A stretch of DNA of 63,763 bases, filler included, from Licmophora abbreviata (taxonomy: Eukaryota), in assembly GCA_900291995.1 (NCBI GenBank). It is 12 parts of 12 records of this genome, joined end to end, with 100 filler letters (N's around TTAATTAATTAA, not from the genome) between each part and the next. Parts side by side here need not be neighbours in the genome. Positions count along the whole stretch, not along the records: positions 24,219 to 30,314 come from OLMU01003091.1; 11 more parts are not named here. The stretch is one strand, 5' to 3'. Below are positions 1 to 63,763 of the stretch, in pieces. Positions within the stretch are counted from its first letter, which is position 1, and each line of letters starts with the position of its first letter. Under the pieces are notes generated by a model. That model ran no database searches. It saw only the letters and a program-made list of their open reading frames with translations, and had not been told where the DNA came from. Both the position numbers and the translations under genes were made by a program.

Positions 1-324
1 CTCTGCCCTCCACTCCATGACGTGCGTCAACTTCTCCATGGAGTACTCGAGAGGTCTACGGATCGACATGTCCTTCGAGTATGGCTTAGAGGCCACCGAC
101 AGAATATAAGCATCGCTCAGGTAGTTGTAATCCTCGGGAAACTCACACGCCAGTTCGGCACGAATAATGGCGAGCTCCTCGGGCGTCACCCGGAAAATGC
201 CATCAGCGCCGTCTTCTTCTTCTTGCGCGTCTTCGAACTCGTCTTCCACGCCTTCGCTGATTTCCGCTTTCGCCTTTTTCGCTTCTTCTTCCGAGAGCAG
301 CTTGGCGTCTGTTGTCGATGCCAT
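1..324 (-). CDS. Probable CRAL-TRIO/SEC14 lipid-binding protein, N-terminal part (runs off the window edge)
   Basis: My own minus-strand translation from ATG 324 is open to position 1: MASTTDAKLLSEEEAKK...YLSDAYILSVASKPYSKD...EYSMEKLTHVMEWRAE. This resembles the CRAL-TRIO N-terminal helices ending in WR. Absent from the ORF track because the stop lies outside the window. Confidence 0.55.
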   Translation of the reverse strand, partial: MASTTDAKLLSEEEAKKAKAEISEGVEDEFEDAQEEEDGADGIFRVTPEELAIIRAELACEFPEDYNYLSDAYILSVASKPYSKDMSIRRPLEYSMEKLTHVMEWRAE

Positions 325-779
325 TGTAATGAATCAATGAAAGGAGCCTTCTAAAGAGGGAGCACGCAAGAAGTGAAGTCCAGTCTCGCTCTTGATGGCG
401 ATATGCCGAGCGGCGTGTGGTGCTTGTGACCCAGATGAGCGAGTGAGAAACGTGTACGACTCTACGCAGATTCGATACTGAGACTCAACGCAGGACACGC
501 ATGCAATGCTGCCGAACACCAGTCATAAGTAGAATTGTCAATTCTGGACTTCTAACGGAAATAAATCGCGCCTTCGACCTCGCGGTGGCAGAACAAGAAG
601 ATCCGAATCAAATCCATCATCCATCACACTACGACAACAATGGACACAGTAGCCGACGACCAGCCTTGATTTGACAGTGTTGAATACTTTGAACCTACCC
701 TACAGCTCCCAACACGTGGGTTTATCATAAGGAGGGGTCCAACACGCTAAAAATTGCTCGAATCAACTCGAAATCCGTC

Positions 780-1949
780 ATGAGCACCGACACTCCAGCC
801 GCCACCCCTCCAGACGTGGTCATGGTCGACTACCACGATCTTGTCGAGGATCCTGGAGTCGACAATAATCTTTCCAGTGCTCTCGAACGGGCCTACGGTT
901 CCACTTCGTCGTCACTAGGAATCCTGGCAATTCGGAACGTTCCTGGCTTTGCCGAGGCCAAGAACTCCTTTCTCCCGTTCGCACATTCTCTCGCCCATCT
1001 TTCACCCGACTATCTCGAAGCCAATTTGGTCGACGCCAAGTCTCTGTACAATTCTGGATGGTCCCATGGAAAGGAAAAGCTTGGAGACAAACCCGACTTC
1101 GCCAAGGGGTCCTTTTACTTTAATCCGCTGGCGGACACGCCTGGATCGGAAGCGGAACGAGACAAATATCCTATGAGCTATCCAACCAACGTGTGGCCTT
1201 CCGATGAAGTCTTGCCACAGTTTGAAGAGAAAGCAAAGCACCTGGGTACACTCATGAAAGACGTTGTGGTTCACTTGGCGAAACACATTGATGCGTTTGC
1301 CGAAGCGACTGTTGACGACTATCCTTCCAGCGCACTGTTTAGTGCCATGGAGAAGACGGAGAAAGCAAAGGGTCGCCTCTTGTACTACTTTCCACTCCGC
1401 GCGCAACCCAAGGACGAGAACGACAATACTGCGTCTCCCGCTCCACAACCAAGCGAAGACTCTTGGATCGGTTGGCACAATGATTCTGGCTTCTTAACGG
1501 CACTGGCGGGAGATATGTACGTGAATGATGAGACCGGTCAAGCGGTGGACTGCCCCGACCCCGCCGCCGGCTTGTACGTGGTCGATCGGAACGACAATGT
1601 CGTGCATGTGAAGATGCCGAAAGATTGTATGGCGGTGCAAATGGGCGAGTGTGTGCAGATATTGACGGGCGGTGCCGTCGTGGCGACGCCGCATTGTGTA
1701 CGAGGTGCGGCGAATGCCCCTGGTATTGCGCGGATTAGTTTGCCTTGCTTTATCGACACGCCGCCGACTTTCCCGTTGACAATACCAAGCGGATCTAGTA
1801 GACAAGACGTACTGTCCAGAGGAGTAGGAAGCTCTCGTGTTCCGCCCTTGGGAGCGCGATGGACGGAGGATGGCATGTTGTTTGGCGACTTCTTGACCAA
1901 CACGTTCTCGTGCTACTACGACTGGACGAAGAAGAGTGGCGATTCTTAG
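780..1949 (+). CDS. 2OG-Fe(II) dioxygenase, isopenicillin N synthase-like fold
   Basis: 389-aa ORF with GILAIRNVP, GWSHGKEK and RLLYY, the facial triad WHNDSG...TPHCV, and a downstream RIS motif. Confidence 0.85.
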   Translation: MSTDTPAATPPDVVMVDYHDLVEDPGVDNNLSSALERAYGSTSSSLGILAIRNVPGFAEAKNSFLPFAHSLAHLSPDYLEANLVDAKSLYNSGWSHGKEKLGDKPDFAKGSFYFNPLADTPGSEAERDKYPMSYPTNVWPSDEVLPQFEEKAKHLGTLMKDVVVHLAKHIDAFAEATVDDYPSSALFSAMEKTEKAKGRLLYYFPLRAQPKDENDNTASPAPQPSEDSWIGWHNDSGFLTALAGDMYVNDETGQAVDCPDPAAGLYVVDRNDNVVHVKMPKDCMAVQMGECVQILTGGAVVATPHCVRGAANAPGIARISLPCFIDTPPTFPLTIPSGSSRQDVLSRGVGSSRVPPLGARWTEDGMLFGDFLTNTFSCYYDWTKKSGDS

Positions 1950-2327
1950 TGTATGATTTCATTAGCTGTTTATTGTGTAGTTGACTGTGGGGTTGCACTT
2001 GCTAAGAGTAGTGTCTCGAAAGAGCGCTGCTAGTCATCGACAAGTATGCCTCAGGTCGCGCGCGACCTTGCAATTGCGGGTTCCTGAGGCCAGCTCGTGC
2101 GGACAATGAATCTCGAGTAGATAAGCCCTTCATCACACATGAACGACACTGTTTTATTCCTGTCTTGCATTGAGCTAAATTTTCTGCGGAGAATCGTTTT
2201 AGGCTAGCCAAGGTCGGTGCTCATCATGTCGTCGAGCAAGTTCAAATTGGGCAATGGCCTCATGTGATGGCGGACGAAAGAATGTTTCAGTTTGTAGGCT
2301 ACGAGCTGCGAGCTCCTCGGAAGATGT

Positions 2328-2352
2328 TTTCGCGCCTTTTTTTGGCGCGAAA
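2328..2352. promoter_or_regulatory. Inverted repeat TTTCGCGCC-T7-GGCGCGAAA (E2F-consensus-like), about 185 nt upstream of ATG 2537
   Basis: Perfect 9-bp arms are directly visible. A regulatory function is inferred only. Confidence 0.35.
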
Positions 2353-2536
2353 GCACATCAATAGTGATCTACGTAGATTCTACGTACGACCCGTCATTTC
2401 AAAACGCGATCGTTCTATCATTCTCACTCTCGACACATTGAACATCCTCGACACAAAACATGCCACCGACATCGCTGTTGGCTTGATGACAGTGTTTGTT
2501 GCCCGTTGTATCTTGATCAAGACTTCTCAGTCCATC

Positions 2537-5511
2537 ATGTTCTCCTCTCGCATCCTTCGTTCCATTGCTGTCACCGCACAGGTGACTTTCGTGGCATGTC
2601 TCCTGGTGTTGGGCTCGAATCACCGTGGAAGCCTAGGCATTGCCGGGGCCGCGTCCATCGAAGGCGATGGAACCCGCTCGCATCTTCGCCATGCCGCTGA
2701 TGATAGCAGTACCCGAGAGCTCTTCGATCTTCCTCCTCCATTCGACTTCTACAACGATGCCTGTGCGTCGAGCTGCGGGTCCGACGGCGAGGACCTCGTT
2801 CCCTTTCTCAACGCCTGTCCCAAGTGCCCCGACAAGTACGAAGCGCAGCATTGCAATCATTGCTGTCTTGGCGGTGCATCTTCGCTCAAGTTGCGCTGGC
2901 ATGGATGCCCTGGACGCGTTCGCTTTGCCTCTCCGACACAAGGCTTCGACGACTGTGCCATGGGAGCCGACGAGATGTTGACTCAAGCAAGCTTGCGCTT
3001 TGTCGACTGCGACTGCTACGACACGAAAGTTGCCAATGCGATGGATGGTCAAGATACTATGCCTACGTGCCTTCTACGTACTTCAATCACTGTTCGGAGC
3101 CCAAACGACTACGCAGCGGACATTTGCATCGTATCTGTCAGTGCGGCAGACGACGGCACTCTGTCCATTGGTCTCTCCAAGCCTCTTCCGCCGATCATTG
3201 GTCTTGTTCACGACACGACTGAGAACATTGATAGCTCCAGCGCATTCTGGGTGCCGTATCCACTCACGACCTACTTTGATACGACGTGTGACTTGATCGA
3301 CGACTCCTCTCTTCCGTTTGTCCTTCCAATCTTTCCTGGATACGGCAAGTTCCCCAACACATGTCCTACTGACGGCTTGATTGATCTTCAACGCGACGGC
3401 TATCCAGAGCTTCCAGATCCCATAGACCACTACGATGGCGAGCCGCCGGCCGAATCTTTCTGGTATGAGTTCGTCGATGGTACCAGCACGGCGTTCTGGC
3501 CGCTGGACGAAGGAGCAGACGACGACGGCTCATCCGTCTACTTCGATCCTACTTTTGGAACGTGCGCGTGTCGAGAGTGTACCGATGCCCCCACGCCTCG
3601 GAATCCTGGTCCACCTGCACCTGAGACATCGCCATCGACGTCAATGCCGAGTCAGGGACGTAATCCTGGTCCTGGAGCACCGCCAACTCAATCTCCCAAG
3701 ACTAGTGCGCCGTACTCTCCGAAGGGTTCAAAGACTACAGCTCCTCATGGAAAAGGGAAAGGAGCTAGCAAGACGTCGAGCCCGAAGTCTGCACGGACGC
3801 CGGATCCGAGCACGGTACCTCCCACGCCGAATGTGAGTGTCGTCTTGTCAAGTCTTATCTTACACGGACACTTTTGAAACATGACCTTTTCAGCCAACAT
3901 TTTGTTCTTCCAATTCTCTCTGAGCAGCCAAGCGATGGACGCAATCCAGGGCCGGGGCTACCGCAGACAAACGCGCCGTCGACGACGTCCAAGACATCCG
4001 CCCCTCATGGACAGGGGAAAGGCGCTAGCAAGACGTCAGGTCCAAAGTCAACACAGACGTCAGCTCCGAGCACAGATGGTCCGACACCGAGCGTGAGTAT
4101 GACCGTATCGTGCTATCTTACACAGCCACTTCTGATGCGTTGTCTCATTGGATGGTGTCTCGTTCTCCCTCTTCTCTTTTTAGCCAAGCGAGGGGCGCAA
4201 TCCAGGACCAGGCGTACCGCAAACAAACGCTCCATCGTCCAAGACGACCGTGCCACCGACGGCGATGCCGAGCAAAGGACGCAACCCCGGTCCCGGAGCA
4301 ACGCCGACTCAATCGTCCAAGACGAGCGCGCCATCCACTCCCAAGGCCGTGAAGACTACAGCTCCTCATGGAAAGGGCAAGGGAGCTAGCAAGACGTCGG
4401 CTCCGAAGTCTGCATCGACGTCCGCTCCGAGTACGGCTGCTCCTACGCCGAGCGTGAGTATGATCGTATAGTGCGCTTTGCAATCTTGATACTGTCTCTG
4501 CATGGCTAAGTCAAAAAGTTTCTCCTCTGTATGCTCTATAATTCAGCCGAGCGAAGGGCGCAATCCAGGGCCCGGCGCACCGCCAACAGAAGGTCCGTCA
4601 AAGGAGCTTACGACAGCCTCGCCATCTTGCTCGCCGAAGTCTCCCAAAACAAATGCGCCGTCTCCTGCACCTGTAACGAAGGGACTGAAGACCTCGAGTC
4701 CCACCATGTCTCCTACGGCTGCGCCTTCTCAAGCTCGTAATCCTGGACCTGGATTCCAGACGCCGGGACCGACGCCGAACGTAAGTGCCCACGTTAGCAA
4801 TGATATTGATAATCTCAGTGTTTTTACGCGCCACGTTAACCGGATCATCTCCTCCCAACTTGCCTCCGTCTGAATCTAAAGCCAATTTCTGCTCCGACAG
4901 CGGTGCCGACGGTGTTGTCAACAGAATCTCCCACGTCTATGCCCACGGAGGGTCCAACGCGGTCGCCAACGGTGTTGCCAACAGAATCTCCCACGTCCAT
5001 GCCCACGGGGGGTCCAACGCGGTCGCTAACGGCAGCTCTCACGTCCATGCCCACTCCTGCTCCTACGAGACTGCTCACGGCAATGCCAACAGTTTCCCCG
5101 ACACCGTTGCCTACTACGGCTGCACCAACAGGAGTCCCCACCACTGCCCCGACGGTTTCCCCGACGCCGCTACCATCAGTTGCGCCGACAGGAGTGCCAA
5201 CGTCTGAGCCGTCGAGTGGCCGCAACCCAGGATCTGCAAATTGCCCGCTTGCTGAGTATGCAACTTGCTTTGGTTTCGCGTTCACTCAGTGCTCCACGAA
5301 AGCATCTGCGCCCGCCTACGACGCAGTTTGTGAGTACAACCCGAATGGTCGTCGCAAGCTTGAGGTCATCAAGTCCTTCGTCGATGAGGCCAGCAAGGGC
5401 GGTCCGACACTCAAAGCGCTCAAGCAGATCATCACGAAGGAGTCGGTCGAAAGGGAACTTCGTCGTCACGCGGAGGCAAGCGCCAAGATCGCTGCAGGAA
5501 GCGCGGCTTGA
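2537..5511 (+). CDS. Secreted Cys-rich plus Pro/Thr/Ser/Lys-repeat protein (cell-wall, adhesive or silaffin-like), 5 exons, about 864 aa
   Basis: ATG 2537 is followed by a hydrophobic signal peptide and ...LRHAADDSSTREL (RXL). Exons 2537-3832, 3928-4092, 4184-4453, 4547-4780 and 4882-5511 are joined in frame by phase-0 GT-AG introns of 95, 91, 93 and 101 nt. Contains RNPG x8 and APHG[K/Q]GKGASKTS x3. Confidence 0.75.
4906..5055 (+). repeat. Coding tandem repeat, 60-nt unit (PTVL[S/P]TESPTSMPT[E/G]GPTRS), about 2.5 copies
   Basis: The lines starting at 4921 and 4981 are nearly identical at a 60-nt offset. Confidence 0.85.
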
Positions 5512-5652
5512 TCAAGGGAGTGAAAAAACAGAAATAGATTTACTGCTGTGTACATTCGGTCCTTTTGTCGAGGAGTGCATGTGTGCTGTTGAAGCTGCAG
5601 TGTAACAAATGTAATTCGAATCCCTTCTTCACGTTCAAATAGTCTGTTTGTG

Positions 5653-7215
5653 CTAGAGCCGCCGTTTCTTGATAAAGAGGAGAGAGATCGCCGAGCAGAA
5701 AAAGTAGACGGCCGAAAGCGAAATCACAACCGCATAGCCTACTAGACTGTATTCCTCTTCCACATAGCCATCGGGTGCGACTTGAGTCGGTTGGTGGCCG
5801 ACAGCGTACAGCAACGGACCGCCAATCAACGGACCAAGTGCTGAACCAAGAAAGCCGGCAACACCCCAGATCCCAAGTAGTTGGGCACTCCCACTTCCTT
5901 CTTCGTCGCTCCCATCATCGTCTGGGAGTGTATCAACCGCCATGCTAGTCTCCATTGTAAGATACATTCCATTAGCACTTCCCAGTACAAGGCAGACAAT
6001 GGTCACATTGTCTAGCGTGGAGCAAAGTAGCAAAGCTAGAGTGGCGCTTGCCAGAATAGCACATGCCGTATATACAAAGGGCGTCCTTCTACCACCCAGC
6101 AGTCGATCGGAAGCCAGCCCGACGGGGTAACACGTGCAAGCACCGGCAAGCTGACCTAGAATGGCCAACATGGCCACTGCTGACTCGGGATCGTCTTTAA
6201 CGCGGATAATGTCATGTAGAAAGTACATGAAGAAAGTCTGGATCGAGATTCCCATATAGTAGAAAGTTCGCGACACTGTGCATACAAAGAAATCGTGATA
6301 TTTGGACGAATCGATGGTATAAGATCCTTTCAAAATGTGCCAATCCATACTTCGCAAGGGATCGTACAACATGGTGCGAAGTATGAGCCCTGGCGACAAG
6401 ATGGGATGTCTCGTAGATGCAACTCTCAAGTTGTTGAGTCTTCGGTGAATTCGAGCTAGTTCGACGTCGCCATCATGCGCAAAGCTGCACGTCAGTATAC
6501 TTGTAAAGATGACAATGCATATGTAGAGACCGTACATGTTTGGCACACTCTCCCCCAAGACGGAATGAAATACGCCAAACCCAAACAGCGACCCGGACAC
6601 AAGAAGCAGAGCTAGTACGCCGTTGGCTCTCCCAATTTGAGATTCAGGAACCTGATCAGGAATAAGAGCGATCATCATGCTGTAAACTACATTAAGTCCA
6701 ATCATGAGTGCAAAGAATGCAAAACTGTAGCGTATCCAGAGCGACCGATTCGATGCAAGCATCTGGCCAAGCAATCCACCGACGGTGCAAAAGGAGCCCA
6801 GAACAAGGTATGGCAGTCGTTGTCCGATATCGTCCGTCGGTGGTCTGTAGGTGTCGCTCAGCGTTCCCGATAGAGGAGAGATTAGCTGGGTCACGCCAGC
6901 AATGGCAACAAAAATACCCAGTGCGACACTCTTGGGGATGGACGGATTCTTGTAGTGAATTCGTTCGCATTCAACAGGCAAGGTGATCAGAAACAGTGTC
7001 GTCATCACGCACCCGTACGCAAATGCAGTCGACAACATCGCAGCTATCGCCCCCTCGTTCAGTGTCATCTTCGGCGCTTTCCCATTGGCTTGGACTTGAT
7101 GCCCCGCCTTATCACTAAGAACAGCATCATCATCTGCTGCGGAAAATGGAGGAGGACCATCAGTTGACCCATATGTGTCGCTTGTGCAAAGAAGCGACGC
7201 TTTCGAAGGATCCAT
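5653..7215 (-). CDS. Major facilitator superfamily transporter
   Basis: About 12 hydrophobic segments, with MFS loop motifs GTLSDTY...GQRLPY and GLASDRLLGGRRTPF. The first ATG is at 7215 (the ORF track extends to a non-ATG start at 7266). Confidence 0.85.
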   Translation of the reverse strand: MDPSKASLLCTSDTYGSTDGPPPFSAADDDAVLSDKAGHQVQANGKAPKMTLNEGAIAAMLSTAFAYGCVMTTLFLITLPVECERIHYKNPSIPKSVALGIFVAIAGVTQLISPLSGTLSDTYRPPTDDIGQRLPYLVLGSFCTVGGLLGQMLASNRSLWIRYSFAFFALMIGLNVVYSMMIALIPDQVPESQIGRANGVLALLLVSGSLFGFGVFHSVLGESVPNMYGLYICIVIFTSILTCSFAHDGDVELARIHRRLNNLRVASTRHPILSPGLILRTMLYDPLRSMDWHILKGSYTIDSSKYHDFFVCTVSRTFYYMGISIQTFFMYFLHDIIRVKDDPESAVAMLAILGQLAGACTCYPVGLASDRLLGGRRTPFVYTACAILASATLALLLCSTLDNVTIVCLVLGSANGMYLTMETSMAVDTLPDDDGSDEEGSGSAQLLGIWGVAGFLGSALGPLIGGPLLYAVGHQPTQVAPDGYVEEEYSLVGYAVVISLSAVYFFCSAISLLFIKKRRL

Positions 7216-7400
7216 TTCCTCTGTAGACTCGATGGCGATGCTTCGGAACTTTCTTAGACACCTCACAACACTGAAAAGGCTCCAATGCGTGAGCTACTGT
7301 CTCCCATCATGCTTATTGTTGCTGTGCGCTGCGTGCTGCGGGACGATTTGAGATTTGGGATGATCATTCGAGCTTTGAGCTCCTATACCGTGCGTGCGTG

Positions 7401-7500
7401 NNNNNNNNNNNNNNNNNNNNNNNNNNNNNNNNNNNNNNNNNNNNTTAATTAATTAANNNNNNNNNNNNNNNNNNNNNNNNNNNNNNNNNNNNNNNNNNNN
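7401..7500. other. Assembly spacer N44-TTAATTAATTAA-N44
   Basis: Identical 100-nt linker with stops in all six frames. Confidence 0.98.
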
Positions 7501-8199
7501 GTTGACGGTACGGCAAGATGAAGGCATGGTACTGTACCAGCTAGTCGATCCTCGAGCCTCGAGGTGATGAAAGCTGATGTCTTGCTGTGATGGTTGTTGT
7601 GTCGTCGGTCGTCGGTGTCGTCGTCAACGTGGAGCTTTGAGCTTTCGCGGTGGACTGAGTTGTATGTGGTGGTGGCCTGTCCGTCGTAGAACGACATCTA
7701 ACTGTGATTAAATGTGCTATTCAGCTACGCTTACACAATAATAATAAAGTAATATTCCGAATTGACAAATAATTTCATAAACAATGCATTTATCTCCGTG
7801 CAGTAATCTTGAGAGCACGTTTCAATCTACTGAATGATCCAGACCACTCTGGCGAATTGAAGTCTTATGAACTTTATTTATCTCTGTATGCATAATAAAA
7901 TTTTTGGCCGTGGCACTTTCGACCAGCCACGAGCAAGTCGACCACAGCGGTGCAACGCATGCACCTCCTTGGCGATTCCAAGCGTACCGCACAAGAAAGC
8001 AAAGCGCTTTAGGGGCGAAACAAAGGGAAGCAGCGCTTATTTTCTTGAGCAATTGAGTTCAAAAAGCTACTGTACGAACTTGTAAAGGAGACGTGACGAG
8101 AAAGAGCGGGTATCGATGCCAGGTTTCGTTTTCAGTTTCGTGTGAGGTGACTGACAAGACGATTCCAATTTTGTAGCACCGCTCGCTTTGCCCCCAAGA

Positions 8200-11100
8200 A
8201 TGAGACCCACGGTGTCTTCACCGCCAGGACACGGCTCTGCGCATGGCTCTCGGTCCCAGTCGAGCTTTTCGCAACCAAGTGTAGCTTCGACAGATGGATC
8301 GTCGTATCAGACGAGACCGTCGACAGATGACTCGCAGCCCTCGTATGGCTACAATCGAAGGCAACAGCAACCAGGAACAAGCGACAGCAAGAGTTGGACT
8401 CCATCCACGCCGACTCGAATGGCTGCGTCTGCGTCACGCCTGATTCAGACCAACAGGTCAATTTATACCGGCGGCGCTCGAGCACCGTCACCGACCTATC
8501 GCCCAGACTACAGTCGATCCCAACATGCAACTCTCCCCGACACGCAGCGCACATATGCTGCCAGCGATGTAGGAGGGGCGCAGCCGTATCCGTCACCGGA
8601 TCATGCTCGGTTCTCAGCCTATGTGAATCGATTTGCGTCCCATGACCCTCGGACGTCTCCCGCCCCAGTGGTTGCGCTCAAGTCACCAAAGAGCTCTAGC
8701 CGAACCGGCGGCAAGTTGTCGGATCGTATTCATCGATTTCAAGTGGCGCCCTTGCAGCGAGTTCCTACGGACGAGGTGCAGTCACTTGGCGGTTCCGAAC
8801 AACAGCCTCTGAGACGAGTACCCACTGATGAATTGCAGCCCAGTGGAAGCTTTGGACATGGTCAAGGGGAGCCTGCGATTAGACCGAACGAGGGCCCGGC
8901 TTCGCCCGTGCATTCCTCGCAACAGCATCACCGAGGGTGTGGATCATCTACCAACAAAGCAGCCCGTGACCCTCTGGGTCGTCCAGCACCTCATCAACAC
9001 GATGGAACTGAGTCGCCTCGACCGATTCCGCCGTCTCCCCGACAGCGACGCCAAGAACGATTGGCCAATGCCCAGGGTAGGCGGTTTCAACCCGTCGCAC
9101 CTGAGAATTCGCTTCCGCAACGAGGCCGGGAGGCTGTATATGGGAAACACATACCTGAGGAGAGTCGCGTGGCTGAGCCAGTGGCTACGTCGCGGTATAT
9201 GGCGAGCGATACAAGCCGGGGCTCAATTGAGACTCCATCTCTGACGAGAGTCCAGGACTTGAAAAAACAGTTGTGGGATGGGGACGAAACGCTTCAGGTC
9301 CAGGTTCAACCGTCCTTGCACGCGTATGGTGAGACCAGACCATTCAATAGACACTGGCTGCACTTTAATGGGCCTGAAATGGCAGGCAACAAGGGGGAAC
9401 GCACGGCGCGATCGCTGTCTCCTGACCGTAGACCTTATCGGCGATCGGGCAAGTCCAGCGCTGACCCGCCACCGAGCACCACGTCTGACATTGCTCAGCC
9501 TTTCAAATCTAAGTTCTATGAGGCGGCGATAGCGGCGCAACGAAGCGGGATGCAGTCTACAGCCTTGCCCAACCAGCCGCATAAAGCCAGATCTCAGCCG
9601 TCGTCTCCGAGAAGACCAGAGTGGAGATCCTCAACGGACAGGAAGCCTTCTTCGCCGACGTATCCCGTCGACCGAGCTCATTCGTCATCGGGATCTGGAA
9701 CGGCCGAGAACACAGTTGCGAAGCTGGTGGCAAAGCTATCTTCAATAGACCGAGAAAATCCAGCGGCTGCCTTGGCAAAGATCGACTCCATTCTTCGAGC
9801 CGAGAGCTTCAGTAATTCTTCGTCAGGGAATCCCAGCGAACAAGAACTGCGAGTCAAGGTGACACCGACAGCTGGTCCGCCCCCAGATCGAACACTATTT
9901 GACGACGAAATGCCGCGGCGTTCTAAGAGCGATGGCGACGAACATCAGCAAGGGGACGGGGAAGAAGAGGCTACCGAAAGCGACTCGGATGATGAAACAA
10001 GCGTCTCATCCATCACAAATCCTACGTATCAGAGTCGGCACCTGAAGGACTCCCGAGGGGCACTTGAGCAAAACAAATCAACAGCAAACTTTCGCCGTCC
10101 CCGTCCATCTTCTCTTCAAGGGTACTCGAGTGGTCATATTGATCGTACAAGGTCGCCGTTGCAAGAGGAATGGCGCGGCAAGTCCAGCAGCAAGTCGCGG
10201 AAAGTACGGTCGCCCCCTCCAACAACGATAGAGGTTTCGAAGACCACTGAAGTACCAGAAAGCACAGGCGGAAACAGCGATACTAGCATGCATGCTACCA
10301 TGAGTGGGCGGGCGAAAAAGTTAGACAGCTTCATGTCAAGCCAAGCCGCCTTGGGAATGACAAGAGACGATGCAGCAGCTATAGCTTTGAAGATTCGTCT
10401 GTGGGATGAAATGAGTAGTCCCAGCCTGAGCAACAGATCAATTGGGGCACCGGATGAGGAAACGACCGGGTCGACAGAGTTAGGAAGCATTGTGACACCC
10501 TCACAGAAAACTCCAGTCGAATCTGCTTCTGGGGCACCTAGCCCGTCTCGTCGTTCTCATCCATGGGATACGTATCACAAGAGAGCTTCCACGACTACAA
10601 AGGAACCGCTCGAAACTAGCATGTGGAGCGGGACAGGCATGGAGGTTCCCGTTGCATCTCCACAACCGACGACGTCCGAGCGAGCACGAGAGCGGGCAAA
10701 GGAATATGCGAATGACCCGAGCTTCTTTGGAGATGACTTTGATATGGACCCCCAACTAGTCGAAAGCAAAAGCTNNNNNNNNNNNNNNNNNNNNNNNNNN
10801 NNNNNNNNNNNNNNNNNNTTAATTAATTAANNNNNNNNNNNNNNNNNNNNNNNNNNNNNNNNNNNNNNNNNNNNAACCGAGATTGACCTTAAGGATGCGG
10901 CCCCGCCGATCAAGTCCTTTGTCTCCGAGCCCGAACAAGAGATGGAACCGCCTGTGTCGGGACGGGTGGAGAGGGGTCGCAAGCCTCGTCGTGGATTCTT
11001 GAAGTCTGTGCTGCGGAAGAAGGGTGGCACACCCAAGGCATCGTCTGAGGCATCGTCCGCTTCTCGTAAACCTGACCCCACAAAAACCAAGAGCAAACCG

Positions 11101-11340
11101 CTTCTGAGTGCTTACGCCATGGATTCGGTTGCGGAAGACGAAGAGTCAAAGCGTCGCAACCGCCGTCGTTTTTCTCGTTCGCGATCCCCTGGTCGTCGTC
11201 GCTCCAAGTCACCTTTTACGCGACAACGTCCATCGTGGGATGAGGATGACACAGAAGAAACGGCATCACTGGAGAGTGCACGATCGCGGAACTCGCGCCT
11301 TGCGCAGAAGTTATCACGTTTCATGAAGGTGTACGACTAG
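8200..11340 (+). CDS. Large intrinsically disordered Ser/Pro/Arg-rich hypothetical protein, interrupted by a gap
   Basis: The ORF is open from ATG 8200 to the gap at 10775. After the gap a frame is open from 10876 (TEIDLKDAAPPIKSF...) to the stop at 11340, with similar composition and an RS-rich tail. Joining the two parts is an inference. Confidence 0.65.
10775..10874. other. Assembly spacer N44-TTAATTAATTAA-N44
   Basis: Identical 100-nt linker. Confidence 0.98.
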
Positions 11341-11771
11341 TTAGTTACACGCCATTTCGCAGATAGAGTATCAGTCGCACATGCTTGACTTTGCTGTCTC
11401 CGCTCTCTAGCTAGAATTCAGTGGCCACGTGCCGCGCAGTCTTTGTACCGTACCAGGAAGTGGAAGAGGTCGCTCGCGAGGATATCTAGAATGACGACAA
11501 ACCCCAAAAAGCAGTCAACAGTCGTTGCGGTCGGGCTACTGACAATGTACAAGGTACCGTGAGTCAAGTCGTACACTCTGGAGCTAGATGCCGCAGGGTC
11601 CCGTAGACTAACACTATCAACAACTATCAACAGCAAGAAAGAAACAAAAGCGGTGTACAAAAAGGCATAAACATGCGCAGGTAGAATTATATTTTACAAG
11701 TAAAAGTACAGTAAGCAAACAAATAAACAGTAGTGCAGTAGAGCTTGGCTTGAGACTCGTGAAAAAGGAAG

Positions 11772-12746
11772 TTACAACCCATTGTCTCGGAGTGCCTGTT
11801 CCAGTCCAAACTTCTTCTTCAAGACGGGGCGTACATCGTCATGCTGTTCCAGCTCATAGAGTAAGTCGGCGACCGCCGGCAGCGTATTGTCTTGTGGGTC
11901 TTGATAGAAGCTGGTGACCAAGATGCCATTGCTGGGGTTCTTCAAAAAGGAGTGAGGGTTGTTGTCTATTAGAACTGTCCGCTCTGCAGGTACGTCAAGA
12001 CAGCCGAGGTCCTTAATGTACATGCCATTGTCTTCGAGGCAGTGTTCCCGATACCAACGATTGGGAAGTTGAATGCCGTAGGTTTCTTCGAGCCGATCGA
12101 GAAGTGGTGCCGCGTATACACTCATGGCGGCTGTAAAAATATGCGTCTCGTAGCGGTCGGTGGTGTGCTGAAGGAACTCTTGCAAGAAGGGACGCTTGTG
12201 GACCTTAGCCCAGTCACCACCAGGAAGTGTGACATGAAAAGTGTCCACCATGGAAATGCCACAGTCTTCTGCCGACACGGGACCTGCATTTGTCGCTTTC
12301 GTTTGGAAGGCGTACTTGGCACTTTGGGGAGAGAAAAACTTGGAGTGCACGAGACACTCGTCCATATCGAGCACAACGATGAGGTCTGATTTGTACTCCG
12401 ACGATGGTACAGGGACGACCTTTTTGATCAGGGGGGAAGTGGTGCCGTTCGCGTCGTGGCCGGTGGTCCTGTTCCGTGTTGGTTGGTCAATCAAGTTGTG
12501 ACGTCTTGCAGCTGCTGCTTTGGCGATGGCTGGGGACAGAATTGAAGCGGCAGCTGTGGCTTCCTGATGTTGTTGCTGCTGTTGGTGCACATGATGCACT
12601 GGCCACGAGGAAAAGGAGCGAGCGACAGGATCATGCCCTGCAGCTGCACCGCCGAGCCGTACAGAAATCGCATACTGGTACCAGTATCGGTACCGGAGAA
12701 AGGCTGCAGATCTCGCTGAGAGACCCTGGCGAGGAACCGCTTGCAT
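11772..12746 (-). CDS. FCP1/SCP (NIF) family HAD phosphatase with a probable mitochondrial presequence
   Basis: Motifs VVLDMDECLVHS, KRPFLQEFL, IFTAAMSVYA, YREHC, YIKDL and VLIDNNPHSF..NPSNGI. The N-terminus is Arg/Ala/Ser-rich and nearly free of acidic residues. Confidence 0.88.
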   Translation of the reverse strand: MQAVPRQGLSARSAAFLRYRYWYQYAISVRLGGAAAGHDPVARSFSSWPVHHVHQQQQQHQEATAAASILSPAIAKAAAARRHNLIDQPTRNRTTGHDANGTTSPLIKKVVPVPSSEYKSDLIVVLDMDECLVHSKFFSPQSAKYAFQTKATNAGPVSAEDCGISMVDTFHVTLPGGDWAKVHKRPFLQEFLQHTTDRYETHIFTAAMSVYAAPLLDRLEETYGIQLPNRWYREHCLEDNGMYIKDLGCLDVPAERTVLIDNNPHSFLKNPSNGILVTSFYQDPQDNTLPAVADLLYELEQHDDVRPVLKKKFGLEQALRDNGL

Positions 12747-12920
12747 TTCAATTTACTTGGATATACACTGCGCGAGCAAAAGATAGACAAGGGGTCGAAC
12801 TAAATCAAACGGTAAGTCGAAAAGGATCAATGTCAGGCTCCAAGAACGTAAGAATCGACGACACAAACGCGAAGGCTGTCGCTTCGCCTCGGTTTTGTGT
12901 TGAACAGGCTGGTCTGCTGC

Positions 12921-12944
12921 AGATTTTTAGATTTTTAGATTTTT
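12921..12944. repeat. (AGATTTTT)3 tandem repeat in a divergent promoter
   Basis: Three exact 8-nt units between the phosphatase gene and ARV1. Confidence 0.8.
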
Positions 12945-13197
12945 GATCGCGAGGAGAGACTGTGGCCGTGCTTGCGCTTTCCGCGCCCGTGCGCGTGAGC
13001 CGTCGATTCGACTCATTCGACTTGTTTGGCCAACGAATGTCGCAGCGACAATTTCGCGACATTTGTCATTTTGTCATTTTGATCTGGGAAAGCTTTTGAC
13101 AACAAAATCAACAATCTGAAATCGACCGATCGACCTAATGAAAGACAAGACGACCTGCCCTGCTCTTCCCCTGCCCCCTTGTTCTCATCACACAAAC

Positions 13198-13995
13198 ATG
13201 CAAACGCCACAATTTCCAAGCTCCAGTACTACCATCTCACAGCAGTACTTCTGTGTTCACTGTGCCACGCCCTGCGATTCGCTGTATCGCCAATACACGG
13301 CCTCGGTGTCAAGCATCAAGCTCACGTCCTGCTCCCGTTGTGGATCAGACGTCGACCCCTACGTCGAGCGGGAATTACTGCTCATCGTTTTCGATTGTTT
13401 GCTACTGCGTATACAAGCATTTCGACATGTTCTCTTACATCGATTGACCTCCACTCGAGTCCTTCAGAGTCTCCTCGCGTCGAGTTTGTTGCACGCCTAT
13501 CTCAACTACGAAGCGTACCGACAGCAAGACCAGCCGCAAGGGGACCCGAATCTGTTCTGGATCTTGTGGGTGCAGTCAATGATGGAGACGGTGGTCTTTT
13601 GGGGGAGCTCAAGCGGTGTACTATGGTTTACCATGACAGGCTCTGAAAAGAGGACTGTCAGTCTACGATTGCTACTATTTTGGGCACTTTGTCTGCCCAT
13701 GGCGCTGCACGTCGTCACAATACTCGTGCTGGTCTGGGAGAATTCTGTCACGGTCAAGCAGCTAGCGAGTGTCTATGTTCTACTGATGCAGTACATGGGT
13801 CTACATATCGCTGTCACAACAACGGAACCATCGTCGAGGGCCAGCCCCAAGAGGCAGTTTCTTCCCATTGCTTTCGTGGTCGTCGCTAGCGGGCTCCTGG
13901 CGCGAGCTGTCGTGCGGCACCTCCTGTCCTTGCTGTTGCAACAACCAATGCCTTGCATGGGAATGGAATTGATGACACTATGCTTTATAACATAG
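13198..13995 (+). CDS. ARV1: ARV1 family ER sterol/lipid homeostasis protein
   Basis: Arv1 homology domain CVHC...LYRQY...IKLTSCSRC..VDPYVERE...DCLLLRIQAFRHVL followed by transmembrane segments. An alternative ATG exists at 13138. Confidence 0.88.
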   Translation: MQTPQFPSSSTTISQQYFCVHCATPCDSLYRQYTASVSSIKLTSCSRCGSDVDPYVERELLLIVFDCLLLRIQAFRHVLLHRLTSTRVLQSLLASSLLHAYLNYEAYRQQDQPQGDPNLFWILWVQSMMETVVFWGSSSGVLWFTMTGSEKRTVSLRLLLFWALCLPMALHVVTILVLVWENSVTVKQLASVYVLLMQYMGLHIAVTTTEPSSRASPKRQFLPIAFVVVASGLLARAVVRHLLSLLLQQPMPCMGMELMTLCFIT

Positions 13996-14036
13996 CAAAG
14001 ACGCTTTATCTATCACAACTTCACCAGCTGCTGCCC

Positions 14037-15896
14037 CTACTCGTCCTCTGCCACAACCGCCTCGTCATCATCTTCTTCTTCATCATTGTCTTTTCGAAAG
14101 AGACTGTCGCGAAAACAGTCAGGAGCACCGCGAACAAAGAATCGATGGTCCAACGCCTTGGGTAGCTGTAAAGGCGGAGACGAGGAACCAAGACTACTAG
14201 AGATTTCTTCCCATGCTGGTGAAACCTGCGGCAGTGTCGTAGGTGTTAGCAAAGCCTTGTCGTAAGAAGAGCTCTTATTGGACAAGTCCTGTCTGCCGCC
14301 ATATCCCACTTGAATGGCTTTGACCCATGAGTGCTCGTTAGTGGCAGGAGGCAACGGGCCGCACGGCCCGTACAACCGTCGTTCCTTCATTCCATCTGGT
14401 ACTCGCCTCGTCCAGAATCCCACCATGAAGGTTAACCGGTGAGGAGGGGAAGTCGAACCATGTATGCTCGTACCGTCTCCAGGACACGGCAACACGCCAT
14501 GGAGCAGGTTTCCGGGGAACAGCATGCAAGTGTTGTTGCGCGGGACGCTCGTCCATGCCCGCGGCGCCACGCTTGTACTACCGGGCGTCTGGTCTAGTAT
14601 AACGGTGGCACCCGTAGCATCGCCACCTGTCAAGTACAAGACGGAAGATAAGATTGGATGTGTTATCCTGCCATCGCTTGCCAACAAAGCTTCATCCGTA
14701 TCAAAGTGCAGTTGGTGGCCCAGGTTGGCCTGAACAGGTCGCGTGTGCGGCCACCACTCGGCACCAACAATATTGTCACCCTCATTGCGACTCTCCAAAA
14801 CTTGCTGAGCCAAGGGTAGCAAGGAATTGACAATAACGTCTTCCATCAAGTTGTTGGGGCTTTTTGATTCATCAATATCAAAATAGTACGAATAGTAGCC
14901 GCGGTGCGCATAGTCGCTTTCTTTCCAGTACCTGGCGTCGGGCGCGAGAACAAGACACAGTCGATCGTACAGTGCGTTGGGCAAGACTGAATGCGTGAAA
15001 CAGACGGGATCGTCTTTGGAAGGAGTCGAGTCGGATCGAATCATTGCATGCTGTTGGTGCAGCCACACCTTTGGATGTAGTCGATGTGTCAAGTCAAAGT
15101 GCCGCAGATGCGATAAGGCAGAGTCATGTTGCTGGAGGGTTGATCGCAACATGGCGGCCATGAATCGTGCTGTTGACTCAACAGCAGAACAGGAAAAGTC
15201 TGACTGGTCTTGATCCTTATCTTCTTGTCCCAAATGGCCAGTCTCTTCTGGCGCTCCATCCGATTCATCATCATCGTCGTCTTCTTCTTCATCACCGACA
15301 TACTCGACCCCTGCGATTGCATCCAACAAGAGGAGCTCAATCCACTCCTTGACATTATCTTTAACTGTGTCACTCTCCAATAGATCTAGCGCTTCTCGTC
15401 GGATCACATGAGCGCTCGTTGTGGCCTTCTCGTAATGCTCGGCAATCTTTCGCAATGAGGTCTGAGAGCGCATGCGTTGATAGTTCGCCTGCGTCGAGTG
15501 TGTCGCCGCATTCACATCACAGTGCCATAACGACTGCTGTAAGTGTTTCTCGATTTCCTGCTGCTGTTGTTCTGTATCATTGCAGGAGTCGATCGTCTCT
15601 GAAATCCGCACAGCTGCCAAATGATAGTGTGCTACGCTGGCCAACACGGGCAACAGTGACGCGATGGAGCTGAAAGGCCGATCAGGACGAAGATCATCAC
15701 TGCTGCTGCTCGCACACCTTAAATATGGAACTAGAATCTCCAGAAGCTCGACAAGCTCATCTATATCCCCGACATCATCTTCGCCACCGTTTTGTTGGTT
15801 AAGCGAGTCGAGAAAGTTTCGATAGTGATCCCATACAATTGACGCTATCTGATCTTCACTTTCTGTGTCCAGGCGACGCCTTTTTGGTGCACTCAT
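14037..15896 (-). CDS. Hypothetical protein with a C-terminal 2OG-Fe(II) oxygenase-like domain and an N-terminal NLS
   Basis: GHQLHFDTDE...SSVLYL...LFPGNLLHGV...RLTFMVGFW gives HxD...H...R. The protein starts MSAPKRRRL and has a helical N-terminal half with acidic tracts. Confidence 0.7.
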   Translation of the reverse strand: MSAPKRRRLDTESEDQIASIVWDHYRNFLDSLNQQNGGEDDVGDIDELVELLEILVPYLRCASSSSDDLRPDRPFSSIASLLPVLASVAHYHLAAVRISETIDSCNDTEQQQQEIEKHLQQSLWHCDVNAATHSTQANYQRMRSQTSLRKIAEHYEKATTSAHVIRREALDLLESDTVKDNVKEWIELLLLDAIAGVEYVGDEEEDDDDDESDGAPEETGHLGQEDKDQDQSDFSCSAVESTARFMAAMLRSTLQQHDSALSHLRHFDLTHRLHPKVWLHQQHAMIRSDSTPSKDDPVCFTHSVLPNALYDRLCLVLAPDARYWKESDYAHRGYYSYYFDIDESKSPNNLMEDVIVNSLLPLAQQVLESRNEGDNIVGAEWWPHTRPVQANLGHQLHFDTDEALLASDGRITHPILSSVLYLTGGDATGATVILDQTPGSTSVAPRAWTSVPRNNTCMLFPGNLLHGVLPCPGDGTSIHGSTSPPHRLTFMVGFWTRRVPDGMKERRLYGPCGPLPPATNEHSWVKAIQVGYGGRQDLSNKSSSYDKALLTPTTLPQVSPAWEEISSSLGSSSPPLQLPKALDHRFFVRGAPDCFRDSLFRKDNDEEEDDDEAVVAEDE

Positions 15897-15995
15897 TACC
15901 AATAAATGAACTTTCAGCTATTGCGGAGATAGATGAGACTAGTTGGGGCGCAACAGCAGCAATGGCGCGGATACACGGTGGACGGATGCGACGCG

Positions 15996-16095
15996 NNNNN
16001 NNNNNNNNNNNNNNNNNNNNNNNNNNNNNNNNNNNNNNNTTAATTAATTAANNNNNNNNNNNNNNNNNNNNNNNNNNNNNNNNNNNNNNNNNNNN
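15996..16095. other. Assembly spacer N44-TTAATTAATTAA-N44
   Basis: Identical 100-nt linker. Confidence 0.98.
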
Positions 16096-16151
16096 ATATG
16101 GATAAACAGGGAGCTAATTTGGAAATTTGCGAGCAAACTTTTGAAGCTGAA

Positions 16152-19100
16152 ATGATGAAAGATACGATCAAGATCCACACGAGGACTCGGTGTCGACTGC
16201 CCTCATTGCTCACGCTTCTCTTGGGGTTGTTCGGCATCTCGCCGGCGACCGTGCATGCATACTCGTGGTTTTCATCGAACAGTGCTCAAGACGAGCCACA
16301 GGACTCCCTGGTCTCGCCCATTGTCAATCGCGAACTGGAAGCGTCAGTGGTGGCGCACGGGTGGCCCTTTACTCGGCATAATGTCTTGTGCGAGGCTGCA
16401 CTGGGATACTATGAGGCTGACTGGAAAAAGTTCTTAGACAAATGGGTCGACTCTCTAGAAGAGAACGAGACAGAATCGTCTGTTTCAGAACTGACTGGAC
16501 AGGTACTCAACCTCGTGTCCGACAATAGGCAGGACCAGTCGCTCTTGTCGTATGGACTCGCTTTGCGTGCCTACAGCCCCCAATGTGAACTGCACCGTGG
16601 TCTGGCTAGAGAATTGATGGGTGGCAATGGCCTCTTAGCGGCAAATACAACAGTGAACGCCTTCGTCCATGCGATTCTGAATGATCGAGATGTGCTGATT
16701 ACCGATCCGAGCGGGAATGCGTCGGAGCTCGCACAGGATACACTGCGCTCGGTCGAACTTCTCCCGGGAGAAGTCCCATGGCAAGCTAATGTCGCTGAAC
16801 GTCGACCTTCGTTGTTTTGTATGCTAACATGGCTTCACCAGAATTCGTCGAAATGTACCGTGCGTTGTGCCAGGCTTCCGGCCTCGTCTCGTTTGTGGTT
16901 CGTCACTTGGGAAATGTCCAATACGAGACAAACGGAGGCGAAGCGACGATACTGCAGGGATATGGTGTACGATTGGATATTCGGAACGTTGAGTATCGAG
17001 TCTTTGATGACCGTGGCGGTGGAGGCGAATCGGACGAGAAATCGTACATGATTAATGTCACATCGTTGAATTCAACATTGGAGCATCAGTTTCTGGCCGG
17101 GATCAATCCATCGATGCTAACCGAAGACAACCAAACGGCCCTCGACGTCCAGGCAAAGCTATGGAAACTCCATGAAGCCAGGCAACTGCAGTCACAGCGC
17201 ATCCCTCCTAAGTGGCAGCGACGGCAGCTTTCGCTACAGGCAGCCAGTGCCATTGTGAACGCCAAAGACAACGGCAATTCCGATCCATTGTTGACGCTCC
17301 AGGACGTTTCACAGAACCTACCGTCGGTCGCATCGACGCTAGTACATCTCGACGTGTCATCGCCGGAGCTACTAGAATTGGCGGCTGCCATGGAGGAGCT
17401 CCTGCCGTCCAGTCGCGGAGCGATACTTTCTGTGAACGGCCGAAGAGTCCCGATTGATCGACCAAGTTTCAATGTCTTCGAACTATTTCATTTGATTAAA
17501 GAAGAGCAAAAAGAACTAGCGACCCTACAAGGCCGTCTTCAAATACTGCCTCAACCGGCTTTGAAAGAAATTCTTGCGGCATGGAGTATGGGCGAGGAGG
17601 CCTTGCTCGCGCTGGACGGCGACGGCGGCGACGGGCGAAGTAGTGATCAAGTGGTTCGAATCGATGTTGGACGTGGCTGGAAACGGTCGATCATGTATCT
17701 CAATGATATTGAAAAAGATGCACAGTATGCGGCTTGGCCACGGCAGGTTCAGCAGATGCTATTTGCTATGCAGTTCGGAGCTGCTCCTTCAGTGCGACGC
17801 AACATGTTCACCATCCTCGCCGTCATGGATCCTCTGGACGAATCATCCCCAGAACATGCGGCCCTTCTACTAGGATCACAGCTTATGCAGAGTTCATACC
17901 CTGCACGCTTAGGCGTGCTTCTGGTAAACAAGGAAGACTTGGACGCGTGCTCTGAATGGCTGATAAGTAACGAAATCGCCGACGAAAAAGTTCCATGTCC
18001 CGTCAATCCTTTGTTTGGATCCGCGACAATCTCCAGCGCAAACGATCTGGATGCTTTTTCTCTCACAACGCAGGGTTTACACCACTTGTTTGCGAGTGTA
18101 TGTGTCGAGCATGCAGGCGATGGCGTACCTCCTGCGTATTTACAGTATCTGCTCCAGATGATGGACCAACGTCGCCACCAGAAGGGAGGTCCGTTGAGTC
18201 TAAAGGATACTGTGCTGATTCACGCACGAGTGATGAGTGACCTGGGTGTCTTAAGTGAAGCCGAAGCCAAAGCGCAAGGGTTGCGTACTTTGATAGCTGC
18301 GCAGGATGTCAGCGATAGCACTGGAGACGCGCCGCTGTATGGTATGGCGTTGCGATTTGCTCTGAGCAGATCTATAACACCCGGCATGGGATTTGTGAAT
18401 GGGCGACCGCTTCCGACGGCATCGGACGAAGCGAGTCGAGAGAGAATTGGTCAGGTATTTTCGGAGGAGCAATCCCACATTATGAAGCTCATTATGGAGG
18501 GAGAGATTACGGACACAAGGTACGCACGGAGTGCGGTCGTGAAATTCATGATAATGCAAAACGCCACTAACGCCTCTTTGTCGAACTGTTCTCTCTACAG
18601 TCCTAAGTCTATCTACGCAAAGCTCCTCACCGGTGACAAGGTATACAAGAGGTTGCACCCCCTCATATCTGACGTCAATGCAGACAAGGCGTTCGTCTCG
18701 CTTCGACACGACTTCGAAGCCGACTCGCTCTTGTTTCCCAAATCAAATCGTTCAGCGAAGTTTCCAGAGGCTGTCTTTGTTGTGGAGGCCGTCGTGGACC
18801 TCGATTCAACGCGAGGTCGTGATCTGGCGAGAGCCTTCATTTCGACGTTGGATGCCTATCCAGCTGCGATTGGCGAAGGCGATGACGAAAGCCTCGTCTC
18901 CCTTGCGTATCGCATTCTTCCCAGCAGAGCGTCGGCTGCAGCGGTGCCACTATGCGCCATATTTTCGAAAGCGGCTCTCGTTGGCGCGTCATCGCTTACC
19001 GCACTTCTGAACTCCCTCCCCGACAAACCAGAAAGTATAATCGAGGCGCTCCCTAACATTTCCGATGACACGCGTTTGAAGATCATGTCGCAATTGGACT

Positions 19101-21345
19101 CATGTGGGGAGATCCCATATTTGAAAGAAAAGCTACCGTCCCACAATTTCGTATCGGCAAATGGGCACGTGTACTCGCTAGAGGATGGGCTTGTCGGAAA
19201 GGGGGACATCGAGTTGCTGCTGGCAATAGAACTCAAGAGAGCAAAGGCTGTTACAAAACTTCTGTCGCCACACCTCAGCTTCGACGACTCGTCATATTAC
19301 GACGCCATCGCGCAGTCGGCCGCTTTCCTGGCGCAGTCGCAAGGATCGGACGCGGAATCTCGGAACGACATTCAGATGACCGTTCGGGGCATGGAAGAGG
19401 AGATGCGTCTCGAATCGAATCCTTTTCGTTTTTCCTGGAACGACAGCAGTGAAAGTGATGAGCTTCGGGTACGCAATGTTGATGAAAGCTGCCGCCCATG
19501 TGTCAATGATGCGGGTTCACACTCTCACATCCTTTGCTGTCTTTTGCTATCAAATAGGTCCAGATCACGGCCGTTGCGGATCCAATATCAGAGGCTACAC
19601 AGCGAATGGCCCCGTTGTTGCGAGCATTGCGCGACAAACTCGAATTGCCGCTTACTCTGATCCTCGCTCCGCGCCGTTCGTCAGACGGGGATGACAAGGC
19701 ACCTATCACAAGCTACTACAGGTTTGTGGCTGATCCTCTCGCTTCTCCCGACGTCAGTCCACCAAAAGCGGTTTTCACAAACCTTCCGGTGAACCACGTT
19801 CTCACTCTCCGGATGGATGTGCCAGAGCCTTGGAACGTCCAACAGTCTCACTCGGTACAGGATACCGACAATCTTCGTTGCGACGTGCGATCGGGTTGCA
19901 GCGACGACACATATGGAACGGATAGTCCAGATGTGCCAGTCAATGACCGTAGGGACTTGACCAGTGTAGAATACGACCTTCGGAATCTACTTGTCTTTGG
20001 ACAGTGCTATGACGCGTCTAGTGGCTCCCCACCGAACGGTCTGCAACTCTCTCTTTCACACAAACCGGCAGCACTTCCGAGTCCGTTGACACGTGATGAA
20101 ATTGAAGTTGGCCAAGACGGCAGTATCATTGAAGGTGACGAAGATATGAATCCCCTCAAGTCTCTGCCTTCTCTCTACTCTGACACGTTAGTCATGAAGA
20201 ATGTCGGATACTGGCAATTGCGCGCGAACCCAGGCGTTTGGGATCTCAATATTGCCGCAGGCTCGCGTGGAGCCGAGATCTTTGATATGGTTGATGGAAA
20301 GGTCGTGAACCGAAAGTTGAAGGTCGTCGGTCCGGCGGCGAGCAACTCCACCATGACGATTGTAATGAATGGTTTTGTGAACCGAGGCGAGCTGCTGGTT
20401 GTGAAACGACGCCCTGGTTACGAAAAAGCGACTCTCTTCTACACATCGCCAGAGAAGGCGAAGCAAAGCGAAGAGAGCGAGACCATACACGTCTTCTCAT
20501 TAGCTACAGGCCATCTGTACGAGCGCTTTCTGAAAATCATGATGCTCTCTGTAACAAAGCGCACGTCTTCCAAGGTCAAGTTCTGGCTGTTTGAGAACTT
20601 CTTGTCGCCAACTTTCAAGGCGTCGGCGAGAAGTATGGCAGAGCGTATCGGATGCCAAGTGGAGTTTGTCACGTACAAGTGGCCAGAGTGGGTCCGGGCT
20701 CAGAGCGAGAAGCAACGCATCATCTGGGGATACAAGATTTTATTTTTGGATGTTCTGTTCCCTCTTGATGTCAAGAAGATTATTTATGTCGACGCCGATC
20801 AGGTTGTGCGGGGCGACCTCAAGGAGTTGTGGGACATGGACTTGGAGGGAGCTCCGTACGGCTACACACCGTTTTGTACGTCGAGGGAGTCTACGTTGGG
20901 CTTTCAGTTCTGGCGAAGCGGATTCTGGAAGAGTCACTTGGGGGATAAGCCTTACCACATCTCTGCGCTTTATGTGGTCGACTTAGAGAAGTTTCGACAG
21001 GATTTGGTGGGGGACATTCTGCGGTCGACGTACCAGCAGCTTTCGGCTGACCCAAATAGCCTGGCGAACTTGGATCAGGATCTACCAAACTACGCCCAGA
21101 GTCACGTTCCGATCTTTTCCCTCCCTCAGGAGTGGCTGTGGTGCGAGAGTTGGTGCTCGGACGAAACCAAGGCCACAGCCAAGACGATTGATCTGTGCAA
21201 CAACCCATTGCACAAGGAACCGAAAGTCTCCATGGCTCAACGAATCATTAGCGGGGAGCTCTTCAACGAATCATGGGTCGAACTTGATGCAGAACAGGAG
21301 CGCTACACTCAAGAATACTTTGCCAAGATACAATCTGAAAGCTGA
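16152..21345 (+). CDS. UGGT: UDP-glucose:glycoprotein glucosyltransferase (GT24), 2 introns, one apparent 1-nt frameshift
   Basis: Signal peptide; motifs LQGYGVRLDIRNVEY, DTLVMKNVGYWQLRANPG, HVFSLATGHLYERFLKIMM, YVDADQVVRGD and LANLDQDLPN. Introns 18520-18600 (81 nt, in frame) and 19469-19557 (89 nt). Frame break near 16797-16810. Confidence 0.95.
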
Positions 21346-21769
21346 TTTCCTAGTTGGTCAGCTCTCGCCTCGGAACTCCGTACCGACTTGAAAAGCGTGA
21401 CTAAGACTAACCAACTTTAGAGAATTCTGACTGGACCTTAAGAAGCTACCAGCCTAACAATAGAACGACGTTGAAATGCGCCCTTCATTAACTTACTGTA
21501 CACTGTAGCGTCGTTTTGCCACAGCGTCGACGACGTCGATTCATTCGCTACTGCAGTTCTCCGATTGACCTTTGCCCTAGTCGAGGGTGTCGCACGGACG
21601 GCTCGCTTGCGTAGAAACTTTCAGGTTACGTAGAATCACCTTTTTCTGGTATTGATGATGTCACACGTAGAATATGTACTGCGTGCAAAGAAGACCCTAG
21701 TCAGTTTACGTAACATCGATTTGGATGTCAAAAGTGTAAGGGATCGTTATTATTACCGACTCCTTCTAA

Positions 21770-21869
21770 NNNNNNNNNNNNNNNNNNNNNNNNNNNNNNN
21801 NNNNNNNNNNNNNTTAATTAATTAANNNNNNNNNNNNNNNNNNNNNNNNNNNNNNNNNNNNNNNNNNNN
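21770..21869. other. Assembly spacer N44-TTAATTAATTAA-N44
   Basis: Identical 100-nt linker. Confidence 0.98.
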
Positions 21870-21883
21870 TCGACCTCGACGAC

Positions 21884-22762
21884 ATGGGCTTCCTTTTCGT
21901 CAGCTATCATAGTGGAGAATCCTTGCTAGAAGCAATCATGAAGCCTTCCTTCGCAACTGATACCAGTCCCTTGCTAGGAGGACTAGGAAGTCCCTTTCTA
22001 GGAGGACTAGGAAATGATCATTGGCGTTTGCCTATTACCATTTCTTCTGGGGACGGGGATGAAGTGGATGACTTTAAACCCATGGATGCGGCGCTCACCT
22101 ACATAACCTTTCTGGGCGTGTTGTTTCTCTTGATTGGAATCCCGTTGTTTGCCGGCTGCTATGAGTCTTGTCGGGGTGGGGGTCGTCTAGTAGTCAATCG
22201 AGAGGGAGGTCGCGTTAGATTTGAGCTCGTCCAGCCGGGCTTACTATCGCGATCAGAAGTCTTGGCGCTACCGGAGATAGCGTACCATGCAATGATAACA
22301 GGCGAGGACGAATGCGCACCGACATTGACTGCCGCAGTCTACCAAGAGCCGGTGGATGCAGCTACGAAAATAACTGACAATGCTGAGGAAGTGCCGCACC
22401 AACTGACCGGTTCTCTGCACAGCGTGCCATTGGGATGTCCTGACGATGGCGAGACCCCCGAGTCAATACCAGCATCTATCGACAACGGCGACCTCGTGAA
22501 CTTGACCACTACCTGTTCTATATGTTCCATTTGTATACAAGACTTTGAAGAGGGCGAGCGGATACGAGTCTTGCCTTTGTGTCATCATGCCTATCATATT
22601 GAATGCATCATGCCTTGGTTGACCGAACGTCACGGTCAGTGTCCCATGTGCAAGGCTCGTGTTCTGGCCCCGCGACAAAGAAATCGGCGCGACACTGACC
22701 GCAGTCGAGGCAACGAGCAGCTTGAAGCGTCATGTCACGACACGCTAGATCATCCTGTGTAA
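21884..22762 (+). CDS. Transmembrane RING-H2 E3 ubiquitin ligase (possibly PA-TM-RING type, probably 5'-truncated by the gap)
   Basis: RING-H2 CSICIQDFEEGERIRVLPLCHHAYHIECIMPWLTERHGQCPMCK and one TM segment (ITFLGVLFLLIGIPLFAG). The frame is open back to the gap, and FLFVSYHSGESL resembles the end of a PA domain. Confidence 0.85.
   Translation: MGFLFVSYHSGESLLEAIMKPSFATDTSPLLGGLGSPFLGGLGNDHWRLPITISSGDGDEVDDFKPMDAALTYITFLGVLFLLIGIPLFAGCYESCRGGGRLVVNREGGRVRFELVQPGLLSRSEVLALPEIAYHAMITGEDECAPTLTAAVYQEPVDAATKITDNAEEVPHQLTGSLHSVPLGCPDDGETPESIPASIDNGDLVNLTTTCSICSICIQDFEEGERIRVLPLCHHAYHIECIMPWLTERHGQCPMCKARVLAPRQRNRRDTDRSRGNEQLEASCHDTLDHPV
21965..22012 (+). repeat. 24-nt coding tandem duplication (SPLLGGLG/SPFLGGLG)
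   Basis: agtcccttgctaggaggactagga followed by agtccctttctaggaggactagga. Confidence 0.85.
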
Positions 22763-23084
22763 GCACTATCATAGGACGCACCCGCACACATTGAACATGC
22801 AACCAAACGTAAGACGGATATTCGCCTCATTTAATCCATGATCTAAAGTTCACTCGAGTTTTTTCAGTTTGAAACGAGCGCGTGACGGGGCGCGGAATCG
22901 GAAAAAGTTCCCTCCAATGCCGTCCGTGATCCGTCCGGCGAGCGAGACCACAGCCACACAAAGAGACGACGATCAGACGAGTGGGGTACCGGTATGACCA
23001 CTCCCGTCAGAACAACGCCATCAGCATTCCCGTCACTGTCGTGTTCTTGTTTCAATCGTTTGCGGGTCCAAATTACCACGTAGC

Positions 23085-24097
23085 ATGTCCCCTCATGATA
23101 ATGACACCGCGCCGATGGAAAAGGAAGACCGAAAAAGCCAGAACGAGCCCGGATTGGCTTCGGACGAAGTCGAGGAAGGACTGATGACGATTGTGAGCGT
23201 GTCTCAGGTTGCAGCGAGCAGTAGCATTGCTAGTACGGCTTCTGTAGACGACTTGTCTTCGTCTTTGGATCACGAAAGGAGTTCTTCTTCTAGTTTATGT
23301 CAGCGCGCAGCTTCCGGGAAGGTCTGTATCTGTCTAACGTGCGAGGCGACACGGACCCGTCTTCTCAATCGTCGCACGTCGGTGGGCACGACTGGCACAA
23401 ATAAGCGATCGAGAGACGAAGACACCGGCAGGCCGGAGGAATCGACGGAGAGAGTGAAGAAGGGAGCTCCGCTACCAATGCAACGCCAGTGTCGTCTTCT
23501 GATGGGACGCCCTCGACGCCCAACAAGCTTTCGCGGATGACCGATGCATGTAAGACTATCCTCGAATGCATCGGCGAAGATCCCTCGCGAGAAGGTTTAG
23601 TCAAGACACCCACTCGCTGGGCGAACGCACTGCTCTTCATGACCAAGGGCTACCAGCAAACGTGTCAGGAAGTGACTAACAACGCTATCTTTGAGGAAAA
23701 CCACGACGAAATGGTGGTTGTACGAGACATCGACATCCATTCGCTCTGCGAACATCACATGGTGCCTTTTGTCGGTCGCGTTCACATTGGATACATCCCG
23801 AACGGTAAGATAGTGGGACTTTCCAAACTGGCTCGTATTGCCGACATGTACGCTCGGCGGCTGCAAGTACAGGAGCGCTTGACAAGACAGATTGCCGATG
23901 CCATTGTGGAAGCTGTGGCTCCGCTCGGAGTGGCGGTCGTCGTGGAATGTTCCCACTTTTGCATGGTCATGCGAGGAGTTCAAAAGGTCGGCGCCACCAC
24001 GGTGACGAGCAGTGTGCGTGGATGCTTTGAGAGCAATCCAAAGACGAGAGCTGAGTTCTTTAGCATCATCCATGGGAATGGCATCAAGATGTGTTAG
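23085..24097 (+). CDS. GCH1: GTP cyclohydrolase I (core 23537-24097; upstream extension is out of frame)
   Basis: Motifs [48 protein letters not shown] and HFCMVMRGV. The 5' end is uncertain: ATG 23085 is in a different frame, and the in-frame ATG is at 23537. Confidence 0.92.
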
Positions 24098-24118
24098 AGA
24101 GCGACAACATGACAAGCT

Positions 24119-24218
24119 NNNNNNNNNNNNNNNNNNNNNNNNNNNNNNNNNNNNNNNNNNNNTTAATTAATTAANNNNNNNNNNNNNNNNNNNNNNNNNN
24201 NNNNNNNNNNNNNNNNNN
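24119..24218. other. Assembly spacer N44-TTAATTAATTAA-N44
   Basis: Identical 100-nt linker. Confidence 0.98.
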
Positions 24219-24283
24219 CAAACCAAAGCGCTCATCATTGATTGCAATCATCAGTCGGAAGACAACAAGCGCCAGTGACCACC

Positions 24284-24805
24284 ATGATGATGTGCACCGC
24301 GAACGTAGAGCTGCGAGTCTTCCTATTGGCGGTCATGCTGACCCTGTCGCAAGGATTCTCGGTTTCGGCACCACCTAGTAGTGGCCGCTTGTCGTCGTCT
24401 CATCATTCTTCCCATTCTACTTTCTGCCATGGGCCACAGCACTCTGGCCGCGCACGGACACTCCTGTTCCAGCTGAAGGATGGGGATGATGACAGTGACT
24501 TGAGTGACCAAGACAGCGACACGGATGTTGAACTTGCATCATCCAACAAGGATGACCCCAGAAAACAGATATTCCGGGTCGTCTTTGACGTCTTTGAGAG
24601 CATCTCGTCTGCTTTCTTCTTCACGGTGTCAACCGTGACATCCGTGGGGCTCTTGCTGAATATCTTCGGATATGGTCTTACGACATCTCCAGAAGAAGGA
24701 CTACGTATTGATACCTTGGAAACACTCAGAAGCGAACGACAGTTCCAGGCCGAATTCAATCGAATCAGTAGCAGTGTGCAACCTCCCTCGGCTTTGCCAA
24801 AGTAG
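24284..24805 (+). CDS. Small putative plastid-targeted membrane protein of unknown function
   Basis: Signal peptide ending SQG^FSVSAP (Phe at +1), a Ser/Arg-rich transit-like stretch, and one hydrophobic segment ending GLLLNIFGYG. Confidence 0.6.
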   Translation: MMMCTANVELRVFLLAVMLTLSQGFSVSAPPSSGRLSSSHHSSHSTFCHGPQHSGRARTLLFQLKDGDDDSDLSDQDSDTDVELASSNKDDPRKQIFRVVFDVFESISSAFFFTVSTVTSVGLLLNIFGYGLTTSPEEGLRIDTLETLRSERQFQAEFNRISSSVQPPSALPK

Positions 24806-25458
24806 AAGCGTCATTGGAGTGATACTGGTATGATATGATACATATATATATGCCATTTTCATCTTGATGCAAGGTTTTCGAGTTCGATGCAATTGCTGTA
24901 CAGTTCATGTTTACGTATCTTAGAGAACGTCGACGACCTTATACATGGGTCACCTTGTACTAGCTAGCTACTGTAGCTATCTCGGCTTCCCAACTTATAA
25001 TCACCTCGTCTTGCAGACGTCGCCGACTTACTGGTATCTTTTGGACCGAGCGACCACATCCCTTCCAAAACGCAGGCGCTCGTCAAGGCCTTGCTTGCCG
25101 GTTGACAGCATCAACAATCCCGCCATTGAGAGCTTGCTTCGACCGAGCGAAGATGAACGAGTACGTCGAAAAAAGACCTTCGGACCTTTTGTCTGCTCAA
25201 GAGAATGCAAATGTCACGGAAAAGATGCTTCGTGAGCTCGTGAGCGACTCGAATGGCACTACCGCACCGTTGTTCGTCTGTACGCCTATACGGCGAGTTA
25301 GCTGGGTTTAGGATTTTGTCATCACAGGGAAACACATAATGGCTTTGTCAATGATCTTCACCGACTGCCGTCTCCTCTCCTCCTCCTCTGCACTTTGCAG
25401 AACGAAGATTCCGACAGCCGCTGCTTGAGAAGAGTCAATTTGACGCCGCTGGTGAAAA

Positions 25459-26421
25459 ATGAAACTGCTTTCATGCCTACTTTCGCTCTTGATTCTCGCT
25501 AGTCTTGTCGCTGCGAACCAAAGCCTCATTCCAGCAAGTCGACGCTCGTTTCTTGTTACTGGTGGGAACAAAGGTCAGGGATTCGCACTGTGCGAGCGCA
25601 TTCTGAAGGAACATGATGACACACACGTCTTTCTTTGTTCTCGAAACCTCGAGCGGGGGCAACAAGCCGCCCAGAAGCTACCATCGGAACGTGTCACTGT
25701 GGTGCAGCTGGATGTGACGGACGACGCTTCTGTAGAACAAGCAGTCGCACAAGTAAGCGAGGTCCTTGGGGATACACACAGACTACATGGACTTGTTAGC
25801 AACGCCGGGATTCTATGGGGATACTCGCTTGCCGAACTGCTAGATGTCTGCACGGTCGGGGTCCGTCGAACCATTGAAGCTTTTTTGCCGCTCATGCAAA
25901 CAGAGGGTGGGCGTATCCTTGTGGTATCTTCAGGTCTCTCGCCTCTTATGCATACATATTCCGAACACGCTGACACACTCGTGAATTCCGACTGGGCAGC
26001 AATATCGAAACTCATGGACCAGTGTCGTGAAATCGAACACGCCGGTGGTGGTCCCGCGGAATTCGAAGCCATTGGCTTCGCGGGGGGTCCCTTTGCAGAA
26101 AGCGCGCCCGATTTTCACATGTATGGGCTTGCGAAAATGTTTGCCGATGCCTACATGCTATCGGTGGCACGCGCCTATCCCAAGCTATGGATCAACTCGT
26201 GTGACCCTGGTTTGGTGTACACTGATTTGATTGATAAGATGCCCAAGTATCACGGCAAACCCATTGAAGAAACGAATGCCAAGACTCCTGCTGAGGGTGT
26301 GGAAGTTCACATGCGACTCTTGTTTGGAGAGGAAGGTGTTGCAGGCAGTGGCTTGTTTTATGCCATGAACAAAGTGGGTGAACTCACCAGCAGTGGCATT
26401 GATCGGCGACCGGATGTCTAA
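25459..26421 (+). CDS. Short-chain dehydrogenase/reductase, carbonyl-reductase-like, with a signal peptide
   Basis: VTGGNKGQG, LDVTD, VSNAGI, VVSS, the catalytic YGLAK and INSCDPGLVYTD. Confidence 0.9.
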   Translation: MKLLSCLLSLLILASLVAANQSLIPASRRSFLVTGGNKGQGFALCERILKEHDDTHVFLCSRNLERGQQAAQKLPSERVTVVQLDVTDDASVEQAVAQVSEVLGDTHRLHGLVSNAGILWGYSLAELLDVCTVGVRRTIEAFLPLMQTEGGRILVVSSGLSPLMHTYSEHADTLVNSDWAAISKLMDQCREIEHAGGGPAEFEAIGFAGGPFAESAPDFHMYGLAKMFADAYMLSVARAYPKLWINSCDPGLVYTDLIDKMPKYHGKPIEETNAKTPAEGVEVHMRLLFGEEGVAGSGLFYAMNKVGELTSSGIDRRPDV

Positions 26422-26904
26422 AGGGCAACGGATAGATCCGACCGGCACAATCATTTCGGCGTTCACGAAGAGTCCATCTCGGCACGTTCTCGACCGAATC
26501 ACAGGAATGGCCCACTAGAGTGTAGGTGAGATCAGACTTGGCACGCCTTTGCCAAGTCAAAAAACTAGCCTAAAGAGACTACACTCGCCCTAGCCTCCGT
26601 TTTGTTGTATCAGTCAGTCTGTACGGCGTTGTCGCGCGCTTTTTCATTCTCGCGGCGATCCAGCGGCGCACGTCAAGGACGAGAGCAGCTTGGACTAGAA
26701 ACCATGGCGGCTTCAAACTCGGTTGCCTTGGACCGCTGTCGTCCCTCTATACTCTCTCCTGGCTCGCTTTCCGGTCGTGAAATATGTTGCTCTAGGCGAG
26801 ACTCACGAAGAGGAACATCAGGACCGTCACGAAAGAGCACGCCACCCCTATGAATATGCTCAGCAAACAGATCCATTGAAGCGCTTGTAGAGAGTACGAC
26901 GACC

Positions 26905-27783
26905 ATGGGAGACAGCAACGACAACGAAAACGAACAATGGAGCTGCTGCAACGATACTCAGACGCTCTTCTTGCTATTTTACTTGGCCTACGGCGCATTG
27001 GCACTGCTCACGTGGAACATGCTGGTCGCCAAGCCTCTGCGACTCATGGCGGTGTTCCTACATGAGATTTCACACGCCGTCGCTTGTTGGGTATCCGGTG
27101 GAGAAGTGTTGGGAATTGAGGTTCACGAAAATGAAGGAGGGGTCACCAGATTCATTGGAGGATGTCGGGCGCTTATAATACCGGCAGGCTACGTTGGCTG
27201 TGGCATTTGGGCCATGGTGCTAGTCATACTAGCGGGTGGTCGAATGAGTGCGACGTTTGCCGCGGGCATGTTTATATCTGCGCTTCTAGTCACACTGTGC
27301 CATGCTCCCAATCGATTGCTTGTTTGGATCTGTCTTGTGTATGCTGCCATCACTATGGCATTCGTACTGATTGAATACACACTGTACAGTCCGATACTAC
27401 AGTTTGTGATACTCTTCTACGGCGTCTTTGTTGGCGTCTACGCCATCGCCGATATATGGGATGATGTGGTGTTGCGAGAGGTCAAGGGAAGTGATAGCCA
27501 TGCATGTCATGAGCAAGTCTGGCCCTGCTGCGCTCCGCGGTGCGTCGGACTGCAGTGGGCCTTGATGGCCGTCGTGTTTCAATTACTCGGGATATGGGTC
27601 GCCATTGTGGAGATGAGCGACGAATGTGAAGATATGGGATGGCTAGAATGTTTCAATCTGTCTCTAGATCTTGGAGACTTTGATCTATTCGAGCAGAATT
27701 TTGACTTTGATGGGTGGTTTCAGAATCATGGCGGCGGAGGAGGAGAGGGCTCGTCGTGGTGGAACTTCGACAACGGACCGTAG
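26905..27783 (+). CDS. Peptidase M50B-like intramembrane metalloprotease
   Basis: VFLHEISHA (HExxH), EGG.T, IIPAGYVG and KGSD, with several TM segments. Confidence 0.85.
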   Translation: MGDSNDNENEQWSCCNDTQTLFLLFYLAYGALALLTWNMLVAKPLRLMAVFLHEISHAVACWVSGGEVLGIEVHENEGGVTRFIGGCRALIIPAGYVGCGIWAMVLVILAGGRMSATFAAGMFISALLVTLCHAPNRLLVWICLVYAAITMAFVLIEYTLYSPILQFVILFYGVFVGVYAIADIWDDVVLREVKGSDSHACHEQVWPCCAPRCVGLQWALMAVVFQLLGIWVAIVEMSDECEDMGWLECFNLSLDLGDFDLFEQNFDFDGWFQNHGGGGGEGSSWWNFDNGP

Positions 27784-28371
27784 CATTGGCATGGTCCTTT
27801 TCTACAGTACAGTGTCGAAGCTACGATCCTCTGACTGCCTGTGGTACGGTTCTCCTACTCATTGAAGAGGTTGTGATCGAAAATGCCACGTAAAATTCGA
27901 CGGCGATGCCGCACGCCGCAAGAAGCAGTATGTAAGGGGTCTATGCATCCTTTTTCACTGGTCGCCTAGCATACATAGTCACACCAGCACAATTAACCGC
28001 CTTTAAGCAATTGCCACTTGTAGATTAGGTACTACTATCGCGCCTCATGGCTGGGATCACAGCTTCCAAGAAGTAACGTTACGGGTTGAGGTTTTCTTTT
28101 TGTCGAAGTTGATATAGGTACGAGCTCCGCAAGTTATGACTCGCAGCGAGGCGTGCGATCTTCCGCAGATCGATGAGAAGCCGAGTGTCATGAATCATCG
28201 ACAATTTGAACTTACGGCTGACCTCACATTTGTCAGGTCGAGGAACCCTACCTTTGAACTGCTGACATCGTCGTTAGGCTGTAGACTAGCTGATGCTGAC
28301 AGAGCTAGAGACGGCCTACAGTAGTATCTTCTTTTCAGTTGCTGTCTACATATTTATGATAGCAAGGAGCT

Positions 28372-30314
28372 ATGTTCTCGAGACGAGGCAAAAAGCAGGA
28401 CGAGACGTCGCCGCTCTTGTCGCCTGACACTGCGACAGTCAAACCGCGATCCTTTCGTCGCAAGGGGGCTCGTCTCAGCGACCAGAACCGCATGAGTGTC
28501 CGTGGGAGTATCGCAGCCCCTCATTTTGAGTCGTCTGACAAACGTGTGGACCAGGGCAGCCACAAGCACGTGCTACATCCAGTCGATGCCTTGGCGCCGT
28601 TGGCGGCGGGAGGGATCATTTCCACGGCGGAAGGATACAAAACAGAGCCGAGACCTCCCTCTGCTGTCAAGTCGCTTCCTGCCTTTGCCCCCTTTCGTCG
28701 AAAGGCTCGCCATAGATCGTTCGTCCTCTGGTGGATCAACGAATTCCGTCACTGGTGGAAATCGAGTCGTCTCTTGGTTCGCCTGGCTGGTTTGTTCACG
28801 CTTGCCTTGTCGTTTGACTACATGGCCAAGATGATCCGTGTCCTGCCCTACAAGAAGAAGAGTAAGGCCATTGAGAAGAACACCCATCGTGCATTGAAAG
28901 TTGTCAAGCACTTGGGGCGTGGCGGTCCCATGACATTCTTTCTCAGCGTTGTCCATCCCTTTACGCGATCACTACGTATCTTGGTGGGAGCCTGGCGTTG
29001 GGTGGAGAGCGCACAGTGTCGACGAGGAGAAGTCGGAGTCGAAGAAACCATGGTGGGTTGAACGAAAACTATTTATAAAGCTTCTAGGCTTTGCTCGTAC
29101 GTACTCTGGCTCAATCCTTTGCACTGTTTGTTTTCTACATACAGGCATTCATCGGAAACAGAGTGTCCCGCATGTTGGCTCGCACCGTTGTCGACCTATT
29201 GGTGTTGTGGATCGTCATGCCCGGAGCCGAGGTACTTTTTCACCGCCTTCTTCCTCTTAGCGCGTGGCATCCCATTACTCTCTTCGTCATTCTCGGAATA
29301 CTCCGAGCCTGTGGTCCATATGCAGCTTCGTTCCAAGGCTCTCGCGCGGGGCGTTTTCTGACTCGCCAATTCTTCACGTCGTCCAAACATCGTTGGCAGC
29401 CCATCCAACGTGTACAGAATCTCAATCTCATGAGTGACGATTGTTGTGAACAGGACGAAATCTCTGAGACGGCCGACTTGGCGAAACTCGCCAAGCTTGT
29501 TGCCAAGGCGCTTGGCAAGAGCCAATCGATTGGTGTCGATGGCCTGGCGGGACAGTCGGATGCGCTTGCGAAAGAAGGATTCAAGCAGACTGGTGCCGGA
29601 TCTGGTGGGTATGCTGTGTATGAATGTCACCGACGGGTGTGGACGGACGCAACCGGCGACGAAGGCGAGGTCATGACTATACTGCTTCACGTGACCCCAT
29701 ACGGACCATCTATTCTTGACGTCATGCCCCGTTACGCCGTACTGGAGTTTGAAAACTCGGTCGATCGTCGCTCGCGCTGGTCAGAGTTCATATCCAAGCA
29801 GCTCTTCGAGGGACCGCCGCTTCTGGAGGGGTACGTCGCGTTCTGATTGAATACAGTCCTAGCTTGTCGTGTCGAGCCCACAGACTCACGCTTTGTTTTG
29901 CTTTTGCTGCTTCACCGCTCCACTTCGCGTACGCTCGCTCCCCACCACAGATACTGCTATCAGGGTGCTTTCTTCAGTCCCCATCACTTTGCTGAAATGA
30001 AGGAGTCGTACAACAAACAACTCTTGGCATACGAGAGTGCCTGCAAAGTTCTATGCAAGCCCCGCACTGGCCGCAAACCCAACCCACCGACCGACTTGTT
30101 GTCGCTCAAAGCGTTCTTGGCTGACGGCAAGCGTCCTCGCGTGCGCAACCGGAACCACCGAGAAGGACAACAGCTCCACAACGTCGTGGAGCAGGTCGCC
30201 AAGAAACTCGAGGGTATGATGGCGCTCAAGAGCAGCAACCCGGACGCATGCAGTGCTCCTCGTGGTGTCATTTTGTACTTTGAGGGTCTCGATTGTTCCG
30301 GTAAGTCGTCGACT
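28372..30314 (+). CDS. Membrane-anchored polyphosphate kinase 2 (PPK2)-like protein, 3'-truncated by the gap
   Basis: Exons 28372-29052, 29145-29830 and 29951-30314 (introns of 92 and 120 nt) splice to 577 open codons. These end in GVILYFEGLDCSGKSST, matching the PPK2 Walker A pattern (FEGxDxxGK). The N-terminal third has hydrophobic segments. Confidence 0.7.
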
Positions 30315-30414
30315 NNNNNNNNNNNNNNNNNNNNNNNNNNNNNNNNNNNNNNNNNNNNTTAATTAATTAANNNNNNNNNNNNNNNNNNNNNNNNNNNNNN
30401 NNNNNNNNNNNNNN
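30315..30414. other. Assembly spacer N44-TTAATTAATTAA-N44
   Basis: Identical 100-nt linker. Confidence 0.98.
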
Positions 30415-30625
30415 CACTCACCACGACCCTACTACACCGTCGACGAGACCTACATGCGTGCAACAAAAATACTGCGGTACCCCTGAGCAGAGTAGACTCA
30501 TAGTTAGACTCGTTCTTGACACGTGTGCTACGAAGTACTAGGACGACGCAGGTATTTTGTTGAAATCATATGAACTCCCCTCACGCTACAATGTCGCTCC
30601 AAGCCGCGGCGACGACTCTCCTACA

Positions 30626-31463
30626 CTACTCGCTTGCAGCTCGGTTTCCACTTCCATTGTCTTTCTCTCCCTCGTCTCCGTAGGTTCCATTCTCGATCAA
30701 GGACCAAAGGTGGTTGGTGATCTGAAAGTCAGTGTAGTCTTTGGGGTCGATGCGAAAGTTGCGAATGCCGCCAGTCTTTTGGACCATCTGTGGGGGGAGA
30801 GACAGCGATATGATGAGATCTGAGCGTACAAATTCAGAGTGACTAAGCAGAGCAGCACTGCCTTCTTCTCTTTTGTTCATAGCGACTCACCAAGTGCCCC
30901 ACGAGCTCGTCGCGTTCATCGTAGTCCCACTTGATCCCAGTGGTACTCGCATACAAGGAAAGCTGCTGCTTCAAGCGCGGTACAGCCCGCATCCGCTCAG
31001 CCTCCACCGAATCAATGATTTCAATCGTCTGATTACACTCTTTCTGGTGAGAACGGATGCGCGCGTTGGTGTCCATCATGGTGCTCTCGAGATCGTCCAG
31101 GGCCTCCAGGAGGGCATCACGGTCGACCTGCAATTTCTGAAGCGTCAGCTGCATCTTGTAGAGATCGTCGCTTTCTTCCTTGCAGGCCTCCCGCGCAAGT
31201 TCAATACGAGCCAGCAATTCATTCTTGACGTGCTGTGCGTCGGAAACGAGAGTCGTCTGAGAGTCCTGCAGTTCTTCGTGGAGATTGTCGCAGCGGCGAA
31301 GCGACTCCAGCAAGGAAGTGACGTTTTTGGCGCGCATGGCCTTCATTTTCGCTCGGGTCTCTTCCCAGGACGTCGACATGGCGTCATCGTACGATGAGGC
31401 TCCCACAGATACGTAGGAAGAGACGGAGGTGTTGAGAAAATCGGTGCCTTTGCGTTTCACCAT
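30626..31463 (-). CDS. SPC24: Kinetochore Ndc80-complex subunit Spc24-like protein, 2 exons
   Basis: A long coiled coil, then LSLYASTTGIKWDY...GHL|MVQKTGGIRNFRIDP...FQITNHLWSLI, an RWD-type Spc24 tail. Phase-0 intron at 30788-30890 (GTGAGT...CCACAG on the minus strand). Confidence 0.75.
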
Positions 31464-31799
31464 GGTGCAAGAAGAAATCGGTCGTTGTCGTTTTGCGATG
31501 CGACAAAGAAAGTTCAAAGTGGGCGCGGAGGTAACGATCACTTGGATTCAATGTCGTTTTCTACGGGATTCGACGTATACCTGAGTACTGACGAGCTTGC
31601 TCGTACATGACATTTCGAGTTAACACCCGAAAAATCTGTCAGTCAACCGCACACTGGAATTCCGAAACAGGAAAGACGCCCATTTTTTTCACACTGCCCC
31701 ATGGCGACCAATCATCATCGGCATTTTGGCAGTCTCTTCGTCCTTTTCCTCTCCTCTCAGCTCTCCGTTGTGTCCAGCGCCCCCACACTCTTTGTTGAC

Positions 31800-32447
31800 A
31801 TGGACGCTCTTACAGGCTACGGATCCGACGACGACTCTTCTTCGAATGGCAGTGCTCCGAACGCGGCCGACGCGACAGAGCCATCCGTCGCACTGGGAGG
31901 CTTGGTGGCTTACTCAGATGATGAGGATGACAACGACGAAGGAAAGGAGCAAGGGCCGACCCAAACAGAAAGCTTGCGCTCAAAGCCTCCACCAAGCAAG
32001 CGACAACGGACTGAAAACGACGATGTGACCGCGGCTGACCCGCATCACTTCTCGCAGCAACGGCAGCTCTTACCCGATCCACCTCTTTCGGACACGAGCA
32101 TGATTCATTGGACTGTCGATTACTCTGCTCCATACCGACGCACTTCGAGTACTACTACAGATACGTTGTCCTCCCAGCAACAACAGAAACTCTCCGACAA
32201 ACTAGCAACACTGCGTCAATCGCGATCGTCCTCCTCCTCCTGGGCCGAGCACTTGCGCTCGCAACACGACTTTCACAATCCTCGCTTCTTTCACAACGTG
32301 GTGGACTATTTCGGTATTCAAGAACCACTTGCATGCCACAGCGTCAAGACTGATATAGCATTTCAATCGTACGAGTACAATTTGGTACAAGCCGAAGAAC
32401 AGGCGAGAATACGACAACAAGAAAAACAGCAGCGTAGTGTAGCTTGA
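31800..32447 (+). CDS. HCNGP/SAP30-binding protein-like
   Basis: Starts MDALTGYGSDDD, with LVAYSDDED and LRSQHDFHNPRFFHNVVDYFGIQE, which resembles the HCNGP core (F.NP.....L....I.E). Confidence 0.7.
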   Translation: MDALTGYGSDDDSSSNGSAPNAADATEPSVALGGLVAYSDDEDDNDEGKEQGPTQTESLRSKPPPSKRQRTENDDVTAADPHHFSQQRQLLPDPPLSDTSMIHWTVDYSAPYRRTSSTTTDTLSSQQQQKLSDKLATLRQSRSSSSSWAEHLRSQHDFHNPRFFHNVVDYFGIQEPLACHSVKTDIAFQSYEYNLVQAEEQARIRQQEKQQRSVA

Positions 32448-32530
32448 GTCATGAGACGTGTCGCAACTACCAACCTCCTAGATCAGTTTGCAGTTTTGGT
32501 GTGCTCAGTATAGAAGCTGCGACAGGCAAG

Positions 32531-32630
32531 NNNNNNNNNNNNNNNNNNNNNNNNNNNNNNNNNNNNNNNNNNNNTTAATTAATTAANNNNNNNNNNNNNN
32601 NNNNNNNNNNNNNNNNNNNNNNNNNNNNNN
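32531..32630. other. Assembly spacer N44-TTAATTAATTAA-N44
   Basis: Identical 100-nt linker. Confidence 0.98.
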
Positions 32631-33989
32631 GTGGTGGGCCTTGTGGCCATTTTTGCCACCACGCGCATGCACACGCTCACGGCGATCGACGCGACCCGCG
32701 ATGCTTCATCGTTCATGATTCCGCTCGATAGAAGTGTGTCTCGTACGAATAATGCTGAAAAAGTCTCCCTCGAGAGACTACAGGAGACACGAACGTCATC
32801 AAAAGAGAATACAGCCACGACAAACAGCACACACACCTCGACACCACCGCCCGTCCAGGAACTTTCTACACTAGACGAAGCTATCGAAACCTACCGAGCG
32901 AGAGTTCAGGTCACTTCACCACGATCGTGTACAAATCGCACCGTCGACTTGACAGTGGCAATGTCGTGTCTCAATCTCACGACGCCGTCACTACAACTTG
33001 AGTATCCGGCCGACGCCGAGGAACACTTTCGCGAGCTTCGACACGCCTTGGCTCCTTGGGCCCAGCACGATGCTCACCGAATGCACAAGGCAGCTGGTTA
33101 CGCAGGACCTTGGATGGAGAATTACTGGATAAGTCACTTTGAGGAACGCTTCGATTCGAGAAACGATACTGGCACAAGTGCAAAATGCCTCTCGGACATG
33201 TTTGGACCGTTTATCCCCATATTCATACCCTGGGTAGATCTCTGGGTCGACAACAAGCATCGATATCCAGCAGGTCTCGTGGACACGCTCCGATCGGTAC
33301 TAAGACCCGACGTGCCCTATATTACAATGTCACAGAATGATGATGGACTTCCTGGACGTGATCCAAAGCTCGCCAATACCGAAATACCGAATGTCCTGGT
33401 GCTATCGGCTGGCGGCTATGGTCACGTGCCCATTCCACTTCTGAAGCAGCCCGAACAACTCAGCAAGGCAACGAGTGTTGACGATCGAACTTTGCTGTTA
33501 TCGTACGTGGGTTCTCTCCGAAATGCACCCAACCAAATGCGTCGCAAGGTACATACCGATCTCCAACAACTCTTATCGGAACGTTACAAGCACTACTATG
33601 GACAAGACTGGCGCCGTACCATGGCGGATTCTCGGTTCAGTCTCGCACCGCGTGGTTTCGGTCGGACTTCGTATCACGTCATGGAAATACTTCAAGCAGG
33701 ATTGATCCCAGTTCATGTCTATAGTGACGTGCCCTGGGTCCCATACGCCGACTTGTATGTAAAAGAAATCGGGCTCCTGGCAGGTTCTCAGGAGATGGCT
33801 GCCTTGGTAAAACGGCTCAAGAATATGACCGTCGATGAGATACGTCAACGCGAAGAGAAGATTGTTTCGCTACGCGAAAGCCACTTCACGCCCGACGGCG
33901 TACTGAATCAGATTGCGCAATTCTTAGTCGACACCAATCGTAGCGATCTGCGATGCCAGATGCTTCCCGGATCCACTCGTGACTCCTAG
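32631..33989 (+). CDS. Exostosin-like (GT47) glycosyltransferase, 5'-truncated
   Basis: C-terminal MADSRFSLAPRGFGRTSYHVMEILQAGLIPV...PWVPY. The ORF begins at the gap in what looks like the end of a TM anchor followed by a stem. Confidence 0.75.
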   Translation: MVGLVAIFATTRMHTLTAIDATRDASSFMIPLDRSVSRTNNAEKVSLERLQETRTSSKENTATTNSTHTSTPPPVQELSTLDEAIETYRARVQVTSPRSCTNRTVDLTVAMSCLNLTTPSLQLEYPADAEEHFRELRHALAPWAQHDAHRMHKAAGYAGPWMENYWISHFEERFDSRNDTGTSAKCLSDMFGPFIPIFIPWVDLWVDNKHRYPAGLVDTLRSVLRPDVPYITMSQNDDGLPGRDPKLANTEIPNVLVLSAGGYGHVPIPLLKQPEQLSKATSVDDRTLLLSYVGSLRNAPNQMRRKVHTDLQQLLSERYKHYYGQDWRRTMADSRFSLAPRGFGRTSYHVMEILQAGLIPVHVYSDVPWVPYADLYVKEIGLLAGSQEMAALVKRLKNMTVDEIRQREEKIVSLRESHFTPDGVLNQIAQFLVDTNRSDLRCQMLPGSTRDS

Positions 33990-34180
33990 CCAACTAAGGT
34001 GCAAACAAGCAATGCGTCAAAACGATATGTGCCGTAGTAGGCTTGGGTTGACTGTCAAACATAGAAAGCTCGACACGTATCGGGACATTGCAGTGACAGA
34101 TTGTGATATGCTCTACTCCTACACATACGTTGGAACATAAAACCCCGAACTAATCTTTTACAGCACTGGCCGTCGCGTGG

Positions 34181-37100
34181 TCACTCTAAACCGAATCCTT
34201 CGCATTCTAGAATAGCTCGACCAAGAAGCCGCGAGAGTTTGTCGAAATCGGCACCGTAATCGGGTAGAAGTAGTGTATTGAAGCACGTGTGCGAAGTGGG
34301 AAGTTGTGGCGAGTCTGCACCTGCCCGTTGGATCTTGAAGGGCAGTTCGCCTAGGCCCCCAATTGGGGCTTGACTACTGCCTGTGGCAAACTTTAGGAAT
34401 TTGATCTGGCTCTCCGGGGAAGATTCCTTGACAAAGCGCCAAAAGTTACGAATCACCTCTGAATCTTTATCGTATCCACCTTCGTACTCGGCGTTAGACT
34501 CGAGCGCATCGAAGTCCAATTCTGGCGTGCCGACCACGAGAAGTTCGAGCTCGTCAGGCTGGAAGAGATTGAGACTGGCGTTTTCCATTACTCGTCGGAT
34601 CCCACTTTCGAAGGCATCCCATTGCGGCTGAATACTGTCGACGAGGAGCCACTTGACGTACAGCAGCACGTACTCTTCCCGATTGTCGCTCGTCACTGGA
34701 ATGTCAGAGCCACCAGGCTTTAGCTCAATCTTCTGCTCCTGACCAAGATTCGACCACGTTACTTCGAAATTGAGACAGAAAATGTACTCTACGTCGTCAG
34801 ATTCATAGTCGAGGAGTTGCTTCAAGCCTTTCTTGAGTTCTTCGTCCACCAAGTCCTCCAGACCGAGAGGCAAACCCAGAAGCTTCCGAAAGACTGCCGT
34901 AGGAAAGTGAACGTCAAGGAGCACACCATTGTACAACGCCAACCCCACAAGCACGCCGCACAGCTCAAAGTTTTCATTGTCCCAAGTACAGTCCGAATTG
35001 AACCACGTGACATCAGATCCAAAACGACTAGACCACATGCCCGAGGTCACGTCAAAGAGAGCTTCGCTCAAAAGCTGAAAGAACTCTTTCGTGACGCCAC
35101 CGGCATCAATCCCCTCCTCGCCCTTAAACACAACTCGCAGCTTCTTCCGCAGCTCGTCGGGCTTTGCTTTCTTGACTTTCTCCAACGCCTGGTGCAAGAT
35201 GTGCTCACGCTCAATCTCCAGCACAAAGAAAGGATCGACGGTGTACGTCCCTTCGTCAGCGTTGAAGGTCACATCCTGCGTCACCACTTTGATCATCTCA
35301 ACTTGGTTCTCAATTTGCAGCAAATTCCGCTTAGCCCCCGGAGACAGGAGAAAAGGATTAGCACAGAGGAAGAATCGTGTCGCGCGTTGGGCCTTGTTTG
35401 CGTTCTTGAGTCGCGCCAAGTCGTCGTATAGGGCTTCGGCGGGAATTTTGTCAACACTTTCACTATAGAAATCGTTTGGTGATGCCAGATCGCTTACTCG
35501 TTCAGATGCCGAATGCAGCCAACGCAAGACGGCCACAATAACAGGAGTGGCACGCCGTGAAAGATGATTGTGCTGGACTCCGTTTTCGTCAACATCGAAC
35601 CGTAGACCGTTATCAAGCTGTGTGAGCAGCGGGCGAACGAGCATCCGGACAAAGAGTTCTCTGGAATAGATTGATGTTGCCCATGTAAGCAAGGCCTTAT
35701 ACCCTTCAAAAGGAAGACTGAGAATCGTTTCGCAGAGAGCAGTAATACCGTCACCAAGACGATCAAACATGACGTCCGTCCCAGCCATATTGCGATCGAA
35801 AAATTTTAGGTACAAAAGCAAACATCGGACAGTTTCGGGGTATATCATTCGCGCATTATCTGGGCGAATTTTTCCAAGTCCGGTCCTAATCCCATTCTCG
35901 ATTGCCGTGGCGATCGATTGTTGGAATTTAGGATTGCCGATGGAAATAAGCTTCGAATACATTTGATCCAGCTCAGCCGGATCCATAAAGAGACTGTTCA
36001 GGGCCGCCGGGCAGCTCAATAACTCTTCGGTTCTATTCGCGAGCTCCTTGCCAGCAGGACTAACATCAAGTGCACCGTCTGTCCCTTCTTTCTCTTCCAC
36101 CGTTTCCAGTAGTCCTTCCATACTCTCTGCGATTAAGCTGCCTGCGATGGCCTCGCTTTCGAGAGTCACAGAAAAATTACGGCGAAGGGCGCCAATGCCT
36201 GCGGGAGCGACAGCAATGCTCTCCTGACCGCCAGCAGCGATCGTTAACACTGTTTTGCCACTCAGAACCTGCTCTGGACCTGTCATCTTGTTTCGGCCCA
36301 TCTGCCAAACACCACCGATGTCGTCCAGGAGCAAAGTATGACCATCTCCCGCTTCTGCCGTCACGAATCGTCGACCAGCGCTAACTTCCGGATGGTCGAC
36401 AGGCTCGACACTTGTCGCAGGATCTTTAGATGTTAGGCCAAGTTGCCCTTCTTCGTTGTTCCCACAGCATAACAGCCGACCCGATCGAGTGACGAGCACA
36501 GTGTGCTGGTCTCCGCAAGCCGCATGTACGATAGCAACATCGTCCGCTAAAGACACGCCGTCTCCATCCCACACTGCCCAGTTCACAAACGGTTTCGGGC
36601 CATCCTTCGCAGCACGCGCACTGTCGGGCATATGAATCGGCACTGGCAACGTGACGGATTCAGGATAGGGTCTTCCGCAGCACCCCGAACGATTGTCACC
36701 CCAACCAAAGGCGGTCCCGTGAATCGTCAAGACGATCGCATGTCGATTTCCAGCAGAAACACCAACGAGCGGAAGGCCCTCGACAGCAGGGATGGGCGAG
36801 GGCACGTGATGATTGTCTTCCTTGTGATAGCCAGCAATGTCCGGTGCACCACAAGCTAGCAGCGACATGCGCGTAGTGAGGACCAGCGTGAAGCCGTGCC
36901 CACAAGCGACTGCGGACGCGTGACGGCCGCCGCCGAGCAGCATTCCTTGAGGACGACAGAACGAGGCTGACGTGTGAGCAGACTGGCCTGGAGGGCGACG
37001 GCCAAGCTGACCTTCTTTGTTGCTGCCCCATGTCAAAACAGAACCGTTGCTGGACAACGCCGCCGTATGATCAAAACCGCAGCTCACTTGCACAACACGT

Positions 37101-38173
37101 GTCTGTCCGATCGACTCCAACAATGCCGGCCTGCGAATGATTTCCTCGTCTCGACGGTCGGGATCAACAGCGCCCTCTCGATTGAGACCGCAGACGTATA
37201 CCTGCCCTCGCGTTGTAGCGCATGCCGTATGGCCTTGGCTGGTAGCGACGGACAATATGGCAGGGGCGCCAGGGCGACCAATCCGAGATTCCTTGCTTAC
37301 AAGGGCTTCTTCGACAGTCTTGTCTTCAGCGTCATCGTGCAGCGACTGAACACCGGATCCCCATGAAAAGACAAGAGAAGCGCTACTACTCTCGGGGAGC
37401 CGCAGCGATCCAGAAAGAGACCCCGACGAAACGAACAACTCCTGGTGCTTCGACAAGAGCATGGACCGCTCGGGCGTGTCCAGGCTCATGATCTCGTCCT
37501 CCGCCTCCTCATGTGTTCTAGTTTCCACGACGGGCGACAAGAGACCAGCCCCATTCTCATGTAAGTCCAGATCTACCTGAAAGCCTTCCGCTTGATCTGC
37601 TCTCAAGCGACTCGCCACCAACGCGCTGGGCCGACGTGCCTGACGTGCGTACTGTGCTCGACGATCTTTCCCTGCCGCCGTGACCTCTCCTGCCCCAGTG
37701 GCATCGCCCTGAGCCTCGGCTTCTCCTCTGCCTTCTCCTTCCGTCTCTCCTATTTTCTCCAAAGATGCACCAAGACTGCCATGTGACAGTGAAGACAAGA
37801 GTCGTTCGCGAGTACTCTGGCGCTGACGCTGCAAACTATCCGATCCACGCACCAGGCCAAGAGGAATCCGCGACGAATGAGCCAATTCAGCGGTTCGAAG
37901 ACGCTCGGACAGCTGCGACAAGGACTGATCGCGGCTTTCATCTCCGCACTGCGACAAGGCTGTATCGAGATGAGAGTGAATGTCTCCCAGGGCCGACTGG
38001 ATCGAATTGAAGGCAGCTCTTCCAACGCTGGCACGGCGCTGTCTCGTCCGTGGCGACGCTTCCAGGCCCCGTTCGACCTGAGCGAGCTGTTCATCGATAG
38101 TGCGCAAGTCCTCCTCGGCCGACGAGGGCCGTTCTACTTCGGGATCTTCCATGCTTCCGCTGGTGCTGCTCAT
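34181..38173 (-). CDS. HERC-type E3 ubiquitin ligase (RCC1-like repeats + HECT)
   Basis: RCC1 repeats (VSCGFDHT, WGSNKEGQLG, ACGDQHT) and HECT motifs FKGEEGIDAGGVTKEFF and LPTSHTCFNTLLLPDY, ending GFGLE. Confidence 0.95.
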   Translation of the reverse strand: MSSTSGSMEDPEVERPSSAEEDLRTIDEQLAQVERGLEASPRTRQRRASVGRAAFNSIQSALGDIHSHLDTALSQCGDESRDQSLSQLSERLRTAELAHSSRIPLGLVRGSDSLQRQRQSTRERLLSSLSHGSLGASLEKIGETEGEGRGEAEAQGDATGAGEVTAAGKDRRAQYARQARRPSALVASRLRADQAEGFQVDLDLHENGAGLLSPVVETRTHEEAEDEIMSLDTPERSMLLSKHQELFVSSGSLSGSLRLPESSSASLVFSWGSGVQSLHDDAEDKTVEEALVSKESRIGRPGAPAILSVATSQGHTACATTRGQVYVCGLNREGAVDPDRRDEEIIRRPALLESIGQTRVVQVSCGFDHTAALSSNGSVLTWGSNKEGQLGRRPPGQSAHTSASFCRPQGMLLGGGRHASAVACGHGFTLVLTTRMSLLACGAPDIAGYHKEDNHHVPSPIPAVEGLPLVGVSAGNRHAIVLTIHGTAFGWGDNRSGCCGRPYPESVTLPVPIHMPDSARAAKDGPKPFVNWAVWDGDGVSLADDVAIVHAACGDQHTVLVTRSGRLLCCGNNEEGQLGLTSKDPATSVEPVDHPEVSAGRRFVTAEAGDGHTLLLDDIGGVWQMGRNKMTGPEQVLSGKTVLTIAAGGQESIAVAPAGIGALRRNFSVTLESEAIAGSLIAESMEGLLETVEEKEGTDGALDVSPAGKELANRTEELLSCPAALNSLFMDPAELDQMYSKLISIGNPKFQQSIATAIENGIRTGLGKIRPDNARMIYPETVRCLLLYLKFFDRNMAGTDVMFDRLGDGITALCETILSLPFEGYKALLTWATSIYSRELFVRMLVRPLLTQLDNGLRFDVDENGVQHNHLSRRATPVIVAVLRWLHSASERVSDLASPNDFYSESVDKIPAEALYDDLARLKNANKAQRATRFFLCANPFLLSPGAKRNLLQIENQVEMIKVVTQDVTFNADEGTYTVDPFFVLEIEREHILHQALEKVKKAKPDELRKKLRVVFKGEEGIDAGGVTKEFFQLLSEALFDVTSGMWSSRFGSDVTWFNSDCTWDNENFELCGVLVGLALYNGVLLDVHFPTAVFRKLLGLPLGLEDLVDEELKKGLKQLLDYESDDVEYIFCLNFEVTWSNLGQEQKIELKPGGSDIPVTSDNREEYVLLYVKWLLVDSIQPQWDAFESGIRRVMENASLNLFQPDELELLVVGTPELDFDALESNAEYEGGYDKDSEVIRNFWRFVKESSPESQIKFLKFATGSSQAPIGGLGELPFKIQRAGADSPQLPTSHTCFNTLLLPDYGADFDKLSRLLGRAILECEGFGLE

Positions 38174-38477
38174 GGCTCCTGGCCATCGACGAATGATGTC
38201 GCGAACTAAACGTCAATTCGGAAAAAAAGATTGGAAGAACCTCTCCTTTTGCTCTGGTGCTTGGAGTTCGGCAAGAGAGAAGAGTGTTCGCGCTCTTTCT
38301 GCGAGCTCTCCAGTCGAATCCGGGATCGGGCCGGGCCAGCGCGTCGCGCGCAAAACTTGAGAAAGCACCGGCGTGTCTAGAGTACCGATCTCCATTTTTC
38401 TCTTGTTCGAAGATACCAGTCTTGGTGTACCATATCATAGACCATAGGTCCGCGTCTAGGTTCCCACAGAATAGAGC

Positions 38478-40489
38478 ATGTTTGCCGTAGCAGCCTTCCT
38501 CCTGGGGTCGGCCGTCACGGTCGCGGCGTCGCGCTACTGGAGCCGAAAGCAGTCGGACGAGGCGACAGAAGAAGCTAGCATCGCTCCAAGATCCATGCTC
38601 CGTGGAGTAGGCGGAGGACTGGTGCAGTCGTCGTATGCTGTCGCGACGACTGCAGAAGAGAACGTTGGCTTTTTCAGCGACATGATTCGAGAACTGTGGA
38701 CCTATATCAATATGGCGGGCTCTCAGACCATCCGAGAGTCCCTAGAGCCCATGTTTGAGAACATGAGTCCCAAGATTCGCATCACGAAACTCGATCTTGG
38801 CACGGTTCCGATCCGGCTCGACAACATTGTCATACACAAGATCAAGGACGGCTGTGTCAGAATGGAAGTCGACGTGATCTGGGACGGTGACTGTGATATA
38901 GAAATGAAGGCGAACATTATTTCCTTCGGAGTCGAGTCTGTCAAGCTCAGTGGACGAATGAGCGTCCTGTACAAACCCCTTACGAACAAACTACCGATCG
39001 TTGGCGCCGTACAGTATTCCTTCGTCAATCCTCCCTCCTTGACACTCGACTTTACTGGTCTTGCAGCTGTCGCCGAGTTCAGCGTCCTCGAGAACAAGGT
39101 CAAGAACACCATCAAGGACAGCTTGTCCAGTATGGTGCTACCCAACCGAATGATGTACAAGATGGACGAGAAGCTCAAGCTCTTTGATGTTTACGAGCCT
39201 CCGCTTGGTATCGCTCGCGTCACATTGGTCAAGGGTGATGGTTATGTCGTGGAACAGAGGTCTCTTAGGAAGAACGACATACCAGACGTGTACTGCAACA
39301 TTACTGTCGGCAACAGTCGAGCGTGGAAAACGTCGGTTGTCAAGAATAGTTTGGCGCCCGAATGGAATGAATCGGCTGACTTTTTGCTGTCGGATCAAGA
39401 CCAAGTGATTGAAATACATGCATGGGATGAAGATCTAGGATCGCTGGATGCTGACGATGATTTGGGTGTGGCCAAGGTCAGCGTGGGCGAGGTGCTCCTA
39501 GCGGGAAGGACCAAGCGTGTGGAACTGCAGCAGGCGAATAGGGGAACTGGCGCGTTCGTCACTCTTCAGTGTGAAATCCTGGAACTGACGACCGACACGC
39601 AGGACTTGCAGCTGTCCCCAAAGAAAAACCCATCGATGAGAACGCATTCTACGGGATTATGACGATTCTTGTCCAGGGCGCCTACGATTTGCCTCTCAAG
39701 AAAGCGACGGCGGCTTCCTTCGTCAAGGTGACTTGCGGTGGACGAGAGTTCCTGACGAGTACCGTCACAGACAATCCTGGAGTCGACGCTCTCAACCCTG
39801 TGTTTGAGAGTCCCTTTGTTGTCCCTCTTGACCACGCCTTGGTGGGGAACGACGTGGTGCTGGATCTCATCAACGGCAAAGGCACTCTTCTCGGTACGAC
39901 GACGGTGACCTATGCTTCCTTGTTGAAGGTGCAAGGCAAGTCAATCCAGGAGAAACGAAAGATCGGCAACCGCGGAGCATCCGTAGAATTTTGCGTCTCT
40001 GTACGTGGCCTCGCACTGTCGGCTGCTACCACTCCACCGGCGACTTCTTCTCAGAATGCCATGGCTCCCTCGTCACCAGAGATGTCGGGCGTTGAGGCTG
40101 GTGGTCACGGCACAGTCCGTGTCACGGCCGTCAAGGGCCGCGGCTTTCCTATTCAACGTAAACGATTCAAGAAAAATGACATTCCCGACGTCTATTGCAA
40201 TATTACCTTTGGCTCGAGCCCCACAGTTTGGAGGACTTCTACAATCAAGAACAACACCGAGCCCCAATGGAATGAATCCATGGACTACACGTTGCTGCAC
40301 CACAGCCAGATCATTCAGATCGGTACATTCGATGAAGACAAAGGAAGTAGCGACCCGGACGATGACTTGGGAAGCGGTAGAGTGGCCGTCGGTAAGGTGC
40401 TCTTGGCAGGCGGAAGCCTCGAAGTGGAGCTTCAACGAAGCGGAAAGCCCACTGGAGGGTTCGTCACGCTCCGCTGCGATATGGTTTAG
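38478..40489 (+). CDS. Extended synaptotagmin/tricalbin-like protein (TM-SMP-C2-C2-C2), with an apparent 1-nt frameshift
   Basis: N-terminal anchor, SMP domain (LWTYI...KLDLGTVP...FVNPP.L.LDFTG) and C2 domains DIPDVYC...WNES...DED...DDDLG (twice). The frame changes between 39575 and 39659. Confidence 0.88.
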
Positions 40490-40564
40490 TAGATACTTGA
40501 AAGAGTGGTTGCTTAGTTTCCCCATGGTGATTCATTCTAGCAAGCAGTGCTCTCTAGCGGTTAG

Positions 40565-42805
40565 CTAGTATGTTCGACGACGATTGTCTCGATGACCTCC
40601 GCTATTCTGTCGCCGGCGCTCGTCGTCACCTCCGCGTCGTTCCCCACGCTGTTGAGGTGGAGGGCCACGTCCAGGAGCATTGGGCTGCTCTACGGGTCTT
40701 CGTGCAGGCTCAAAGTTCGGTCGCCGCCTGCCTCTTCCTGCTCCACCCCCTCGACCTCTGCCTCCGCCTCGAAAGTCGCCCCCTGGAGCGGTTCGGGGAC
40801 GAGGCTCCTCTCCTCGTCGACGCTTACTCGGGTGGTCTCCGCCTCTCGGAGCTGATTCCGGCGAATTGCTTGCAGCCCGCTTCCGCTTAGAACTAGCCGT
40901 ACTGGCTGCTTGAGATTTCTCCGTCGGCTTGGACGGATCCTTCTTTGAAGAGCCAGCCTCCTTTTTGGCAGGTTCAGCCTTGGCTTCCCCTTCATTATCG
41001 TCCTCCGAACCATGAAGCTCTTCCTCCTCCTCGACCACAGTCTTTTCAAACTCGTTCACTTTTTCGTCCCCGTCCTCGGCTGAACTCGGGCTTGGCACTT
41101 CATCTTCCTCCTCTTCGGACGCAACACCCCCAACAGAGGCATTCGACTCGTCTTGGTCGTTCATTTCGACGTCGCCCTCTTTCTTGGGATTCTCCGCGCC
41201 AGCATTCTTTGCGGCCGTATCCACGTCGTAATCGACGATTACCTCCTCCCCTGGCGCTTCTCCCGGAACCTCTGCCTTTTTCTCTTGCTCGTATATGTGG
41301 CGAACCATTTGCTCAAAGTCACCATTGCTTTTCTGGACCATGCCAAACATGGGCAAGTGGCCGCGACTCAACAATCTCATGGCTCTCCATGAAAAAAGCT
41401 TATCGTTCTTGGGGTGATACTCTTCCTCAATACCGGCATCCGGATCAAGTGCGTCGACGTAGTCCTCCAAGAACGTATAGACGTCGGGCACCGCCTCACG
41501 CATGCCTTTGGAAATTACCGCCAGCTCGTCCATGGAAAGAGGCTTGTCGTGAAAGAGAGTGTCGGGCGTCGCGGTTTTGCTTCCAAGAGGTTCATCTAGA
41601 GATGTCCTCTTCCCTTTTTCTGCCATTTTGTCATTTTCCTCTACATGCATTTCCATGTCGGGCTTACACTTGTTCTTTTTCCAATTTCGCCACATGGACT
41701 CGCGCTCCGATAGCAACCAGTGCAGAGTTTGCAAATGCTCTTTGCCACCGCTGCTGCTTTCCAACAGCGCCTTGGCGCGCGTCGTCAGATCTCGTAGCGT
41801 CGATTGTAGCTGGCTTGACTGCGACGAGACAAACGCTTCGACAATGAGATACTGCGTCAAAATGTGCCGACAAAACATGGGATCCTGCAGTTGAATCGGT
41901 AACAAGCGACCGCGCGTCAAGTACTCCAGCGTCGAAGTTGGCAAGAGAGGATCCGAAACACCACTACCGCCACTACGACTTTTGGAAAGAATCGACTGGC
42001 TTTCCAGTGTGGCGAGAATGGTGCGCATATTGGGGAGAAAGGTCGTAAAGGAAATGGCGTAGGGATTGGAGAAGTCCTTTTGGACACTCCAAAACGTCTC
42101 GTAGAGCGAGTACTGAAAGTGCGGCTCGACACTATCCTTCAGCGGTGTAGGAATTTCTGGCATACTGATTGAAGTTTGTTGGAGTTCTTCGTCGTAATCG
42201 TCTTCGTCCTGATAGTATGAATCACCGGTGCCGTCATGCGGATGCGACGATACACTGCCCCACTGTTTGAGACTGGATCGATCGTGGAGTGGCAAGACTT
42301 GAGCGAGATCCATCAAGATTCGCCCTGCGGTAGACGGATTCGGCGTAGCGAAGGAAAGCTTACGGAGCAATGAATTGCAACAGCGGATCCATTGCAGCAC
42401 GTGACTGCTGGTGGTCGTCGTGTTCCAGAGTATACCGCTACATAGAGTAGAGGTATCCACAGTGGCGTCCCAAAATTCGAGCAGTTTTGTCAAGAGCAAG
42501 ACGTCGACAGCATCTTCCAGTAAAATAAATGGCAGCTTTCGTAGGTAGACACCGAGCTTGTCTTCGTTGGACTCCACAGCAGCGATGCAAAACTTCCAGA
42601 ACGACGTGAACAAAGTCTGAAGCTGGTCGGTGCTGGAGTCAGCGAGACACTCGAGCCAATGTGAGCGAATCTTCGCTTCCAGAGAGTCGTAGGCGCCCGA
42701 CGGCGATTCCGATGAGTCATTCAAGAGTGTCTGTGCATACTCTTGAATAGATTCGGGCAATCTGTCCATGGAAAAGGCGGAGGAAGTTTCCGTAGCAGTC
42801 GCCAT
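40565..42805 (-). CDS. THOC1: THO complex subunit 1 (Hpr1)
   Basis: LYETFWSVQKDFSNP, YLTRGRLLPIQLQDPMFCRHILTQYLI, RESMWRNWKKNKC and DPDAGIEEEYHPKNDKLFSWRAMRLL, with an RGG-rich tail. The start codon is uncertain (upstream in-frame ATGs exist). Confidence 0.88.
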   Translation of the reverse strand: MATATETSSAFSMDRLPESIQEYAQTLLNDSSESPSGAYDSLEAKIRSHWLECLADSSTDQLQTLFTSFWKFCIAAVESNEDKLGVYLRKLPFILLEDAVDVLLLTKLLEFWDATVDTSTLCSGILWNTTTTSSHVLQWIRCCNSLLRKLSFATPNPSTAGRILMDLAQVLPLHDRSSLKQWGSVSSHPHDGTGDSYYQDEDDYDEELQQTSISMPEIPTPLKDSVEPHFQYSLYETFWSVQKDFSNPYAISFTTFLPNMRTILATLESQSILSKSRSGGSGVSDPLLPTSTLEYLTRGRLLPIQLQDPMFCRHILTQYLIVEAFVSSQSSQLQSTLRDLTTRAKALLESSSGGKEHLQTLHWLLSERESMWRNWKKNKCKPDMEMHVEENDKMAEKGKRTSLDEPLGSKTATPDTLFHDKPLSMDELAVISKGMREAVPDVYTFLEDYVDALDPDAGIEEEYHPKNDKLFSWRAMRLLSRGHLPMFGMVQKSNGDFEQMVRHIYEQEKKAEVPGEAPGEEVIVDYDVDTAAKNAGAENPKKEGDVEMNDQDESNASVGGVASEEEEDEVPSPSSAEDGDEKVNEFEKTVVEEEEELHGSEDDNEGEAKAEPAKKEAGSSKKDPSKPTEKSQAASTASSKRKRAASNSPESAPRGGDHPSKRRRGEEPRPRTAPGGDFRGGGRGRGGGAGRGRRRPNFEPARRPVEQPNAPGRGPPPQQRGERRGGDDERRRQNSGGHRDNRRRTY

Positions 42806-43069
42806 GGTCCAGCGGTGGACGGCGAGAGACTTCGGATTGAGATTTTCATTTTGGAGCGTTGTCTGTGACATTAACTTTCCGGGTTCCATCTCGTGTTGAA
42901 GTGGACTGATGACGAGCGATCGCGCGCGCACGACTTTTTACCCCCGCGACCACACTGCTATGATACACGATGAAGGGAAGAGCCGTTGTATCGTCGTCTT
43001 GAAAGCTCTTCTTCCGTTACATCTAGGAATCCCTGTAGAGAGGCCAATCCTGTGATTCCCTATTTCGCA

Positions 43070-44365
43070 ATGGCGGACATTAATTCGAGAATCGCAGCTG
43101 CAGAGAATCAGGTAAGATCTACGGAAAAGACATCGCTGTAATGCCAAGACAAGAAAAGGTATCCGTGAATTCGGCGATTGTCGTATCCAAGTCTTGGAAG
43201 TCACCTTTTACTCTCGGACTCGTTTTGGATCCAAAATTACGTCGTTCCTTATCATTTCTGATCGTCAAGAAGAGACAGAGCGATTTCGAAGTCGAATAAA
43301 GCCCCCAAATTGAAAGGAAACTCACCCTTGTTTGCTTTTCACACACAGGTCACTTCGCTCGAGGCGGAACTGACAAGTCTCCAAGCATCTCAGGTGACCC
43401 TTTCTTCCGTTTCTCGAGGAACACCGCTATCTTCTACCCGCAGCCCCCCTGCCACGAAGCTTCGTCGCACCTTGAAAGGACACTTTGGTAAGGTCGTGGA
43501 CTTGCACTGGGCGGGGGACGGTACATCGCTCGTGAGTGCCTCCCAGGATGGTAAGCTCCTCCTGTGGAACGCCGTCACTACGTCAAAAAAGAAGGCAGTA
43601 TCGCTGAAATCCAATTATGTCATGGCCGTTGGAATGGAACAAACGCAGAGCAACCTTGTCGCCTGCGGCGGACTGGACAATCTCTGTACGGTCTACAAAT
43701 GGAGTGCTCCCGATACTGCTCTACTCGAAATGGCATCGCATGATGGATATGTCAGCTGCTGTCGTTTCAGGAGTACTTCGCAGGTGCTTACGTCGAGCGG
43801 AGATGGATCCATCATTCAGTGGGACCTGAACAGCGGCCGCGTCATGGATGTTTTGGAAGAGCATAAACAGGATGTCATGCGTCTCAGTATCAGTCCGACT
43901 AGTCCCAATACAGTTGTCTCTTGCAGCGTCGACAGGTCGGCCAAGGTGTGGGATTTGAGGAGTCCCAAGGCGAGTGTCCAGACCTTTGTTGGCCATCAAG
44001 GAGACATTGATGGCGTCGAGTTCATGTCGAACGGACTGTGTTTTGGAACGGCCAGTGAGGACGGAACATCCCGCGTGTACGACTTGCGATCGTACCGCCA
44101 GGTGGCTCAGTTTGGAACGCTGGTGGCGCCGACAGTCGACGCCACCAATCATGGACTGACCTCTGTGACGTTCAGTGGCAGTGGGCGTATTCTGTTTGCG
44201 GGACATGCCGACGGCCATGTCTTGGCGTGGGATGTGTTGAAAGGTAGTGGGGCGCCAACGTTTACGTTGCCTCATGAGTCGCACGTTTCGTGTGTCGGAG
44301 TCAATCCCAAAGGAGATGCACTTTGCACCGGTTCATGGGATTCGGCCTTGAAGATTTGGGCATGA
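43070..44365 (+). CDS. GNB: Heterotrimeric G-protein beta subunit, 2 exons
   Basis: Exon 1 at 43070-43111 (MADINSRIAAAENQ), intron 43112-43348, then RRTLKGH, SASQDGKL, ACGGLDN, HDGYVSCCRF, LTSSGD and TGSWDSALKIWA. Confidence 0.92.
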
Positions 44366-44509
44366 GTAGTGGCACTTGAGATTATCAGGAGAAAAGCAGA
44401 GAGAGAGAGAGAGTGCTATGGTTGTACGTAAAAAAACAATAGTGACGTCGTTTTAAGAATGATTGTCAAGAAACGACCCAAGGGCCGACCTGATTCTCAT
44501 GATATCATA

Positions 44510-45271
44510 CTACAGTGCGCCGTGGGCAATGTATATTTCAATGTTGTAGGCCGGATCGCTCAACACTCGTTCGACCTGTCCTATATGCGGCGAGCCTCGC
44601 AATCGTTGTAGAAACTTGTCAACTCCATCCGCGTTGCGCCGTTCGACACTCGTCAGCATCAACGTCTTGGGATTTTCTCGCAGGACTTCCTCCATGACTT
44701 CGACAAGCAGCATCCAACTGGTTCCGTAAAGAGGTTCGTAAACGCAATCGCAGTTGAGAACAATGTCAAACTGATGATGAGGCTCGTATTCCTTCAATAG
44801 CTGCTCTATGCCAGGTTTGGACCACGAGAGGGGTCTTGCCAGTATTGACGATTCATGAGTTTCGGCAAAATTATGTCGCAAGTTTCGTTCAAGCTGCGAC
44901 AAGATGCTCTGCTGGTCCGTGAGGCACACCTGCGAGTGATACAAAGCATGCAGAATCATGCCAGGTACCCCCAGGCCGCATCCGAGTTCCAGGATTCGAC
45001 AACCGTCCTTGTTGTCCAGTACTGCGCCGTGGTGCTTTACTAGGTAGTCCACTGCGGCAATGGCTGCATGCCACACTCTTGTACCTGCCCACTGGGCGCC
45101 TGCAAACAAGGGGGCAATGTCGTCCGGTTCCAGTAACGTGGATAAATGAAGGGGAGATCTCATTCCGGAATGCCATTGGACGGAAACGGCTTGTTCGAGT
45201 CCGTCGTCGTTTCGAATGCTTTGAAACTGGATTTTTGACATGTACGGATCCTCTTCAGGGTTACTGCTCAT
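44510..45271 (-). CDS. METTL21-like (family 16) SAM-dependent protein-lysine methyltransferase
   Basis: GTRVWHAA, ILELGCGLGVPG, LTDQ, LSW and DIVLNCDCVY (DxxY). Confidence 0.88.
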   Translation of the reverse strand: MSSNPEEDPYMSKIQFQSIRNDDGLEQAVSVQWHSGMRSPLHLSTLLEPDDIAPLFAGAQWAGTRVWHAAIAAVDYLVKHHGAVLDNKDGCRILELGCGLGVPGMILHALYHSQVCLTDQQSILSQLERNLRHNFAETHESSILARPLSWSKPGIEQLLKEYEPHHQFDIVLNCDCVYEPLYGTSWMLLVEVMEEVLRENPKTLMLTSVERRNADGVDKFLQRLRGSPHIGQVERVLSDPAYNIEIYIAHGAL

Positions 45272-45560
45272 CCTGGAACGTTCTAGTTCTCAACACGCAG
45301 CGAGAGGATGACTCTGCCCTGGTGCTTGCTTCGTTCACTCCAGTCTGAGTATTTCAAGGCGTGTGATGCGTTTGTTCGATGGTCGAATTGCGCTTCATGT
45401 TGGAGAGGGGTATGATACCAGGTACCATGACGACAGCATGACGTAGTACGTGCGACACGAAACGAGACAGAAAAGCTGTGAAAGATATCGAAGTCACTTT
45501 TGACATCAGTCCACCATGATGTGTGTGCCGTTTGGCTTTTGAACAGCATCTCCATCCACC

Positions 45561-48500
45561 ATGTCTTCTTCTTGGTACGCTTCTTCACCGGATGCTATTG
45601 ACTGCTTGTGTCTAGGAACCGGTCGCTTTCTCCGGTCAGTGCTGGTGCCCGCGTTGGTCGGCGCTGGGCTGCATCCTGGACTCATTCAGACTCGAGGCCG
45701 GTCCATGCTAGAGTATATGCTGGAGAAGCAGAATTCTAGCTACGAAATCGACACAGTGTTGCCGTCGGGCGATGTGGAAACGACTCAAGTTCCCATTCAC
45801 GGCGCCTTCACTCTGGGATCGACAGAAGGAAAGCAAGCCGTCTTGCAGGATCTTTTACCGAAACTCAGGAAACTGACTGTTCTTGGAGTCGGGGTGACGG
45901 AAGCTGGGCTCTCGTCGCATGAAACACAGGTCATGAAGGATCTGTATGAACTCTTGCAGCATTTAGCACGCCACCCCTCCCTGCTTGTGGACACTCCCAA
46001 CCGCAAACTCTGTGTTTTGGACATGGACAATGTCCCCAACAATGGTGCCGTGATTCGGAAACACATGCTCGCACAAGCCGCAGAAAGTCCCGACGTTCTG
46101 GACTTTATGCGGACCAGGGTCGTCTTTCTGGATACCATGGTGGATCGTATCACCTCCCAGCGCGACGGGAGTCACGGGATGGTGCCTCGTTGTGAGCCAG
46201 TTCCGCGAAAAGCGCTGGTCGTCTTGGACTCTCACGGCGACTTGCCTCCACCCATGACTCAGCTGGACGTTTCGAAGTTTGGCTTGGTTGTCCGAAGTAC
46301 GTCTCAACAACTGCAGGGGGACCTTGCGTTGAAACTAAGAGTGGCGAACGGCACTCATACGGCCATTGCGCATTCACTTGCACTCTGCAAACTGCTCATG
46401 ACGGACACGCTCGCGTCCACAGGTGCCGCCTTGTGGACGACGTATTTGGACGCCTTGTTTCATCAGGATATTCTCCACGGGGCTGAAGAAGCTTATGGGA
46501 GAGATGAAACGATTGCAGCCTATGAGGATTGGAGGGGACGGCTGTGCCATGCGCATTTTGGTTTGTCTTCCTTTTTCATCACACAGAACGGCGCCGCCAA
46601 GGGAGGAATTCGACTAGGACCGACCGTTGTGAGCTTACTGCGGGATAAGAAGTCTATCTCGGTTTCAATGGCCTATGCCTTTGCGGCATTGTTGAGGTGG
46701 CTGACGCCGGTCTCTACTACGAGTCCTCGCGCGGGAGTATATCGAGGGTGGCTGGACCAGTGCGATCGGTCCAAGGCGGCCGTGTCAGCGACTGACGGAG
46801 AGCGCTACGCTGATGGACTGCACTATGACTTGGACGAGGGGTGGTACGAGTTCAAATGTGCATGTTTCGTGAGTAGGTCTGGCTTCAGCCCTAAGCGGCC
46901 ATTGTCAGAGTGGCTTGGAGATTCGATGGCGACGCCGCAACAGCCACATGCGTGTGTTGCTGCCGTTCGTGCCTATCTGTTGGCCGATGATGGCGGCAAT
47001 TTGAGTTCAGTAGCTCTACTTGAAGAGTTTGATGTTTTTGTGAATGCTGTTGCTACCGTGTACGCCCGTTTGGTGGCAGGGGACGGGATGATCACTCTCT
47101 TGGAAGAAATGAACTCGGATGCGGTCGTCTTTGGTAATGGCCTCAAGACAGACTGCCGTGTTCTGGTTGACACTCCGTCGCTCAAGCACGGACGGCCATT
47201 GCCGTACCGGTCGCACTCGATTCCAGATAAGAGTCAGTTGATGCAAGCGACCGTCAACGGTAACACGATTGCATCAGTGGTGACCTCCGAAGTGGCGTCG
47301 GTTTTGGCGATTGACCTTCACACACACCTTTTGCCTCCGTCGCACGGCACGTTGTGCTGCTGGGGAATCGACGAACTTTTGACCTACGTAAGTCATGGTC
47401 GGTACCGATTGTACAACCATCTTCGACGACGCACTCGCGTCGATCTAACGTTATTTGCCTGCGGTTCACTTCTTTCACAGCATTATCTAGTTGCTGAGTA
47501 TTTTATGACGGCTCCCCCGTCCATGTCGCCGGAACTATTCTATGAGATGAACAAACGAGAGCAGGCTAATGTTATTTGGAAAGCCTTGTTCGTTGACCGA
47601 TCTCCTATTTCTGAAGCATGCCGTGGAGTTCTTACTACACTCCAGGCGCTGGGCTTAGGAGAAGCGGTGGATCTACGAGACTTGGAGGCTGCCCGTGCGT
47701 ACTATAGGACGTTCCGCGAACGTGGTTTGGAGGGAGCCGAGGACTTCAGCAAAGTGGTCTATGAGAAGGCTGGTGTGCGGTATGCTATCATGACAAATAT
47801 TCCGTTTGACGTCAACGAAGCCTCTCAATGGCGCCCTCAATGCAAGGAGTATCCTGAGCAATATAGATCCGCGCTTCGGGTTGATCCGCTCTTGGCTGGA
47901 GATGATCGCACTGTGGAGAAAGCACTCCGGTCATCTGGGTACCCCAGTACACTGGAGGGAGCCCGTCAGTACCTACGAGAGTGGTGCGATACTATGCAGC
48001 CGGAGTACATGATGGCCTCTACGCCTCATGATTTTGTATTTTCTGAAGGTCAACTTGCCGGGATTGCGAAGAAAGGAGTCAACGATGATGCTATGGCGCA
48101 ACCGTTTGCGTTCGTCGATGCCGTAAAGGCTAAGGATGACTGCGGAGTGGGCTGTGACGGAGAGGACGATGCTACGGCGAGCGTGATTAACGAAAACAGC
48201 GACTTCCTAAGCGAGGTTTTGATGAAAGTTTGCGAAGAGCGTAATCTTCCTGTTGCTCTCAAGATTGGGGCTCATCGAGGCGTGAATCCGCGACTAAAGA
48301 CAGCTGGAGATGGCGTTGTGGCCTTTGCCGATGCAGGTATTTTGGGCCGTCTGTGTGCCCGCTTCCCAAAGGTTCGGTTTCTGGCGACGTTCCTCTCTCG
48401 AAACAACCAGCACGAGGCATGCATCATGGCGTCCAAGTTTTCCAACTTGCATATCTATGGGTGTTGGTGGTTCTGCAACAATCCCAGTATGATCAAAGAA

Positions 48501-48746
48501 ATTACGCAGATGAGAGTCGAAATGCTGGGGACAGCCTTTACGGCCCAGCATAGCGATGCACGAGTTCTCGACCAATTGATCTACAAATGGTCCCACTCAC
48601 GCGCCGTTATTGCAGGCGTGCTGGCGCAGGAATACACTAAGCTTGCGGAATCGGGTTGGTCCTTTACCAGAGCCGAACTCCGCCGTGACGTACACCGTCT
48701 CTTCGGCGGTAGTTATGAAGAGTTTATGGCGAAGTCCTTCATCTGA
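45561..48746 (+). CDS. Fusion of a mannitol-dehydrogenase-family (UxaB/UxuB-like) oxidoreductase and a BH0493-type uronate isomerase, about 1030 aa after splicing
   Basis: N-half: LGTGRFLR, VTEAG, DNVPNNG, TMVDRIT, KLRVANGTHT. C-half: DLHTHL, IDELLTY|HYLVAE, RSPISEACRGV, GCWWFCNNP, QHSDARVLDQLIYKW. In-frame intron at 47388-47480. Confidence 0.85.
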   Translation: MSSSWYASSPDAIDCLCLGTGRFLRSVLVPALVGAGLHPGLIQTRGRSMLEYMLEKQNSSYEIDTVLPSGDVETTQVPIHGAFTLGSTEGKQAVLQDLLPKLRKLTVLGVGVTEAGLSSHETQVMKDLYELLQHLARHPSLLVDTPNRKLCVLDMDNVPNNGAVIRKHMLAQAAESPDVLDFMRTRVVFLDTMVDRITSQRDGSHGMVPRCEPVPRKALVVLDSHGDLPPPMTQLDVSKFGLVVRSTSQQLQGDLALKLRVANGTHTAIAHSLALCKLLMTDTLASTGAALWTTYLDALFHQDILHGAEEAYGRDETIAAYEDWRGRLCHAHFGLSSFFITQNGAAKGGIRLGPTVVSLLRDKKSISVSMAYAFAALLRWLTPVSTTSPRAGVYRGWLDQCDRSKAAVSATDGERYADGLHYDLDEGWYEFKCACFVSRSGFSPKRPLSEWLGDSMATPQQPHACVAAVRAYLLADDGGNLSSVALLEEFDVFVNAVATVYARLVAGDGMITLLEEMNSDAVVFGNGLKTDCRVLVDTPSLKHGRPLPYRSHSIPDKSQLMQATVNGNTIASVVTSEVASVLAIDLHTHLLPPSHGTLCCWGIDELLTYVSHGRYRLYNHLRRRTRVDLTLFACGSLLSQHYLVAEYFMTAPPSMSPELFYEMNKREQANVIWKALFVDRSPISEACRGVLTTLQALGLGEAVDLRDLEAARAYYRTFRERGLEGAEDFSKVVYEKAGVRYAIMTNIPFDVNEASQWRPQCKEYPEQYRSALRVDPLLAGDDRTVEKALRSSGYPSTLEGARQYLREWCDTMQPEYMMASTPHDFVFSEGQLAGIAKKGVNDDAMAQPFAFVDAVKAKDDCGVGCDGEDDATASVINENSDFLSEVLMKVCEERNLPVALKIGAHRGVNPRLKTAGDGVVAFADAGILGRLCARFPKVRFLATFLSRNNQHEACIMASKFSNLHIYGCWWFCNNPSMIKEITQMRVEMLGTAFTAQHSDARVLDQLIYKWSHSRAVIAGVLAQEYTKLAESGWSFTRAELRRDVHRLFGGSYEEFMAKSFI

Positions 48747-49183
48747 TAAAGACGCGTACGTCGCTGGAACCCTGACATTGCAACTCCTTCCGATCTGAGC
48801 GATCATGCGTTTGAATGCTGCTCTAAGGGATAGGCGACATATCGCCTGTGCAACAAATGAGTTGAACATTGGAGCAGGACTTACAACAAATGAATCCCTG
48901 CTGTTGTCGTCTTCTTTGTCGACGTCGTCGTGGCGGCCCAAGCGCAGATCATGCGTAGTAAAACTCTGCGTCACAAACTGAAGTCAAATTTTCGGCCATT
49001 CGCTCCTTGCTGGAGGTGTGTAGGCACTGTAGATGACAGCATCTCCCATTAAAACTGGTACCGGTACTTGAAGTCCTACGGCATGTTACGCCCACGAGCA
49101 TCATCCCGCCTGCATTGCATTCACGTTTCCCAAAGTGAATATCTGGAGGTGGAGGTGGTCAATGAACATATATCAGATTAGAC

Positions 49184-49283
49184 NNNNNNNNNNNNNNNNN
49201 NNNNNNNNNNNNNNNNNNNNNNNNNNNTTAATTAATTAANNNNNNNNNNNNNNNNNNNNNNNNNNNNNNNNNNNNNNNNNNNN
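49184..49283. other. Assembly spacer N44-TTAATTAATTAA-N44
   Basis: Identical 100-nt linker. Confidence 0.98.
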
Positions 49284-49294
49284 TAAAGAGGAAG

Positions 49295-52200
49295 CTAAAT
49301 TCCGAACCTGCCGATACCGTCTTCCTCGTTGGCTTGCGATTGGTGCTTATTCTGAAAGTGCCGTTTCCACTCTTCCCACTCGGTATCAGGGTAGACAATA
49401 TCGTCCGGGTCAGCAGCCATGGCCCATCCTGCGTCGACTCGAGCCCACGTTTCCTCCAGTTCTTGCCTTATCCGGTTGTTCATACAGTGCTTGTTGGTCG
49501 GATCCAGTTTCGACGACCACCCATAGAGCAAGTCATTCAGCAGCAAGGTGTCGACATGGGTTGTCCATTCCGCGCGAAGCACAGCATAGCCGTCACTTGT
49601 AACGCGAAGGATTCCCGAGCGACAAAGAGCGATAAGCTCGTCCAACAGCCCCGTTCGGTGCGGCGACACCAAATGGCTTACCACGACAAGAGCTTCAGCA
49701 TGCTCTAATGTTAATGCGTCGTCTTGAAGGCTACTCGCTGTCAATGTAGAAATAAGTTCATCTGTCATTGCGAACTGGACATTCTCAAACGACAATCGTC
49801 CAGGCTCAACAGGATTGTTTGAGTACTGGTTCCTCCCAATCGCACTTCCAGTCTGGCCATGAAATACTTCCCAACGCCTGCAGAATCCGAGCGAAATGTG
49901 TAAGAGCGGAACACTCATAAGGCGTACGATATCGTCCGAGCAACATACCACGAGTGGTCCTGCTTGCTAGGCTCGGCGTAGATGTGGCCCCAAGTCGTGC
50001 TAATGTACCGTAAAAGTTTTGCCAGGAACGTAGGATTGAACTGGATTGCTTGTTCGGTGCTATTCACTTTGGCGCGCTTGACTTGAGACTTCGCCGTACT
50101 ACTATTGTCGCGCTTTCCCAAGGCCACCAGTGGTACGTCGTCGTCGTCGTCATCATCATCTTCGTCTTGTTCTTCTGGAATACCACCTGCCTTCACATAG
50201 GGAACCGAGACTTCACCTTCTGGTACGGGAGAAGGCGCCTCCTCCTTCTCGCCCCCCTGATGGACTTCGGCGACTGCGGAAAGCACAAGCGCAGTTAAGC
50301 TCGGAGAAAATATGGCCAGCTTCAGCTTTCTAGTTTGCGATGCCTCCATCTTCTCGACAAAGCGAGCTTCTCTAGCCACGCGATCGGACTCGTCCTTCAG
50401 TTTCAGAACGCGCTCAGCGAATGCCGTCTCAACGGCATTCAGATTCTTCGGCGCGAGGGGCTTTGGCTTGCTCAGCCCTTTCTCTTCGGCCTCGTTTGTA
50501 CTCATCCGCCGGACGTCGGCATATAAAGAACACGCTGGGTCATTCACATACTGGTGGTCAGAGCGTCCACATTTGCACCCCGTGGAAGGACGTGGGAGAG
50601 CTCGGTAGGCACTCCGTTGCGCATCAGTCATATAGATAATACCGTCTGGAAGCCGGATGCTCTCATTCTTCGAGAGTTCGTGTGCCCACTTTTCTTTCCA
50701 GAACGTGAGAGCGTTCTTCGCCATAGTCATCTCAGCCTGAGCAATGGCATGGTTCCACTTCTTCTTCAGGGTCACCGCGTCGCGACGAGTCAGGTTCGGT
50801 TCCTCCCTACACTTAATCTCCATGAACAAGGTCCCGAGGTATCCCAAACTTCGTCCTGGATCCGACATCGAGTTTAGCACAGCCTTTGCCAGCGCAGCAG
50901 TTTCGATTGTAGTGAATTCACCATGGACGACTTTGCCTGTAATGTCATTCAATACAAACGGAATCATGCAGGTTGGACCTGTCTGAGGCCTGAACGCCGT
51001 AGCAACGAGTGGCTTGAGCGGCACGGACAAAGCTGGTTTGAATTTGCGGCGAGCAATCATCAACGGGCAACAAATGATCACTCCAGAGCTACCGTCGCTC
51101 TTGCTAGGAGCCGTGTCCTCACGGGAAGGTCCACCGCAGGATGCAAAGAGGGTGCACGCTTGTTTGAACGGCAACCCGCCAGTTTGCGTGCCATCTATCT
51201 TCAGGATGATGTCTCCTCGCCTCAGCTGCTTGCTCGCGTCGACGTTCTCCTGGCGAGCGTTCTGTCGATCTGCGCTGAGGACCGTCATGACAGAGTAAAA
51301 CATCCGAACGCGCCGCTTTCTGCGTTGGCGCGTGATATCATCAAGATTCGTCGCCGGTGTATTCATTGCGAGTCCTCGCGTCTCGCGATCCACCAGTAAG
51401 CTTTCCGTTGAGCACTGGACTGTCACACCGAAAGATCCTCCATGGTCCTTAAAAACGAAAATGTCGCCGTCAACAACTTCGTGTGTTTCCGCAAAGGGGG
51501 ATGGCGGTTCCACCGGCTTGGCATGCAATAAATCCGGTTCAGGGCTTGCACGCTTCATCGGAGCCCCGGGTTTCGTTTGAAAATGTGGAAGAGGGACGCT
51601 AGGTGGAATGGAACGGACAAAAGGATTTCCAGGAAGACACCCAGGCAAGGCAACTTGCGAGGATAACGTGCCATACGGAGATGGGTACGCCGGGTGCTGG
51701 TAGTATGGGTGCATTCCCGGAAGCGATGCTGTTGCAGCATTCGGAAGATACTGGGCTCCTGACCCAGAGCTCGGGATCACCCAGCCCTGGGGCACTGTCG
51801 TCGGAGTTGGTGGTATTTTGGCCTTAATCTCCACCATGCCAGACTGATGTCGCTCTGGCAGTTTCATATTCATCGATATCTCGCCAGCCGTAGTACTTGG
51901 AAGCCGGGACTCTTTACCATTAAATTCAGGTTTCACAATCGTCTGTTCAGGATCCAGGGGCTTACAATCTGCTGCTTTCCCCTCGTTGCAGGGCACACTG
52001 TCGCTCGAGCTAGCTACTGCGACAGGCGATTTCATCAATACGGACGATGCCCCGGGGTTCATCATGGGCGATGGCGTCACATGCAATGGAGCGGGGTGCT
52101 GCAGTTGGGAAGACGGTCGAGGAGTAACTCCGCAGGCAAGTTCTGCCACCTTGGCTGGCGTAGCCCAAGAAGTCGGATATGACATTGGCACGGAAGACCG

Positions 52201-52959
52201 ATACCTATCTGGGTAATTCGCCGCATGATATGGCACCGGAGGTGCAGTGGCCGCCGCTGGGTGACACGACGGATTTCCCATCAATGGCTGTCCTGGAGTA
52301 GAACTCTCCAACTTGACTACCGGTTGTTGACTTCTCTGGTCGTGTTGCTGCCTGACACGTTTTTCATACTCTAGTCGATTCCGTTCGAGCTCCTTGGCTT
52401 GCGCTTGATCCAGTTTTTCGCGAATCTTACGCTGCTTCTCCAGTTGCTTGGCACGCTTCAGCGACTCAATCTGCTGCTTGAGCTGTGACCTGAAACTTCC
52501 TGTTGGCTTCGTGGAGACCAGTGGAGGAGCAGAGGAATTCAGTGGCGATGGGCGCGAAGAAGATCTCGCTGTGGTCGACGGTCCATATGGCTGCACTCTA
52601 GCAGTAGCGCCCCCGGCAGATGTAGTGGGAACAGCACTTGACGGAGTTTTGATGATCTTTGGAATCGCCACATCCGGATTCCGCTTCAAAGCTTTGGACT
52701 GGAGATTCGAAGAGACCGTTCGGTGGACAGTCGAATTCTCAGCCCCAACCGTCTGGGCTGCCGTTGGTGGCTGAGCCTTTGTCATTGTTGGCGAGAGCCT
52801 GGCATCACCGGTTGACGGCTTTGCATTGCTCGAAATCACTTGGGCGACAGGCGCTTCTGTCAACGACGAGACTATTCCAGACGTACTTCTTGACTTAACT
52901 ACGACAGGACCCGTAGGTAGCGGCTTCTTGCGAAGGTAGGGATTGACAGGAGGTGCCAT
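49295..52959 (-). CDS. Large hypothetical protein (Pro-rich N-terminus, PDZ-like segment, CxC-H-C knuckle), 2 exons
   Basis: ATG 52959 (MAPPVNPY). A phase-2 intron at 49878-49948 (GTATGT...TGCAG) joins the two track ORFs as HSW-RWEVFHG. PDZ-like SFGVTV...LRRGDIILKIDG and the knuckle CKCGRSDHQYVNDPAC. Confidence 0.7.
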
Positions 52960-53436
52960 GGTTTGGTCGCACTCACAGATGATGCGTTGCAATTCGGTCA
53001 CGGTGAAACTTGTGGGAGTTTTGGAAGTTTGGAATGACAGTCTCAATTTTCTACGGCCGATGCAGTATTGATTCTACGTGACACAGTCTCAATTTTTGGC
53101 GCGCGTTTGTTGGCGCGAGCTCATCCATGAGATGACACATTGCCATCATGAGAGCGTGATTGAAGAAGGCCAGCTCTTGCGACCTGCCTGTTCCCTTCGA
53201 AGGACGAGTTCCCTTCTGTATACATCATAGGAAAAGTCGAAACAAAGTAGAAGTGATTCACACAGAGAAGCCACCGTTCTAAAAAAGAGCGTCGAAGCAT
53301 GACTTGAGATTGTTGCGCGAGCTCTTTCCAGGTGGAAGTATTGAGTATTCCTTTCCGCGCGTGCCGATTCACCATCCGCTCACAAAACTCCACGACGGCA
53401 ACACAATCCCGACTTGCTTGTTGGAGACCGTCCAAA

Positions 53437-54629
53437 ATGAAGGGATCAGTCCTCATATGCGGCAGTCTTTGGCTGGGCGTCTTTGTGGATGACACGAGCG
53501 CAGCAAACACTGGTGCCAGGCTTGGCGGCGTCCCGGGATTTCGTCATAGCCCATCACTGTCGACAGAGTCCACGTGTCAGTTAGGGAATGCCTCTCCTCG
53601 TGGTAGCCTCACGCCCGAAAGTCATCCATCAGCTCAAGCTGCCTTTGCAAAAGGGACGAGAGAAGCTGCCTTGGATATAGTCCCGTCGATCCTTCAAGCG
53701 ATGCTTCCTTTCTGGTCGACCGTGACACATCTGTTTGCAGACACGATCGAGCCCGCCGTGAAGGATCCACAAGGAAGAATAGTGGAACCAGTCTCGAACT
53801 TTGTTCATGATCATATTGAACGTGCAAAAGAACNNNNNNNNNNNNNNNNNNNNNNNNNNNNNNNNNNNNNNNNNNNNTTAATTAATTAANNNNNNNNNNN
53901 NNNNNNNNNNNNNNNNNNNNNNNNNNNNNNNNNGACAGGAAAGGTACCAGCAGCATCCGCGCGAAGCTCTGGCCTTTTGCTGTCCTGCATCCCGCTCGTA
54001 TTGTTCGACTGACTGTAGGAGCCTTTTTGCTGGGGGAAGTCATGCAGCGCATCGGATTTTTTGACGATGATATCCACGACAAGCCTATTTCGAAACGACT
54101 CAAATATGCGTGGTATAGAGCTCAGGAACCTTTGGTGGAATTGCACTTCCGCGTTCAGTCGTGGTGGCTCGACGCACGCTTTGCTCCTGGTGGACTCTTG
54201 CAGGCGCCCACGTGGCTGCATCCGCAACAGACCCTTTCGCAGCTCTCTCCCCGCCACCAATTTGCTGTAGGAGCAACGGTGGGTATGGTTATGGGGCCCT
54301 TCCTGACGAGCATCGCTAGTCGAATCTTTCAGCTGGGTAGCGTTGCCTATGTCTTGTCCGAGGCCAACCAGTATTGCAGAGTGCAAAGTGGTGCAAGCGC
54401 GGTGGACCGAATCGGCGCAGTCTTCTGCGTGACTGGCAATGTGTTAGATACAGTGGAGCAGTCTCTGGAACAGATACGGACAACAGTGCGTCATGCGGTA
54501 GGTCATCCACAAGCCTTGTGGGGAAACTTGCAAGGTCTCATCAGACATCAGCTTTCGTCGATCGAAACTATTCCACAAGACTTTCGGATCGGAACAATAA
54601 TAGGCGTTGTGGCCGGGTTCTTCGTTTAG
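53437..54629 (+). CDS. Hypothetical membrane protein spanning a gap
   Basis: Signal-like start MKGSVLICGSLWLGVF is open to the gap. After the gap a frame is open from 53934 to the stop at 54629, with GxxxG-type hydrophobic segments. Joining is an inference. Confidence 0.5.
53834..53933. other. Assembly spacer N44-TTAATTAATTAA-N44
   Basis: Identical 100-nt linker. Confidence 0.98.
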
Positions 54630-54712
54630 AAGGTAGGCAAAGTTTAATTCGTAGGATATAATTTTTCCGAGTCAAGCATAGCTATTGCTAGTCAAACAAC
54701 AGCACAAAGAAA

Positions 54713-56554
54713 CTACTTCCCGGCACTCGAGGCTAGCTGTGCATAGTTTTCGGAACCCATGAGGGCCTGAATGCGCTCAGCCATGGCTTCGCGGGAAGCC
54801 AATTGCCCATTTTTCGCCTCCTCTTGCACCAGATTCACGGATACTCTGTACAGAATCTTCAATGCATCGTTCAACTCGGGGCGATCATCTTCTCGCGCCA
54901 CATCGACGGCCAATCGAAAGGACGCGGCCGCTTGGCCCCATTCTTTCCGTTCCGCATGAGCACATGCTAAGCTATAGCGCGCCGAAAAGAGCCTTGGTTC
55001 CAGTTGAAGCGCTTTCTGATAAAACACAATTTCGTCATCGTGGCCTTGCTTCAAGACCCCTAGGTTGGCGTACGCCGACGCCGCCATCTTGTCGGGAACC
55101 CCCGGTGTCTGAGCCAGACGAACGGACCACGCCTCTTCAGCCTGCTTGTTGCCTTGCAATGAACATGCCTGTACCATGACGTTTACTGCATCTGCATCGC
55201 AATCGTCCAGCCTCAAGCAAGTTTCTGCGCACGCAATAGCCTTGTCGACTTCGTTTCTATCCAAGTATATTACTGCCAGGCTATACGCCACTTCCGCACA
55301 ATCCGGATTGACGTGGTGCAAACAATGTTCTAGCACCTGTTGCGCTTTCTCGGTATTGCCCAGTTTCTCATGGACATTCGCCAGGTTAGAGTACGATCCA
55401 TCAAAGTGAGGATTAACGAATATGGCTGCTTCCAGAGCTTCCGCCGCACCCTTCAAGTCATCCGACATGACTCGATCCGCTCCCAAATTCATCAGCATTC
55501 TTGCATACTCAACCTTTTGTTTGTGCATGCAGAATCCTCCGATGATGTAACGAGTACCACTTGTGACAGCATGTCCACAATGTCGCACTCCACCCGGTCG
55601 TACTGTTACATGTCCCTGTTTCATGAGAATCGTACTATCATCCCCTGCTCCTACCAATCCTTGAAACCACGTACCGCCTCCTTCATATTCCGATGGTTCA
55701 TTCAAGGCTATAGTGAAACTCAAACATCCACTATCGGTATGAACGCCCGTGCGACGTCCCGTGTCCGTCGTATACTTGAAGACATACGCATTGTCCACTA
55801 CCAAATCGTCGATGGTGTCAACAAACTCCGGAAACTGCTGTTGTACTAGCGGAAACAATCGTGTTTGAATCATTTTATTGAACCACTCGTGCACTGCAGG
55901 GACACTTCGAATCCAAAATCCCGCGACATCGTATTGGCCGGACGGCAGCGTAGTCCATGGCTGATTGCTAAAATGGTCTTCGGCGTGTTGAATGACTTTC
56001 TGACATTCTTCCTTGGAAAAGAGAGGCGTTTCTTCTTCACTGCCACTGCTAGAAGTAACATCATCATGTCCATGCGTGACAAAGATCATTCGAGATGTGT
56101 CGAGATTTTGTGCAAAATCGGGAAGCGACCAGGTGGATGGCGGGACGATGCCGTACGTGTCCATTTTTGGGAGTGGCAACTGTGGTGATGATGAAGTGGG
56201 TGAAGTTTCACCTGTACCACCGTTCTTACTTTCAGCTTCGTCAACACCAGTGCTGCTCCAGTAGTTTTGCTCTGCACTACGAATGGCTTCAGCATGTCGT
56301 TCCTTGGCAATCTGCAGATAGTTTTGGATCGTTTCTCGATCAATAGTCAGCCAATCTGGCCGACCAACTGCATCAGAAGACGATGTTGTTGACGTTTCGC
56401 CGCCTTGAATTGATTGCAACGAAGGATATATCGACTTCTGGAACGGTGGACGAGCCGTTACTATCTCCTGCAATGCAAAAAATACCAAGCAGACCTGTAG
56501 CGTCGGTTTCATGATGTTCTGTAGGCTCATCATCATCACCATGGTCATCATCAA
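54713..56554 (-). CDS. Secretory-pathway 2OG-Fe(II) hydroxylase (prolyl/lysyl-hydroxylase-like) with C-terminal TPR repeats
   Basis: Signal peptide; FKY...VHTDSGCLSFTIALN...YEGGGT.F...RHCGHAVTSGTRYIIGGF; TPR-like units (SAYANLGVL...YQKALQLEP, ARYSLACAH...FRLAV). The exact start among several ATGs is uncertain. Confidence 0.85.
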   Translation of the reverse strand: MMMTMVMMMSLQNIMKPTLQVCLVFFALQEIVTARPPFQKSIYPSLQSIQGGETSTTSSSDAVGRPDWLTIDRETIQNYLQIAKERHAEAIRSAEQNYWSSTGVDEAESKNGGTGETSPTSSSPQLPLPKMDTYGIVPPSTWSLPDFAQNLDTSRMIFVTHGHDDVTSSSGSEEETPLFSKEECQKVIQHAEDHFSNQPWTTLPSGQYDVAGFWIRSVPAVHEWFNKMIQTRLFPLVQQQFPEFVDTIDDLVVDNAYVFKYTTDTGRRTGVHTDSGCLSFTIALNEPSEYEGGGTWFQGLVGAGDDSTILMKQGHVTVRPGGVRHCGHAVTSGTRYIIGGFCMHKQKVEYARMLMNLGADRVMSDDLKGAAEALEAAIFVNPHFDGSYSNLANVHEKLGNTEKAQQVLEHCLHHVNPDCAEVAYSLAVIYLDRNEVDKAIACAETCLRLDDCDADAVNVMVQACSLQGNKQAEEAWSVRLAQTPGVPDKMAASAYANLGVLKQGHDDEIVFYQKALQLEPRLFSARYSLACAHAERKEWGQAAASFRLAVDVAREDDRPELNDALKILYRVSVNLVQEEAKNGQLASREAMAERIQALMGSENYAQLASSAGK

Positions 56555-56998
56555 GTCGAATTTCGAAGTTTGGAAGTTTGAGTTTTCGTGGAGGAAAGAT
56601 CGAAAGATCTAGAAAGATCGGCATCCAACCTCAACTTCCGGGTCGTGCTTTATTCCACGTGGAAGTTATGGCGTCTGCTCGTCTCACGCCATTCCGGATT
56701 CCTTGGCATCAGGTTTTTTGGCGCGCCTTTTTTCAAAGAACAAATCCAGTCCGACCTTGTCCTAGTTTTGCCCTCTGTCGTCGTTTGCTTCCAATCATTA
56801 CGATGGAACTAAAAAAAAGTAAGATGACTGACACAAGCAGACTGTTACTGCGCGTGTTATGGACGACAATAGGGAGCGAGTGGCAGGGGTCTCGCCTCCT
56901 TTTCACGGCAGGCCCGTCACCGCTACCATTGCCACTAGCGAGGAAGACAGTAGTACCAGCTACCAGCTGGCTCTCCCCACCAGAGAGTGGCAAGATCT

Positions 56999-57730
56999 TC
57001 ATTCATCCCGCTTTTTCCCATGATCCCGCTCGGGGTGCTCTTCCGTCGCACGCTCCAGCTTTTCCACTCTCGATTTCAAAGCGGCGTGTTGGTTGTCCAT
57101 ATCATCGGTAATTCGCACAAGATCATCAATCTTGCGGTTTGTCTCGGTGAATCTGGCTTTTGTTTTTGTGTCTAGCTTGAAGATCTTGTCGTTCAGGTTG
57201 GTCTCTGTCTTGGAAGTCGTGTTGTCTACCTTGGAGATCTTGTCGCTCTGCTTGGAGATCTCGGTGTCCAGCTTGGGGTCTTGCTTGTCGAATGTCGACT
57301 TGATTCTGTTCTTTTGCTTGTCGAGTATCGACTCAGTTTTGTCGAACCGCCTATCGAGGTTTTTTGCCGCGATTTTTGCCTCTTGCCATTTCAACAGCAA
57401 GAGGATCGCAATTAGCTGCACGAAAGTAGAAGGAATCATTATGACAAGTACACCTTGCACGAACGTCTCCCAGTCAGACTGCGGTTCCGCACTCATCATC
57501 GTAAGAAAAGAAGAGACCTGATCCATGGCTGCAAGGACTGAAGCCGGATCCTCCATGGCAGCCTTGAGTGCCACCCCCGGCGAGAGGCGCTGGACCGGTA
57601 GGCGATTCCGCTGCTGGACGGGGCGAGGGTCGAGTCTCCCCGCCGTTCTTCTGCTGCCTCGCGGTGGCTGAAATGCAAACGCGGAAGCGAGGGACGCCAC
57701 CCAGGCGAACAGGAAGAGTACTGCTTTCAT
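56999..57730 (-). CDS. Putative plastid-targeted single-TM coiled-coil protein
   Basis: MKAVLFLFAWVASLASA^FAFQ carries the ASAF motif, followed by an Arg-rich transit peptide, a TM segment and a K/D/T-rich repetitive coiled coil. Confidence 0.65.
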   Translation of the reverse strand: MKAVLFLFAWVASLASAFAFQPPRGSRRTAGRLDPRPVQQRNRLPVQRLSPGVALKAAMEDPASVLAAMDQVSSFLTMMSAEPQSDWETFVQGVLVIMIPSTFVQLIAILLLLKWQEAKIAAKNLDRRFDKTESILDKQKNRIKSTFDKQDPKLDTEISKQSDKISKVDNTTSKTETNLNDKIFKLDTKTKARFTETNRKIDDLVRITDDMDNQHAALKSRVEKLERATEEHPERDHGKKRDE

Positions 57731-58158
57731 GATGAATCTAGAGAGAAAGATCAGGCGAACGGGGAGTAAAGTCTGTTGATGCTGTGCAATGTTTGTTCAT
57801 TTGTTCACTTTTTGAACTTTGATGTACCGCAGTTGAAATACGTAGAGTATGGTACATGACGTCATGGATACCCACAAACTTCGCACCGAAAGACATAAAA
57901 AAAAGGATTGGATGTCGCTGCATCACAGTTGCCCAAACTCCCGAAGACGAAGCCGAGGATCCGGAAGCTTCACCCTACTGTGGCTACTGTGTTCCTCTTT
58001 CATTCGCTTTGCCTTTGGTGCATCGTTTCGGTGCCTTCTATACAGAAAGTCGATAAGAGAGAGTCTTTCGTTTGTCTGAAACAGAAAACAGAGACTGAGA
58101 GAATCGAATCCACCCCTGTTTGTAGAAAGATCCAAGTTACAAATTTCGGCAAATCAGC

Positions 58159-61100
58159 ATGACCTTCTCCCAAGTTTTGCTCCGCTCTTCTTCGGTGGCA
58201 GCTCGTCGCCAGATTCAGCGCACTTCTCATCGACTGCCCGCTGCAGTCTTCAGCACCGCCCCGCAGCAGAATCACGAGTCCGAGTCGTTCTTGACCGGAA
58301 CATCCTCGATTTACGCAGAGCAAATGTGGGAAAACTACCTGCAGGACCCGAACAGCGTCCACGAGAGTTGGCGCCAGTACTTTGACAATATCGAGAATGG
58401 AACGCCCTTTGATGAGAGTGATTACAATAGTCCTACCGTTGCGGCCCCAAGTAAGGGATCGCGAAGGCCGGTTCTAGCGGGGGTAAGTACAAGAAGTTTG
58501 TAAAGGGACACAACGTGGACACAGAGAGAGACTGGTCCGTCGATTCACTACTCAACTGTGCCACTTACTTACGCTCCGCAACCTTCCCTTTGTATCCCAG
58601 TCCGCAGCTCCCTCAGATTCGCTGGGGGTCTCTCATCTCATTCGTTCCTACCAGGCCTTTGGTCACTCGGCCGCAAGAATGGACCCTCTCGACTTGCACG
58701 GTTCGCTCACGTTTCCCTACCGNNNNNNNNNNNNNNNNNNNNNNNNNNNNNNNNNNNNNNNNNNNNTTAATTAATTAANNNNNNNNNNNNNNNNNNNNNN
58801 NNNNNNNNNNNNNNNNNNNNNNAACTCACAGCACAGTACCACGGCTTTAGCGAGTCGGACATGGACCGACCCTTGAACTTTCGTGGTACCAGTAGTGGCG
58901 GCAACAAAGGATACCTCGAGGAAATCGCCAACATGCCTGGAAAGATCACTCTCCGGAAGATTATCGATCAACTTCGTAAGACGTACTGCGGTACCCTCGG
59001 AGTCGAGTATATGCACATGACGGATCTCACCAAGTGCAACTGGCTTCGAGAGCGCGTGGAGAATCCTCGTTGGCACAATTACGATAAGGAAAAGAAGCAG
59101 CATATATTCGAACGTCTCTGCTTTGCCGATACATTTGAAAACTTCTTGGCGCAAAAGTTCAATACGACCAAGCGATTCGGACTGGACGGAGGAGAATCAA
59201 TCGTACCAGGTTTAAAGGACGCGATTGATCGAGCGAGTGAACTGGGAGCGCACTCCTTCGTCATTGGCATGCCACATCGGGGGCGCTTGAATATTCTGGC
59301 CAATGTCATGCGCAAGCCCATGCCTTTGATCTTTAGTGAATTTCAAGGAACGCATTATGACATTCAAAACCATAGCAAGGATCACAACAAGTGGGGCATG
59401 AGTGGCGATGTCAAGTATCATTTGGGGTCTAGTATGGACCGTACATACCCGGACGGACGGCAGATTCATTTGAGTTTGGTGGCCAACCCATCGCATCTGG
59501 AGTGCGTGAACCCTGTCGTTGTGGGGAAGGTGCGAGCCAAACAGTACTATTGCGGAAATCGGTAAGCGTTGTACAATGAGAGCGTTGAGTATGCTGGTCT
59601 TTTTGTGTGCGTGATACTGTTGTCCACGATACGAGATCCGAGACTCATGCTACCGTGCCTATATCGTATATCGCTCTATGCTAGACCCGAGGATACGCGC
59701 AACGTCGTGCCGATTCTGTTGCACGGAGACGCCGCCTTCGCCGGTCAGGGCGTGCTGTATGAGACCATGCAAATGGCGAAAGTGGTCGACTTTGATGTCG
59801 GCGGCACGATTCATGTCATTGTGAACAATCAGATTGGATTCACCACCAACCCGACCAACTCGCGCTCGACACCCTACTGTTCCGATCTCGGCAAGGCATT
59901 CGATTGCCCCATCTTTCATTGCAATGGCGACGACCCGTTGGCGGTCTCAACAGCGCTGGAGACTGCTGTCGAATGGCGGCACGAGTGGGGATGCGACGTC
60001 ATTATCGACATGGTATGCTACCGTCGCAACGGGCACAACGAACTCGACCAGCCCGCTTTCACGCAACCCAAGTTATACCGCAAGATCTCTCGACACCCGG
60101 CCACCTTGTCTGTATTCGAAAAGCGATTGATCAGCGAAGGCACGCTCACCAAGGAAGAGTGCAATGAGATCCGCCAGTTCACCCTGGATAGTTACGAGAG
60201 CGACTTTGAAGCGAGCAAGTCGTACAAGCCGAAGCCTGAGGATTGGTTGAGTTCCCGCTGGGCTGGCTTCAAAGGACCACACCAATTGAGTCGTATTCGT
60301 CCGACAGGTGTGGAAATTGATACCTTGCGCAAGATCGGCATCCAGGCAGGATCTGTCCCGGACGACTTCAAGTTGCATCGTCAGATGGCGAAAATCTTCA
60401 AGGCGCGCGCGGAGATGGCCGAGAAGGGTTCGGGTATCGACTGGGGCACAGCAGAGGCCATGGCATTTGGAAGTCTCTTGATTGAAGGCAACCACGTTCG
60501 CATCACGGGACAAGACGTGCAGCGCGGCACCTTCAGTCACCGCCACGCCGTAGTCAAGGATCAGAACACGGAGGAAGAATATACGCCACTCAATTACTTG
60601 GCGAAGAAAATGGACCCGTCTTCCCCCATGGAGGAGCTGAGCAGACCCGACACTCAGGCGGGATTCACGTGCCGAAACTCGATCTTGTCGGAATTTGGAG
60701 TCCTTGGCTTTGAAAGCGGTTACAGTTTAGAGAATCCAAACGCCCTTATCAGTACGTGCGATCTGTGGTTTGAGGTATGAGTAACGCTACGCCCCCACTC
60801 ACATTTGTATTGCCACTTGCTCTCACGTCATTAAAACTGTAGTCTGGGAAGCACAGTTTGGCGATTTGTGAATGGCGCGCAGATCCTGATCGACCAATTC
60901 ATCTCGTCTGGCGAGGACAAGTGGATGCGTCAAAGTGGTCTTGTCATGCTACTTCCGCATGGGTATGATGGACAAGGCGCCGAGCACTCGTCTTGCCGCG
61001 TCGAGCGATTCTTGCAGTCTGTAGACGAAGATCCGCATCACATACCCGAAATGAGCGACGACGAGCGCATGCAGATCCAGCTCTGCAACTGGCAGGTCGT

Positions 61101-61861
61101 CAACTGCACGACACCGGCAAATTATTTCCACTGTTTGCGCCGACAGATCCATCGCGACTTCCGCAAGCCTCTAGTGGTCGTTTCTCCCAAGAACCTTTTG
61201 CGTAACAAGCGCTGCGTGTCTTCACTCGAAGATATGGGACCGGGCACAGTCTTTCAGCGGGTTCTAATGGAAACTGACGACACGATCGCGGGCAACCCCG
61301 ACCAAGTCAAAGTACGTGTTGATACATCCCGCAAAGTGTTTCCTTGTCAACTAGAGTATTTGCACGAATCTTATTGTTTTCTTTCTCGTTCTCGCAGACA
61401 CTAGTGTTTTGCACTGGTCAGATTTACTATGAGCTTCTTACAGAGCGTGAAAAGCGAGGGAGACAAGACGTCGCGTTGATTCGGCTTGAACAGATCGCTC
61501 CGTTCGCTTTTGACTGTGTCGCTCAAGCTGCCGCCAAGTACGGTAATGCCGAGGTGGTATTTGCTCAGCAGGAACCAAAGTGAGTTATCAACGGTGCTCG
61601 GCCGATTTTTTTTCACTGGCGTATGGCTCATCTGTCTCACCGCATCTGCCTATCAGGAACATGGGTGCATATGCCTATTGCTTGCCGCGTATTATGACGG
61701 CGACCCGCGAGCTGAATGGCGACGAGAGGCGCGCCCGCTATGTCGGCCGCGCCGTCAGCGCAGCGCCAGCCACCGGTATGGGTGCTGTTCATCTTCAGGA
61801 GTACCAACACATAATGGACGGAGTCTTTGGCGATGTCGACAAGGAGGGAATGGCCGACTAG
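58159..61861 (+). CDS. OGDH: Mitochondrial 2-oxoglutarate dehydrogenase E1 component, 5 visible introns, internal gap, apparent 1-nt deletion
   Basis: [63 protein letters not shown] and [14 protein letters not shown]. Introns 58483-58600, 59562-59684, 60752-60842, 61312-61397 and 61580-61656. Confidence 0.97.
58723..58822. other. Assembly spacer N44-TTAATTAATTAA-N44 (inside OGDH)
   Basis: Identical 100-nt linker. Collinear OGDH coding sequence lies on both sides. Confidence 0.98.
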
Positions 61862-61946
61862 TAGACATGGCGCAGAGGCGGAAAGCACAGAGTGCCAGAA
61901 GATGCAGGCATATCACGCGTAGTTTGAGATAGGAAATTGTCATTGT

Positions 61947-62046
61947 NNNNNNNNNNNNNNNNNNNNNNNNNNNNNNNNNNNNNNNNNNNNTTAATTAATT
62001 AANNNNNNNNNNNNNNNNNNNNNNNNNNNNNNNNNNNNNNNNNNNN
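61947..62046. other. Assembly spacer N44-TTAATTAATTAA-N44
   Basis: Identical 100-nt linker. Confidence 0.98.
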
Positions 62047-62741
62047 GTATCATACCATTCATTGATCCTGCTGGCTGCATCGATTGCTTGGTTGCCTATG
62101 CAGGCCCATTCGGCCACGCCAGGGCCACATGATCCAAGCGCGGCATCCCATGGCTGATAGTAAAGATGAGCGCACGAGTAGTCAAAGGCACAAGAGCTAG
62201 GACCATAAAGCATCGTACAGTTCCCGAGCCACTCGTCATACCAGGCCAGTCCTTCTTCTCTACCCGTAGTGCATGGAGCTACCAGTTCTAGACCGTAGTC
62301 AGACGCGATACTCTCAATTTGAGGCCAAAGCTGCGCTGCATCTGAGGGCAGCAAGTCGGCCTGATCTGGGCGGTCAGGCTCGTTGAAGGTCAGCAAATAG
62401 CTTGCCTGTTCCAGGTTGGTCTTGGTCTCGCCATCGAGCGGTAGAGTAGGAACCGAGTCCCAAAACATGGGGACGAATTCCATTCCAGCGTCCCTCATGT
62501 TGCTCGTAGCTTGCTCGGGACGGTCACACAAAGAGCGTTTCTTACCAGTGAAACCAGTCGTCGTGGACCACGAATACCACCATTGCGAGGACGTGTGCGG
62601 AGTTAGCGCGTCGCACGACTGTGCCGAGTAAAGAGGCACGCCCTTCTGAAAATTGCGCGCTGCAGCGGTGCCGAGAATACTGACGGCTGTGGCAAGGAGC
62701 ATAGCCGTGCTCAGCTTGAGGAAACTTGAGAACCCTATCAT
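62047..62741 (-). CDS. Secreted GH128-like beta-1,3-glucanase, 3'-truncated by the gap
   Basis: Signal peptide from ATG 62741; motifs WWYSWS, EFVPMFW, LLTFNEPD (acid/base Glu), AAQLW, LVAP and FDYSCAHLY. Confidence 0.8.
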
Positions 62742-63763
62742 TGTCTCGTTGACGACTCTGCGTTTCAAAAAGACAGACCGCGTTTCCCGTGAGGTAGACT
62801 TTGAAACTGATCCTGGGGCCTTTCCTGCTTTAACCACTGGGACAGATGGAGCTTCTTCAAGGGCTTTTCTGGCGTCGGCAGCAGAAAAGAAAGTGATCGT
62901 TGGATCTTTTGCTCACCAAGCAATGCACTGCGCAATGCAATGACGCCTTTCTGTGTGTGTGACATGCAAGAGAGCTGTTATTTTCTGTTTTTTAGACTAT
63001 GGCTTTTTTGGCGCGCGCGAGCCGGCGTCTAGTGATATTATGGCTAGCGCGCACCTCTCAATACCAAATCATTCGCAGTGCGCGCTGGGCGATACGCGCG
63101 ATGCACGAAAATGAGACTGTGCTCGATGTATGATATCATATCGTACGCTGAACGCGACGACGCCCACGACTTACTGCAGTACACGTGATGTAATGAAAGA
63201 GGGTTCCTCTTCGTGCTGTTGTGCATCTTATGTCGTCATTCGGAAATTATATGACACTCGTATTATTCACAACACACACAAACACAAAGCATCGTCTTGA
63301 TGGACGCATGGTCATTCCGACCATGCATCTCATTTATCGGAATCCATAACTCTGTCGCGCTGGAACACTGGGACCATCCAAAACCGTGGTTATTGTCAGT
63401 GTCGCTGCAGTCCAATACTGCATATACGTATATAGGGTCCGAGAAGGGCAGAGTCCGTCGCAAGTTATCTCTTGGAATATTAAGTAGAGGTGGTGTGAGA
63501 AAGCTCTTTCGCCAATCAATGATATCAAAATAATGAGTCTACAGAACGCGACTTTGGATGCTACGGCCTACAACACAGTAGATCAAGCTGTTACTTCCTG
63601 TGTTTTTAGCTTCAAGGGCGACTATGGGCACCACGACTGAGCATACGGTAGACGCGATGATCCAAGCTGACATTTCTATTTCTATTCTAGTCCGCATGTT
63701 GGGCGCACACCAAGGGAACGCTTCGACAGCTTCTGCCTCTCCATCCATACCCAGACGCCAACC

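What the first reader, a model, noticed from the sequence alone, without database searches (positions are those of the whole stretch)
28372..30314. Membrane-anchored PPK2-like protein with an acidic dileucine (vacuolar) signal: a candidate non-VTC polyphosphate system
Seen: three exons splice to 577 codons. The protein starts MFSRRGKKQDETSPLL (ExxxLL), has several hydrophobic segments and an unassigned middle region, and reaches VILYFEGLDCSGKSST just before the gap. Established: FEGxDxxGK is the PPK2 P-loop pattern; PPK2s are typically soluble bacterial polyP:nucleotide phosphotransferases; eukaryotic vacuolar polyP is usually made by VTC; [DE]xxxL[LI] is a tonoplast/lysosome sorting signal. 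Inference: a vacuole- or acidocalcisome-tethered enzyme that makes polyP or recovers ATP/GTP from it. Only the first motif of the domain is visible.
Basis: partly seen in the sequence, partly recalled or inferred. Interest (0 to 1): 0.7.

Follow-up and report, generated by a model that had tools for sequence, protein, structure and literature searches.

The report
Diatom vacuole-signal PPK2-derived membrane kinase
Diatoms carry an unstudied membrane-anchored enzyme, descended from a bacterial polyphosphate kinase but with a rebuilt active site, a vacuole address tag and a new positively charged domain, which may be a second way for these algae to make or tap their phosphate and energy store.

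Summary
The gene is real: three exons, 577 codons, cut by a scaffold gap. Its 3' part lies on unplaced contig C6898 (about 47 residues missing; about 910 aa in all). It belongs to a family found across pennate and centric diatoms, with two paralogues here and a soluble sister group in Myxococcota. The catalytic domain has the PPK2 fold (Z 18.4 against 9.5 for thymidylate kinase) and keeps the catalytic Asp, Lys and Arg positions. It is not a class I-III PPK2: it has the Ser after the P-loop Lys that PPK2s lack (Ser/Thr in 166 of 169), has mostly lost one polyP-channel basic residue, and reads DRGPAG for DRSWY. The dileucine signal is conserved (16 of 19 and 25 of 31, against 1.9 and 4.3 by chance) and resembles the tested diatom vacuole motif. 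A new helical domain (net charge +23) is conserved on its basic faces. Best reading: an ATP-linked polyphosphate enzyme on the vacuole membrane, beside VTC, which the genome also has. Substrate, direction and location are untested.

The parts
28372..29052 (+). Exon 1 (codons 1-227): disordered N-tail with the dileucine, then the first part of the basic helical domain
   Evidence: in-frame stops just upstream of the ATG; 25 longer homologues
28402..28419 (+). Acidic dileucine ETSPLL (residues 11-16), predicted vacuole-membrane sorting signal
   Evidence: 16 of 19 and 25 of 31 full-length homologues carry [DE]xxxL[LI], against 1.9 and 4.3 expected; tested diatom motif EGTPLL (PMC11085791 passage)
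28669..29387 (+). Basic all-helical domain (about residues 100-308, spanning intron 1); absent from the bacterial relatives; no known fold matched
   Evidence: models; net charge about +23 and 24 columns at least 80% Lys/Arg; conserved faces opposite hydrophobic faces; best Z 6.8; not aligned to the bacterial profile
29053..29144 (+). Intron 1, 92 nt, phase 0
   Evidence: junction matches homologues
29145..29830 (+). Exon 2: hydrophobic hairpin of the helical domain and most of the alpha/beta domain
   Evidence: 107 longer homologues
29184..29330 (+). Hydrophobic helical hairpin (residues 241-259 and 271-289) with basic flanks; possible two-pass or re-entrant membrane segment, unproven
29388..29981 (+). 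Small alpha/beta domain (about residues 309-466, spanning intron 2), most of it shared with the Myxococcota relatives; fold not searched on its own
29831..29950 (+). Intron 2, 120 nt, phase 2, holds an in-frame stop
   Evidence: junction LEGYCY matches homologues
29951..30314 (+). Exon 3, 5' part: end of the alpha/beta domain, N-terminal helices of the PPK2-fold domain, P-loop; cut by the contig end
30279..30314 (+). Walker A FEGLDCSGKSST: PPK2-type Asp and Lys, followed by the Ser that canonical PPK2s lack
30315..30414 (.). Scaffold gap. Inferred to hold about 47 unsequenced codons and then G000:C6898 (L004, minus strand, 288 codons and a stop): Walker B WDRGPAGD, lid GKRL, PW..R motif, C-terminal membrane helix, tail with an N-glycosylation sequon
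   Evidence: identity profile against 58 homologues follows the window's part (rho 0.91; the paralogue as control -0.16); tree

Best explanation
A protein of about 910 residues, anchored by a C-terminal helix (perhaps also by a mid-protein hairpin) in the vacuole or a related acidic-compartment membrane, to which the N-terminal E-x-[ST]-P-L-L signal sends it. Its PPK2-derived kinase domain faces the cytosol and moves phosphate between ATP/ADP and polyphosphate. Shown: gene, family, fold, retained catalytic Asp/Lys/Arg positions, conservation of signal and anchor. Inferred: topology and location. Most speculative: because the P-loop has the Mg-ATP-type Ser and has mostly lost a polyP-channel Lys, ATP sits in the P-loop as donor and the enzyme runs mainly towards polyP synthesis, while the basic helical domain holds the chain and leads it to or through the membrane, in parallel with VTC. 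About 0.3 for synthesis and 0.15 for recovery of ADP/ATP from polyP.
For: PPK2 fold: all 28 listed Foldseek rows are PPK2s; Z 18.4, rmsd 2.9, 231 aligned to 3czp against Z 9.5, rmsd 3.4, 175 aligned for the best thymidylate kinase. Positions of F. tularensis PPK2 K66, D117, R118, R178 and C. hutchinsonii K258/R262 are kept; the lid Arg is at the exact spacing in 119 of 124. Class II signature Gly in 171 of 183. Bacterial sister group scores over the PF03976 cut-off in 15 of 15 scanned. C-terminal hydrophobic helix in 79 of 98 long tails, 0 of 14 bacterial tails; Lys+Arg 223 before and 72 after it; sequons in 27 of 36 tails against 13.3 expected. Dileucine 16 of 19 and 25 of 31; the Amphora orthologue has exactly EGTPLL, the motif reported to target a diatom protein to the vacuole. 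Helical domain: net +23; basic columns better conserved than hydrophobic ones (0.79 against 0.49; kinase 0.63 against 0.79); 9 of 11 helix windows have the conserved face over 100 degrees from the hydrophobic face, against 1 of 10 in the other soluble domains.
Against: Both substrate sites differ from every canonical PPK2 compared: Ser/Thr after the P-loop Lys in 166 of 169 (0 of 8 canonical), Lys/Arg at Lys+5 in only 14 of 169 (8 of 8 canonical; its loss cuts activity in C. hutchinsonii PPK2), DRGPA for DRSWY, and a 35-residue insertion in the lid. Only 7 of 15 full-length homologues reach the Pfam PPK2 cut-off; the C6898 part alone scores 20.6 of 22.3. The helical domain matches no polyP-binding or channel fold (best Z 6.8; PhoU 6.7; VTC 4.8), and most of its helices have mean hydrophobicity near zero, unlike ordinary membrane spans; the helix windows overlap and are not independent. 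Two members of the paralogue subfamily have a polar first hairpin segment. The genome already has VTC. 3 of 19 and 6 of 31 homologues lack the dileucine. No assay, localisation or expression result for this gene was obtained.
Confidence: 0.45

Rival explanations
1. An ATP-dependent kinase built on the PPK2 scaffold that has left polyP behind and phosphorylates another anionic acceptor at the vacuole surface (a nucleotide, an inositol phosphate or a phosphoinositide head group); the basic domain binds that acceptor or acidic lipids.
For: Ser/Thr after the P-loop Lys in 166 of 169 eukaryotic and 23 of 23 bacterial members, which PPK2s lack; the Lys+5 basic residue mostly lost; nucleotide-site Ser-Trp-Tyr replaced by Gly-Pro-Ala; 2 of the 3 Myxococcota genomes in which the family search scored this variant also carry canonical PPK2s, so it may do another job.
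Against: The lid Arg, the C-terminal basic pair and the Walker A Asp that serve polyP in PPK2 are kept; the whole fold, with the PPK2-type N-terminal helices and C-terminal PW motif, is PPK2 rather than NMP kinase.
Confidence: 0.3
2. A nucleotide- or polyP-gated anion or phosphate channel or sensor of the vacuole membrane: the helical domain forms the conducting unit and the kinase-like domain regulates it, with little or no turnover.
For: Inside-out conservation of the helical domain, which is nearly as conserved as the kinase (64 of 215 columns at 80% or more); basic flanks on both sides of the hairpin; pTM 0.82 suggests the domains pack as one unit.
Against: All catalytic positions are conserved as in an active enzyme and are shared with soluble bacterial relatives that lack the helical domain; no channel fold matched.
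Confidence: 0.12
3. The same enzyme, but sorted to another compartment (silica deposition vesicle, endosome or Golgi), for example supplying polyanion for silica formation.
For: 12 or more named diatom taxa and only two non-diatom labels, both doubtful. That acidic dileucines also serve endosomal sorting, and that the silica vesicle is acidic, is recalled and comes from no call.
Against: The motif has the same E-x-[ST]-P-L-L form as two diatom vacuolar proteins; several branches of the family are unnamed, so restriction to silicifying algae is not shown.
Confidence: 0.1
4. A thymidylate kinase-like enzyme, as UniRef names two homologues, or a bacterial contaminant or splicing artefact.
For: UniRef names for the Nitzschia and Cyclotella homologues; weak Pfam thymidylate kinase scores, E 0.066-0.25, in 5 of 15; GKS as in NMP kinases; the assembly does hold bacterial contigs.
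Against: Z 18.4 against 9.5; two GT-AG introns at junctions that match homologues; GC3 0.62 against 0.83 for a bacterial contig; eukaryotic rows form one side of a branch with support 100; complete transcripts exist for orthologues.
Confidence: 0.03

Closest known systems
Bacterial polyphosphate kinase 2 (PF03976), closest solved: class II PA3455 C-terminal domain (3czp), D. radiodurans class III (6aqe), L. fusiformis PPK2-II (9h8l)
   Same: Fold; Walker A Asp and Lys; Walker B Asp-Arg; lid Arg; C-terminal PW and basic-x3-Arg; class II signature Gly.
   Different: Ser after the P-loop Lys; Lys+5 mostly Gly; DRGPA for DRSWY; long lid insertion; extra alpha/beta and helical domains; membrane helix; sorting signal; a branch apart from the 8 canonical class I-III rows.
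Uncharacterised 440-500 aa PPK2-like proteins of Myxococcota (P0173 group; L011, L012)
   Same: Alpha/beta domain plus kinase, the same GKS, WDRGPAGD and GKRL motifs and lid insertion; hhalign probability 100, E 1e-62, 395 columns; 11 of 301 genomes of that phylum sampled.
   Different: Soluble: no helical domain, no membrane helix (0 of 14 tails). No function known to me for them either.
VTC complex (Vtc4) of yeast and algae
   Same: Proposed working plan only: cytosolic catalytic domain, C-terminal membrane part, polyP passed into an acidic lumen (passages of PMC12526157 and PMC11104272).
   Different: No homology: P-loop fold, no PF09359 hit in 15 homologues; one clear membrane helix rather than three; no SPX hit; a channel is not shown.
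Eukaryotic PPKs of bacterial type (Ostreococcus PPK2, Cyanidioschyzon PPK1-Nudix, Dictyostelium PPK1)
   Same: Bacterial polyP kinase retained in a microbial eukaryote (passages).
   Different: Those are recognisable canonical enzymes; the passages read mention no membrane anchor or vacuolar signal, and the 2013 survey found none in two diatoms.

Membership tests
PPK2 superfamily (PF03976) | alpha-beta-alpha P-loop fold with helical lid, closer to PPK2 than to thymidylate kinase | tested here: met
   model of homologue P0006: Z 18.4/18.3/15.8 to three PPK2s, 9.5 to the best thymidylate kinase; Foldseek
PPK2 superfamily (PF03976) | Walker A with catalytic Asp and Lys | tested here: met
   window 30279-30314; 169 family sequences in a set of 284, many of them fragments
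PPK2 superfamily (PF03976) | Walker B Asp-Arg | tested here: met
   WDRGPAGD on C6898; aligned with DRSWY
PPK2 superfamily (PF03976) | Lid Arg and C-terminal basic residues of the polyP channel | tested here: met
   R178-equivalent at exact spacing in 119 of 124; R..AR in all 101 matched, by a pattern that asks for a basic residue
PPK2 superfamily (PF03976) | Pfam gathering score 22.3 | tested here: inconclusive
   7 of 15 homologues reach it; own C-terminal part 20.6, own paralogue 25.9, bacterial sisters 15 of 15
Canonical PPK2 classes I-III | No Ser/Thr after the Walker A Lys (PMC11968564 section 3.4) | tested here: not met
   Ser/Thr in 166 of 169; 0 of 8 canonical rows
Canonical PPK2 classes I-III | Basic residue five after the Walker A Lys (K86 of C. 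hutchinsonii PPK2) | tested here: not met
   Lys/Arg in 14 of 169, Gly in 123; 8 of 8 canonical rows basic. This position lies in the unsequenced gap of the window's gene; the read gives Gly
Canonical PPK2 classes I-III | [DN]RS[WHY]Y after strand 3 | tested here: not met
   no sequence with the family P-loop has it
PPK2 class II | Signature Gly five after the Walker B Asp | tested here: met
   171 of 183; definition from PMC8776046 section 3.1
PPK2 class II | Falls in the class II clade | tested here: inconclusive
   quick tree with one class II row: the family is apart from all 8 canonical rows; sampling too thin
PPK2 (any class) | Phosphoryl transfer between polyP and nucleotides | not testable with these tools
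   needs an enzyme assay
Thymidylate kinase | Best structural and profile match | tested here: not met
   Z 9.5 against 18.4; Pfam E no better than 0.066
Diatom vacuolar membrane proteins with an acidic dileucine | [DE]xxxL[LI] in a cytosolic tail, conserved above chance | tested here: met
   form as
Diatom vacuolar membrane proteins with an acidic dileucine | Location on the vacuole membrane that depends on the motif | not testable with these tools
   needs GFP fusions
VTC complex | TTM/CYTH catalytic domain (PF09359) | tested here: not met
   no such Pfam hit in 15 homologues; the catalytic domain has the P-loop fold; separate VTC loci exist
CHAD, SPX or PhoU-type phosphate/polyP-binding helical domains | Shared fold with the basic helical domain | tested here: inconclusive
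   PhoU Z 6.7, rmsd 6.7, 145 aligned, below the level meaningful for helical bundles; CHAD and SPX not listed

The most novel reading that the evidence does not exclude
Diatoms have a second vacuolar polyphosphate machine unrelated to VTC: a PPK2 taken from Myxococcota, with its donor and acceptor sites swapped so that ATP sits in the P-loop, fused to a new inside-out helical domain that forms a basic conduit through the vacuole membrane. Being a reversible P-loop transferase, it could both store ATP energy as lumenal polyP and recover it in the dark, the step that the vacuolar energy-storage hypothesis for diatoms lacks an enzyme for.
Probability: 0.2. Interest if true: 0.88.

Novelty: new variant of a known kind. 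Interest (0 to 1): 0.62.

Why it matters
Reviews treat VTC as the polyP polymerase of most algae (passages of PMC7332688 and PMC12526157), and a 2013 survey found no PPK in two diatoms. Yet this family is present in pennate and centric diatoms, including a Thalassiosira pseudonana gene model, so it can be tested in a model species. A 2024 perspective proposes that diatoms bank energy as vacuolar polyP and turn it back into ATP in the dark, and says the storage behaviour is not yet shown; this protein is a concrete candidate for either step. In Phaeodactylum three of four VTC subunits did not localise to the vacuole, which leaves room for another enzyme. If the substrate proves not to be polyP, it is still a new kinase specificity on the PPK2 scaffold with a domain of unmatched fold.

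Tried and rejected
PF03976 search of the own genome found only two bacterial contigs (L001, L002), not this gene or its paralogue; a homologue as query found them. Pfam on the three exons alone gave nothing significant. The sequence just after the gap holds no part of the gene. No RNA holder listed for the stretch; the four DNA runs laid show no joints and none spans the gene. The helical domain found no fold match in three libraries and no Atlas hit at 0.9 (best 0.77, ABC membrane segments at ranks 6 and 30, leads only); the whole protein gave PPK2 clusters at 0.82-0.83, a lead only. The alpha/beta domain was not folded or searched alone. hhalign of the family against one class I sequence misplaced Walker B; the multiple alignment was used instead. 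The careful tree did not finish; both trees are quick ones. The paper with the F. tularensis substrate complexes was not held, so residue roles come from a review. Gene neighbours of the six GTDB loci were listed by a crude ORF script that often picked wrong frames; no conclusion was drawn. No Phaeodactylum name appeared; most hits are unnamed, so absence is not shown. Phages, plasmids and JGI metagenome contigs were not scanned.

Full report
Observation. The three exons 28372-29052, 29145-29830 and 29951-30314 give 577 codons without a stop. The product aligns with full-length homologues across both junctions (69% over 588 columns to P0006; 66% over 549 to the transcript-derived Amphora protein P0016). 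The gene ends at the end of contig C3091. One metagenome contig of depth 2 runs 16 letters further and reads T-G-G-L-V-E, the family's sequence, so the GTAAGT at 30301 is not a splice donor.

The missing end. A homologue searched against the own genome gave four matches: the two window exons, an intronless 862-aa paralogue on C302 (35% identical), and the 891-bp contig C6898, whose open frame holds Walker B, lid, the C-terminal motifs, a hydrophobic helix and a stop. C6898 is very probably this gene's 3' part. Over 58 homologues that have both parts, identity to the window's part and to C6898 rank together (rho 0.91), while the paralogue's C-terminal part does not (rho -0.16); the nearest homologues are the same; about 47 residues are missing. 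GC3 is 0.62 and 0.59. The join is inferred, not sequenced. Full length is about 910 aa.

Family and origin. Exon 2 found 107 longer proteins, the paralogue 173 (120 listed), a profile search 347 representatives (150 listed). Named members are diatoms: Seminavis, Amphora, Nitzschia, Cylindrotheca, Fistulifera, Mayamaea, Fragilaria, Gedaniella, Attheya, Chaetoceros, Ditylum, Cyclotella, Thalassiosira, including a T. pseudonana model truncated at 466 aa. Two labels are dinoflagellates: one is in the same 90% cluster as T. pseudonana and so probably contamination, the other a partial protein on a 2.2-kb contig. Most members are unnamed, so the range may be wider than diatoms. The profile also found 24 proteins and fragments (301-621 aa, most 440-500) that match only the alpha/beta and kinase parts. 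All 15 scanned pass the PF03976 cut-off. In quick trees the eukaryotic rows are one side of a branch (support 100 with 34 of 37 rows offered; 98), and eukaryotic plus bacterial variants stand apart from canonical PPK2s (99). Whether the eukaryotes nest inside the bacterial group is unresolved, so transfer from Myxococcota is an inference.

Catalytic domain. The model of P0006 (87-row alignment, pLDDT 84, pTM 0.82) matches PPK2s in all 28 listed Foldseek rows, and at Z 18.4 (rmsd 2.9, 231 aligned) against 9.5 (rmsd 3.4, 175 aligned) for thymidylate kinase. Against F. tularensis numbering and a review's residue list, K66, D117, R118 and R178 are kept, the last at exact spacing in 119 of 124, and the C-terminal K258/R262 pair of C. 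hutchinsonii PPK2 appears as R..AR. The class signature is Gly, as in class II, in 171 of 183. Three departures matter. A Ser or Thr follows the P-loop Lys in 166 of 169 eukaryotic and 23 of 23 bacterial members, whereas PPK2s lack it (0 of 8 canonical rows). The basic residue five after the Lys is present in only 14 of 169 (8 of 8 canonical). DRSWY is replaced by DRGPA, and the lid has an insertion of about 35 residues. That this Ser binds the Mg of ATP in P-loop kinases, and that polyP takes ATP's place in PPK2, is recalled knowledge, consistent. So the protein is PPK2-derived with both substrate sites rebuilt; I do not file it in classes I-III. Only 7 of 15 homologues reach the Pfam cut-off, which may explain why a BLAST survey missed it.

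Membrane anchor and signal. A hydrophobic 17-mer follows the kinase in 79 of 98 long C-terminal tails and in 0 of 14 bacterial ones; Lys+Arg number 223 before it and 72 after; 27 of 36 longer tails carry a sequon against 13.3 expected. This puts the tail in a lumen and the kinase in the cytosol (inference from recalled topology rules). [DE]xxxL[LI] occurs in the otherwise variable N-tail of 16 of 19 full-length homologues (1.9 expected; 7 of 26 rows with short or non-Met starts were dropped) and in 25 of 31 further ones (4.3 expected). Related sequences are not independent, but the flanks are not conserved. A passage in PMC11085791 gives EGTPLL as the motif shown to target a diatom protein to the vacuole and EASPLL in a vacuolar channel; the window has ETSPLL and the Amphora orthologue EGTPLL. 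The original study was not seen.

The new domain. Residues 106-320 of P0006 form long helices, net charge about +23, with 64 of 215 columns at least 80% conserved and 24 basic columns. No fold match was found (best Z 6.8). Conservation is inside-out: in 9 of 11 helix windows the conserved face lies over 100 degrees from the hydrophobic face, against 1 of 10 windows in the alpha/beta and kinase domains, that one being the substrate-binding lid. The windows overlap. This fits a bundle with lipid-facing variable sides and a basic interior, or a soluble bundle with a large anion-binding surface; most helices are too polar on average for ordinary membrane spans. A hairpin at 246-296 is more hydrophobic, with basic flanks, and would keep the topology whether it crosses twice or not at all.

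Mechanism. Shown: gene, family, fold, motifs, conservation of signal and anchor. Inferred: cytosolic kinase on the vacuole membrane. Proposed (0.45): phosphoryl transfer between ATP/ADP and polyP, more likely synthesis given the ATP-type P-loop, with the basic domain holding or threading the chain. Rivals: another acceptor (0.3), a gated channel or sensor (0.12), another compartment (0.1), thymidylate kinase or artefact (0.03). The genome has two VTC-domain loci, one with catalytic and membrane parts, so this would act beside VTC.

Literature. Searches listed no paper describing this family; the library lacks most subscription papers, and no supplements were read, where gene lists could name it. 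JGI's automatic labels already call many members PPK2, UniRef calls two thymidylate kinase. Seen as passages: PMC3680246, PMC7283521, PMC7332688, PMC13086504, PMC11085791, PMC11104272, PMC12924338, PMC12526157, PMC5012681 (counts eukaryotic ppk2 transcripts and says no eukaryotic ppk had been characterised). PMC8776046: passages, outline, first part of section 3 and section 3.3. PMC11968564: passages and section 3.4. All others: listing only.

Verdict. Observation confirmed, interpretation partly supported. A new variant of a known kind: a PPK2-derived membrane kinase of diatoms with a vacuolar signal and an unmatched basic domain, function untested but directly testable. Interest 0.62.

Noticed in passing
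L006:1381-3969 (-), G000:C302: Intronless 862-aa paralogue of the second subfamily, with the same kinase motifs, a C-terminal hydrophobic helix and dileucine-type motifs at residues 73 and 92; its hairpin's first segment is polar.
   Followed up: partly
L001 (G000:C3503), L002 (G000:C2216): Canonical class I PPK2 genes on intronless high-GC contigs (GC3 0.83 for L001) beside genes that look bacterial (recalled: uvrB, rplM/rpsI): the assembly holds bacterial contamination.
   Followed up: partly
L016:5001-5669: A Myxococcales PPK2 that looks intermediate: GKSST P-loop and GKR lid like this family, but DRSYYG Walker B and a short lid like class II.
   Followed up: partly
L008 (G000:C459), L009 (G000:C5377): Two VTC-domain loci; on C459 a second open frame with the same EPKTYFANERTF membrane-domain motif lies next to the VTC gene.
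   Followed up: no
window 21884-22762 (+): ORF with one hydrophobic segment and a C-terminal RING-H2-like Cys/His pattern (recalled) that also has an acidic dileucine, DTSPLL, near its start; it begins right after a gap and may be 5'-truncated.
   Followed up: no
window 23537-24097 (+), 26905-27783 (+), 30843-31463 (-), 34181-38173 (-): Neighbours look like ordinary eukaryotic genes by eye (recalled, not searched): GTP cyclohydrolase I, an HExxH membrane peptidase, a coiled-coil kinetochore-like protein, an RCC1-HECT ligase. None suggests a phosphate cluster.
   Followed up: no
window, 11 gaps (e.g. 30315-30414): Each gap is 44 N, a 12-base spacer and 44 N; the two read carry TTAATTAATTAA. The gap length is nominal: this one must hold about 1 kb if C6898 belongs in it.
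   Followed up: partly
P0374, P0066: Database labels Alexandrium tamarense and Symbiodinium microadriaticum on family members; the first clusters at 90% with the T. pseudonana protein and is probably diatom contamination, the second is unresolved.
   Followed up: partly

What the first reader, a model, noticed from the sequence alone, without database searches (positions are those of the whole stretch)
45561..48746. Eukaryotic bifunctional hexuronate enzyme: UxaB/UxuB-like reductase fused to a BH0493-type uronate isomerase
Seen: one ORF carries both domains. A GTAAGT...CAG intron (47388-47480) splits IDELLTY|HYLVAE, so this is an integrated nuclear gene rather than a bacterial contaminant. Established: uronate isomerase (UxaC) and tagaturonate/fructuronate reductase (UxaB/UxuB, mannitol dehydrogenase family) catalyse steps 1 and 2 of the bacterial isomerase (Ashwell) pathway and are normally separate genes. 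Fungi and animals use reductive routes instead. The C-half motifs match my recollection of the divergent Bacillus halodurans BH0493 subfamily. Inference: this alga may catabolise glucuronate or galacturonate (from its own wall/EPS or from inositol oxidation) by a bacterial-type, possibly channelled route feeding Entner-Doudoroff metabolism, perhaps acquired by HGT. I cannot tell whether the fusion has been described before.
Basis: partly seen in the sequence, partly recalled or inferred. Interest (0 to 1): 0.78.

Follow-up and report, generated by a model that had tools for sequence, protein, structure and literature searches.

The report
Diatom fused uronate isomerase–reductase gene
A diatom-type nuclear gene fuses a sugar-acid reductase to a bacterial-type uronate isomerase; it looks functional and is conserved across stramenopiles, but the same fusion was already pointed out in Phytophthora in 2008 and no activity has been shown for it.

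Summary
One open frame (ATG 45561, TGA 48744-48746) encodes an N-terminal mannitol-dehydrogenase-family reductase and a C-terminal BH0493-type uronate isomerase (PDB match E 3e-91). The 93-nt GTAAGT...CAG intron at 47388-47480 lies exactly where the BH0493 alignment breaks (TY|HY). It is absent from 10 of 11 orthologues. Another diatom-like sequence has an intron at the same site, with in-frame stops.

The gene sits on a 16.6-kb contig with typical eukaryotic genes. All recalled catalytic and metal-binding residues of both halves are conserved.

The fusion is not new. Full-length orthologues occur in diatoms, eustigmatophytes, xanthophytes, oomycetes, a dinoflagellate and a malawimonad. A 2012 review credits Nguyen et al. 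2008 with noting the Phytophthora sojae composite.

Still open:
- The reductase half's substrate. It is a long-branch clade in which every named member is eukaryotic. It is nearest to UxaB by HMM (27 bits against a cut-off of 359), but pairwise BLAST slightly favours UxuB.
- The downstream enzymes, because no genome is held for this window.
- Transcription in this organism.

Verdict: a real gene and a new member of a known but uncharacterised fusion family. It most likely performs steps 1 and 2 of an Ashwell-type hexuronate pathway. Moderate interest.

The parts
45561..47387 (+). Exon 1, codons 1-609: the whole reductase half, a linker, and the first ~40 residues of the isomerase half including the HxH metal ligands
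   Evidence: Open frame and ATG. The N-terminus aligns with the Met of 11 orthologues.
47388..47480 (+). Intron, 93 nt, phase 0: GTAAGT...CTAAC...pyrimidine-rich tract...CAG. It is in frame and stop-free.
   Evidence: The alignment to BH0493 breaks here. The insert is absent from 10 of 11 orthologues. L002 has an intron with stops at the same site. The signal pattern alone is not significant.
47481..48746 (+). Exon 2, 421 codons plus the TGA stop: the rest of the isomerase half
45561..47240 (+). Reductase half (residues ~1-560): long-chain mannitol-dehydrogenase family, eukaryote-type subfamily
   Evidence: PF01232 35.6 bits. A profile of the orthologues hits sorbitol and mannitol dehydrogenases and YdfI in PDB at E 1e-11 to 1e-13. 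In the tree it forms a clade at 100/100.
45615..45635 (+). GxGRFLR dinucleotide-binding motif (G19, G21, R22, F23, L24, R25)
   Evidence: Invariant in 12 of 12 aligned sequences. The role is inferred from knowledge of the family.
46332..46358 (+). K258-x4-N263-x2-H266, the catalytic Lys/Asn/His motif of the mannitol dehydrogenase family
   Evidence: Invariant in 12 of 12. It aligns to KLRLLNGSH of 7rk4 and KIRMLNAGH of 5itg. N157 and D195 align to N191 and D230 of 1lj8. The roles are recalled.
47265..48743 (+). Isomerase half (residues ~569-1061 of the read-through, intron included): BH0493-type uronate isomerase, amidohydrolase superfamily
   Evidence: phmmer E 2.9e-91; profile E 1e-137
47319..47327 (+). 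H587-T-H589, equivalent to BH0493 His26/His28 (metal ligands)
   Evidence: Alignment and numbering counted on 2q08_A. Invariant in 12 of 12. The role is recalled from Nguyen et al. 2009, which I did not read here.
47877..47879 (+). R773, equivalent to BH0493 Arg170
   Evidence: alignment (ALRVDP / ALRLDP); invariant
48549..48563 (+). H997-S-D999-A-R1001, equivalent to BH0493 HSDAR with Asp355 and Arg357
   Evidence: alignment. H997, S998, D999 and R1001 are invariant.
48054..48203 (+). Acidic, Cys-containing insertion of about 50 residues (832-881), seen only in the diatom sequences; function unknown
   Evidence: It has no counterpart in BH0493. It is present in all 8 diatom rows, reduced in Nannochloropsis, and absent from the Chrysoparadoxa and oomycete rows.

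Best explanation
This is a single nuclear gene of a diatom-type stramenopile with two exons. It encodes a cytosolic protein of about 1030 aa with two enzyme halves.

The C-terminal half is a BH0493-type, metal-dependent (beta/alpha)8 uronate isomerase. It would convert D-glucuronate or D-galacturonate to the keto-uronates D-fructuronate or D-tagaturonate.

The N-terminal half is an NAD(P)H-dependent reductase of the long-chain mannitol-dehydrogenase family. It would reduce that keto-uronate to D-mannonate or D-altronate.

Together these are steps 1 and 2 of the Ashwell (isomerase) hexuronate pathway on one polypeptide. Fusion fixes a 1:1 stoichiometry and lets the reduction pull the isomerisation forward.

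Shown here: the gene structure, both family assignments, conservation of the catalytic residues, wide conservation of the fusion, and fused transcripts in other diatoms. Inferred: the substrates, the cofactor, the direction of flux, the cytosolic location (the Rossmann motif starts at residue ~17, leaving no room for a presequence), and any coupling between the two sites.
For: - Continuous frame with no stop between the halves.
- BH0493 match at E 2.9e-91 over the whole isomerase, with H26, H28, H49, Y50, R170, D355 and R357 all conserved. These positions are invariant in 12 of 12 fused orthologues.
- PF01232 above its cut-off.
- In the reductase half, K-x4-N-x2-H, the N191 and D230 equivalents, and GxGRFLR are invariant in 12 of 12.
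- 120 listed full-length or partial orthologues with the same domain order. All named ones are eukaryotes, and MMETSP transcript ORFs of 1096-1120 aa span both halves. The fusion also occurs in Cladocopium and Gefionella.
- Among characterised subfamilies, the tagaturonate reductase HMM is the best hit for 12 of 12 orthologues, best E 2.7e-20.
- In 2 of 79 bacterial loci the BH0493-type gene sits in a uxaB-uxaA operon, with eda also present in L003. This shows that this isomerase type works with an MDH-family tagaturonate reductase.
- The fusion was used in print as a functional link for Bh0493 (PMC4017328, passages read).
Against: - The reductase half is far below every curated subfamily cut-off: 27.3 bits against 359 for UxaB.
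- Its link to UxaB in the tree is weak (86/57) and flagged as a long-branch join. Pairwise BLAST scores E. coli UxuB (32.3 bits) above UxaB (25.0 bits). The substrate is therefore not determined.
- Mannitol_dh_C (PF08125) is not detected in this protein.
- 77 of 79 bacterial loci have no MDH-family gene within the flanks. 5 of 5 Planctomycetota MAGs holding the nearest bacterial isomerases have no PF01232 hit at all, although the MAGs may be incomplete.
- Diatoms also keep unfused paralogues of the reductase, so the reductase need not depend on the isomerase.
- Downstream dehydratase, KDG kinase and KDPG aldolase could not be sought in this organism.
- There is no transcript evidence for this organism itself.
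Confidence: 0.7

Rival explanations
1. The isomerase half is a true uronate isomerase, but the reductase half acts on another substrate or in another role. Examples are a polyol or other keto-sugar acid, or flux in the oxidative or biosynthetic direction. In that case the fusion is not simply 'UxaC+UxaB'.
For: - The N-half forms a long-branch clade of its own, 100/100 with branch length 4.36, in which all named members are eukaryotes.
- It scores far below the UxaB, UxuB and DalD cut-offs.
- Pairwise BLAST and the HMMs disagree on the nearest subfamily.
- Standalone paralogues exist in diatoms.
- Sources name the oomycete orthologues 'Mannitol 2-dehydrogenase'.
Against: - Stable fusion to a uronate isomerase in diatoms, other stramenopiles, a dinoflagellate and a malawimonad argues for consecutive reactions.
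- The best HMM for 12 of 12 orthologues is tagaturonate reductase.
- Bacterial uxaB-uxaA-(BH0493-type) operons exist.
Confidence: 0.2
2. One half is catalytically inactive, so the fusion protein has only one activity or a regulatory or sensing role.
For: PF08125 is not detected in the query. A diatom-only insertion of about 50 residues lies in the isomerase half. In-frame retention of the intron would put 31 residues between Tyr609 and His641, the equivalents of BH0493 Tyr48 and His49.
Against: All recalled catalytic and metal-ligand residues of both halves are invariant in 12 of 12 orthologues. Identity in the C-terminal segment 883-1058 is high against BH0493.
Confidence: 0.05
3. Artefact: two adjacent genes read through by chance, a mis-assembly, or a bacterial contaminant.
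For: The window is a concatenation of 12 contigs joined by N/TTAATTAATTAA linkers. No RNA holder was found for this organism.
Against: - The gene lies wholly inside one contig (32631-49183) with HECT/RCC1, THO1, G-beta and SMP/C2 genes.
- It has a spliceosomal-type intron at a position conserved in other diatom DNA.
- The collinear fusion occurs in 120 listed relatives, including transcripts.
- Its GC of 0.52-0.54 is like its surroundings.
- No fused form was seen in the 79 bacterial loci.
Confidence: 0.03

Closest known systems
Phytophthora sojae composite protein (gene 347522, GI:348670788): N-terminal mannitol dehydrogenase plus C-terminal Bh0493-like amidohydrolase. Noted by Nguyen et al. 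2008 (Biochemistry 47:1194; not held, not read) as reported in the review PMC4017328.
   Same: Same two families in the same order. Phytophthora orthologues align over 99% of the query at 37% identity. They group with the query in both half-trees.
   Different: This is the diatom orthologue. It has one intron and a diatom-only insertion of about 50 residues in the isomerase half, and Mannitol_dh_C falls below Pfam detection. As far as my library searches show, the composite has only been used as a bioinformatic link and has not been assayed.
Bacillus halodurans BH0493 uronate isomerase (PDB 2Q08, 2QEE, 2PNK, 3HK5-3HKA)
   Same: E 2.9e-91 over the full length. H26, H28, H49, Y50, R170, D355 and R357 are conserved, so the same chemistry is expected.
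   Different: BH0493 is a standalone bacterial enzyme of about 427 aa. Here the enzyme is the C-terminal half of a eukaryotic fusion, interrupted by an intron between the Y48 and H49 equivalents, with an extra loop at 832-881.
E. coli UxaC (canonical glucuronate/galacturonate isomerase; Pfam PF02614, NCBIfam PRK02925)
   Same: Same reaction is expected, and the same superfamily. The only local similarity is around WWF...D.
   Different: No significant sequence match: BLASTP E 0.065. Pfam UxaC gave no hit at E<=1. PRK02925 was hit by 1 of 12 orthologues at E 0.0091.
UxaB tagaturonate reductase and UxuB fructuronate reductase (long-chain mannitol dehydrogenase family; solved relatives 1LJ8, 7RK4, 5ITG, 4IM7)
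   Same: PF01232 Rossmann domain; the DN..NG, MVDRIT and K-x4-N-x2-H motifs. UxaB is the nearest characterised subfamily by HMM.
   Different: 27.3 bits against the UxaB cut-off of 359. It forms a separate long-branch clade, all of whose named members are eukaryotes. It is 22% identical to E. coli UxaB and 28% to UxuB, over only 121-139 aa.
Fungal and animal reductive hexuronate pathways (GaaA-D; glucuronate reductase). Review PMC6353982, passages read.
   Same: A eukaryotic route for the same substrates.
   Different: The first steps are unrelated: reduction of the aldehyde rather than isomerisation. The review describes the isomerase route only under bacterial pathways.

Membership tests
BH0493-type uronate isomerase (amidohydrolase superfamily) | Full-length sequence similarity to BH0493 | tested here: met
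   phmmer E 2.9e-91 in three collinear stretches covering chain residues 10-416. Profile E 1e-137.
BH0493-type uronate isomerase (amidohydrolase superfamily) | HxH metal ligands (His26/His28) and Asp355 | tested here: met
   H587, H589 and D999 align to these residues and are invariant in 12 of 12. The residue roles are recalled, not read here.
BH0493-type uronate isomerase (amidohydrolase superfamily) | Substrate-binding and catalytic residues His49, Tyr50, Arg170, Arg357 | tested here: met
   H641, Y642, R773 and R1001 align to these residues and are invariant. The roles are recalled.
BH0493-type uronate isomerase (amidohydrolase superfamily) | Isomerisation of D-glucuronate or D-galacturonate | not testable with these tools
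   Needs an enzyme assay.
BH0493-type uronate isomerase (amidohydrolase superfamily) | (beta/alpha)8 barrel fold | not tested
   Structure prediction accepted no jobs.
Canonical UxaC (PF02614 / PRK02925) | Match to the family model | tested here: not met
   No Pfam or NCBIfam hit for the query at E<=1. BLASTP against E. coli UxaC gives E 0.065.
Long-chain mannitol dehydrogenase family | N-terminal Rossmann domain PF01232 above the gathering score | tested here: met
   35.6 bits against 27, residues 16-200.
Long-chain mannitol dehydrogenase family | C-terminal helical domain PF08125 | tested here: inconclusive
   Not detected in the query at E<=1. It is precomputed on the Nannochloropsis, Tribonema, Chrysoparadoxa and many oomycete orthologues. 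The orthologue profile aligns through this region to 5itg and 7rk4, up to profile position 386.
Long-chain mannitol dehydrogenase family | Catalytic Lys-x4-Asn-x2-His and the Asn191/Asp230 equivalents | tested here: met
   K258, N263, H266, N157 and D195. The roles are recalled.
Tagaturonate reductase UxaB (NCBIfam NF002969) | Score at or above the curated cut-off (359 bits) | tested here: not met
   27.3 bits for the query. It is the best hit for 12 of 12 orthologues, but the best E is only 2.7e-20. True UxaB proteins of L003 and L072 score 650 and 649 bits.
Fructuronate reductase UxuB (NCBIfam NF011611) | Score at or above the curated cut-off (603 bits) | tested here: not met
   No hit for the query. 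4 of 12 orthologues hit it, best E 0.00018. BLASTP against E. coli UxuB gives 32.3 bits.
Stramenopile-type reductase-isomerase fusion | Collinear full-length alignment to the fused orthologues, reductase N-terminal and isomerase C-terminal | tested here: met
   99-100% query coverage at 37-61% identity to many fused proteins. Alignment A1. The query falls inside the diatom clade in both half-trees.

The most novel reading that the evidence does not exclude
The fusion marks an unrecognised, Ashwell-type isomerase route for hexuronates in eukaryotes. It is present in diatoms and other ochrophytes, oomycetes, at least one dinoflagellate and one malawimonad. Its isomerase half has a single origin next to Planctomycetota-like bacterial enzymes. 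Its reductase half belongs to a mannitol-dehydrogenase subfamily in which every named member is eukaryotic, whose specificity (tagaturonate, fructuronate or both) has never been measured, and which also exists as free paralogues. Reviews of hexuronate catabolism describe the isomerase route only under bacterial pathways.
Probability: 0.45. Interest if true: 0.55.

Novelty: new member of a known kind. Interest (0 to 1): 0.35.

Why it matters
If the protein is active as predicted, diatoms and oomycetes degrade glucuronate or galacturonate by an isomerase route. A 2019 review describes that route only under bacterial pathways and lists one eukaryotic pathway for D-galacturonate (PMC6353982). This bears on three things.
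- How diatoms recycle their own uronic-acid-rich exopolymers.
- How oomycete plant pathogens use pectin.
- Engineering: a natural eukaryotic single-chain 'UxaC+UxaB/UxuB' could help. The same review states that the complete bacterial isomerase pathway has not yet been shown working in yeast.

The gene is also an annotation gap. BH0493-type proteins match no Pfam or NCBIfam family, and the orthologues are named 'hypothetical protein' or 'mannitol 2-dehydrogenase'.

The discovery value is limited because the fusion itself has been in print since 2008.

Tried and rejected
- RNA evidence. The look-up of sequencing runs listed no RNA holder, only one run of guessed kind holding 0.09 of the words. 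Laying it gave two short contigs (46135-46360 and 47143-47299), and neither reaches the intron or the domain junction. This says nothing about expression or splicing.
- Own genome. None is held, so UxaA/UxuA, KdgK and Eda could not be sought.
- Earlier scan notes. None for this genome or sequence.
- Structure prediction. The tool accepted no jobs, so there was no fold test and no view of domain contacts.
- Nguyen et al. 2008. The paper is not held, so I rely on the review's account. Its supplements and text may say more about the fusion.
- tblastn of the N-half against the 80 loci found only L002. I repeated the search with an HMM.
- Search of the genome that holds L002 for UxaA and UxuA. The UxaA hit lies on another contig of what is otherwise a high-GC bacterial bin, and L002 itself is a chimeric contig. 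I rejected it as evidence about diatoms.
- Metagenome scan with P0221. It did not recover that protein's contig, only L083.
- Paper search was badly framed: none of the 15 listed papers contains 'tagaturonate'. It gave nothing.
- The oomycete metabolism preprint 10.1101/2020.02.12.941195 contains none of the uronate terms I searched.
- Splice-signal pattern as a statistical test. Not significant.
- The 'shorter' search with the C-half was saturated by diatom fragments and split gene calls, and never reached bacteria.
Full report
**Observation**

The + strand frame is open from stop to stop over 45543..48746. The first ATG is at 45561 and a TGA lies at 48744-48746. The read-through translation, P0001, has 1061 aa.

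Pfam finds the mannitol dehydrogenase Rossmann domain PF01232 at residues 16-200, at 35.6 bits against a cut-off of 27. It finds no UxaC model.

A phmmer search of PDB gives the Bacillus halodurans BH0493 uronate isomerase (2qee, 2pnk, 2q08 and six further entries) at E 2.9e-91 to 4e-91. The match comes in three collinear stretches that cover essentially the whole enzyme.

The canonical UxaC is not detectably similar. There is no Pfam or NCBIfam hit for the query. BLASTP against E. coli UxaC gives E 0.065.

**The intron**

The BH0493 alignment stops at ...IDELLTY (residue 609) and resumes at HYLVAE (residue 641). The 31 residues between them are nt 47388-47480. This stretch starts GTAAGT, has a CTAAC 35 nt before its end followed by a pyrimidine-rich run, and ends CAG.

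In an alignment with 11 fused orthologues the insert is missing from 10. Three of those are transcript-derived MMETSP ORFs. The eleventh, P0002, is a gene call at 61% identity. It has an insert at the same place that starts VS and ends SQ, as expected for a read-through GTAAGT...CAG.

A diatom-like genomic fragment (L002) has GTAAGT...TAG at the very same codon boundary, 87 nt long with in-frame stops.

The splice-signal pattern alone is not significant: 1 match in the window, and 23 of 100 shuffles gave at least one. The case rests on the homology break and the conserved position.

The intron is a multiple of three and stop-free. By my own arithmetic the chance of that is about 0.08. So the 'one ORF' is the unspliced read-through, and the spliced protein would have 1030 aa.

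**Context**

The window is not one molecule. Eleven N-run/TTAATTAATTAA/N-run linkers join 12 contigs. The gene lies inside one contig, 32631-49183.

That contig also carries a HECT/RCC1 ubiquitin ligase, a THO1 homologue, a G-beta WD40 protein, an SMP/C2 protein and a lysine methyltransferase. GC is 0.52-0.54, like the surroundings. This is a eukaryotic nuclear gene, not a contaminant. None of the linked neighbours belongs to sugar-acid metabolism.

**The isomerase half**

Counting on chain 2q08_A, BH0493 residues map to the query as follows.

| BH0493 residue | Query residue |
|---|---|
| H26 | H587 |
| H28 | H589 |
| H49 | H641 |
| Y50 | Y642 |
| R170 | R773 |
| D355 | D999 |
| R357 | R1001 |

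All are invariant in 12 of 12 fused proteins. Their roles as metal ligands, general base and substrate contacts I recall from Nguyen et al. 2009, which I did not read here.

Residues 832-881 form an acidic, Cys-containing loop. It is shared by the 8 diatom rows and absent from BH0493 and the oomycetes.

**The reductase half**

A profile of the orthologues hits four solved structures.

| PDB entry | Protein | E-value |
|---|---|---|
| 5itg | sorbitol dehydrogenase | 1.3e-13 |
| 7rk4 | mannitol 2-dehydrogenase | 1.3e-13 |
| 1lj8 | mannitol 2-dehydrogenase | 1.2e-11 |
| 4im7 | YdfI | 1.5e-11 |

The family motifs are present and invariant: GxGRFLR, D156-N157..G162, MVDRIT, and K258-x4-N263-x2-H266. 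N157 and D195 align to N191 and D230 of 1lj8.

Subfamily assignment fails.
- The best NCBIfam model is tagaturonate reductase, at 27.3 bits against a cut-off of 359.
- It is the best model for 12 of 12 orthologues, with best E 2.7e-20.
- Genuine bacterial UxaB proteins score about 650 bits.

I built a careful tree of 28 rows. They were 16 fused N-halves, 5 standalone relatives, 3 UxaB, and E. coli UxuB, YdfI, YeiQ and MtlD as outgroup. All eukaryote-type sequences form one clade at 100/100 on a branch of length 4.36. That clade joins UxaB at only 86/57, and the join is flagged as a long-branch join.

Pairwise BLASTP even scores E. coli UxuB higher than UxaB: 32.3 bits and E 3e-5, against 25.0 bits and E 0.006. 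So the half is a mannitol-dehydrogenase-family reductase with intact catalytic residues. Whether it takes tagaturonate, fructuronate or both is open.

**Distribution**

A search restricted to proteins of 583-1857 aa found 185 relatives, and the best 120 were listed. Every named one is a eukaryote.
- Diatoms: Seminavis, Nitzschia, Cyclotella, Epithemia, Amphora, Leptocylindrus and others.
- Other ochrophytes: Nannochloropsis, Tribonema, Chrysoparadoxa.
- Oomycetes: Phytophthora, Bremia, Peronospora, Globisporangium, Lagenidium, Aphanomyces, Thraustotheca.

Cluster look-ups add the dinoflagellate Cladocopium goreaui, the malawimonad Gefionella okellyi and Pythium. The ESM Atlas places the query in a cluster of 78 members, 100% Eukaryota. 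MMETSP ORFs of 1096-1120 aa marked complete show single fused transcripts in other diatoms.

The reductase type also exists unfused.
- L083 carries a diatom-clade N-half that ends in a stop exactly where the isomerase would begin, followed by a gene on the other strand.
- Nitzschia inconspicua and Epithemia each have both a fused and a free copy.
- All named hits of the free form are eukaryotic.

**Bacterial relatives**

Of at least 594 BH0493-type genes in prokaryote genomes, the best 80 loci were fetched. One of them, L002, is a chimeric contig. Its first 4.5 kb are diatom-like (GC 0.49-0.57) and the rest has GC 0.61-0.70. I left it out.

In a quick tree of 101 rows (the query, 21 eukaryotes and 79 bacteria), the 22 eukaryote sequences form one group with SH-aLRT 98. 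Beside them lie 8 Planctomycetota sequences (99), and the diatoms are monophyletic (100). The root is unknown, sampling is biased toward the query, and two rows (L029, L031) are long-branch artefacts. I therefore claim only 'nearest sampled bacteria', not a donor.

Only 2 of the 79 bacterial loci have an MDH-family gene in the flanks (3812 ORFs scanned). In both it is a true UxaB followed by altronate dehydratase, and in L003 also by KDPG aldolase. This comes from one search, which scanned 65 of the 105 ORFs extracted from 12 loci, and.

Five of five Planctomycetota MAGs with the nearest isomerases show no PF01232 gene. These MAGs may be incomplete.

**Mechanism proposed**

The C-terminal barrel binds a divalent metal through H587, H589 and D999. 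It isomerises the aldo-uronate to the 2-keto form. The N-terminal domain then reduces the ketone with NAD(P)H, using K258 as acid/base. This gives mannonate or altronate for dehydration to KDG.

Gene structure, family membership and residue conservation are shown. Substrates, cofactor, localisation and any channelling are inferred.

**Prior knowledge**

The review PMC4017328 (passages read) lists 'Bh0493/mannitol dh' as a fusion case. It states that homologues of Bh0493 are strongly similar to composite proteins such as Phytophthora sojae gene 347522 (GI:348670788). [quoted passage not shown] The review cites Nguyen et al. 2008, which is not held.

My other searches of the held library found no paper that assays the fusion or discusses it in diatoms. 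These searches cover only that library.

A 2019 review of hexuronate catabolism (PMC6353982, passages read) describes the isomerase route under bacterial pathways. [quoted passage not shown]

**Verdict**

The fusion is real, conserved and probably bifunctional. It is a new member of an already noted, still uncharacterised family, which removes most of the claimed novelty. What remains of interest is that a eukaryotic isomerase-type uronate route, and the specificity of its reductase subfamily (all named members eukaryotic), have apparently never been tested.

Noticed in passing
window 7445, 10819, 16040, 21814, 24163, 30359, 32575, 49228, 53878, 58767, 61991: The window is a pseudomolecule. 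Eleven linkers (44 N, TTAATTAATTAA, 44 N) join 12 contigs, so genes on either side of a linker need not be neighbours. The finding's contig is 32631-49183.
   Followed up: yes
L002:1-4500 against 4500-10506 (contig of a MAG titled Ilumatobacteraceae): Chimeric contig. A diatom-like end of about 4.5 kb (GC 0.49-0.57) carries the fused gene, with frame changes that look like indel errors. It is joined to DNA of GC 0.61-0.70. This is contamination or mis-assembly in a public bacterial bin.
   Followed up: partly
L083:14-1468; also P0466 and P0178: Diatoms also have free-standing paralogues of the reductase half. L083 ends in a stop exactly where the isomerase would start. Nitzschia inconspicua and Epithemia have both a fused and a free copy. 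In Epithemia the two locus tags are seven apart (011623 and 011630), on a contig of the same listed length.
   Followed up: partly
window 48054-48203 (residues 832-881): An acidic insertion of about 50 residues with conserved Cys/Gly positions sits in the isomerase half. It is present in all 8 diatom rows and absent from BH0493 and the oomycetes. Its function is unknown.
   Followed up: no
window 47388-47480: The intron is 93 nt, in frame and stop-free. Retention would insert 31 residues between Tyr609 and His641, the equivalents of BH0493 Tyr48 and His49. The closest relative, P0002, also reads through an insert at this site.
   Followed up: partly
G001-G005 (genomes of L007, L013, L027, L044, L058): Five of five Planctomycetota MAGs that hold the bacterial isomerases nearest to the eukaryote clade show no Mannitol_dh-family gene. 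Their BH0493-type enzyme must work with another kind of reductase or in another pathway, unless the MAGs are incomplete.
   Followed up: partly
P0081 (Gefionella okellyi), P0402 (Cladocopium goreaui): The fusion is not confined to stramenopiles. A malawimonad transcriptome and a dinoflagellate genome encode it. This implies an old eukaryotic origin, eukaryote-to-eukaryote transfer, or contamination of those data sets.
   Followed up: no
L003:4678-5925, L072:7767-9107 and 9 other bacterial BH0493-type ORFs: BH0493-type isomerases match no Pfam family. The two scanned against NCBIfam match no family there either. Automated annotation therefore leaves them, and the C-half of the fusion, unnamed.
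   Followed up: partly
L038:3985-6531, L071:11796-12770: Some bacterial BH0493-type genes lie near a GH67 alpha-glucuronidase or an acetyl-xylan esterase. This fits a role in glucuronoxylan use.
   Followed up: no
window 32583-33989: A weak GT47 exostosin-like match (31.7 bits, below the cut-off of 33.4) lies at the start of the same contig. No link to the finding is shown.
   Followed up: no
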